From Pecten maximus (lineage: Eukaryota), in NCBI RefSeq assembly GCF_902652985.1, contig NC_047015.1, positions 54,870,001-54,934,000 of the forward strand: DNA of 64,000 nucleotides. The letters run 5' to 3'. Made by a program: the position numbers and the translations under genes. Shown in pieces: positions 1 to 64,000 of this stretch (position 1 is its first letter; each line of letters begins with the position of its first letter). The notes beneath the pieces are model-generated. The model saw only the letters and a program-made list of their open reading frames with translations, was not told the origin of the DNA and ran no database searches.

Positions 1-13100: not shown

Positions 13101-16100
13101 CCTGATATGATCCCGACCAAATGTTGTTATTTTTCGGGTCGGTCCGAAATCCAAGATGGCCGCCATAGCCGCCATTTTGAAAAACACATTTTAAGCTTCT
13201 TCTCAAGTTCCACCAGTGCTGTTGGGCTGAAACTTGCCAGAAATGATCCTGAGATGATCCCCACCAAGTGTTGTTATTTTTCGGGCCGATTCGAAATCCA
13301 AGATGGCCGCCATAGCCGCCATCTTGAAAAACACATTTTAAACTTCTTCTCAAGTTCCACCAGTGCTGTTGGGCTGAAACTTGCCTGAAATGATCCTGAT
13401 ATGATCCTGACCAAGTGTTGTTATTTTTCGGGCCGGTCCGAAACCCAAGATGGCTGCCGTGGCCGCCATCTTGAAATACACATTTTAAACTTCTCAAGTT
13501 CCACCAGTGCTGTTGGGCTGAAACTTGCCTGAAATGATCCTGAGATGATCCCCACCAAGTGGTGTTATTTTTCGGGCCGATTCGAAATCCAAGATGGCCG
13601 CCATAACCGCCATCTTGAAAAACACATTTTTAAACTTCTCAAGTTCCACCAGTGCTGTTGGGCACAAACTTGCCAGAAATGATCCTGAGATGATCCCCAC
13701 CAAGTGGTGTTATTTTTCGGGCCGATTCGAAATCCAAGATGGCCGCCATAACCGCCATCTTGAAAAACACATTTTAAACTTCTTCTTAAGTTCCACCAGT
13801 GCTGTTGGGCTGAAACTTGCCTGACATGTTCCTGAGAGGATCCTGACCAAGTGTTGTTATTTTTTGATTGGTCTGAAATCCAAGATGGCCGCCATCTTGA
13901 AAAACACATTTTAAACTTCTTCTCCAGTTCCATTGGTGCCATTGAGCTGGAAATGGGTGAGGATGTTAAGGAAGGAGGGCCAACAAAATGTTGTTATTTT
14001 TCGGCCTAGTAAAATCATTGACTTGGCAGCCATGGCGGCCATTTTGTTACATGATTGTGCAATCATGGTTTTCCTGAACAATGCCTATTCAAACTTCTTC
14101 TCAAATTCCACCAGTGGGATTCAGCTCTAACTTACCAGAAATTATCCTTAGATTGTCCAGACCAAGTGTTGTTATTTATTTTTTTATTTTTAATACTAAA
14201 AACCGGTTGTTATAAGAGTGCTGCTCATGAACGTGTCAAGTGCTACGGGGTCTACTGAGAACTGATCAGCTTCATGCAGGATACTCCCGATATACCTTTA
14301 CATCAAAAGTGCGTGTCAAGTGCTACGGGATTAATTAAACAATTATCAGATGCAATAGGCATGAGGCTAAGTTGTGCCTCCCTTACCCCGGAGGGGTCAT
14401 CAGTTAACCTTATCTGACATATACAGACGGCCACCGAGACCGGTGCCCTGACAGCTATAAAATTTATATCCCCCTGCACCGACTAATGGCAAGACCATCT
14501 ATAATTGAGAGATAACTGAACAGCCATTAAATTAACCTTTGATATCCGGGTCATTATTTCACTCTTTACACTCGCCCTTTACTCAAATCTATTGATCGAA
14601 AATCCAAAATAAATTTGTTTAATTATATATTATTAATTAAACTGTATTATTTTAGTATACTTTTCTTCTTTATAACAAAAAACAAACAATGACTTTGGAT
14701 TTAAATGACCGCAGTCTCATTTAATATAAAACGTATACAACCTCAGAATATGGCGAGCAGGCTTATCAATTTATGAATTTAGTATGACAATGGCCGCAGT
14801 CAGAAATCCAAGATGGCCACCATGGCCAACAGTGCCACTATATACTTGCTACAGAGAATACATACTACAATAATATAAGGGATTTAATTTAGAGTCAGAT
14901 GACCGTTAAGGCCCCTGGGCCTCTTGTTACCTTGTCTAAATATGGAGCTACCCCGGTATTTGTTTTAAACATCAGTAGAATTTGAAGAGTTTTAACAAAA
15001 AATTGTGTGACCTTGTTAGGTTCTGCTGGAGCATCTTCATCAAATGTTGGGAGATAAACTGGAAGAGATAGGCAGTGAAGAGGATGAGACAGAAAACGGA
15101 GACGAAGAAATGGAAAAAGAAGATGAGATGGAAAAGGAAGAGGACCAACAGGACAGAAAAATCCCGACATTACAACAGCCCACTGTAGGACAGGTAACAG
15201 AGCTGTGTACTGAAAGTTTCTTAAAAAGATACATTCATAAACAAATACTTAAAACTTGTGTGGTCAATTTCCTAAACAATACCTACAGACTTTTTTGTCA
15301 TAAAAGTTTTTTATATCATTTAATATAGATTTTTGTCAAAATTAAAAAAAAAAAAAAAAAAAAAATTTGGGAACGCATTTGAAAATAAAACCCTTTAGTT
15401 CTGCAACTGAACATACATTTAATACCATATTTACCCACAAATAAGCCCCCTTTTCATTTTTGCAGAATCAATGATTTTAAATCAAAAGTAGTTCACAAAT
15501 TTTGATAAGCCCTCCCGAAACTTAAATAATAAACTTAAAACACTAGGGGAGGAGCTAATTTGAGGATAATTATGGTATGTACGATAATGACATCAATTAA
15601 AAGGTGATGAGTTGGAAGTGGTTCAACTGTTCATGATTGTGTCTGTAAATAGAAAACAATTGCCAAATTGCAACTGACAATTTTTCAAGCATGTATCAAC
15701 CAAGATGGCTGCCAAACCCTCTGATAAGCAAAAAAACTGATGGTCAAATGTACATGAATATAAAACTTAACCAACTACATTAGGTATGTGGGTAATTGTA
15801 CAACAACATCTGCTGCACTTTCTGTTAGCATGGTTTCTGACTGTGAAGGTTGTAAGTGAGACTAACATAAGCCTCCATTACAATATGAAAGTGTTATACA
15901 ATGTCATGTACATGTATTTGAAATGTGATTTTAAATTTTGAATTGAAATATTCAAATTTCCGACTGGTTATTTTACTTCTCCTGTATTTCTGCAAAAAAA
16001 AATTTGTCAGAAAAAACGGCATTAAACAGCAGCAAGTGACATTCTATTTAGGTGTAAAATCAGTCTTGTATGTCTTCACTCCGATAGATTGCTGACTGGA

Positions 16101-17117
16101 TTTGTGTGACACTCGATGCTCACATCACACAGCTAATTATCTCCCCTGATGCGCGATTGCTCCTCATCAATCTGCATACCTGCGTGGCCTCACAGGTAAG
16201 TGACATCATGATTCAGAAAGATTTCAGATTTCTTTTTCTTTATTTTTTTTTTTTTTTTATTTATTTATTTATTTATTTTTTTTTTTTGCGATATTGACAA
16301 ATAATATTATCCACACATTTGCTCAAAATAAAGCACTGCCAGAAGTTTTCCAATTAATGGTACAAGCTACTCCAACACTTAATAAGCTAGTGTTGTGTGT
16401 TATGTGGAAATAATAATTAATATACTGATACATATATCTTTTTTTTTATAACAAACAATATTAATGATTCTTTTCTACACTTTCCATCAATTTTAAAACT
16501 TCTGTTTTACTTGAAATCCTTCTTTAATTAGTCATTAAAATCGTCATGTGTCGTTTAGAATTTAACGATTGTTAAAATATTGCCAATTTTAAGATGCTAA
16601 ATTGTGGACAGCATATGCACTGCTTGTCACCAAAATGCATGTACATTGTATCTACATGTAATTAACAACAACAAATGAAAAAAAAATTAAGGACAACATC
16701 CTGAAAGTAATTGATTAATTGAGCACATTTCTTTGATTAAAATGCAATCGATTATTTATTTACTTTAGATTTTAAAAGATGGAAAGATAGTCTCAAGCTT
16801 TTAGAGGGTGGGATAAGCTAAAAGTATGAAACCTACTGTATTTTATGATATATAAAACAGCATATTCTTGTTTTCATTTGATCATAAATACGCTATGTTT
16901 GAGATGAAGCATCTTAAATGCAAAAGAACTTGTAGAAATAAAAATTTGTCCATTAACATTTGTCCATATATTGTGTGTTTATCTGTCCAAACAGGTACAG
17001 TTTTACGACGAGCTGTCGAGTCTAGAGGCACTTCTGGATCAACTCAAAGCCAAATGTTCTGTAACATCTAAGAAGGCAGTTGGACAGTACTGTGTAGAAG
17101 TTCTCCATATTCATTGA
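1159..17117 (+). CDS. NOL11: Nucleolar protein 11 (t-UTP/SSU processome component), about 679 aa, 16 coding exons; apparent 1-bp insertion in exon 6
   Basis: Exons: 1159-1290, 1865-1975, 2579-2635, 3373-3576, 4347-4497, 5300-5459, 6348-6430, 7103-7282, 7806-7874, 8466-8650, 9028-9153, 10864-10962, 12111-12189, 15020-15193, 16088-16195, 16995-17117. All are GT-AG and phase-compatible except for 1 extra nt in exon 6. Motifs match recalled NOL11: DQKAIHSWSVRRGLQITSPA, LLDTHHVAVAG, MIPYTCQKSSVSSILG, DWICVTLDAHITQLIISPDARLLLINL, and C-terminal GQYCVEVLHIH*. AATAAA at 17130. Confidence 0.92.
4118..4311 (+). mobile_element. tRNA-derived V-SINE-like element (NOL11 intron 4)
   Basis: Pol III A/B-box-like head (GTGGCCGAGTGG...GAGTGCGAAACC), GGTTTTTCTCCGGGTACTCTGG V-domain-like segment and AAAC-rich tail. 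Flanked by the direct repeat ATGATTTGAGAT (4106-4117 and 4312-4323). Homologous to copies at 55632 and 61268. Confidence 0.8.
5490..5765 (+). mobile_element. Helentron/HINE-type 3' fragment
   Basis: Ends in CAGGTGAGCG...GGCCCATTGGGCCTCTTGT (subterminal IR plus 3' palindrome). A similar end occurs at 10571-10605. Confidence 0.55.
6234..6316. mobile_element. Tiny piggyBac-like MITE
   Basis: TTAA|CCCTT...AAGGG|TTAA with imperfect TIRs of about 13 bp. Confidence 0.5.
6469..7046. mobile_element. TTAA-flanked (piggyBac-like) non-autonomous DNA element
   Basis: TTAA|CTCTTTCCGTAC ... ATACTGAAAGAG|TTAA. Three subterminal copies of the palindrome GTC(G/A)ACTATAGTCGAC at 6929-7030. Confidence 0.7.
8083..8322. 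mobile_element. MITE with TIRs of about 35 bp (PIF/Harbinger-like termini)
   Basis: TGGGCCAGTTGTTCAAAAGGTGATT..GCTAATCAC versus GTGATTAAGCTAATCCCCTTTTGAACAACTGGGCCC. Confidence 0.7.
10963..12110 (+). other. U12-type (minor spliceosome) GT-AG intron in NOL11
   Basis: The 5' splice site is GTATCCTTT. The branch site TCCTTGAC lies 9 nt before the exon start, and there is no polypyrimidine tract. Splicing restores the NOL11 frame (..SYFV|NSVLREGFNDIFLVDCLK). Confidence 0.88.
11313..11545 (+). repeat. Interspersed repeat, with a second copy at about 56898-57075
   Basis: About 175 bp of clear similarity (GGTCCAA..CCAGTTGGA..GTTCGTTTAT.AAATAAAGA..GACC.GGTGATTTTATATTGTTTTCA...TTCCAAGGCCT.TATTAA) between the two loci. 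Confidence 0.75.
12617..14928 (+). mobile_element. Non-autonomous Helentron (HINE/DINE-like) carrying about 8 x 147-bp internal tandem repeats (NOL11 intron 13)
   Basis: 5' T-run plus subterminal IR GGTCATCTGAC with a short hairpin, then a (CCGT/CGTG) microsatellite at 12670-12735 and a 147-bp array at about 12760-13930. The 3' end has GTCAGATGACC plus the palindrome AGGCCCCTGGGCCT and CTTGTT. Confidence 0.85.
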
Positions 17118-17369
17118 TCGTTCTCCACAAATAAAACATTATTTACTGTGTTTGTTGTGTTATGACGTTATGACTATATTGGTATACTGTTAAATTATTT
17201 TGTAGGGGTTTCAAAATCACCTTTTTTGTTGGATAATAATGTATTGCATCAATTCACAGCAATCGTTTTAAAGAATTTTTAAAACTAAAATCAGTGGCAT
17301 ACATACTTGAAAACTGAACAAATCCACATTTATACTGAAAAACAACTATAAAATCATAAATGAACATAG

Positions 17370-18313
17370 GTACATTCATAGTGAAAACTTGTCCAAAACA
17401 TGTCCACATTCATAAGTGAAAACTCGTCCCAGATGTGTCCACATTTATAGTAAAAACTCGTCCCAAACATGTCCACATTCATAGTGAAAACTCGTCCCAA
17501 ATATGTCCACATTCATAGTAAAAACTCGTCCCAAACTCGTCCCAAACATGTCCACATTCATAATGAAAACTCGTCCCAAATGTGTCCACATTCATAGTGA
17601 AAACTCGTCCCAAATATGTCCACATTCATAGTAAAAACTCGTCCAAAACATGTCCATATTCATAGTGAAAATTCGTCCCAAACATGTTTACATTTATACG
17701 TGAAAACTAGTCCCAAACATGTCCACATTCATAGTGAAAACTCGTCCCAAATGTGTCAACATTCATATTAAAAACTCGTCCCAAATATATCCACATTCAT
17801 AATGAAAACTCGTCCCAAACATGTCCACATCCAGTGAAAATTCGTCCCAAACATGTCAACAAGTGAAATCTCGCCCCAAACGTGTTCACATTAATAAGTG
17901 AAATCTCGCCCCAAACGTATTCACAAAAATAATTGAAATCTCGCCCCAAACGTGTTCACATTAATAAGTGAAATCTCGCCCCAAACGTGTCCTCATTAAT
18001 AAGTGAAAACTCGTCCCAAACGTGTCCTCATTAATAAGTGAAATCTCGCCCCAAACGTGTTCACATTAATAAGTGAAATCTCGCCCCAAACGTGTTCACA
18101 TTAATAAGTGAAAACTCATCCCAAACATGTCCACATCCATAGTGAAAACTCGTCCCAAACATGTCCTCATTAATAAGTGAAATCTCGCCCCAAACGTGTT
18201 CACATTAATAAGTGAAAACTCGTCCCAAACATGTCCACATACATCGTGAAAACTCGTCCCAAACATGTCCACATCCATAGTGAAAACTCGTCCCAAACAT
18301 GTCCACATTCATA
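17370..18313. repeat. Minisatellite, 34-36-bp unit (GTGAAAACTCGTCCCAAACATGTCCACATTCATA), about 27 copies
   Basis: Directly visible tandem array just downstream of the NOL11 polyA signal. Confidence 0.92.
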
Positions 18314-19244
18314 AGTGGGCGTTGGGATGAGTAAAATTCATTTTCCTGTGGGTCGGCTGCATCTTTGTGCATAATAACCAATCCAATGGGAAATAAATTA
18401 TGACCGATGCCAGTCTATCATATTTTAGAATCCATATAAACACTATACCAGTAATTTGTAATACTTAACTTTTATTTGTATTTTATCAAATATCGTATTT
18501 AACAGACAAACAACAATGCCTCTCCCTTAAGCTTATGCATAGCAACTGGGAGTGATCTAGCTGCGATGACATTTCAACAAATATGGTACCAGATTATATG
18601 CCGAGTGTTGCTACATTTCTGTCGATAATTGGAACAAAAGAGACATTTTAACGCGGTAATCAGAAACCAACGGTTAAGAATGTTTTCCCTACCAACAGAC
18701 ACGATGGCTGATTTCTAAAGCACCCATGGGATTAGCATTGATGGTCGACAGCCGTCGTCATGGAGAGCGCTTCTAAGGACACGCTTCGCCACGCTCTCAT
18801 TGAAGGTCTAGGTGTTGGATAATTAATGACCCAGGCGCTGAAATACACCGGGATGTTCTGTTTTGGATACGTTTGACGGATTTTAGGTGTGACCAACCGT
18901 GGAAAAATAGCAAGTTTATCTGTTTGAATTACTGCTTATAGAAAATGTACATATTTTTAGATGCTAATGTTAATTGCTGAAAGTGGACTCAAGTGTGTCA
19001 CAAAAATCATAAAATCACACAAAGATATAGATGATAACAACATTCTTAAAATCGCCTACAAAACTCAAAGATTCCAACAGTTTATAAAGTTGTAAAAGCG
19101 TTCAGTATAAAACAGCTTGCTTGTTTTATTTCAATCGATCATAGTTACTCTTTAGGTGAAGCACACGTATGTTAAAACGTCACACATTTGTTTTCACGTA
19201 TTTCTATATCATTTTCATGAGGAATTGATGCAACAGATGTTTCA

Positions 19245-19430
19245 CCTAGCAGCCAGGGTTCGATTCCCCGATCGGACGTGAAAGTATGGGGTTACCTGCC
19301 CGAGCACGTGGTTTTTTTCTAGGTACCCCGGTTTCCTTTCACAAAAAGACCCCTCGCGTTCTTCCAACAAGCGTGATTAATTTAAGTTGCCATAAATGTT
19401 TCTCAATTGTTGTAAACCAAATAAAGATTA
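19245..19430 (+). mobile_element. Degenerate tRNA-derived V-SINE-like element (a different subfamily)
   Basis: B-box GGTTCGATTCCC followed by GTGGTTTTTTCTAGGTACCCCGGTTTCCTTTCAC. Confidence 0.55.
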
Positions 19431-22400
19431 ATGAATTACATCAATAATTACACAGGCAGTGGACGTTTCGTCAACATGGCGTTTGGAAAGCGACCCCTGG
19501 TGACCATTTGCATGTCTGCTCTTATGTAGACTTTAATATATGAACTTACAATCATATGATCTGTAGATATTTTTTTAAGTCGACGTTAAAGTTCAAATAT
19601 AATCAGCCAATCTGTCTGGAGTTTTTTAAAGCCTACATTTTAACCTCTTTTGCTCCAGTTTGAAAATTGGCAGGTGTATATGGGCGTGGTATTAACTCTA
19701 GAAATCACGTGTGATTTGGTTATATGAAACCATTTCTTGATAATTATCAAACCCAACCTCTTGTGCATGTATGACATCTCACTTAAAACGGTGTACCTAC
19801 GGAAAAATTAAGTTATATTTTTGTACTTTAGAAATTCAATACCACTTATCATTAAGATACATGTATATACCAACGTAATTGCATCATGTATCATGTTTTA
19901 ACGACAAAAGAACGGACGACTGGATCTGTCTACCGTCAATAAAGCGTATAGATAATCTGCATGACCTTTAACCCTGTAGAGAGTGATCTTAATTAATTAT
20001 GGTAGATTTTCGGAAAGAGTACGGAAAATGTCTTCTAAATGGAAAATTGATGACACTCGCCACACTCAATCGGAACATCTCGCCTTCGTTTTATCAACGT
20101 ACGTAGAACATGACGAGGGGTTCCGATCGTCGCCACTAAGAGGATTTTAAAGACAGGTCTAATTTACGGCAAAACCCAAAAGTAGCCAAAGTAGAAATCC
20201 CATAAAAATTATCCACGAAAATGGTCTTACTAAGAAGGAAATCCTATCAAAAATTGAATTGAATATAATTGAACTAAAATTGTTTTGAAATTGTATCAAT
20301 TGGGTCCACGAGGTATTATTAAATTAGGAATTTCACAAAAGAGATACATGTATATAGAATTTGGAAAATTTAAGAAATATTAAGAAAGTTACCCACGGTA
20401 GGGGAATGGGTCGAAGGAACCCCGATATCAAAGTCATTTGATAAGTATGTCTAGATCCTGATTATAACGGATTAAATGTAAATATGTGATATGTGACGTT
20501 GGAATGCTAAAAATAAAATATATACAATGTACAAGGGTATAGTTTACACAATATGTACTTTAAATCGCAACCAATACACAAAACAGTCAAGGACATTCGT
20601 CAATGTTAATTTAATTATTTTTATTGATTAACAAAACAATTCTGACGCACTCGAATACAACTTGATAATTGATTATCTGAAATTGAAATCCACAATAACA
20701 TTTCGGGTGTACTTATATAAACAATGGCTAAGGGTCTTCAACAAAGAAATTTATTTGTTTATAAATATATTAGCCTTGTAAACAAGATCATAACATTATG
20801 TTTTTCTTATTGTAAAACTGATTTGAAACAATCGGATGAGCGGATGGCGTTTCGCAAAACAAAAAAAATATTTTGTACAATTCTATACTTGGTATCGGAT
20901 GAGTTCAGTCGTCTCAAAGTTTTGTCAGCTTAAACAGATCTAATTTCAGTTTTTCATACTTTTTTTTCTCGTGCAGACAAATTCACACAAAATATCTGTC
21001 CATGAAATGGTTTTGCCTCATTATGACTTTATATAATTAATTGCGAGTTTGTTTATTACAGTTTCGATGGATCAGAGAATATCTTCAATAATTTTCAGGT
21101 ATCATGTCAGCATTAAACTAACCATAACTGAAACATTTTTTAAATTCCGTCTAATTTAACAGGCACATATAAACCAAATTTCACATTCTTAGGCTTTTCG
21201 GCACGCATTTCCGGAAAATCCCGAGGATATACGAATCTTTTGATTTGTCATTACGCCGTGAATACATTTCAACTTCTTTTAGTAATCAATTTCAGGGGGG
21301 AAATCGATAACAGAAACGTCAGCCAATCATCACATATAGAACACAGAATATAGGTAAACAACAAACAGATATATATAAAATAAACACAACAACAAAAACA
21401 GTATACATTTTTTGTAAAGTATAACTTCAATCGCAGGTTTTCTCATACTTTTTCAGAGTCCGAGATCGGTATTATCCAAGATACCGGGTTCCGCGGATTA
21501 TGGTCTTTTTAAAAATTAAGATTCAAAACAAAACAATTTTTACCTGTAGGAAGTGATTACAAATATGTTTTTAAAAGTCTATTCGGTAAAGGTGTTTTAC
21601 CTTGATTTCATATGTATTTATGATCTCATCTCACAGTAATTGCGGTATTTAGGACCAGAGTAAACAACTTTAAGATATTTCACCATTTTTGTAAACATCA
21701 AATGACGACCCCCTAAAACACTTATGCCTAGAAGTAAATTTGATATCTATATGAGTTAGCATTAAACAATTACATCGATTACCGCTTTACGGATATTCGG
21801 AAAACCGGAGATCCCTTATCCGAAATTCAAGTGTCTGGAATTAGTTGAGATGTCAGTTTTATGCAAAAAGGAACTTTCGGTGACGGTTTTTGAATGTTTT
21901 CTTCACTAAATATCAATATATCCAGTAATACGCCGCATTGGATTACATTAAACATTATTTTCACCATTTTTTATAGTTTTAATGTATTTTTTCTTTCCTT
22001 GTTGCCACTTTTAGTAAAGGGACATTCCTTCTGAAATAATTTATTTAAATTAGAGGAATTGTGAATAGTTTCATAGTTTTAAAGTATTTTTCTTTCTCTG
22101 TTGCCACTTTTATGAAAGGGACATTCCTTTTGAAGTTATTGATTTAAAGTAGAGGAATCGTTCAGTAGTTTCGCTTAAACACAACAGATTGTACTCTTAA
22201 TTAACGTTTTTAATTAAGATATTTTTGATGCGTGATATATTTTACCTCTAATGAACACCGACTGTAGTTAATCAGGAGTTTCCCCAGTCGTAAATATATT
22301 ATTCATTATGCCTATATAGATATAATCAATATACAATACACATCTGGGATCTACGTGTTCTAAAGCATGGTTAGCATATGCAGATTTTTCCCGTTTCGGA

Positions 22401-23316
22401 TATTTAATTTTTTTTTTTTACATGATTAAATCATTCAAATCAATATGTAAAACGGACATAGATACTATTTATTACATTAGATGAGAATTAGGAGTAATAT
22501 AATGTTTAATTAATTTTATGTAACAACCGTTAAAGATGAATACGTTTTTGTTGAGTAAACTTCATTTCCAACACCGACCCAAGGGTTTTTAGGTTTTCTA
22601 TCCGGACCTGTGACACCAGACACCGACTCTTAACTTAGAAACACCGGTCTATTGGGGGCCTGCTATGGTACGCGTTACTGTGACGAAGTAACACTCTAGA
22701 ATGAACTCGAAGTTATGAAAAGTACACCTAGACCCTGTAACATGATATACTTGTTTTGTTAATATCGACTATTATAAATATCGTATATGGTTTTGTTAAT
22801 ATACCGATACCATTATTTATCAAACCTTACCTTACATATTTGAAACTTTTTAATTTTCATTTTGATAAACATTGATTAGCATCCAGAGATGTACACCGGA
22901 TGAGTAAGAGAAATTTGAATTTATTTTCACAAAATAATGAATCATTATTGTTCAAGTTTATTTGAGGCTTTGAATCTTACACCCCGAGGTGATAGAAAGA
23001 AATATTAATTTTACCTGAAAATAAGTCGTATCGGATGTCATATTCAAAAATGTGAATTGAAAATCATTCGGAACTTTCCGGCAATCACAAAAAAAATTCC
23101 GGAAATTCACGAGTATAGATCCGCTTTGGATGGATATAATCAATAATATATATTCAGAAGCTGTGAATTTCCTTGAAGGTAATATCCATGGAAACATAAC
23201 AATATCACATTTGAAACTTGAAACACGAAGATTCATACATAAGGCAATCTGTATAAACACACATTATGTTCAACACTTCTTCTTAATGGATTACTTTGTA
23301 TTGTTTATTGCACGGT

Positions 23317-24561
23317 TCAGTGATTCTGTTTTTGTCCTGTTCTTTGTTTTTTATCGCGGGCAAGACTTTTTGCAAGTTTGTTAACATCGCCATTTCTAAA
23401 AGATTCCAATATTTCCACGCTCCTTTTCACACGTTTCTTCGCATTTTCCATTTTCTGATCTTGAGCAAGTCTACTGCGTGATGAGGCAGGCTTGGCGTTG
23501 AAATCGGATGTCGTATTTAATCTTGTTATCATCCACGCATGCTCAGTTGCTCTGCTTTGTGGCATTTGAACCACTGACGGGGGAGCTGAAAGACATACGG
23601 TTTGAGCAAAATCTCCTAGCATTGAGGGCACTACAGATGCGTCGACAGAAGGCGCAATAGAGGGCGCTACGAAACTATTTTCTGCAAATAGTTGATCATT
23701 TAGATGTTTTTCCTCGTCCGTTTTTTCCTTATCGTCCAAAGCCATACCGGAGTATTTAGAAAGCCGACTTTTAGACTTGACATTTTGTTCATTATATTGG
23801 TCGGTTTGTTTTAAAAATGCTGGGTTAAGGAGATTTTCCAAACGCTTGAAACGCATATCTCTTGACGGTGTACCCGATTCAAGCATTGTCTTGCCTCGGT
23901 AATTGTCATAGTGTTTAAGCGCGCCATGGTCTACAACTTCCACTTCCGGTAGCTTGTTCATGAATGTCTTATCATTGTGTGTTATAATTTCCGTTTTTTC
24001 TTTGCTAATTCCAAAAGGCATTTTCATCTGCCTAGGCGTAGACGTTGTAATGTTATTTCCGTTTCCGGTTCCAGGTCCGGATCCATTTCCGATTCCGGCT
24101 GAAGCAGATTTTAGTCTTGGTCCTTTGCTCGTTTTCACTCGATAATCCGGAAGTCGGTATACGACGTCCATTTCCTTTGGGCGTCTCTCTTCCGGAACAG
24201 AATAAACCGGAAAGTTCATATTTGATAATCGGGTCTCGTCATCTCTTTTCCATTTCTTTTGTTTCCGGTCCTGCATGGCAACAAAAGTTCTTTGTGTCAG
24301 ATCGTTCGCGTTAGACTGTTTGAGTTGTCGGAGAGTCAAATCACTCATAGTTCTTTCTAGTTGGCGATCCTGACTCATATTTTCGTTCAGAATCACGTGA
24401 GAAAGAGCCGTTTTGGGTAACGAGTCCCTGACACATAGATATTGTTTTATTTTAATATTTTTTGTATCCTCACCTTGAATATATGAAAAACCATCAGGTG
24501 AAATGTCAAATTGCTGAGACAAATCGCCTCCTCCGGAGTCTAGAGGCGTCATGATTTCCAT
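23317..24561 (-). CDS. Uncharacterised single-exon protein of about 414 aa (hydrophilic, probably largely disordered)
   Basis: A 1245-bp ORF in AT-rich DNA, with first ATG at 24561 (MEIMTPLDSGGG...). A plausible 53-nt 5' UTR intron lies at 24583-24635. No TE-protein or other recognisable domain. Confidence 0.75.
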   Translation of the reverse strand: MEIMTPLDSGGGDLSQQFDISPDGFSYIQGEDTKNIKIKQYLCVRDSLPKTALSHVILNENMSQDRQLERTMSDLTLRQLKQSNANDLTQRTFVAMQDRKQKKWKRDDETRLSNMNFPVYSVPEERRPKEMDVVYRLPDYRVKTSKGPRLKSASAGIGNGSGPGTGNGNNITTSTPRQMKMPFGISKEKTEIITHNDKTFMNKLPEVEVVDHGALKHYDNYRGKTMLESGTPSRDMRFKRLENLLNPAFLKQTDQYNEQNVKSKSRLSKYSGMALDDKEKTDEEKHLNDQLFAENSFVAPSIAPSVDASVVPSMLGDFAQTVCLSAPPSVVQMPQSRATEHAWMITRLNTTSDFNAKPASSRSRLAQDQKMENAKKRVKRSVEILESFRNGDVNKLAKSLARDKKQRTGQKQNH

Positions 24562-27500
24562 TGTATTTCTATCACACACACACTATACACCAATGGAAAA
24601 GCACATTGTTTATCGCTTTTCAAAGCAACTCTCACCTTCTAGTTGAGAAATAACATTGCTTCTGCCATACGACTTCTGAAGAATAATTCCAATATACAAA
24701 ACCGGCGAAAATAACAACTTCTGGAGATGTACGTTTTACATCTTCAATGGCAGGAAAATGATAATATCCACTGCATCCTGTCTGCGGAATCGGTCTTTGG
24801 AGTTGAAACTCATAATATCCTTCATCGGCCCCAAACTAATAAGGCATGTCTGGTGCTCGCTCTCTTAGTCTCGAAAGAGTCTGTGTGAATATCCAAACCT
24901 GTCAACACCCTGTTTGAGATATGTAGGTTTAAATTTATCAATAATAAAGTATCTTCAGGATCTTTTAAGGTCCTTTTTTCTCTTCAAACAACACCAGTTT
25001 ATCTATTCTCCGTGCATGACTGCCTTTTTATGGTATCTGTACTGGTTGTTTAATCCTCGTAGAACACAAACATTCAAATGACCGCGTCATAGTCCCGCAG
25101 AAATAGTGCATCATGCTGGTCCGACTTCTAGAGCTGAAGTATACAATACATAGAAGTCCATTGTGTTCTTTTTGTTCGTTCTGATAGCGATCGTTCTATT
25201 CAGCGGAACCGGCTTTTCAATCGACCCGGAACAGGCTTATGAATATTGATACCTAATTGAACGGTTATAGCCGAGTAACGGCTCTGCATGAAACTTGGGG
25301 GTTATCGTTATAATGCTCTGTAAAACAGACTTGTATATAGCAGGTCTGGAGTTTCTGACAGTCATGGACATTTTGGAGGCGACAATAGTTCTCAGGGTTT
25401 TTCACAGTTTACAAACTTACCTGTACACTTAATATATGTAATTTGAGTTTATAATACCTGGCCAAAAAGTCTATACCTGGGTTTGTATACACATCGTATT
25501 GCGGTATTCGGTAATGTAAATTCAAGGTTTAATAAGAGGATTACTGCTGTGATGTTTTAGGAGCACAAAATCCGATAGACTAAATATACAGATTTTTTTT
25601 CTTTATTTAATCTAGACTAAAGAATATCAAGTGGTATTAAAAATAGCCTTTCCTTACATAACCTGGAGTCAATGTTCAAAATTATGTTTTCCGTCGCTTC
25701 TATAATCCATGGAGTGTGTAAAGAGATTTTTTTTTTTTAGTTTTTTTTTTATTTCTTTGTTTTGTTTTTGTCGTTTTTTTTTTCAATTATAGAAATTATA
25801 AAGATGAATTTTTATCAACGTACTGAAGCCATTACTAAGTCACACAGCTATCTTATGCAGAACGACCGATCTCGTTTACTCGATATACAGATCTGCTTAA
25901 TACGAGATAAAGATAAATTGATTTCACAAAATCAAGTTTATTCGAGATAGGGTAATCGTTTTGCTGTTAACGGGTCGTTAAACATAATCAATCAATCAAT
26001 TAATCATTCGATCAATCAATCAATCAATCGTTCGTGAGATATCCGAATCTCATGTCGAACACAGGGACCTGAGAATATGTTACAGTCCAGATGTATTTGG
26101 ACCTATTCTAGTGTGTATATAGTATTAACAGTAAAAACGATACTCAGTACCTATTAGCATAGGTCCAAATAAACAGACACACAGATTCTCAAGTCCCTGT
26201 GCAGCAGATCACCCCTATATGTTACATTGTATGGTATGTGACGCTTTAAAAGATGCCTTTTAAAAAATATCAATATGGGTCACAATACGCAACAAACACT
26301 TTAGGGTAAATATCATATAATATAATGTCGTGCCCCTGTGATCGATCTCTGTAACGCTTGTCGGCATTTAAAATTTTAAAAAAGCAAGAAACAAAACACA
26401 AAGGAAATTCTTTTTCTACATTTGAAACAAAACTACGGGTTTGATTTTTTCTTCAAACTATTTAGCGTTTATATTAAAACAGACACATTTTTACGTCATA
26501 GGTCTACTTTGTAATGTACTTTAAATGTTTTTAAACACAAGACGTCAATACTCTTTTGTAATATTATGTAAATGTCCATCGTATGATTTCAGAATTAAAA
26601 CGAGCGTGCCGAGACATCGTTTAAATAGACCTCCTTAAAGATTTAAATAACCTTAACAGTTCACTTAATTGATTATTAAACAAGCGAAGCCGTCAATCAA
26701 GGCTGAATTAAAATATATACACCCAAAACGTCAGATATAGGCGACATTGTCCTGTGCTCTAAGGGAGATAATTCTTAAATGTGTCGGGATAAAAAGAGTA
26801 ATTCCTCCATGTTTGAAGATGTAAATATGAATGACCGAATTCACTGGCACGGCCGATGAAATACCAACTAGAGGAACATATATTAACATTTATATAATGC
26901 AAGTTACTCTATTTTCGTGAGTAGATATCTTCTTGAATGAATGTTTTCGAGGAGACCGAGGCGGTCCAACGTTCCCCGATTCTTAGTGTGGGTGGTCAAG
27001 TTGACTCGGAATGAGCAATTTTGGAAAGGTCATAAAAAGGTCATAAACAATTTCAAATTTCAACTTTCAAAGCAGCCATGATTATACCCAACATATCACA
27101 TATTCCACCATTTTGACCCTCTCTTATTCTCCCGGTTTGATATGTCTTCCCTTTATAATTGGAAGGAACAAAAACTTTCCTTGTAACCTGCTGATGCTAC
27201 AGAAACTCCCACGTGGACAGTCCAAAGGTATATAATGAGTTGTGTTGGTTTTGGTTTAATTTTCTATCAACCCCTATGGCCATTTAAGGACGGCCTCACC
27301 CGTGTGCAATCTGTATGTGTGTGATGATTAGAGTGCATATGTGTTAAGGAGGTTACGTTATTTTCAAGTTGTCTTCTTCCACACCTTGGGCCACTTCCAA
27401 AAAAAGCAGGAGTAGCAATTACTATTTGTATAGACCCTGGTATATCTCACCTAAGGAACACATCCCAAAGCCTTCCTCACCGGAAAGAACGCTAAGGGAG

Positions 27501-27974
27501 TTATTAGGAAGACAGAAAATTAATTAAAAAGAATATTTGAAAATTTAGTCGCCTCTTTCGATCATGCAATGGGAACAGCAGGTACAATACTAGCACCCTA
27601 CCTGCAGACCAACTAAAGGTGTTATACGCGCCTGTCAATGTGTAGCGTTATCTTCTTACTTTTCTCCGCCCCGAGCCATAGACGGCACCAGAAAGGGTCT
27701 GGGGCTGTGTCATACTGAGGGAAGGGAGACCAGAGACCCTGATTGTTTCCTGATTGACACAAGCACGCGCGATATTGAGGGCGTGTTTCTCTTCTATCGT
27801 AGCTGATTTGGACAGTATAATGCCGAGGTAGAAACACGTTGTATCAGCGATAAGTTTTCAAACTTGTTCTCTGATGGTGGGCTCAGTGCAGAGTGCGATC
27901 TCACGATGAAGGGTGATGAAAGGTAAGTCCAAATGTTCACGATTGCTTGAGGCATTAAGCGAAACGGTCACAAC

Positions 27975-28131
27975 CACAGGCGCTTGCATAGAATATGTGA
28001 TTTTCATTTTTTTTTTATTTGACAGTGGTATGTGTAATCTGTTAAGCTCAAGCTTCTGTATTACACAGTATACATACCACTGGTATCATTTTTTTTTTTT
28101 TTTTTTCTAATTTTCTATGCAAGCGCCTGTG
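27975..28131. mobile_element. 157-bp MITE with 19-bp TIRs and an 8-bp TSD (hAT/P-like)
   Basis: TIRs CACAGGCGCTTGCATAGAA / TTCTATGCAAGCGCCTGTG. Perfect TSD GTCACAAC at 27967-27974 and 28132-28139. Confidence 0.85.
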
Positions 28132-28969
28132 GTCACAACTGGTTTCCTCTGCGGCCCTCATCTTAGTCTGATAACCGAAGAGGAGAGATCAACGCCTACA
28201 CTAGTATCATCATTAGACTGGCCACCAGCCCCTAAGTTTTTTGTTAGAACTGCTCCACTAAATTTTAATACTAGATTATCTCCCCCTAGTTTGAAACTTA
28301 GGTTCTAGAATCAGACATATCCTAGTGACCAAAATCATTAAGGTCAATTTTATTTATAATTTTAATATTCTAGAGACAGGGAGCCAGTCTATAGCATCGT
28401 GGACAGCGTCGCCAAGCAAAGGTAAGAAATATTATACTGAAGAGAGACGGTGCCAGAACGCATCCTTGCTTGATTCCATTAACTACTGTGAAAGTGTTTA
28501 AATTTTATCCGTTGTCCATTACGCTGGCTTTCGTGAAAAAGATATATTGCAGGATTATCGTTAGGGATTTGTGAACTGAATTCAAACTACAAATGTTATT
28601 ATAGTAATGCATTTCCTTTCATTTTGACTAGAAAACTTTACCGATTGTTGATCATTCAACCTATGAATGTTTTAAATTTAAATGTTGAGCTCAGTTTGAA
28701 AGAACTGATTAGATTTAGAATAGCATAGCTGCTGTCATAACATTTAAGTCTTTTATGCTTTCAGATATATGGACTTTTTAATTCCTTAAGGAATATTGAT
28801 GAATGCGGGGCGAGGCTTCTAACGCGAAATTCTACGTTTCAGTCAACAGAATCCCTCAACCTGCTTCTGTGGATCACAAACCTGACAAGTTACAGATTGA
28901 AAATTGGATTCACACCAAAAGTAAGTATTTATTAATAGGACAAAACATTGTTTATAACGTACTTTTTGT

Positions 28970-29550
28970 TACTTAGTATTAGAGCTCTGGGGCTTGGCCA
29001 ATCTGACAACCTCGGGCCTTATTGAAAAGAATACCCGAGGAGTTCCGATTGGGGGCTTGGCACGTCCATATATACTAAGCATTAGACCGCAGGGTTCAAT
29101 TCCATATACAGGTTTACTTAGTATTAGACCACAGGGGCTTGGCAATTGTATATACAGGTATACTTAGTATTAGACCACAGGGGCTTGACACATCCATATA
29201 AAGATATACCTAACATTATCTCACAGGGGCTTGAAAATTCCATATTTACAGGTTTACTTAGTATTAGACCACAGGGGCTTGGCAATTCCATATACAGGTA
29301 TACTAAGCATTAGACCACAGGATCTTGACAATTGTATATACAGGTATACTTAGTATTAGACCACAGGGGCTTGACACATCCATATACAGATATACCTAGC
29401 ATTAGCTCACAGGAGCTTGACAATTCCATATATACAGGTTTACTTAGTATTAGACCACAGGGGCTTGGCAATTCCATATACAGATATACCTAGCATTAGC
29501 TCACAGGAGCTTGACACATCCATACAATGTATACTTAGTATAAGATCACC
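28970..29550. repeat. Minisatellite, unit of about 46 bp (TACTTAGTATTAGACCACAGGGGCTTGGCAATTCCATATACAGGTA), about 12 copies
   Basis: Directly visible tandem array. Confidence 0.9.
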
Positions 29551-29899
29551 GGGACATACTTACAGGGCAAATTCTTTTGCTATGCTTTAAAAAATCTATT
29601 TTGATCGTCAGGACGTGTATAATTCTCCCTAGCTCTTGTGGTATAGATGGTACCAGTTTATAACAGATAAACAGATATACTTTACATTCTTACCAACAGA
29701 TCTCGTTAACATCAGATATATACCTTAATTATCCAATTATCTAACCCTAAAGATTAATTACGACCATTAAACGATATGTGATATTTGGTGAAGTCTGTGA
29801 TCAATTAGCTCGTAAATTTTACAACAGTGTGTACTGAAAACTATACACTTAAATACAACCCTGATCTCTATCGCCGAGTGTGGAAACACGGAGTCGCAG

Positions 29900-30380
29900 A
29901 TATATCGACAATGATAAATGATTTTTTTTGTACATATATAGGTATCACTACGCCGGTGTCGATGTCGGTGTCGGTGTCGGTGTGGTGTCGGTGTCGGTGT
30001 CGTTGTCGGTATCGGTGTCGGTGTCGGTGTCGTGTCGACGTCGGCGTCGGCTGCGTCCCCACAAGAGGTTTCCGTCTTTTCTATTGGGCCAATCAAACTC
30101 AAACTTCACACAGATCTTCCTTACCAAAAGTGATTGCTTGAGGTGGCTTTTCAGGTCCGAAGGCTAAATGTCAAGGTCACTGTTACTAAAAATAGAAATT
30201 TTGTTTCCGTGCGATAACTCAAGTTCACTTATACCGATTAAACTCAAACTTCATGCAGATCTTCCTTACCAAAAATGCTTGCTCTGGACTGCTTTCCAGG
30301 TCCGAGGGTCAAAGGTCAAGGTCACTGTAACTAATCATATAAAATTCGTTTCCATGTGATAACGCTTGTAATCACACATC
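29900..30380 (+). mobile_element. HINE-like fragment with a (GTCGGT)n microsatellite and two internal repeats
   Basis: (GTCGGT)n at 29955-30050, followed by two units of about 145 bp containing AAACTCAAACTTCA..CAGATCTTCCTTACCAAAA and GGTCAAAGGTCAAGGTCAC-like motifs. Confidence 0.55.
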
Positions 30381-30754
30381 TACTTCCGTTGAATTCTTGT
30401 AATATATGAGAGTCATGTTTCAGGTAGAGCTCCTGGTCTACCAATCGGGTATTTCCGTTATCCTGCCGATATACGACGGAAAAGTCCGAGTCTGATAGTA
30501 TAACCGTTTACAAACTTTATATTGTTGGTATTGTTGAGAATTCTTGAAATCAATAACTCATTATGTGCTCGAAGGCACGTTCATTGGAATTTCTCAATAT
30601 TTCGTCAATATTTGTGTAAAGAATTTTTTTTTATTATGGTGGTCAAAAAGCAACGATAAAAGGTATCCAAGATGGAATTATGAACATTTTTGAACAGGGA
30701 AAGAGGAGCTCACTACCTTTAGTCAACCCTTTTCACCAGGAGAGTGACATATTT

Positions 30755-31010
30755 GCTTGTTTGTTGAATTTTTTGCTGGGTTTATCATCCCCAGAACAGC
30801 CAGGGTCATTTTGAAGTGGGGTCTCCGTACTTTTAGTAATAGTTGGTGACAATCTCACTGAACAACATATGGGAGACCCGTCGCATGCCAACCAGAGCAA
30901 TTAGAGTAAAGAGTCTTGCTCAAGGCCATAACTACGACAACACAGACCAGCCCGTTTCTCAGCTTCCTGATAAACACAAACCGATGTGGGTAGGGAGTGT
31001 CGAATCAGAT
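30755..31010 (-). mobile_element. CORE-like SINE (same family as 47040-47355; partial copy at about 9176-9260)
   Basis: The reverse complement aligns with the 47040 element: TCGGTTTGTGTTT...AAGCTGAG...GCTGGTCTGT...GTTGTGGCCTTGAGCAAGACTCTT, with a CAAAC tail. Confidence 0.7.
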
Positions 31011-33309
31011 GGAGAAGACAGACAGAATGAATGACAAGGAAGGAGGAAAAGCAGTACTGGGAGGGTGATTTGGTACTCAAACCCTGCGGAAGCGACGAGC
31101 GGCTGTCGAGCGGAGGGGATTAAAATTACCCCTCGATGTCGCCCGAGCGATCTCGCGGCGACATCGCTCTCGCAGCGACATCGCGACGAGATCTCTCCCA
31201 CAGCAATGATCGACGTGAGCGATGGGTATAAACGATACGTGAACCATTTTTTTTACCGCTAGCAGTCGAGACGATTGGTAGATTTTGTGAATTAAATGCA
31301 AGTGTTCACTAATCCAAGCGAAAGACTCAAATTCGAAGTGATACGGTTCTCCGTGACGACCATGCGTATAGCTAAATGAAAAGCATCTGGATACCGTATA
31401 GTGAGTCTACGAAGCTCGCTTAACGTCTCAATTGCTGCTGTTGATAAATTATGTGGTTTAAATTATCTGCAATTCAATATTACGAAGCGAGGAGAGGAAT
31501 CCTCTTTAGTTCGAGGTCGACGGACAGGAGGAATTTGGAACAATGGCAAAAACCCTTGCCTAACTATGTCTTAACATACAAAGACGACGTCACGAGAACA
31601 AATCTCCTGGTCATCAAGAAAGAACAATACATTCGTCTTTATATTGTAGACTTTTTTATGTTAAGGCGGTAAGCTATCGCTTAGCAAATCACCACAGAAT
31701 AGTATCGCCTGTTATAAACAATTATGCAAAATTGCCGTTTTGACTAAGACGGCATTTACATGTATTATTGAATCACTATTCAAAAGTTCTATTACCTGAC
31801 GAGTTTTTCATAAAGAAGTTTCAAATTTGCATACGATAAGACTAAGGAATTTTTTTTTCAAAGTATATATATACACTAAAAGCAAAAATAAAAAAAAATA
31901 AATAAATAAAAAAAAAAAATAGAAAAAAAAATACATTGAAAATGAATAAAAAAAAAACTAAAATTAAACAAAACAAAAACAAACAAAAAAACAAAAAAAC
32001 AACAATTGTTTGATGTTATTCTTTAAATTATTTAGAAGCATGACTATATATCTATCTACTGTCTAATCAATAAGAAATTCATGGTTCTGGCCGAAATACA
32101 GCGCAGACTTATCTTGAAACGGCTGTAGTAAACTACGTCACTAAAGCGGAAATACATTCAACTTGACGGATAGACGTCTTCAGACCGAAATGTTATCGTC
32201 TCAACAAGCAGTATATAGATACGTCTCTAGAACCTTGGTCTGTTAGTAATATATTATAAATGACATTTCTTGTCATAGATATTACCAATATGGTTATTTG
32301 GCCTTTATAATGATATCTATTGGCCCGACCGAAACCAGCTAGTGGGCAAATTTCCAAAACAATAGGGCTACGCTTAAAACGGTTAATAAGGAGTAATTTG
32401 GATCGGTGAAAAAAATATAGATATGACATATCAATGGACTCATTCGAGTGTGACCTATTAGGCTATTACTGTGACACGGTCATTTCACGTGCTTCCGTGA
32501 TGGTGCATAATTTTCGGGTATTTCCGTAAAAGTTAAAGGTCAGTCGGGCAGTACTCGGGTATTTCCGTATACCGTAATATGAAAGCTACGATTGATGAAA
32601 GCCAGTCTGGAAAGTGCTTTGGTATTCCCGTATACATGCTGGAAGATAGTCGGGTATTTCCGTATTATTTAAAACGTCAGACAGGAACGGACCTCTGTTG
32701 GGAGTTTTTTTTTTTTTTTTTGTGTGTGTTTTTTTGGGGGGGGGGGGGGGGGGGTTATTTTAAAGAAACTCCTCAACTCATAAAACTCACAATCGTTGCG
32801 TCATCACATAATTATGATAATCTATTAATAAAATTGAGGAAATTGGTCGTTGATAAGTTTCATTCATATCAATATATCCGCAGCATCTTTAAACATCGAC
32901 CCCTTTTGATACACCTCCAAAAAGTCTGTTAGTGACAAAGCTATGGCGTCCAATATCCTCTTTATCAGAAAGAATGTACTAACGTGAAATCTCTATACAA
33001 GTATATCGGTACTAACAGGAGCCGTCGCTACAGATCTGTTACATATGATATCGGGCGGGCCTTACACATCTCGGTATCTCTGAGAACAATGGATTTGTCG
33101 GATTGTTCACCTAAACAATATACACATGATAGTAGATCTTTAAATATCACGCGCCACGTTCAACACATAAGCGTGCCGTTGGACTGTACCGCCATGACCT
33201 GGAAACAAATCAATCGGAACGTCTCGGATGTGTTTCATGATAAGGCGCTAGTCACATTCTCTGGGTTGCGATTCGAACACGAATCCTGTTAACAATGACT
33301 ACCTATCAA

Positions 33310-33730
33310 CTGTAAATGGACTTATGTTGGCGTACTCAAATTTTCGCGTATCCTCGGAGTTTAGCGCATTCCAAGATTTTAGCGCATCCTCAGAGTTTAG
33401 CGCATCCCAAGAGTTTAGCGCACCCCCAGATTTTAGCGCACCCCCAGAGTTTAGCGTATCCCAAGATTTTAGCGCAACCTCAGAATTTAGCGCATCCCAA
33501 GATTTTAGCGTATCCTTGGAGTTTAGCGCATCCCCAGAGTTTAGCGCATCCCAAGATTTTAGCGTATCCTTGGAGTTTAGCGCATCCCAAGATTTTAGCG
33601 TATCCCCAGATTTTAGCGCATCCTCAGATTTTAATGCATTAACACAGATTAGCGTTATGATGAATTTGTACAGCCACACTTCTTACTATAGAAATAGTAC
33701 ATAGAAGCTGTAGTTCGCGTAATCATATTT
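33310..33730 (+). repeat. MITE-derived 18-bp minisatellite (GA(G/T)TTTAGCGCATCCCAA), about 17 copies
   Basis: Tandem array at 33341-33640, embedded in sequence homologous to the intact MITE at 35410-35616. Confidence 0.88.
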
Positions 33731-35409
33731 TTTACACAGTTCTGCCTCCGCGAAGACCACGACAATACAATTACAATGTACCACTTAAACAGGTACATGT
33801 CTCGTATAACAAGAGCCACATAAGAACTGCAGGCTAGGTTTAAATGGTTTAAATGGTAGATTAATAAAAACCCTCTACTGATGGTATATCACTTGTAATG
33901 ATGAATATCAGCTGTAAATTCCTGACGATATGTTTTACCCATTGTCGGGCTCTATCTAATGGGTATCCGTAACGACTGATTTAGAGTTTGATTTGATCAT
34001 TAAAATGTATAGTATGTAAATAAAACGGTATCAGATTAACTCCGAGCTTTTTTTCGTCCGTAGTTCTCACGCTTACAGGGTTACGTAGTCCACATGCTTT
34101 AAGTGTTTACGGTTCCTAACACAGTGTTTATAAAATATGTATATTATATACAATGCCATATTATAGATTAAATAGAATAACTAATACATAATTTCATATT
34201 CATCTCGTCTTGGGAACTTCCTGTTTCAGTCTTCTCTAAAGCTTGAAAACGGCAACACGATAATAAAGTATTTCACAACTGCGGACACTACAGTTCTGTT
34301 TTTCACTTGCAATGGCGAGCTCGCCATGAAATATCGTATCACAAACTCCTATACCGGTGCAGATTTGCGTAAATGATTGGTCTGTCATCAACTGTATCAT
34401 CACGTGCCACTAAGCCCGCACTCTCCGTGTCTTATGCTATATGGACAATGGAGAAACTAAACCTGGTCTTTCTCTCTTCCCTCCTGTTTACTCTGTTTTG
34501 TTGTTGTTTGTTTTGTTTTGTTTTCGTTTACGTATTGTCAGTACAGCAAACACCGAGCTTAATTTTCTTAATTGCACTTTTACCAGTGTCGAATTAATAG
34601 AATCTTTCACCCCGGAATGCGGTTGGGACAGAGGAATCTCGACCCGAGAGGTTTCTTAAGATGACAAACTTTTTTTTGAACTAATATTGACGTTACATCA
34701 ATGCAATACAATATTGATGTGACGAGAGAAAAGATTACCAGCAGGTTAAGGGGAAAAAATCACTCCCTTATGGGTGAAACAGGGGGGTCTCAACCCTCGG
34801 GGTAAGATTTTCAAGTTCACAAACTCTCGGCAGGCCTCGTTTTGGTCAAATTAAGATTCTACACTCGGAATAAGATCCCTCTGTCTCATCCATACTATTC
34901 TAAAGCTGACAAACTCTCGGCAAGTCCCGTGTTTGTCAAATTAAGATTCTACACCTCTTGTTGAGATCCCTCTGTCTCAGTATTACGTAACTCGCCAACA
35001 AATCTGAATACCATAAAATTTAAACATATAAAAAATATTCGTTCGACCACACGTTGATAGAATGTAAATGAGACACCCTGTTTATACACACGATCAGTAT
35101 AGGCGATAGTGCGGAGAATTTTATATACTACATAATCCTTTATGTCAACATTTACATGAATAATTAGATATCGTTGAAATGCAAATTATTCTTTTGTCAA
35201 AGAAAATGCACATTTCTTTATATGTTTATGTACTCGTCATTTAACAAGAACGAATAACAAAATATTTGTTTATTATAATGTACATACATTATACTTTAGA
35301 ACGTAAGTATGACAACTCGTTCGTTTTAACACTTTACGTTATATAAGTCTTCAGAGCGATGTAAATGATCAAACGTGAATCTTTCTGATTGTTTCAACTC
35401 AATAATGTA

Positions 35410-35616
35410 CTGTAAACGTACTTATTTTAGCGCAATCAAATTTTAGCGCATTTGCAGATTTCAGCCAGTTAGCGCAATGATGAATTAGCGCATCCACAGA
35501 ACTTTCTATAGAAATGGAACGTACAAAAAGTAATTAGCGCAATCATAATTTAGCGCAAGGCTTCCAGCGCGAAAAGCGCTAAAATAAAATTACCGCTAAA
35601 ATATGTACGTTTACAG
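35410..35616. mobile_element. Tc1/mariner-like MITE (TA TSD)
   Basis: TA|CTGTAAACGTACTTATTTTAGCG ... CGCTAAAATATGTACGTTTACAG|TA, with internal dispersed TTAGCGCA motifs. Confidence 0.85.
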
Positions 35617-36407
35617 TAACCTTTTTTGAGCACCAATGGCGCGTTGAGTTACAAAAAGTTCTAGATTATTTTAGGAATATTTAAAAACATTTCTCGTTCA
35701 GGCATTGTTTTTTGGGCCTGGTTAAGAAAACTCCCTGGAATTATACTACATGTATCAAACTCCGCTTAAATACCTACACATAATCATTGGTAATCATTAA
35801 AAAGCTACCATACATATCCACTAGACAGTTTAAGCGTTTCCGTCTCTTCAATGTCAGTCTTAACCTTGAAGAAATTGTTCAAACTGCATTTCAACGAACA
35901 GAATCCACTGTTTATGTAACTCGCCCAAATAAATTTGACGCTTACCAATAAACTGTTCTTTTTTCGTAATAGAATCATGTCTCAACCGCCAGTAACACTT
36001 TCTCGTGCTATTAGAAATCCATAGCGGATATAGAATTATGTTTTCAATCTCACCACAAAGATCTTTGTCCTGGCGAGTAAATTGCAGCCATTCCTTTGTG
36101 ATACAGTCTCTTGTCTGAACTTTCACAAAGGCGCTTCTTTGCACCGAATATTTCGCTTCAATGGATGAACCAGTAGGTTGGAAGCCCTTGTGAATGATAT
36201 CTTCACTATCATGCTTCAGCAAAAGAGTTTGATACTATGAGTAGCTGCTGGAATCCCATCATCGATCTGAGCCAAATATGGCAGTGATGGGCGAGACATT
36301 AGAATCCCTTTATAAATATAGATTAATTAACCGTTTGCCGTTTGAGAGTGAATTGACATGATTCCTTCAGGATACAGTATCTTGTCTGGAATTTCACAGC
36401 GGATTGT

Positions 36408-37325
36408 CTAAGCTAAAGACTTTGCCCTAGCGAAAGCGTTGTTGGAAGTTATTTGTGGATAAAGTATCCTTTCTCCAGTAATGTCTTTGATGCTCGGTGT
36501 TTTCCGGCCGAGAAGGAATTCCGTAGATTGTCGCCAGATATTGTGAGGTTTCGAGGAAGGTCTCGTAGGCATTCTACTCTGACCGGGGGCAGAAGTCGAA
36601 CCCCATGAGGCCGTTTCTGGAAACCACATGGTCCTCTCCTTGAGGTAGCCTTCCATTGTATAAGTTTTGGCTCGCTCAAGAGTAGGAAGTCTTGGGGTAG
36701 TAATGTTTGCACAACTCACCGTTCTGAAAGAGAGCTCTCTTCTTGGGCGACGGGGTGAGTTCGGTGTAGATAGAGGCACAATTGTTTGGAAGGAAGTATT
36801 TTCCTGTTCGGAGTCCGTGTTAGCTGATGAAATTCCGGGTGTCTTAGGCGGAGGTTCCAGGCTAGCTTGAGTCTGTGCGGATTTTATTTTCTTTTGAGTC
36901 GTTACATACGCGCTCAAACGTTCGTTGAAGCGCTGCTTCGCTCTGCGTTCAGCTTCTTCCTTGTTGGAAGCATCTAGAGCCAACCTAACAACATTGATAT
37001 TCATACAATCGTCCTCTTTTTCTTCTTCCGAAGGCTCGGGGCTACCCCTGCCGGAAGGAGTATATTGTGCGGCCCTACCATGGCCGTGCCGTTTTTGCTC
37101 CCCCTTGACGTAGCGGTGGTAGAATGCTTTCTTTCCAAGGAACAGGTGGCGATCTTTAATGACGTCATCACTAAATTTGTAAATATTGCTCATGGAGAAG
37201 ACTGGAGACGGGGGTGGCACGTGCCTGTTTATGATCCCCGTATCCTCCTCACGAGGGAGGTACACATTAATGTAGCTCTGTCCGAACCTTGGGGAATACT
37301 CTCCCTTTTCCAAATCCTCATTCAT
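36408..37325 (-). CDS. Uncharacterised single-exon protein, 305 aa (S/T/P/R-rich, short predicted coiled coil)
   Basis: A 918-bp ORF with elevated GC. The acceptor TTTCTAATCATACAG lies 5 nt upstream of the ATG, implying a 5' UTR intron. No recognisable domain. Confidence 0.75.
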   Translation of the reverse strand: MNEDLEKGEYSPRFGQSYINVYLPREEDTGIINRHVPPPSPVFSMSNIYKFSDDVIKDRHLFLGKKAFYHRYVKGEQKRHGHGRAAQYTPSGRGSPEPSEEEKEDDCMNINVVRLALDASNKEEAERRAKQRFNERLSAYVTTQKKIKSAQTQASLEPPPKTPGISSANTDSEQENTSFQTIVPLSTPNSPRRPRRELSFRTVSCANITTPRLPTLERAKTYTMEGYLKERTMWFPETASWGSTSAPGQSRMPTRPSSKPHNIWRQSTEFLLGRKTPSIKDITGERILYPQITSNNAFARAKSLA

Positions 37326-39087
37326 GACGTCTGTATGATTAGAAATTAATTGGCTATAAGTCCTTCCTCGACGTACATTCCTTTTCTTTATGTATCCACG
37401 AACTATACCCTTTGAAAATATCCATTTTTGGTCAAGGATTTACAAATATGTTATTCAAACATTCAGTATTCATTCGTATGTATAATTAGCATACACTTGA
37501 CTTTAATCCGAATCACACAGTTAAAAACGTATGACGCGTTATATATCAATAACAGCCATTTTTGACGACAGTACCAACCTGGGAACTACATGGGGACGAT
37601 TCTGTTTCTCTTCAACACCATTTTCCATAGAAGTTCTTATCCTAAACACAACATTCATATGTCCGGCACTTTTCGGATAGTTGAATTATTCCTTTTTCCT
37701 CCAACCGGATCCATCCCCCTCCAATGTATTTCACTGACCAATCAAGCCGGCTTCAGGCAGTTAATTTGAATGGAGATATTTGTTGGCAAATCGTTAGACG
37801 TACAATGCCAAAAAGCTGATACCATTAACAATGGCGGTCAGATTGATATAGACCGTCTTCAGGGTGAGTGCCTTTTAAAATGTGTATCGAATAATTACAA
37901 AAACGGGTATATTAAAGAAGTGTATACATTTAAAGCTACGCTGAGCACACATGTATAGACTGTAGATAAAACAGACAAACACAACCAAAGTCACACAATG
38001 GAATTTTCTATGGGGCTTATGGAACGTTTAAACCGTTAAGGGCTAGCGTATATCCCTGACCGTACAATTACTGACATAGTAAATAGTTGATAGAGTAACG
38101 ACCGATAATTAGGTAGGTAACGGTATATTTGCACTCTTCTCTCACTAACTGAAACATGATACATGGCTAAATTGTTGTAACATAATGAATTGATTTACAA
38201 GTTATTGAAATATTTCAATGTATCGTCTGGGGATCGAATTGGTATGTCGATCGCTTTTAATTTTGAATTATGTTTGGACTCCTAAATGGTACCGACAAGA
38301 GTAAACGGCTCGAGTGTAAAAGGGAAGTTGACATATTCTATACATGTAAGGGTATTTAACTTTTAATTAAACCTTTATAATTACTTTTTAATTAATACGC
38401 TTGTAAGGGAAGTTTCAATTTGAACGATAAGATCAATACAACTAGAAAGAGTTGCCTCTCTCCTCGCTAATTACTATAGTCAATACTGTACAAATGTATA
38501 CCAGATACAGTGAAGTGAGTTTGATTTTATACCTAAAATTGTCTGACATAAGGCGCTAAAGATGTCACTGTAAGAAGATTGGCAAAGCTCGTATGAGGTA
38601 ACCAGTAACTCTGTTCATAGATGCAAATAGAAAAAAAAACATACACAAAAGGAAAAAAGAAAGAAAAAGAAAAGAAAAATAAAGAAAGAAAAAATCCAAA
38701 ACAAACTAGATTCTAAATGAAAAATAAAAGTCAAATTTTGCATCAAAACAACAAGCAATCAAGCATGTAAGGGAACGAAGACACAGGACAAATAATAACA
38801 ATGAGCTGGAGAAACAAATAAAGGTCCAACAAGAAAATCAAGAAAATAAATATATAAATATGAACTAATATGTATGAACTAAGTAGAAAACAAACTTAAG
38901 AAATGAAAAAATAATAGAAAAATAAATACGAAAACGTCAACAATCCATTTCAAACTCGCATCTCAATGTGTGGTGTCAGCAACATCGTAATCATAAGACC
39001 AAATAAGAAATCGGATGCAAAAACCTGGCGAGTAATCGTTTTATGACTGAACTTTTTTTTAGAGTGCACAGTATGTCAAATGTAGAT

Positions 39088-39540
39088 ATAGAGGATATCT
39101 AACAGTGTCTTCAGTAATACCAAATATATTTCACGAGTGGGGCTAATATTTTGATATTTTTCACGAGTGCGCAGCACGAGTGAAAAATATCAAAATATTA
39201 GCCGCACGAGTGAAATATATTTGGTATTACCGAAGACACTGTTAGATATTCTGTTTATTACATTTTTTTATCAACGAAAACCCTACCCCGTATGCTAACT
39301 AGGACTACAGCGATAATTTGTAAACAATAAAGTAGTTTCCCCTGTCCAGGTGCTGACGTATATGTCGGGCTTTTGATTGGTCAATTATTTTGGTATTTTC
39401 TAATCATTGATTTGATTGGACAAATCAGCAAAAGTGATATTTTTCACTAGTGAAAAATATGATATTTGTCACTAGTGAAAAATATCACTTTTATAGAATG
39501 AATAATTTTTGATATTTCACTGGTAAAAATGTAATAAATT
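39088..39540. mobile_element. Palindrome-containing non-autonomous element (possibly Crypton-like)
   Basis: Inverted arms of about 74 bp (39095-39168 and 39176-39249) centred on CACGAGTGCGCAGCACGAGTG. It begins ATAGAGG.TA like the 53735/61244 family. The class assignment is an inference. Confidence 0.65.
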
Positions 39541-39711
39541 AGACTCTTCGGTAGAAAACTCTGGTTCTATAAAACCCATGATACTTTTATTTAGTAATAC
39601 AATATACGAATGACTCAGTCACACTTGCTCTACAGCCAGGATACGGAGGCCGCAGATCCATGAAATCGAGAGAAATTTGTAACGGCCGCAGAAAGATCTT
39701 TGGCTAAGTGT

Positions 39712-40032
39712 TAAGTGTATTGATCATATTTGGTTTTGCCCACTTGATCACGAACTCTTGAGACCATCGTGTATACAGTGTTAATTGAGTTGATCGTTTT
39801 GGTTTTGCCCACTTGATCACCAACTCTTGAGACCATCGTGTATACAGTGTTAATTGAGTTGATCGTTTTGGTTTTGCCCACTTGATCACCAACTCTTGAG
39901 ACCATCGTGTATACAGTGTTAATTGAGTTGATCGTTTTGGTTTTGCCCACTTGATCACCAACTCTTGAGACAATCATGTATACAGTGTTAATTGAGTTGA
40001 TCGTATTTGGTTTTGCCCACTTGATCACCAAC
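39712..40032. repeat. Tandem repeat, 69-bp unit, about 4.5 copies
   Basis: GGTTTTGCCCACTTGATCAC recurs at 39732, 39801, 39870, 39939 and 40009. This explains the repetitive ORFs there. Confidence 0.92.
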
Positions 40033-42031
40033 CCTTTAGACCACGTACGTAATATATTGGCCTTAGTGACATCGCTTTATTTATCCTGTGTTGATCAGTA
40101 CCGTTTCCCGTTAATACAAAAAAAATCTGGGATCTGGGATATTAGCATCACTGACTAGTCTTCGACGTTTACTTCATTTTGACTCAACTGTGTCTAACCC
40201 TAAATTTGTTTTGAAAGCTTCTAATATCTTGTTTGTCTTTTGTATAATCATCTGGCCTGGGACACCTATTCGAGTAATGCTAGGTATGGATCCGGTGCCC
40301 ATATTAGGCGTTGCTGTCGTCAATGCTTACCAGAACCCTGTAGAATTAGGAAAATCAGCAACAATAACAAAATTACTTAAGGAGTGATTCTCAAAACCGT
40401 TCTCTTTTTTACAGCTCTTCAGGAGAATGGGTTTATTTTTGAAATCATATATATATAGAATACCGAAATAGTCTAACATACACTTTTTTATATGCAAGTT
40501 GTTTTTATAGAATTAAAGTAACAATGAAACTTATCACTATCTTAAATAAATCTACCATATATTATATTAGCGTTATTAAGCCTACTTTAAAGGTCCCTAG
40601 TATTATGTTTTTTTTAGATATGTGTATCCAACTGGATATTGATATACGATGACATTTAATTGAAATATATTCACGTGATGAATAATTTCAAATGTACCTG
40701 ACGTCTTATCAGTTACAATTACAAGTACAGATTTACGAATATCTTGCTTTCTATAGTATTAAGCAGTATGACATGACCTCATATAAAAGATTGATGACGG
40801 ACGAATGTTTTATTTTTACCTACACTATTGGCGCATGTGAGCAATATTCTCTAAAGACGGGTCAAAGTATATATGAATATTAGCTTTATATGCAACGTGT
40901 CGTGTAGAATAGCTTACCATTATAGTTACACTATGCCGTAATGACATTTTTGTGTTACTATATTTGTATTCGAGGTGAATGCTTACTTCATTAGGTCTCT
41001 CACTAAAAGACATTTATGTAGAAGAATAAGTACACCCGCAGTGCTTTTAAAATGAACTTCGTTCTTTAATGCTATAAATGTCACATTTCAACATACATAA
41101 TATATACAATAGTTATATTCATGGGAGATGTATATTGATATAAGTACCACCGTCGTGTGGACAGGCTGTGTAAAAACAGGTTCTTTAACAACCAAACAAA
41201 TACAAAGGAAATTAAATTGTATTTAAATATTTCAACGACATTCGTTCAAATTTAAACATTCTGCATGTTGAGGAAATTAAACCGAAATTAAATATCTCAG
41301 CATTATTTATATTCGTGCGTAATTATAAACAAAAAATAATCTCAAGTAATCTCAATGTATTGATTGAAAGCACAACCCGTTTGAAGCACAGTCGATAAAA
41401 AGGATCCATTGTAAATATTAACAATAGAAAATACCATTGTTCTAAGTACAATGGGATAACCGATGTTGCAATACATTATCAAATCACCATTTCGTGTCTT
41501 TAAAAATCTTATTGGGAGTATAATGCATAGTCATTTTGTTACGTTTCTCAAATTTGATTTAATAACGAATCCCAGGATATATTCTTTTCATATTGTCACC
41601 ATAAAAAAAATATTTATAATATATTTATTTGTTTTGGCGGTAAATCTAAATTTTCAAAATTATCACATTAATTGACATTTCAGAATATATAATAGTGTTC
41701 CAATCAACATCGTGTGCTTCAGTACCTGTCTTTGAAGTGTACAAGGTAGTCGCTGTTAATGAGAAAATATTTAATTTGAATATTGCGTTAATTACAATTG
41801 CACTTTCTTTCCCGACCAAGAGCATTTTCCAAATTTGGCTATGAAAAACTGCATAGCTAAACAACCGTAAACTGTACAATATAGGCTATTAGAATACCTG
41901 CCAACCAGATCAATACATTAATAAATAATAAATAGTAACTTATAACAACAATACATGTCTGTATAAGGTTGCCCACTGTCACGAAACCACATGTTCAAGC
42001 AGCATCATCTATCGTGCACTCTTCATTGTTC

Positions 42032-45015
42032 TCAGTTGTACAGAAGGATGTCCGTGAAGATGGCCTCCAAAATGACGCACATGCCCAGAAAATATAGAAA
42101 CCATGTCTTCTCTTTCGGAAGTTCGCCTTGCCGGATGAATATTATCTGAAAATGATAAGATTTTGAAAGTGGCAATTTAAGGCTTATATTTCCCATTCGA
42201 TGCTTGTATTCCTAGAATGGGTGTATCAATGTATCATACTGCAATATTGTTGAAAGGGAACGGAAGTCAAAGCTTATGTTGACGGAAGCACTAAGATAAA
42301 AATACAAATGACCATCTTTTGAGGTTAAAGGTTTGCCGTAACCCTGCACTTCACGTGCTTAATCAAAATGAATATTGGCAGGATTCATAATGTAACATGT
42401 GCTTAACGTTCTTTTCAAATCCAATTCATCTAAAATCATGAAATTTATCTTATCATGGAGACAATTGCACCAGTTAAATTTTGACATTTCTTTCGACCTG
42501 TTTCGAGGACGAAACAGCTGTATAATACAGTTTAATCCATTTTTACTCGCTCGAACTCTGAATTTGTAATAAAAGAAGCAGATATCTTACGCACCTTTTT
42601 AACATGCAATCCAAATCAACCAGTTCCAATTAAAACATATGACTTATTAAAAGACGAGTGGGAAAAGTCATGAACGTTTTTTATAGTGTATTCCCATTCT
42701 GCAACTTACAATACAATTGCAAATGCATATTCATTCAAAGCTATCAAACTCATTCAAAGATGTAAAGCGTTTTTTGAAATTACGTGAGATATTACCAATA
42801 TTATTTCCAGAATCACATATCCAACCAGACAGACTCCCAGCATGAAGTACAGGCCGCCATTCTCTCCTACGACGATTCCGCGGTATATGGCAAGTACTAC
42901 GCATACCTGTAGAAGAGGATGGGGGAAATGATATGTACTATGGCATTAACTATCCAATCCGGGGTAAGTATACAAATTATCAATGCGGACGTAATACTAT
43001 GATTTAATTGATACCGTTTATGGCAATATCAACAGGGACTTGGCACAAATTTCCAAGACACAGTGAATACACATGTATTTTATGATAATATATATATAAA
43101 TGCATGTCCTTTGGGATGAGGATTTATGAAAAGTCCCTGTGGTAATATTGTAATATCACATTCATTATATACTGTGAACCAACTTATTTCCGTGGAAACT
43201 TCTTTTTGCGTTTTCATGCCTAACGTCTTTTTCGCAGCGCGATTAAAACTATTACGCGAAAATTAATCGCACACGAAAATAATTTGGTTTATAGTAACAA
43301 TCGAGTATACCTACCATGACCATTATGATGATCAAAACGACGAATACAATCTGCAACGCCCTCTACAAACAGAAAAAAACAATAGTCCGAATATAAGCCG
43401 CTGAGTGTGGCATAGGGTACATATCTTTGACTCATTTCTTAGTAAAATGAGCCAGGATTTTAAGCAATGTCTTTTGACTCATTTCTAAGTGAGAGTTGTC
43501 AGAATATTAGCCCATGCTTTTGACTCATTTGAAGTGAAAGTTGTCAGAATGTTAGCCAATGCCTTTGACTCATTTCTAAGTGAGAGTTGTCAGAATTCTA
43601 GCCAATGCATTTGACTCATTTCTAAGTGAGAGTTGTCAGAATTTTAGCCAATGCCTTTGGCTCATTTCTAAGAGAGAGTTGTCAGAATTTTAGCCAATGC
43701 GTTTGACACATTTCTAAGAGAGAGTTGTCAGAATTTTAGCCAATGCGTTTGACACATTTCTAAGTGAGAGTTGTCAGATTTTTAGCCAATGTCTTTGACT
43801 CATTGAGCCATTTCTAAGTGAGAGTTGTCAGGATTTTTGCCAATGCCTTTGACTCATTTTGAAGTGAGAGCAGTCAGATTTTTTATCCAATGCTTTTGAC
43901 AAAGTCTCGTTGTAATATGAATATTTACATATTTTCAATATTGAGAGTCGTATAACGTCATTTATTCATGACGTCACGATAACTTTATTTACAATATTTA
44001 TGACAAATTAAAAGCTATTTACCACATATCCCGAGTTTCCTCTGGTCCTTACGTCATGTCTTGTGTAGGAGGAGGAAACTCGGGCAGTATTGAACCTATC
44101 ATCCTTTATAATATTCAGCTTGGTTTTACAGCTTTACGTTTTAAATGAATGACAGCACGTAAACATCGATACAAGGCCCTGTTAATGTCGCCTCCACTTA
44201 CTGACAACAGATCTAAAGGTCAGTTCTCATCAATTTCATATTTAAGATACATCGATACAAGGCCCTGTTTTTTTGTCGCCTCCACTTACTGACAACAGAT
44301 CTAAAGGTCAGTTCTCATCAATTTCATATTTAAGATACATCGATACAAGGCCCTGTTTTTTTGTCGCCTCCACTTACTGACAACAGATCTAAAGGTCAGT
44401 TCTCATCAATTTAATATTTAAGATACATCGATACAAGGCCCTGTTTTTTTGTCGCCTCCACTTACTGACAACAGATCTAAAGGTCAGTTCTCATCAATTT
44501 AATATTTAAGATACATCGATACAAGGCCCTGTTTTTTTGTCGCCTCCACTTACTGACAACAGATCTAAAGGTCAGTTCTCATCAATTTCATATTTAAGAT
44601 ACATCGATACAAGGCCCTGTTTTTTTGTCGCCTCCACTTACTGACAACAGATCTAAAGGTCAGTTCTCATCAATTTCATATTTAAGATACATCGATACAA
44701 GGCCCTGTTTTAACGTCGTCTTCATTTACTGACAATATGAATAACTCATAAATGATGGCCGTATGACGAAATGTCATTATAGTAAGGAATTGAACAATTA
44801 TACACGTTTTGATAAAAGACGTACAGAACGATGCCCAACAATGCAAGTTATGGATGACAAAGAAACATTAATGGGGGTAGTCGAAAAGGATTCAGTAGAT
44901 GAAAGAGTGAAAATCTTACGGCTCGTGGTCCCTGCCATTTGTCATGGTAAACAGCGTTGTCTTCGGTAGAGGTTGTTTGCTGATTTCTCATCAATGACGT
45001 CGAGTCGTCTGCCAT
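42032..45015 (-). CDS. TMEM243 (DUF2678)-like small membrane protein, paralog A, 122 aa, 4 exons
   Basis: Exons 45015-44920, 43362-43315, 42906-42796 and 42145-42032, all GT-AG and phase 0. Protein: MADDSTSLMRNQQTTSTEDNAVYHDKWQGPRA|RALQIVFVVLIIIMVM|VCVVLAIYRGIVVGENGGLYFMLGVCLVGYVILEIIL|IIFIRQGELPKEKTWFLYFLGMCVILEAIFTDILLYN*. It has three hydrophobic segments, and RQGEL resembles the recalled TMEM243 motif YWYRQGDL. Confidence 0.8.
43425..43900. repeat. Minisatellite, unit of about 46 bp (TTTGACTCATTTCTAAGTGAGAGTTGTCAGAATTTTAGCCAATGC), about 10 copies
   Basis: Directly visible; lies in intron 1 of paralog A. Confidence 0.9.
44160..44735. repeat. Near-perfect tandem repeat, 88-bp unit, about 6.5 copies
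   Basis: CATCGATACAAGGCCCTG at 44164, 44250, 44338, 44426, 44514, 44602 and 44690. Confidence 0.95.
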
Positions 45016-45189
45016 TTTGAAATGTCAAACTTCCGTATATCGGACCGAGGCTGTTTTACAAACAACCATGTGAATTTGATAAATAAAACGTCGCGCTATT
45101 TAGAGTGGATGATGTGATACGACAATGAGCGTTTATCTCGCGTCAATAGCGATGTCTTGTGAGCCCTTATCACATGATGTTGTGTCAAC
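45016..45189. promoter_or_regulatory. 174-bp bidirectional promoter/5' UTR spacer between the two TMEM243-like genes
   Basis: CpG-enriched spacer between divergent ATGs. It has an ETS-like ACTTCCG (about 45029) and an E-box TCACATGA (45170). Both ATGs lie in YY1-like contexts (AAAATGGC, AACATGGCGG). Confidence 0.6.
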
Positions 45190-48100
45190 ATGGCGGGCGG
45201 CGAGGTCACCAGCACGGAGTCTAACGCTATTTACTATGAAGTTTCTCCGACAATTGTATGTATAAATATATGTAATTTTTACTATAAGATTGTCGTTATA
45301 TTTTCTTCATTTAAGGTTATTACTATTTGAAAAGAAATGGATAATTGATCTTGATTTAAATAGTCCACAGGTATCGTGGTGACTCATGTATATATATACA
45401 CTGTATATATTGTGTTATTTATTGCCAACCAATCGCTTCCTGTTTCATCTGTTATGAGGGAATACGATTGTTTGTCTGCTAATCAAGATGATAATTTTTG
45501 AGTGAATTTTCATCTAAATGGCTTTCTATAGAAATAAAATGTCCTTAAAGATTTGCATGTCTTCAGCAACATGGTTTACTTTATGTTCCAGGCCTACCTT
45601 CTGCAATTCTGTAACTTACTTTGCCCAAATTTATTGCCTTTTTTTAAATCAGTGTTTTTCTATCAATCTTATGACTTTGTATCGTTGCAGACCTACGTTC
45701 TACGGTTCGATAACTTACTTTGTCCAAATGTTGCCGTTTTTTCAACTCAGTTTTACTATCAATAAAAATGACATTAGCATGGTGTGTACGTTTTGACTTT
45801 TTATCGTTTCAGACCTGCCTTCTCCGGTTCTGTAACGTGATCATGGCACTAATGATAGTGGTAAGTGTTGTCCATTCTTTGTTTCTTATGCCTTTATTGA
45901 CCCCCATTACCCTCATTCTGTCCGTCCGTCATAGATTTGGTTCAGAGAGAATTGTGCACTTATAAATATAGATGAATAAATATTTTTGTTGAAGTAAACT
46001 TCTATGTTCAGCTGTCAAACCTGGTATTTTTAATACTTTGGCAAGTTTCGACGTTCAATGTTTTGGCTACAGTTTCTAGATGGAAGGTTTTGGTTTAGAA
46101 GTTTTGTAGAGTTTGTCATTCATTCATTTAGTACTCATATGATGCTTGTATTTCCCATGTTTGTTTCTTTGTCTGATATTGTTTTACTCCAAATCAACAA
46201 AACAACATTTTAACAAAACATTTTAAAATTCCTTTGTTTTATCTGCGCTTTCAATGTTGTCTCCAAGCGGGCTCTTCTTCTTCTTCTTCTTCTTCTGTTC
46301 ACTATTTAGAGATGGAACATATCAATTTCATGTTTTCTTGAAAAATGTCTTTTTTTTCATTTTAAAAGTGAAAACAATGAAAATTTGAATCTTTGAAAAG
46401 AGCCATTTCATTAATGATACATAAAATGTGATTATGTTTATTTAGACTTTGGCTGTTTTTGTTTTGTGTTTTTTGTGTTTTGTTTGTTTTGTTTTTGTTT
46501 TTGTTTTCGGTTTGTTTTCTCCATTTTTGAATTTGAACACATTTTCTCGTCTTTTGATCCCCTCATGCATCAAGAATGTATAAAATAACGGTATTGTTTG
46601 TCTCTGTATTAAATTAACGATACAGAAATCACTCTTAAACTTGGTGTCTGACGATCGATAAGTTACAAAAGCGTGCCTATTTTAATGTCACTCTCCGTGT
46701 ATGAACTTTCCTTTCGAAACATATCCTATATCCAGTGGTATATATGCCTTCTTTGCTTATGCTTTTACGTTCTACCATCGACTTGATTCATTGGGACCTT
46801 TCATCAATAAACTGTTCTGGATAGAGGCGGCTGGCCAGTAATAAAGTATTCATAATCGGGGTTTTCTATCAGAAGACTTCCAATCTACGCTGAAGATTCT
46901 TTATTTGATACTTTGTCTGCCAATGTTGTCTTTATTGGTTTTGTCCCGGTGTTAACGTCTTCTGTAATAGATAATGTATATATCTCTTTCCTAGAGGAGG
47001 CTAAAATAGGTCAATCAGTTAGAGCCCCGGCCACGAAAACTCAGATGATGATCCGCGGTACGTGGTTCGATGCCCCTTCCCATGTCGGTTTGTGTTTCTC
47101 GGAAAGCTGAGGAACTGGCTGGTCTGTACTGTCGTGGTTGTGTCCCTGGGCAAGACACTTCGCCGTAATTGTTCTGAATGGCATGTGACGGGCCTCCCGT
47201 ATGTTGGTCGGTGAAGTAGTCAAAAGGTATCTTCGCGCCACGCGGAGTGAAACGTAATCAGTGGCCAGCGAAGATGATCAAAAGGAGACCTCGCCTCAAA
47301 ATGACCCTTGCTGTTCTAGAATCGATAAACCCAGCAAACAAACAAACAAACAAACAAACAGACCTTTATGTAGCATTATGATGGTAATGAAATTAATATC
47401 AATAAAACATAACTTTCCTGTTGTAGATATCATTTACCATGTGTCTGGTGGAGGGTCACCGGAATCAGACCTTCTACCTACTGGCCTGTAATACCGTCAG
47501 TAAGTATACCTGAATCGTAACAAGTGGAAGCTTATCTCGTGTAGAATGTACACTTAGATGAAATGCAAATGAGCGTATCATTAACAGAGACGGTGATATA
47601 TATATACATGTAGAAGTGTTTATTATGCAGTCATTTCTCCGCGAAATGTAGGAGTCGTATGCCATATATGAACATAACGAGTTCCATTTGTGATTTCTTT
47701 CTTATGAATTGTGGAATGTATGATATATAGGGACTGAATGGATTTTGTTTCACTTTTATTGCGGCTTTGAATACTAAGTAGCAGTAGTTATCTACATACC
47801 CCGTGGTGCGCGTTAGCATACCTCGAAAGATATGCAAGTCAAGTATTTCATTAATATTTTTACAGCCAACCTTTTATTAGAACGTTTATAACCAACCTTT
47901 CATTGATACTTTTACAGCCAACCTTTCATTAATATTTTTACAGCCAACCTTTTATTAGAACGTTTATAGCCAACCTTTCATTAATATTTTTACAGCCAAC
48001 CTTTCATTGATACTTTTACAGCCAACCTTTTATTAGAACGTTTATAACCAACCTTTCATTGATACTTTTACAGCCAACCTTTCATTAATATTTTTACAGC

Positions 48101-51100
48101 CAACCTTTTATTAGAACGTTTATAGCCAACCTTTCATTAATATTTTTACAGCCAACCTTTCATTGATACTTTTACAGCCAACCTTTCATTAATACTTTTA
48201 CAGCCAACCTTTTATTAGAACGTTTATAGCCAACCTTTCATTAATATTTGTACAGCCAACCTTTTATTAGAACGTTTATAGCCAACCTTTCATTAATATT
48301 TTTACAGCCAACCTTTCATTAGAACGTTTATAGCCAACATTTCATTAATACTTTTACAGCCAACCTTTTATTAGAACGTTTATAGCCAGCCTTTCATTGA
48401 TACTTTTACAGCCAACCTTTCATTGATACTTTTACAGCCAGCCTTTCATTGATACTTTTACAGCCAGCCTTTCATTGATACTTTTACAGCCAGCCTTTCA
48501 TTGATACTTTTACAGCCAGCCTTTCATTGATACTTTTACAGCCAACCTTTCATTGATACTTTTACAGCCAACCTTTCATTGATACTTTTACAGCCAACCT
48601 TTCATTAGGGTTTTTACAGTCAATCTTTCATTAATACTTTTACAGCCAACCTTTCATTGATACTTTTACAGCCAACCTTTCATTGATACTTTTACAGCCA
48701 GCCTTTCATTGATACTTTTACAGCCAACCTTTCATTGATACTTTTACAGCCAACCTTTCATTGATACTTTTACAGCCAGCCTTTCATTGATACTTTTACA
48801 GCCAACCTTTCATTGATACTTTTACAGCCAACCTTTCATTGATACTTTTACAGCCAACCTTTCATTGATATTTTTACAGCCAACCTTTCATTGATACTTT
48901 TACAGCCAACCTTTCATTAATGCTTTTACAGCCAACCTTTCATTAGAACGTTTATAGCCAGCCTTTCATTGATACTTTTACAGCCAACCTTTCATTGATA
49001 CTTTTACAGCCAACCTTTCATTGATACTTTTACAGCCAACCTTTCATTGATACTTTTACAACCAACCTTTTATTAGAACGTTTATAGCCAACCTTTCATT
49101 AATATTTTTACAGCCAACCTTTCATTAGAACGTTTATAGCCAACCTTTCATTAATATTTTTACAGCCAACCTTTCATTAGAACGTTTATAGCCAGCCTTT
49201 CATTGATACTTTTACAGCCAACCTTTCATTGATACTTTTACAGCCAACCTTTCATTGATACTTTTACAGCCAACCTTTCATTGATACTTTTACAGCCAAC
49301 CTTTCATTGATACTTTTACAGCCAACCTTTCATTAATGCTTTTACAGCCAACCTTTCATTAGAACGTTTATAGCCAGCCTTTCATTGATACTTTTACAGC
49401 CAACCTTTCATTGATACTTTTACAGCCAACCTTTCATTGATACTTTTACAGCCAACCTTTCATTGATACTTTTACAACCAACCTTTTATTAGAACGTTTA
49501 TAGTCAACCTTTCATTAATATTTTTACAGCCAACCTTTCATTAGAACGTTTATAGCCAACCTTTCATTAATATTTTTACAGCCAACCTTTCATTAGAACG
49601 TTTATAGCCAGCCTTTCATTGATACTTTTACAGCCAACCTTTCATTGATACTTTTACAGCCAACCTTTCATTGATACTTTTACAGCCAACCTTTCATTGA
49701 TACTTTTACAGCCAACCTTTCATTGATACTTTTACAGCCAACCTTTCATTGATACTTTTACAGCCAACCTTTCATTGATACTTTTACAGCCAGCCTTTCA
49801 TTGATACTTTTACAGCCAACCTTTCATTAATGCTTTTACAGCCAACCTTTCATTTATGCTTTTACAGTCGACCTTTAAGGCTATCAAAAAACCTTCTAAA
49901 GAATGTACATGCCGAGTCCAGTTTACATAGGAACCCTTAACAGTATGTGTAACAGGGTGGTTTATATACATTTTTCGTTATCTATTTCAGTCAGTGCGCT
50001 CGTTGGAGTAGTAGTGGTAAGTATTATATCTGTTCTTAAGAAATGAAAACAAGATATTTAACATAACGATGTATATTTTTTACTGGAGTTACCTATGGGT
50101 AGCAGAAAGGACATAAATCCATTAAAACAAAACCATTGTCAAAAACATATCAATAAAAATCCTTTTCAAATCAACATATGTTATGGAACAATTAACGTTA
50201 AAAACCAAACCAATAGACAAGAAAACTAAACCAATAGACAAGAAAAACACACCAATAGACAAGAAAACCAAACCAATAGACAAGAAAATCAAACCAATAG
50301 ACATGAAAACCAAACCAATAGACAAGTAAACTAAACCAATAGACAAGAAAACCAAACCAATAGACAAACGGAAATCATTAGTCTCGGCTGCAGAATCAAG
50401 AAACCTAAATTAATGAACTCACAAACTGACGCTAGATGCAAAAGACACCCAAGGTATTAGCGCCATTCCAAACAAAATGAAAATTAATCAAAGTAGAGCT
50501 GTTTCGTCTATCTAGGACTCGTCAGTGACGTTAGGGACATCATGCAAATTGTATGTCCTTCTAGGACTTGTCAGTGGTGTAAGGGACATCATACAACTGT
50601 TTCGTCCTTTTATTTTAAGACTCGTCAGTGTTGTAAGGGCCTAAAGTGACCATAGGAGCAGATCAAAACTCAAACCGCACTAACAGTTCAAAAGAAATGT
50701 CAAATCTGGATAGGTGGTGTAGAAGACCCATTATTTCAGTAAATATTTTGTGTAAAATAATTTTCAAAATTTTCATTATTGCATTCCAAAAGAACATAAA
50801 GTGCGTGTTATATTCTGAACCGTGTGACTATTGAAATTAATCTAAAGTGTGACAAAAAGTTTACGATAAACCTCTGGCACTACAAATCCACTAGCAGTGG
50901 CTATCATTAGCCCGAGTTTCCCCTGGCCCTGACACCATGTAGGGGCCCTACACCAGACATGGCGTCAGGGCCAGAGGAAACTCGGGCTACGCTACCATCT
51001 GCAATCTCGAATGACTGTATGGAGGACACAAAAATATTTGTATTTTTCAAAACAAACTTTGATTTTGATATAGTGGAGCCAAACTGAACTAGACTGCATC

Positions 51101-53273
51101 ATACAGCTGTTTCCTCCTGTTAGTATGACAAATGTTGTGACGACGAATTGAGCAAGCTTTGCAGGAACTAGCCTGTAATTGTCACAACGCTGTCATAGTG
51201 TATGAGCTGATGTCGTTGTCACAAAATTATCCAAGATTTCCCATCTCTATAATCTAATGATGTTATTGAATCGATGAAATGAATCATAATTTAATATTGA
51301 TGAAAATATTAGCGATAAAATATTTTCCTTCATTTGTTCTCCTTACATTTCCGAGAATTGAAGCGAATGAACGATGAAATCGACGAATTTTTAATGAATT
51401 TATAGTTTTATACAATTTTAACTAATTCAATATCATGGTACCAAGGGGTTGCGTTCACTAACAATCCCTCAAGACGAGGTTACTAAGCGCGATCGTATCA
51501 TATAACCATACAGGGTCCATGTATATTATCTTGACGAACATATTACCGTTACGTAAAACGGTGAGGGATATTGAAAAGACAGTATTAATTTATATGAGAC
51601 CAGAATCTTTCGTTTCTATGTGAATTAACAATGCCAGTCATACAAAATGTATTTCCGGCGATATATTTGCGAATTTTCAGATATTTCTCAGAATATCGCA
51701 ATTTGAAAATTTGACATACGATAGTGGCCAGCTGTATACTGAAAATGTGGTTATTTTCGCGAGTGGTTAATTTCGCGATTTCGATATGTTAACCATACGC
51801 GTGGGGGTAATTTTCGCGATCGATTCACCTTCGTTTATAATTCGAGATTACACAAATTGTATAATTTTGCATCTAACATACGTGTCCGGGGCTTCATGAT
51901 GCATTTGAAAGTATGAAGGACACAAGTATATACATGTATATCAAATATTCTTTTCTGAATTCTCGCACAATTCTCAGAATATCGCAATTTTAAAATTTGA
52001 CATACGAGAATGACTATGCTATTTATACGGCATTAAAAAGGTGACATTTTAAACAGTATTAATAACACAAGTATATGTAGTGAATCTTGTTTTTTTTATT
52101 CTTTATTGCTATTCTTTACTTTTTGCAGAACTGGTGGTATCGAGGTGGTGATTTGGTAAGTTTCTGATCAAAGAAAAATTGTGGTGATGGGATTGCTGGT
52201 CACAGGTTCATGGATAAACACTTAAAGGGACATTCCTTCGTTTGAATAAAGTTTAAGTCGTCAAAATTATACTTACTCGAAAATATATATTTTTTCCAAG
52301 AAGTAAGTAATAATCTTTACATTAATACAGCAGTTTTACTCTCAAGATAAACCAAAGTTCTTCGAGTATTAAGTCCTGAAAATTCTTAATTCGACCCGAA
52401 GTATCACTAATTACTGCAAAGACATACGGTATTTGTATACGATACACCCTTTTCCTGTACATTTCGGCGTTAATTTCATTACATGTAGGCACAAACACTC
52501 GTATAATCATCGTTCGGACATAATTTCATCAATAGAAATTGTGCATGTTTCTGATGTCCGAACGAAGGAATGTCCCTTTAAGAAGCCATTTTAATTGTTT
52601 CGATTGGTAACCGTTGTTAAGAGTGTTCTTCGACTCAAGAAATGTTTTTCAATGGCATTTCTATGGATAATGTCCATGAGTCTGGAACAAAGCCGAAATG
52701 TAAATCTATTACATGAAATCCCATGATAAAACTTTCAAAAGTCTTACACTTTCATTACCCGGCGAAACAAGGATATTGGCAGACTGATATAAAGTTGCCT
52801 TGTATTTGTTCCACTGTAAAACCCTACCTCATTTACTAATCATCCCTAGTTCTCATTTTGAGGACGTTACATTACTTGATTTGACCTAATTTTAAATGAC
52901 TGATGTCATACACTTCCAAAACACCTGGTGATATTTTCTTCTGTTGTGCGTTTCCATGAAAATCTTGTCTTTTGTTGACATTTCGTATTGATTTATCTAT
53001 TATGGGTTAATTTAAATGTTAATTTATCTTATTTTTGTTTTTGTTTTACAGAGTTCAGATAAATACTGGTACCTGTTCATCGTAGCGGCCGTGATAACAT
53101 TTCAGTGCATAACAACAGATGTATACCTGTTCAAATCCACACCAGTCCACGACACAGACATCCATCCGGCAACTATTCGGACCACTCCCCGACCTATTAA
53201 CCGGTCTACGATTACTGCAGCCACCATAAAGAATCTGATGGACTTCTACACACCCGAGCCGACTGAGTTCTAA
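45190..53273 (+). CDS. TMEM243 (DUF2678)-like small membrane protein, paralog B, 153 aa, 6 exons including 26- and 27-nt microexons
   Basis: Exons 45190-45255, 45813-45860, 47427-47499, 49991-50016, 52129-52155 and 53052-53273. All have AG/GTAAGT or GTATGT boundaries and consistent phases (0,0,1,0,0). Protein: MAGGEVTSTESNAIYYEVSPTI|TCLLRFCNVIMALMIV|ISFTMCLVEGHRNQTFYLLACNTV|ISALVGVVV|NWWYRGGDL|SSDKYWYLFIVAAVITFQCITTDVYLFK plus a T/P-rich tail. WWYRGGDL matches the recalled TMEM243 motif YWYRQGDL. Confidence 0.83.
47040..47360 (+). mobile_element. tRNA-derived CORE-like SINE
   Basis: B-box GGTTCGATGCCC, CORE-like GTTGTGTCCCTGGGCAAGACACTT and an (AAAC)n tail. Confidence 0.72.
47845..49875. repeat. 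Minisatellite, 26-bp unit (CAGCCAACCTTTCATTGATACTTTTA), about 77 copies with interspersed variants
   Basis: Directly visible 2-kb array in intron 3 of paralog B. Confidence 0.96.
50200..50367. repeat. Minisatellite, 21-bp unit (AAACCAATAGACAAGAAAACC), about 8 copies
   Basis: Directly visible; explains ORF 50122-50367. Confidence 0.9.
50908..50989. mobile_element. 82-bp hairpin MITE (degenerate relative at 44030-44084)
   Basis: 33-bp arms TAGCCCGAGTTTCC(C/T)CTGGCCCTGAC(A/G)CCATGT with 2 mismatches. Confidence 0.7.
52226..52577. mobile_element. TTAA-flanked MITE (Kolobok-like termini)
   Basis: TTAA|AGGGACATTCCTTCGTT ... AACGAAGGAATGTCCCT|TTAA, with 17-bp perfect TIRs. Confidence 0.85.
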
Positions 53274-53734
53274 AAACCAAATCAATATGGCAGGTCTAGA
53301 GAGGCAATCTGAGTTTTATAAAACTCCAACCCTCCACAGGACCAGAGAGAATTAGTTCATCTCCACAACCATCGTCACATAGGCGTTATGACTCCTCACC
53401 TGTAATATGAACCAGCTTTTTGTTGCATTAGAATACTCCGTGGACAGATTTTACTGTCGCTTTTCCTTTGAACAAGTTTCCATTTTCCAGAAGTAGTCTA
53501 GTCATGTCAGTGTAAGTGAACATTTTCACACCGCTTGAAAATGTTTATTCTTTTTTTTTTCCTTTTTTTTTTTTGTAAAATTGAAGGATAACTGACAAAC
53601 AATACCATATCCAGGTAGTTTTGTGTTCATAATTATTATTCCTATTTTCTACCACAATACACTGTCTTATTCCACTCTCAAGCCATTGTATAAATGTCCC
53701 GACTGTTGGATAAATGTATGTTATATACCATAAG

Positions 53735-54118
53735 TGGAATATGATCAGTCACCAGTGTGACCTTCCCGTCTTTTGGTCGGTCAAGAATTCGAACTTTGAC
53801 GCGAGCTGCAATTGTAATTGACGTCATCAATAATCGAATGACGTCACATCACCGGCTATCACCTGTACACCTTATTTGTATATGCAAAATAAGACTTGGC
53901 AATGTTTCACTTTGATTCAAGCCGATATCATTGTGGTAGAAACAGGTCACAGACTCGTGATTTTTGGATATGGAATTTATTTCACACTCAGGAGTTATTT
54001 TTTAAAAGTTACAAAAGACACTCGCTAAAGCTCGTGTCTTTGGTAACTTTTAAAAAATAACTTACTCCTGTGAAATAGATTCCATATCCAACAACCACTC
54101 GTTGTGTAACCTCTATAT
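53735..54118 (-). mobile_element. Palindrome-containing non-autonomous element; an inverted sister copy at about 61244-61830 is interrupted by a SINE
   Basis: Long internal hairpin at 53963-54091 (TTGGATATGGAAT...ATTCCATATCCAA), with extensive reverse-complement similarity to 61244-61830. Confidence 0.75.
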
Positions 54119-55631
54119 CTTGAATTACTACAAGTATTTAAGATTCTGTAAAACTGTCAAAATTTATCACCTACTAAGTAGTATGTACGGAGCCTTTGAT
54201 TTTGTGTCGAAATATTACCAGGCTGCAAAAAAACGATACGTTTGTTGGGTATAGAACCCTTGGATTTTGAAAGTACATTAGCAAGGACCCTACACCATTG
54301 AATGGTGGTCAGTTTTTGCATGGGTGAAAATGTCAGATTGTGGAAATACTAAAACTATTAGTTTCATCAAAATTAACTGTAATGGGATAATAATTCGAAA
54401 ATACTGAATTCCTTATTAAAACTGAACCCTTTCTCCCCTGGTTTTGTGTAGAATGACGCCTGTATATTATATATTTACATTTCAGAAATTCTGTTAATCA
54501 AATTAAGATTTCTCCTTGTTTAGTTTACTAGAATCTGAAATCAAAATCATCTAAATGATTGATGCCAACCTATAATATGTGATATCTTGTGCAACATGCA
54601 AAGCATTGAAGTTACACAGATCAATGTGGCACCAAAATATTAACGTCATCATATTATTGTCATGTGATCTAGAATGTATCTATACTTGTGTAAATACTAT
54701 CAACATTTTAAAATATAAATATGTCCACTATGCCTTTGACATGAATTCAAATATTTAGGTGACCCCATGTTCTACTGTGTATTCTTAGTGTCAATACAGT
54801 TCGGTTTCAATTCCAATCACAATGTACTTATTTGTTTCAAACTTAATATTAATCTCTGCTGTAAAAAGCTATTACCAGAAATTAATTTTGTTGTTTTCTC
54901 ACAATATTTGACATTTTTTTCCAGATTTCACCCAAACAATTTTTTTAGTTTAAAGAAAGAGACTTGACAGATTTGTTCTATTTTGTACATTTTTACAAAT
55001 CATTCAATTTACTGACGTGATTGATTTGATAGTACTTAAATGCAATGCTTCATGTTGAAATCTTATAACACAAACTGATGCTTCATGTTGAAATCTTATA
55101 ACACAAACTGATAATTGTTATGTTTTATATTTGGTTTTCTTGGTGCAATATAGCTTTAAGCATGATCTAGGATATTATATACCCATTTGATTCTTAGTCC
55201 AATACATGACAAGGTTAGAAGTTCATTTTCCTTATCCAAAGTGATTGTCATGAAAAATGATCATTGCAATGCACACTCCTGCACCGACATTTAGTTTTGA
55301 GAAACTGTAGAAATATTTGACTGAATTAGTTATATGAACAATATATGTAAACATATTTAGCTATAGACATAAATGTGAAATTAATTTTGAAATAAAATTT
55401 GCAAAAGTCCATGAAAATCTTTTCAGCATGAAAATCGCTGTGGCATCATAATCCTCATCATCGTTCTCATCATCGCATATCAAGATTATTAAATCTCGTC
55501 AAGGCAGAACCCATAATTATATTGATTATTTGCAGTATTTCATTTTCGATAAACCTTGACATTAAATTATGTAAAACAAAACAGATGAATTACTATTTAC
55601 TGTATTGATTTTTTTCTATTTTCTTGCGTCT

Positions 55632-55854
55632 GGGGCTGCGGTGGCCAAGTGGTTAACATGTCCCGACACTTTAACACTAGCCCTCCACATCTTGGTTGTG
55701 AGTTCGAAATCTACGTGGGGCAGTTGCCAGGTACTGACCGTAGGCCGGTGGTTTTTCTCCGGGCACTCTGGCTTTCCTCCACCTCCAAAACCTGACATGT
55801 CCTTAAATGACCCTGGCTTTTAATAGGATATTAAACAAAATAAACCAATAAAAA
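55632..55854 (+). mobile_element. tRNA-derived V-SINE-like element
   Basis: Full-length homolog of the 4118 element. B-box GAGTTCGAAATC and V-like GGTTTTTCTCCGGGCACTCTGGCTTTCCTCCAC. Confidence 0.82.
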
Positions 55855-56401
55855 CTTATGTCTGAAATCCAAGGGAAATAACTCCATTTAAATTCAATTA
55901 GATTCTTGTTTAATATAGTAGCTACACTGAGGAATATTTCTATTCACACACCCAAGCATACACAATACATGTACTATTTAAACCGAATCTTCCTATTAAT
56001 AATGTGTAAAACACATTATGAGCACTTTCCGGAAAAATTCCCCGGAATTCCAAAACGTCCATACACATTCCTTGTCCATTGTTCATTCTTCACAAGAGGA
56101 TAGCAACATGTTTATATGAACTTTTAAGCTGTCTTTATAAATAGCACTATTGATCTGAAGCATTCTATCACATACGTTTACAGTAGAATTATGGTATTTC
56201 CTGTTATCGTAAGAAACCAATATTCTGTGAAGATACAGGAACCTCAAGAAATTAATCCTTTTGTAAAATTGCAGTCTTTACACAATTTCCATCGTCCATA
56301 TCAACGACAATATAAACACATGCGTTCTTGTTGTGATTTCACAGATATTTAAATTTCCACAGAACAAAGCGTCTAAATCCTTTGGCTGATCGTTGCTATG
56401 G

Positions 56402-59400
56402 TTACTGGGCCATTTGCGTCTCCATAAACTTGACCATCCAGTCGGGTGCCGTTTGGTCGATTTTCTCGATGATCTGGTTGACTTGGAAACAGAGGCTCTG
56501 AATCTGTTTATCCCATGTGGGTAACGCCTCACGATCTGAGAAAAAACAAAAAGGGCAGCCGATACAGACTATATTACAAATACATGTCGTCATGACAACA
56601 TTACCAATACCTGTCTTCACGACTACATTATTGAAGACGAAGTCATTTTTTTTTTTTTACAAATCCTACTTTCTATTTGTCTGCAACCCAGTGAATTTCA
56701 CAAATATTCCTGAAACACAAACCCAAATTTAAATCACACTGGAAATTAAAACTAATGCATATTTATGCAATACAATAATCATATAACATTGGATTTTTCC
56801 AAATTTCAAACCAATTAAAGCATTAAGTTTTTATTTTTTTTAATTTTCGAGCTACATGATGGCAGGGGAGGTAATCTGGTCTTAGATTATGTTCTCCATG
56901 GCCGATTTTGTTTTTTCGGTCCAATCAGTTCGACCAGTTGGACCGGTGTTGTTCGTTTATGAAATAAAGACGGACCAGGTGATTTTATATTGTTTTCATA
57001 CGAGCCTTGACAAATACTTCCAAGGCCTGTATTAACATTTGCCGGTCCGTCAAGATATATATTTGAAATATTACAGCAAAACTAACATGTACTCAAATTT
57101 TTGTTCCAAAGAAGAAAAAGATGTACCTTCAAAATGTACAATGGAGTCAATTTGATCTATACATCCATTCATTCTCTCTTCCGTTATCATCTGGGAAGCA
57201 ATCTTTTCTGCCTGTAAATACATGTATAGTAAAACACATTCAAAATGACAAACAAACAAAAACAATTTTGATATAATTTAATTCCTTCTAAGTTTCATCC
57301 ACTAAATGGAATTTCTTATATTTTTTTAAATCATAAAGATGACCAAAAGAATTAGATAAAAAAAAAATATCTAAGATTTGCAGTACTTAAATGGTACAAG
57401 ATTTCAAAAATTATTTAAATCACAAAGTTATATATGAACCAACCAATTAAAATTGTAAGTGTGAATACTCATCAAAATATCCATTTGACAAAAAAAATAT
57501 AAAAAATATTCAAAATACCTTTGTTGATGGAATTTCTAAAAGGGATCCAAGTTCATCAAAAGATATATTATTGTAAAGTTTACTGGCTGAGAGAAGGTTG
57601 TGCTCGATAACCGCTCGGTCTAGAATTGTAGATCCTTCAAAATACAAAAGATTACATGTGGATTGAAATCACCATGAACCAAACACAAGCTGCCAAGCAG
57701 TAAGCAACCAGAGGCTGATGTTCCCAACCATTTAACAATATGTGTATAATTATCTAGTGTATTAAGGTATTTATATTGCTTCTTAATTTCAGTCATATCA
57801 TCAGAAAATGCAAGTTATTATTCAATGAATACCTCAGAACCCCTAAAATGTCCAACCAACTGAATTTCAGTAGGCAAAAAGGAAAAGGAACTATGATAAA
57901 TTGAAGTATTTTGGCAATCATCAGTAAAAGACTTTTATGAAATGTACAGCAGAATTGTCACACAAAGTGTCAACCTAAGTCTTGGCAGTACAGGTGGGTA
58001 TATGCTTTGTAATTAGAGCTGTGTATCGCAAGGTGGGAAGCGATATGATTTATATCGCGATACATGGGTCACCATACGATACGTATCATGATATATGAGA
58101 AGCTGATGACCTATCAGATATTTGATATTCCATCGTACAGTAGTCATGTTTTGTTTGTGGTATTTCCGGAATATTAGAGTCCCACAAAGGGTTCTTGACT
58201 TTAGATAATTCAGATTTGAAAGAACTCCAATGGTCAGCTTTATAAGCTGCTAGAACGGCCTTGTCAGCTGTGTTGTTTACTACAAAACATGTAAGCTAAC
58301 GTTGGTCAAGGGAGATAACTACACATTTTCAAGTATCGCGATACAAATCAAGGACAGACGATGCACCACTCTGCGATCCAATACATCGATACATCGGTGA
58401 ACTGTTACACCACTATTTGTAATACAAACATTTGTAGTAGGGTACAGTAGACACTCACCATCTGAAGTAACAGCTTTCTGGTGAGACTGTAAATATGATG
58501 CAAATTCCTGTAAATCACTGCTGCGGATTATTCTGTCCAAGTACCTGAAATTTTTCAACGAATTCAATAATTGTTATGAGGAATTAACAGTCAATGTAAA
58601 ATTATAGTTTCCGAGACATAATGGCCACAATTTGTGAATACTGGAATGTTGATGTGACTTTTGATGCTTGAACCTTGACTGGTGATCACCAAACTTTAAA
58701 GCGACCAGATCTGTCGATTTTATGATCGTTAAACGGTGATTTATTTTTATAAACAGTGAAATGGGTTTAAGCAAAAGCGATACCAGTGCCTATACTGTTA
58801 AAAAAACATTCCATAAATATACAAGTTTTGAAACACTTTTCACCCTGGTTGATGTTTATCAACCATCAACCAGGGTGAAAAGTGTTTCAAAACTGATATA
58901 CTTATAGCACATTTTTTTTGAAGTATAAGCTTGAGTAAAGAAAAATATACAGCAAAAAACAAATTGGGTCACGAGGGTGCGAGTGCATTGTAATGTTATT
59001 TGTTTTGAACTGGTTTAGGTATTTACAAAACAAGGTCACAGACACTTTAAGTGGAAGTCTTAAATATATGAAATATTTCTTAGAAACATTATGCCTGATA
59101 ACATTTTCCAACAGTGATTTTTACAGTTAGTGTCGCTTTAATCAGGTGTAAAATTTCAAACTACAGAGCTATACAAGAGATCCCAGAGGGATCTTGGCGC
59201 CAACCATTGATTGATCTTTATAGGTTCCATGTCAGATTGATCTTTTCTCTATTTTCCCTTCCTCTTACTAATCTGTGCAAATTGAGAAACATCTCTCAAG
59301 AACTTTTCAAACAAGGGGAACCAATATATGAAATTTGAGAAAGATCCCTATAGCACTTTCTAAGAAATAGTGATAACAAACTTCAATTGTCAAAATCCAA

Positions 59401-62400
59401 GATGGCTGCCTGTCAGCCATGTTGTTTTTCCGATTGGTCTCAAAATGTAATATGCATAACTAGGCACCAAGGGGAACCTACATATGAAATTTCATAAAGA
59501 TCCCTTCAGTACTTTCTGAGAAATAGCGATAACAAACTTCAATTGTCAAAATCCAAGATGGCTGCCTGTCAGCCATGTTTTTTTCCCGATTGGTCTCAAA
59601 ATGCAATATGCATAACTAGGCACCAAGGGGAACCTACATATGAAATTTGAGAAAGATCCCTTCATTACTTTCTGAGAAATAGCGATAACAAACTTCAATG
59701 GTCAAAATCCAAGATGACTGCCTGTCGGCCATGTTGTTTTCCGATTGGTCTCAAAATTCAATATGCATAACTAGGCACCAATGGAACCTACATATGAAAA
59801 TTGAGAACGATCCCTTCACTACTTACTGAGAAATAGTGATAACAAACTTCAATTGTCAAAATCCAAGATGGCTGCCTGTCAGCCATGTTGTTTTTCCGAT
59901 TGGTCTCAAAATGCAATATGCATAACTAGGCACCAAGGGGAACCTACATATGAAATTTCATAAAGATCCCTTCAGTACTTTCTGAGAAATAGCGATAACA
60001 AACTTCAATTGTCAAAATCCAAGATGGCTGCCTGTCAGCCATGTTTTTTTCCTGATTGGTCTCAAAATGCAATATGCATAACTAGGCACCAAGGGGAACC
60101 TACATATGAAATTTGAGAAAGATCCCTTCAGTACTTTCTGAGAAATAGCGATAACAAACTTCAATTGTCAAAATCCAAGATGGCTGCCTGTCAGCCATGT
60201 TGTTTAACGATTGGTCTCAAAATGCAATATGCATAACTAGGCACCAAGGGGAACTTACATATTAAATTTGAGGAAGATCCCTTCAGTACTTTCTGAGAAA
60301 TAGCAATAACAAACTTTAATTGTCAAAATCCAAGATGGCTGCCTGTCGGCCATGTTGTTTTTCCGATTGATCTCAAAATGCAATATGCATAACTGGGCAC
60401 CAAGGGGAACATACATATGAAATTTCAGAAAGATTCCTTCATTACTTTCTGAGAAATAGTGATAACAAACTTCAATTGTCAAAATCCAAGATGGCTGCCT
60501 GTCGGCCATGTTGTTTTCCGATTGGTCTCAAAATGTAATATGCATAACTAGGCACCAAGGGGAACCTACATATGAAATTTGAGAAAGATCCCTTCAGTAC
60601 TTTCTGAGGATTAGCGATAACAAGAATTGTTTACGGACGGAGGGACGGACGGAGGGACCACGGACCACGGACGCAGGGCGATTTGAATAGCCCACCATCT
60701 GATGATGGTGGGCTAAAAATGCAAGTGCCCTGCCATGGATAAATTTTTTAAGTTACCAAAGCCTCTGCAAGTCTTGAATTTGACAACTTAAACTGCTTCC
60801 TTCCCAATCAACACCATAAACCTGTCGTATCATTTCCTGTCATCAAAGCTATTAAATTTTTTTGACTTACATTTTTTCTAGTATGTGGTATGCTGGTAGC
60901 TGTTGGCATCGCTCATCTTTAAAAAGCGTAGCTAACATTCTAGATCTCTGTTGTCCTGTGAAAGAGAGAAACATTTTTTGATCAGATATAAAAAGAGTTT
61001 TAAATGTTATTACAGTTTTATCAAGAGACCACTGAATCCCAATATCACTGGTTTATAATACGGCTTTTGTAATTGAGTCAAAAAGGAAAGTAAGACCAAT
61101 TTCATTTTACTATGAGTTCTTTAGCTGAACTCTATGTTTGTGTGTGGTAATGTGTATGCTAAGGTCGTATAGCTATAGGTGTTCTTGTTATGGGGCTGTG
61201 TTTCATTCATTTTATTATACAATTAGATTTCTAAAACATGGAAATAGAGGTTACACAATGAGCAGTTTGGTTTGTTTTTTGTTTAACGTCCTATTAACAG
61301 ACAGGGTCATTTAAGGACATGCCAGGTTTGGAGGTGGGGGAAAGCCGGAGTACCCGGAGAAAAACCACCAGCCTACAGTCAGTACCGGGCAACTGCTCCA
61401 CATGGGTTTCGAACTCGCTACCCAGAGGTGGAGGACTAGTGATAAAGTGTCGCGACACCTTAACCACTCAGCCACAGCGGCCACAACGAGCGGTTGTACT
61501 TTGTTGGATATGGAATTTATGTCACTCGAGTAAGTCATTTTTTTAAAGTTACAAATGTCATGAACTTACGAGTGTGAAATAAATTCCATATCCAAAAATC
61601 ATGAGTAGTGTGACCTGTTTCTACCACAATTATATCGGCTTGAATCAATGCGGAACCTGGCCAAGTATGCTTTCCTGTATGCAAATAAAGTGTACAAGTG
61701 ACAGGCGGGACCCGGTGATGTGACGCCATTCGATGATTATTGATGACATAAATTGCAGTTCGGGTCAAAGTTTGAACTCTTGACCAATCAAAAGACCAGA
61801 AGGTTTATATTCCACTAGTGGACTATACACTGAAACATATATATATCCAAAGGTCAGCACATTTATACATTGGCCTGAGAGTGGAATAACACAGAAAATA
61901 GACAGACAAATAGACAGACAAACAGGCAGACAAACAGGCAGACAGAAAAAAGCAGATATGTTTATATAATTACCGGCTGATGCTAGAATGGTACAGATGA
62001 GAGCATTTTTCAGTGAGGTGAGTCTCTCTTCCTCGGCTATCAGGGTACGAAATGACAGCTCATTGTATCTCTGAGCTGCTTCAATGAACTTTCTGCGGTA
62101 GTCCAGCACACGGGCATAACAGGCCTTTAAAAAACATCAGATGTGGATATTAAGAGTGTATGCTATCATTTGTGTGAAGAATTCAACACATAAGAGATTT
62201 AATTAAAATATAGAGACACATTTGATACAGAATTTACAGCACTACAGCAGCCATCTCTCACAGATACAGGGGATACAGAATTACAGCAGTCATCTCTCAC
62301 AGATACAGGGGTTACAGCACTACAGCAGCCATTTCTCACAGATACAGGGGTTACAGAAATACAGCAGCCATTTCTCACAGATACAGGGGTTACAGAAATA

Positions 62401-63868
62401 CAGCAGCCATTTCTCACAGATACAGGGGTTACAGAAATACAGCAGCCATTTCTCACAGATACAGGGGATACAGAATTACAGCAGCCATCGCTCATCTCCC
62501 ACAGGTACAAGGGCTACAAGCTTTCTTACATCTCTCACATACAGGAGTTACAGCATTACAGCAGCCATCTCTCACAGATACAAGGGTTACAGCAATACAG
62601 AAGAATGATGAAAGCGTGATGTATTTACCTTGTAGTGTATCTGTAGCATGTATTTACCTTGTAGTGTATCTGTAGTGGACTGATGAAAGCGTGATATATT
62701 TACCTTGTAGTGTATCTGTAGCATGTATTTACCTTGTAGTGTATCTGTAGCTTGTATTTACCTTGTAATGTATCTGTAGCATGTATTTACCTTGTAGTGT
62801 ATCTGTAGCCTGTATTTACTTTGTAGTGTATCTGTAGCCTGTATTTACCTTGTAGTGTATCTGTAGCATGTATTTACCTTGTAGTGTATCTGTAGCCTGT
62901 ATTTACCTTGTAGTGTATCTGTAGCCTGTATTTACCTTGTAGTGTATCTGTAGCATGTATTTACCTTGTAGTGTATCTGTAGCATGTATTTACCTTGTAG
63001 TGTATCTGTAGCCTGTATTTACCTTGTAGTGTATCTGTAGTAGACTGATGTATTTACCTTGTAGTGTATCTGTAGCATGTATTTACCTTGTAGTGTATCT
63101 GTAGCATGTATTTACCTTGTAGTGTATCTGTAGCATGTATTTACCTTGTAGTGTATCTGTAGCCTGTATTTACCTTGTAGTGTATCTGTAGCATGTATTT
63201 ACCTTGTAGTGTATCTGTAGCCTGTATTTACTTTGTAGTGTATCTGTAGCCTGTATTTACCTTGTAGTGTATCTGTAGCATGTATTTACCTTGTAGTGTA
63301 TCTGTAGCCTGTATTTACCTTGTAGTGTATCTGTAGCATGTATTTACCTTGTAGTGTATCTGTAACATGTATTTACCTTGTAGTGTATCTGAAGCTCCTC
63401 ATTGCGGGTATCTGCCTGTAGTAGTGATGCTCTATTGATGTAAGCTTCTGCCTGAACCGGATCCTCATCCTCCAGATAGAGTCTGGCTATCTTTAGGTAC
63501 GTTTCTAGCTTGTAGTCTGTAGCATACTGCCTGGATTTACCAAAGAGAAATAAAACGTGATACAATGACTTCAACATTTAAATCATGTGCATAGCTACTG
63601 GCAAACCAAAATCTAACATGACAAATTAAATAGCCCAGGCATGATACATGTTCCCTACCACAACACATTGTCTAGTCATGAACTAGCATACTGGTAAGTA
63701 TGTACAAAGCATTCTATTCCAATCTACACAGTACAAGAAGAAACTTATTCTTTGCTTGGCTTACTTTTGTCCTGTCTCTAGGGGAATTCCTACCAACACA
63801 TTGGCAGCTTCTCGCCAAGACAATTCCCTTTCATAGATGTCTGCCAGGTGTTGACGTATGGCTGCCAC
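56402..63868 (-). CDS. COPS4: COP9 signalosome complex subunit 4 (PCI domain), last 8 coding exons; the 5' part lies outside the window
   Basis: Exons 63868-63765, 63530-63377, 62124-61974, 60955-60871, 58544-58459, 57634-57519, 57211-57127 and 56535-56402, all GT-AG and phase-consistent. The translation is near-identical to recalled CSN4: [130 protein letters not shown]. Confidence 0.97.
58014..58415. mobile_element. hAT-like MITE with an 8-bp TSD (COPS4 intron)
   Basis: TAGAGCTGT...ACACCACTA termini and subterminal TATCG/CGATA motifs. Perfect TSD TTTGTAAT at 58006-58013 and 58416-58423. Confidence 0.82.
58824..58894. repeat. Perfect 31-bp inverted repeat with a 9-nt loop
   Basis: AGTTTTGAAACACTTTTCACCCTGGTTGATG - TTTATCAAC - CATCAACCAGGGTGAAAAGTGTTTCAAAACT. 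Confidence 0.92.
59172..60719 (-). mobile_element. Non-autonomous Helentron (HINE-like) carrying about 8 x 156-bp internal tandem repeats (COPS4 intron)
   Basis: Read on the minus strand: TTTTTAGCCCACCATCATCAGATGGTGGGCT 5' hairpin, (GTCC) microsatellite, array of about 156-bp units at 59330-60620, and 3' palindrome AGATCCCTCTGGGATCT plus CTTGT. Confidence 0.87.
61268..61481 (-). mobile_element. V-SINE-like element nested in a palindromic DNA element
   Basis: Reverse complement of the 55632 family. 14-bp TSD CACAA(T/C)GAGC(A/G)GTT at 61254-61267 and 61482-61495. Confidence 0.85.
62222..62600. repeat. Minisatellite, 39-bp unit (ACAGCAGCCATTTCTCACAGATACAGGGGTTACAGAAAT), about 9 copies
   Basis: Directly visible; explains repetitive ORFs 62199-62510 and 62222-62608. 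Confidence 0.9.
62620..63392 (-). repeat. 29-bp tandem array built from a COPS4 exon end plus splice donor, about 26 copies including the authentic junction
   Basis: The minus-strand unit is TGCTACAGATACACTACAAG|GTAAATACA. The terminal copy is the real exon end (..CTTCAGATACACTACAAG|GTAAAT, exon ends 63377). Confidence 0.95.
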
Positions 63869-64000
63869 CTGAAACCGTGCCAAAAAGAATAGTGTTTAAA
63901 GATAAAACAATATCAATCAGTTACATAACTGTAGATATATTTTCACATATTACTGTAAGCAAAAGCAAAGTGAGTCACAGTTAGCCGGGGCTCACAGATA

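Follow-up and report, generated by a model that had tools for sequence, protein, structure and literature searches.

Two neighboring genes of the scallop Pecten maximus, here termed A and B, represent two unnamed, pan-invertebrate subfamilies of the human TMEM243 gene family. Our tentative leading explanation, to which we assign a probability of about 0.4, is that A and B are a co-regulated pair whose products would assemble into a heteromer of endosomal or lysosomal membranes. Literature searches yielded no paper on six of the locus identifiers and none treating TMEM243 together with a paralog, and a further search with the terms DUF2678, C7orf23 and MM-TRAG, judged by titles and the starts of abstracts, returned none on A or B. 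We know of no biochemical function for the human TMEM243 family, and TMEM243 itself has been linked to taxane resistance by a mechanism that is still a blank. A and B supply several handles on this family, namely a linked partner, a candidate sorting motif, a putatively glycosylated tail, and polar residues within the membrane. If the endosomal or lysosomal heteromer is real, it would hint at both the function and the location of TMEM243.

The sequence-only reading of the window (the entire 64,000-nucleotide stretch of DNA analyzed) had proposed two genes with divergent ATGs 174 bases apart. Both gene models were confirmed, with start codons at 45015 on the minus strand for A and 45190 on the plus strand for B, and with spliced frames identical to database proteins (Table 1). 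The equally sized second exons that it had described are present as well, as are the motifs it cited for each protein. GT-AG borders occur in 8/8 introns of the pair. RNA contigs from all four runs contain the joints between A exons 1 and 2 and among B exons 1, 2 and 3, and in three of the four a loose end continues into B exons 4 and 5; the A exon 2-3 and 3-4 joints and the B exon 5-6 joint are based upon GT-AG signals together with the identical database proteins.

Table 1. Features of the A/B pair, in positions of the window
Feature	Position	Strand	Description
Gene A		-	122 aa; spliced frame equals database protein P0002, letter for letter
A exon 4	42032..42145	-	RQGEL loop, TM3 with E-x-I-F-T-D, stop
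A exon 3	42796..42906	-	111 nt; end of TM1, loop, TM2; GT-AG and P0002 match
A exon 2	43315..43362	-	48 nt, phase 0; initial part of TM1; RNA joint to exon 1
A exon 1	44920..45015	-	32 codons; acidic-dileucine-like motif DSTSLM and Tyr motif N-terminal of TM1
ATG-to-ATG gap	45016..45189		174 bp; both 5' UTRs and shared divergent start region
Gene B		+	153 aa; spliced frame equals database protein P0012, letter for letter
B exon 1	45190..45255	+	22 codons; YxxPhi-like YYEV
B exon 2	45813..45860	+	48 nt, phase 0; RNA joints
B exon 3	47427..47499	+	73 nt; sequon N51; ends at B-specific phase-1 intron
B micro-exon 4	49991..50016	+	26 nt; RNA loose end, 3/4 runs
B micro-exon 5	52129..52155	+	27 nt; WWYRGGDL motif; first bases seen in RNA loose end
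B exon 6	53052..53273	+	TM3 (Q-C-I-T-T-D), Thr/Pro-rich tail with sequon N130, stop

A shared 174-bp promoter had also been claimed for the two genes. There is indeed one short divergent start region, but the 174 bp are the distance from ATG to ATG and consist mostly of transcribed 5' UTR, all or most of the gap being covered by RNA contigs. Contig ends fall at 45069-45131 on the A side and at 45071-45205 on the B side, and one contig spans through. Transcripts of A and B are both present in 4/4 RNA runs, a co-presence biased by the selection of these runs for containing the locus, and the contigs carry neither level nor strand. Two candidate promoter motifs in the gap were dismissed after counting their occurrences across the window: an M-box/CLEAR-like TCACATGA at 45170 (6 found vs 6.5 expected) and an ETS-like site at 45029 (7 vs 3.7 expected).

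The resemblance between A and B that had been noted by eye proved to be well beyond chance. Pairwise alignment yields 23% identity over 118 columns (E 7e-11), the alignment score of 115 was reached by 0/1000 shuffles (mean 30), and the profile-profile probability is 99.7%. Both proteins belong, with three helices each, to the DUF2678/TMEM243 superfamily. Each has three hydropathy peaks, and the AlphaFold2 models place helices at residues 30-61, 65-90 and 96-121 of A and 20-47, 53-77 and 82-108 of B. Pfam PF10856 (DUF2678) is the best family for each, at 17.9 bits for A and 17.7 bits for B, both below the cut-off of 27.8; the Lingula A ortholog reaches 28.0 bits, and DUF2678 is the top Pfam family at E<=0.01 for 46/59 B and 18/49 A proteins. 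Queries with single exons gave no DUF2678 match. With TMEM243 (C7orf23, MM-TRAG), A and B share a core of about 120 residues, three helices and a loop of the type W/F-Y/I-R-x-G-D/E-L after TM2, which reads WWYRGGDL in B and FIRQGEL in A, the latter retaining only R, G and L. Columns 58-59, 75 and 116 of the alignment hold three phase-0 introns that A and B have in common with the two canonical TMEM243 genes of the scallop, both of which are located on C7, a different chromosome from that of A and B; exon 1 of these two C7 genes was looked for and not located. The TMEM243-like identity suggested from sequence thus stands at the level of the superfamily and the three TM helices, but neither gene is TMEM243 itself, and orthology of either is ruled out by the separation of A plus B from TMEM243-type sequences (UFBoot 100). 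A and B differ from TMEM243 in forming their own clades, in the polar E/Q-x-I-x-T-D of TM3 and in their sub-cut-off Pfam scores, and B differs further in two additional introns and a putatively glycosylated tail. In structural comparison, the A and B models had no Foldseek match at E<=0.001, and VIA-align returned only generic three-helix bundles (best Z 11.7 and 10.7, too low to be meaningful for helical bundles); such generic bundles were also the only matches bearing on a fold shared with solved three-TM transporters of the MPC/SemiSWEET type.

Phylogenetically, the sequences cluster by paralog rather than by species (UFBoot A 97, B 89, A plus B 100). Subfamily A was found in sponge, coral, echinoderms and molluscs and subfamily B from cnidarians to molluscs, such that each clade covers cnidarians, echinoderms and molluscs. 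Since A and B are separate subfamilies that both include cnidarians, the duplication is older than the cnidarian-bilaterian split. Coral-type B transcripts even have acceptors at three offsets matching scallop B (144, 96 and 23 nt). A and B are therefore ancient sister paralogs, the products of one ancestral duplication and not of repeated lineage-specific ones, which supports the proposal of an old duplication retained in place and reveals a pair that is older and more widely retained than could have been known from the window. A search of the scallop genome identified no additional copy of A or B, and weak matches on C16 and at other sites of C1 were judged to be chance. A scan of prokaryotic genomes found no relative, and a metagenome scan recovered three 1.7-kb contigs with coral-type B, none of which extends to an A gene.

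Beyond the scallop, proxies for A-B linkage agree in 10/10 other species naming both genes, the proxies being identifiers or scaffold lengths, in which orientation is not visible. Identifiers are consecutive or nearly so in seven of these (Argopecten, Mizuhopecten, Ylistrum, Saccostrea cucullata, Potamilus, Haliotis rufescens and Asterias rubens, the last with LOC117303634/635), and equal scaffold length is the sole proxy in three (H. asinina, A. amurensis and the coral Oculina). In Babylonia, there are two B proteins on scaffolds differing in length. A and B appear to be neighbors still in molluscs and starfish, and their linkage has probably been retained since at least the protostome-deuterostome ancestor. 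To our knowledge, paralog pairs with ancestral linkage are rare, and the best-known example, collagen IV, encodes obligate partners. Like A and B, which are separated by less than 1 kb in the scallop (174 bp), COL4A1 and COL4A2 are paralogs arranged head to head on a short region, co-assembling and conserved across metazoans (PMC12141075). Unlike the proven collagen IV heterotrimers, A and B are small membrane proteins, their assembly is putative, and their orientation is known in the scallop only. A 5'-5' arrangement, a gap below 1 kb and cross-phylum linkage are also found in ancestral microsyntenic pairs such as HSPE1-HSPD1 and HADHA-HADHB (Irimia 2012). These are unrelated genes, among which conserved 5'-5' linkage is also common, whereas paralogs with ancestral linkage, as A and B would be, form the minority in that work (PMC3514665).

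As judged from their sequences, A and B have diverged in a complementary manner, A with an N-terminal acidic-dileucine-like motif and B with a Ser/Thr/Pro-rich, sequon-enriched tail. A loose [DE]xxx[LI][LIVMF] motif, defined only after the sequences were inspected, occurs in 31/47 A N-termini (shuffled mean 1.6, maximum 6), representing 17/17 named genera, and in 0/50 of B. The strict [DE]xxxL[LI] form is present in 7/47 A proteins and absent from the A of the window, which has DSTSLM; the acidic dileucine consensus tolerates P/S/A at position -1 (PMC3418312). The B tail varies in length, with a median of 45 residues, and is 44% S/T/P, and 76/126 of its Asn residues lie in sequons vs 30 after shuffling (0/1000 shuffles equal). 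B may also travel without A, given a YxxPhi-like motif of its own in 37/51 proteins. Lys plus Arg counts are higher in loop 2 (2.9 and 2.3) than in loop 1 (1.2 and 1.1), and the N-terminus is very probably cytosolic and the C-terminus luminal.

The sequence-only reading had suggested a heteromer on the strength of obligate co-expression, which is at most presumed; we infer one from the linkage of the two genes and their complementary features. A and B are transcribed divergently from one short region, which would hold their expression in step as subunits of one complex. A would contribute an adaptor-binding acidic-dileucine-like signal and B a glycosylated luminal shield, with endosomes or lysosomes as the predicted destination of the complex, and conserved polar residues in TM2 and TM3 (N60, S64, Q98 and D103 of B; E112, T116 and D117 of A) might form an interface or a path for small solutes or ions. 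MPC1/MPC2, a three-TM paralog heterodimer, and ClC-7/OSTM1, a lysosomal transporter/glycoprotein pair, offer parallels by analogy only, neither a sequence nor a fold link having been found: the former are small paralogous subunits of one transport unit, and in the latter a glycosylated partner shields a lysosomal protein. A bolder version is rather unlikely, in which A (sorting) and B (glycosylated) are the subunits of an undescribed channel or transporter of endolysosomes that dates back to the origin of animals, with a start region shared since before the cnidarian-bilaterian split, and TMEM243 is a single-gene relative that is endomembrane rather than mitochondrial.

It is possible, if somewhat doubtful, that A and B are co-regulated yet separate, each forming homo-oligomers in the endomembrane system (e.g. 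A lysosomal and B at the surface or in endosomes) and acting in one pathway, with the shared start region keeping the genes linked. A and B carry a candidate sorting motif each, the family search detected no such neighbor for canonical TMEM243, and co-expression is seen in many ancient 5'-5' pairs whose products are not subunits of one complex (PMC3514665). However, a division in which the signal is confined to A and the putatively glycosylated tail to B, from cnidarians to molluscs, suits labor divided within a single unit. Unlikely, too, is that the arrangement is a frozen accident, an inverted duplication with near or overlapping starts whose breakpoints would be harmful, in which case linkage would be uninformative on function and tissue expression might differ. 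With almost none of the 174 bp left free of RNA contigs, the 5' ends of A and B abut or overlap, as such an accident would have it, and the promoter motifs checked occur at the chance rate within the window. Yet both transcripts accompany each other in all four RNA runs, and the A/B pair is ancestral, whereas most linked paralog pairs of metazoans arose recently and independently (at least 68% of 110 groups; PMC3514665).

The heteromer also has to be weighed against readings in which B or both proteins reside elsewhere. Its Ser/Thr/Pro-rich, length-variable and sequon-rich tail could make B a small mucin-like protein of the cell surface (glycocalyx, adhesion or microbe contact), with A as its trafficking or recycling partner or unrelated in role. 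We consider this quite improbable, as conservation in B sits not in the tail but in the polar membrane core (N60 100%, Q98 98%, D103 92%). A mitochondrial location for both, as human TMEM243 (MM-TRAG) was first described, is highly improbable. Going by the title of Duan 2004, the human protein is reportedly mitochondrial, but the selection acting upon the B sequons and the adaptor-type motif of A point to the secretory pathway.

The divergent arrangement of gene A (minus strand, 122 aa) and gene B (plus strand, 153 aa) is real; A and B represent two new subfamilies within a family that is known but blank as to function, and their linkage is of unusual age. Their ATGs are separated by 174 bases, and their spliced frames are identical to two Pecten maximus database proteins, both labelled uncharacterized (LOC117338327 for A, LOC117338321 for B). 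All eight introns are GT-AG, and in transcript contigs from four studies, with three of the four runs classed as RNA by guess only, the junction of A exons 1 and 2 and the joining of B exons 1-2-3 are each present in 4/4 runs, while a loose end running into the B micro-exons 4 and 5 occurs in 3/4. The head-to-head pair proposed by the sequence-only reading is therefore borne out. Its 174-bp shared promoter stands as regards gap length and divergent starts, but less so as a promoter: A-side contigs extend to 45069-45131, B-side contigs start at 45071-45205 and one contig spans straight across, extents which fix neither transcription starts nor strands, but indicate that 5' UTR makes up most of the gap and that the start sites lie near each other or overlap. 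Elsewhere in the window, minus-strand exons tail to tail with gene B yield a weak PSMD12/CSN4 Pfam match and presumably belong to a COP9 signalosome subunit 4-like gene. Two long open frames had no Pfam match above cut-off and are possibly large exons of uncharacterised genes.

Coordinates of features in the window
Feature	Strand	Position	Remarks
Gene A, exons 1-4	minus	45015-44920, 43362-43315, 42906-42796, 42145-42032	frame of database protein P0002
Gene B, exons 1-6	plus	45190-45255, 45813-45860, 47427-47499, 49991-50016, 52129-52155, 53052-53273	frame of database protein P0012
Tandem array		43426-43900	intronic (A/B), 46-bp unit
Tandem array		44163-44735	intronic (A/B), 88-bp unit
Tandem array		47846-49876	intronic (A/B), 26-bp unit, about 78 copies
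COP9 signalosome subunit 4-like exons	minus	~56360-64000	
Open frame	minus	23317-24582	421 aa
Open frame	minus	36408-37439	343 aa

Sequence comparison shows A to be a homologue of B (identity 23%, E 7e-11; alignment score reached by 0/1000 shuffles; profile-profile probability 99.7%), in agreement with the resemblance first noted from the sequence alone. DUF2678, the family of canonical TMEM243, is the top Pfam family of both, but at 17.9 (A) and 17.7 (B) bits they fall short of the 27.8-bit cut-off. DUF2678 is also the commonest family among members (46/59 B, 18/49 A; E<=0.01), and a language-model search returned DUF2678 clusters only, at 0.98 for A, whose cluster may be its own, and at 0.87 for B, a lead only. 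The suggestion that a canonical TMEM243 be sought elsewhere in the genome (G000) led to two copies on chromosome C7 (loci L001-L004; G000:C7:31239620-31240237 and C7:38813666-38814105), ~7.6 Mb apart and intact-looking, which with A and B make four superfamily members. Three phase-0 introns occupy common alignment columns in A, B and both C7 genes. Predicted structures, of moderate confidence (pTM 0.51 for A, 0.55 for B), contain three long helices in each protein.

Of 1.84 billion representatives searched with a profile, 120 matched at E<=0.001. With 45 fragments or mispredicted proteins removed from 140 sequences, FastTree placed an A clade (49 sequences, support 0.95) and a B clade (35, 0.94) apart from TMEM243-type sequences. 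For a selection of 41 sequences, IQ-TREE gave supports, taken by bipartition, of 97 for A, 89 for B, including four divergent members without names, and 100 for A+B. Named A proteins come from bivalves, abalones, Lingula, echinoderms, Saccoglossus, the coral Oculina and the sponge Oscarella, and named B proteins from molluscs, nemerteans, an annelid, echinoderms, Glandiceps, anemones and corals; none from chordates, arthropods or nematodes is among the named matches, a minority of all matches. In three coral-type B contigs, which are partly spliced, the acceptors lie 144, 96 and 23 nt upstream of a shared anchor; the offsets in scallop B are identical, the B-specific phase-1 intron included. 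Judged from this taxon spread and these intron positions, the duplication is older than the cnidarian-bilaterian split, and the old duplication originally proposed is upheld. Several database B proteins (P0172, P0077, P0098) lack the 9-residue micro-exon with the family signature loop, probably through annotation misses. A further TMEM243-like group (P0116, P0120, P0137, P0138) has a cysteine-rich C-terminal extension.

Linkage proxies, in which orientation is not visible, agree in all 10 other species with both genes named among the matches listed; for many further species these matches include just one of the two. Identifiers, which track position roughly (A and B are six apart in Pecten maximus itself), are consecutive or nearly so in Argopecten (XP_069123696/697), Mizuhopecten (LOC110467028/029; 1.08-Mb scaffold), Ylistrum (LOC132562895/899; 333 kb), Saccostrea cucullata (LOC134244605/606; 698 kb), Potamilus (CHS0354_003393/394; 674 kb), Haliotis rufescens (LOC124110856/857) and Asterias rubens (LOC117303634/635); equal scaffold length, taken as the same scaffold, is the sole proxy in Haliotis asinina, Asterias amurensis and Oculina. 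These proxies indicate that A and B have been adjacent since the protostome-deuterostome ancestor and share a chromosome in a coral. Lingula A (P0011) is one sequence recorded under consecutive loci, LOC106176852 and LOC106176853, with no Lingula B among the matches listed, and Babylonia has two B paralogues (P0161, P0165) on scaffolds differing in length. A 17-genome survey counted 110 groups of linked paralogues, of which at least 68% are independent duplications (PMC3514665), unlike A/B, which are of the ancestral kind. The arrangement resembles COL4A1/COL4A2, head-to-head paralogues kept across metazoans (PMC12141075), whose products demonstrably co-assemble, as those of A and B likely do. 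No literature match was found for six locus identifiers or for TMEM243 with paralog; the PMC3514665 supplements might list the pair unnamed. TMEM243 itself is associated with paclitaxel resistance (PMC12841848 and PMC4899892), is listed under positive selection in sea cucumber (PMC6390002), and is, by title, the subject of the MM-TRAG paper.

Basic residues are more frequent in loop 2 than in loop 1 of both proteins and B has its sequons in loop 1 and in the tail, both in line with a predicted topology of cytosolic N-terminus and luminal C-terminus. Motif and sequon counts overstate certainty because related sequences are non-independent; so read, the N-terminal pattern [DE]xxx[LI][LIVMF], defined after sequence inspection, occurs in 31/47 A proteins (shuffled mean 1.6, maximum 6), in all 17 named A genera and in 0/50 B proteins, the strict [DE]xxxL[LI] in 7/47 A proteins, a YxxPhi-like motif ahead of TM1 in 37/51 B and 0/48 A proteins (raw counts without shuffle control), and 76 of 126 B tail Asn residues fall in sequons versus 30 expected. 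Directly before the hydrophobic pair, A proteins mostly have Pro, Ser or Ala, residues that are tolerated by AP-3 (PMC3418312). A is nearly tailless (median 5 residues past the conserved Asp), and the B tail has at least 16 residues in 57/59 proteins and is 44% Ser/Thr/Pro. The best-conserved positions are polar residues within helices (B N60, S64, Q98, D103; A E112, T116, D117).

The likeliest reading, with a probability of about 0.4, is that A and B are co-regulated and that their products assemble into a single membrane complex of endosomes or lysosomes; its assembly, its location and any transport by it are what we infer here. A would carry the sorting signal, B would act as a glycosylated luminal shield, and the polar helix faces could be the A/B interface or a small conduit. 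Somewhat less probable is that the two proteins form separate homo-oligomers within one pathway. A linkage simply frozen by overlapping starts, to which the contig extents are relevant, is unlikely, and a surface mucin-like role for B, with its Ser/Thr/Pro-rich tail, more improbable still; a mitochondrial role of both proteins is very hard to credit. An acidic xxPL[FL] motif also lies right before TM1 in TMEM243-type proteins (P0120, P0128, P0130 and others), 4/8 of which contain the loose pattern, a hint that sorting of the adaptor type may be common to the entire family.
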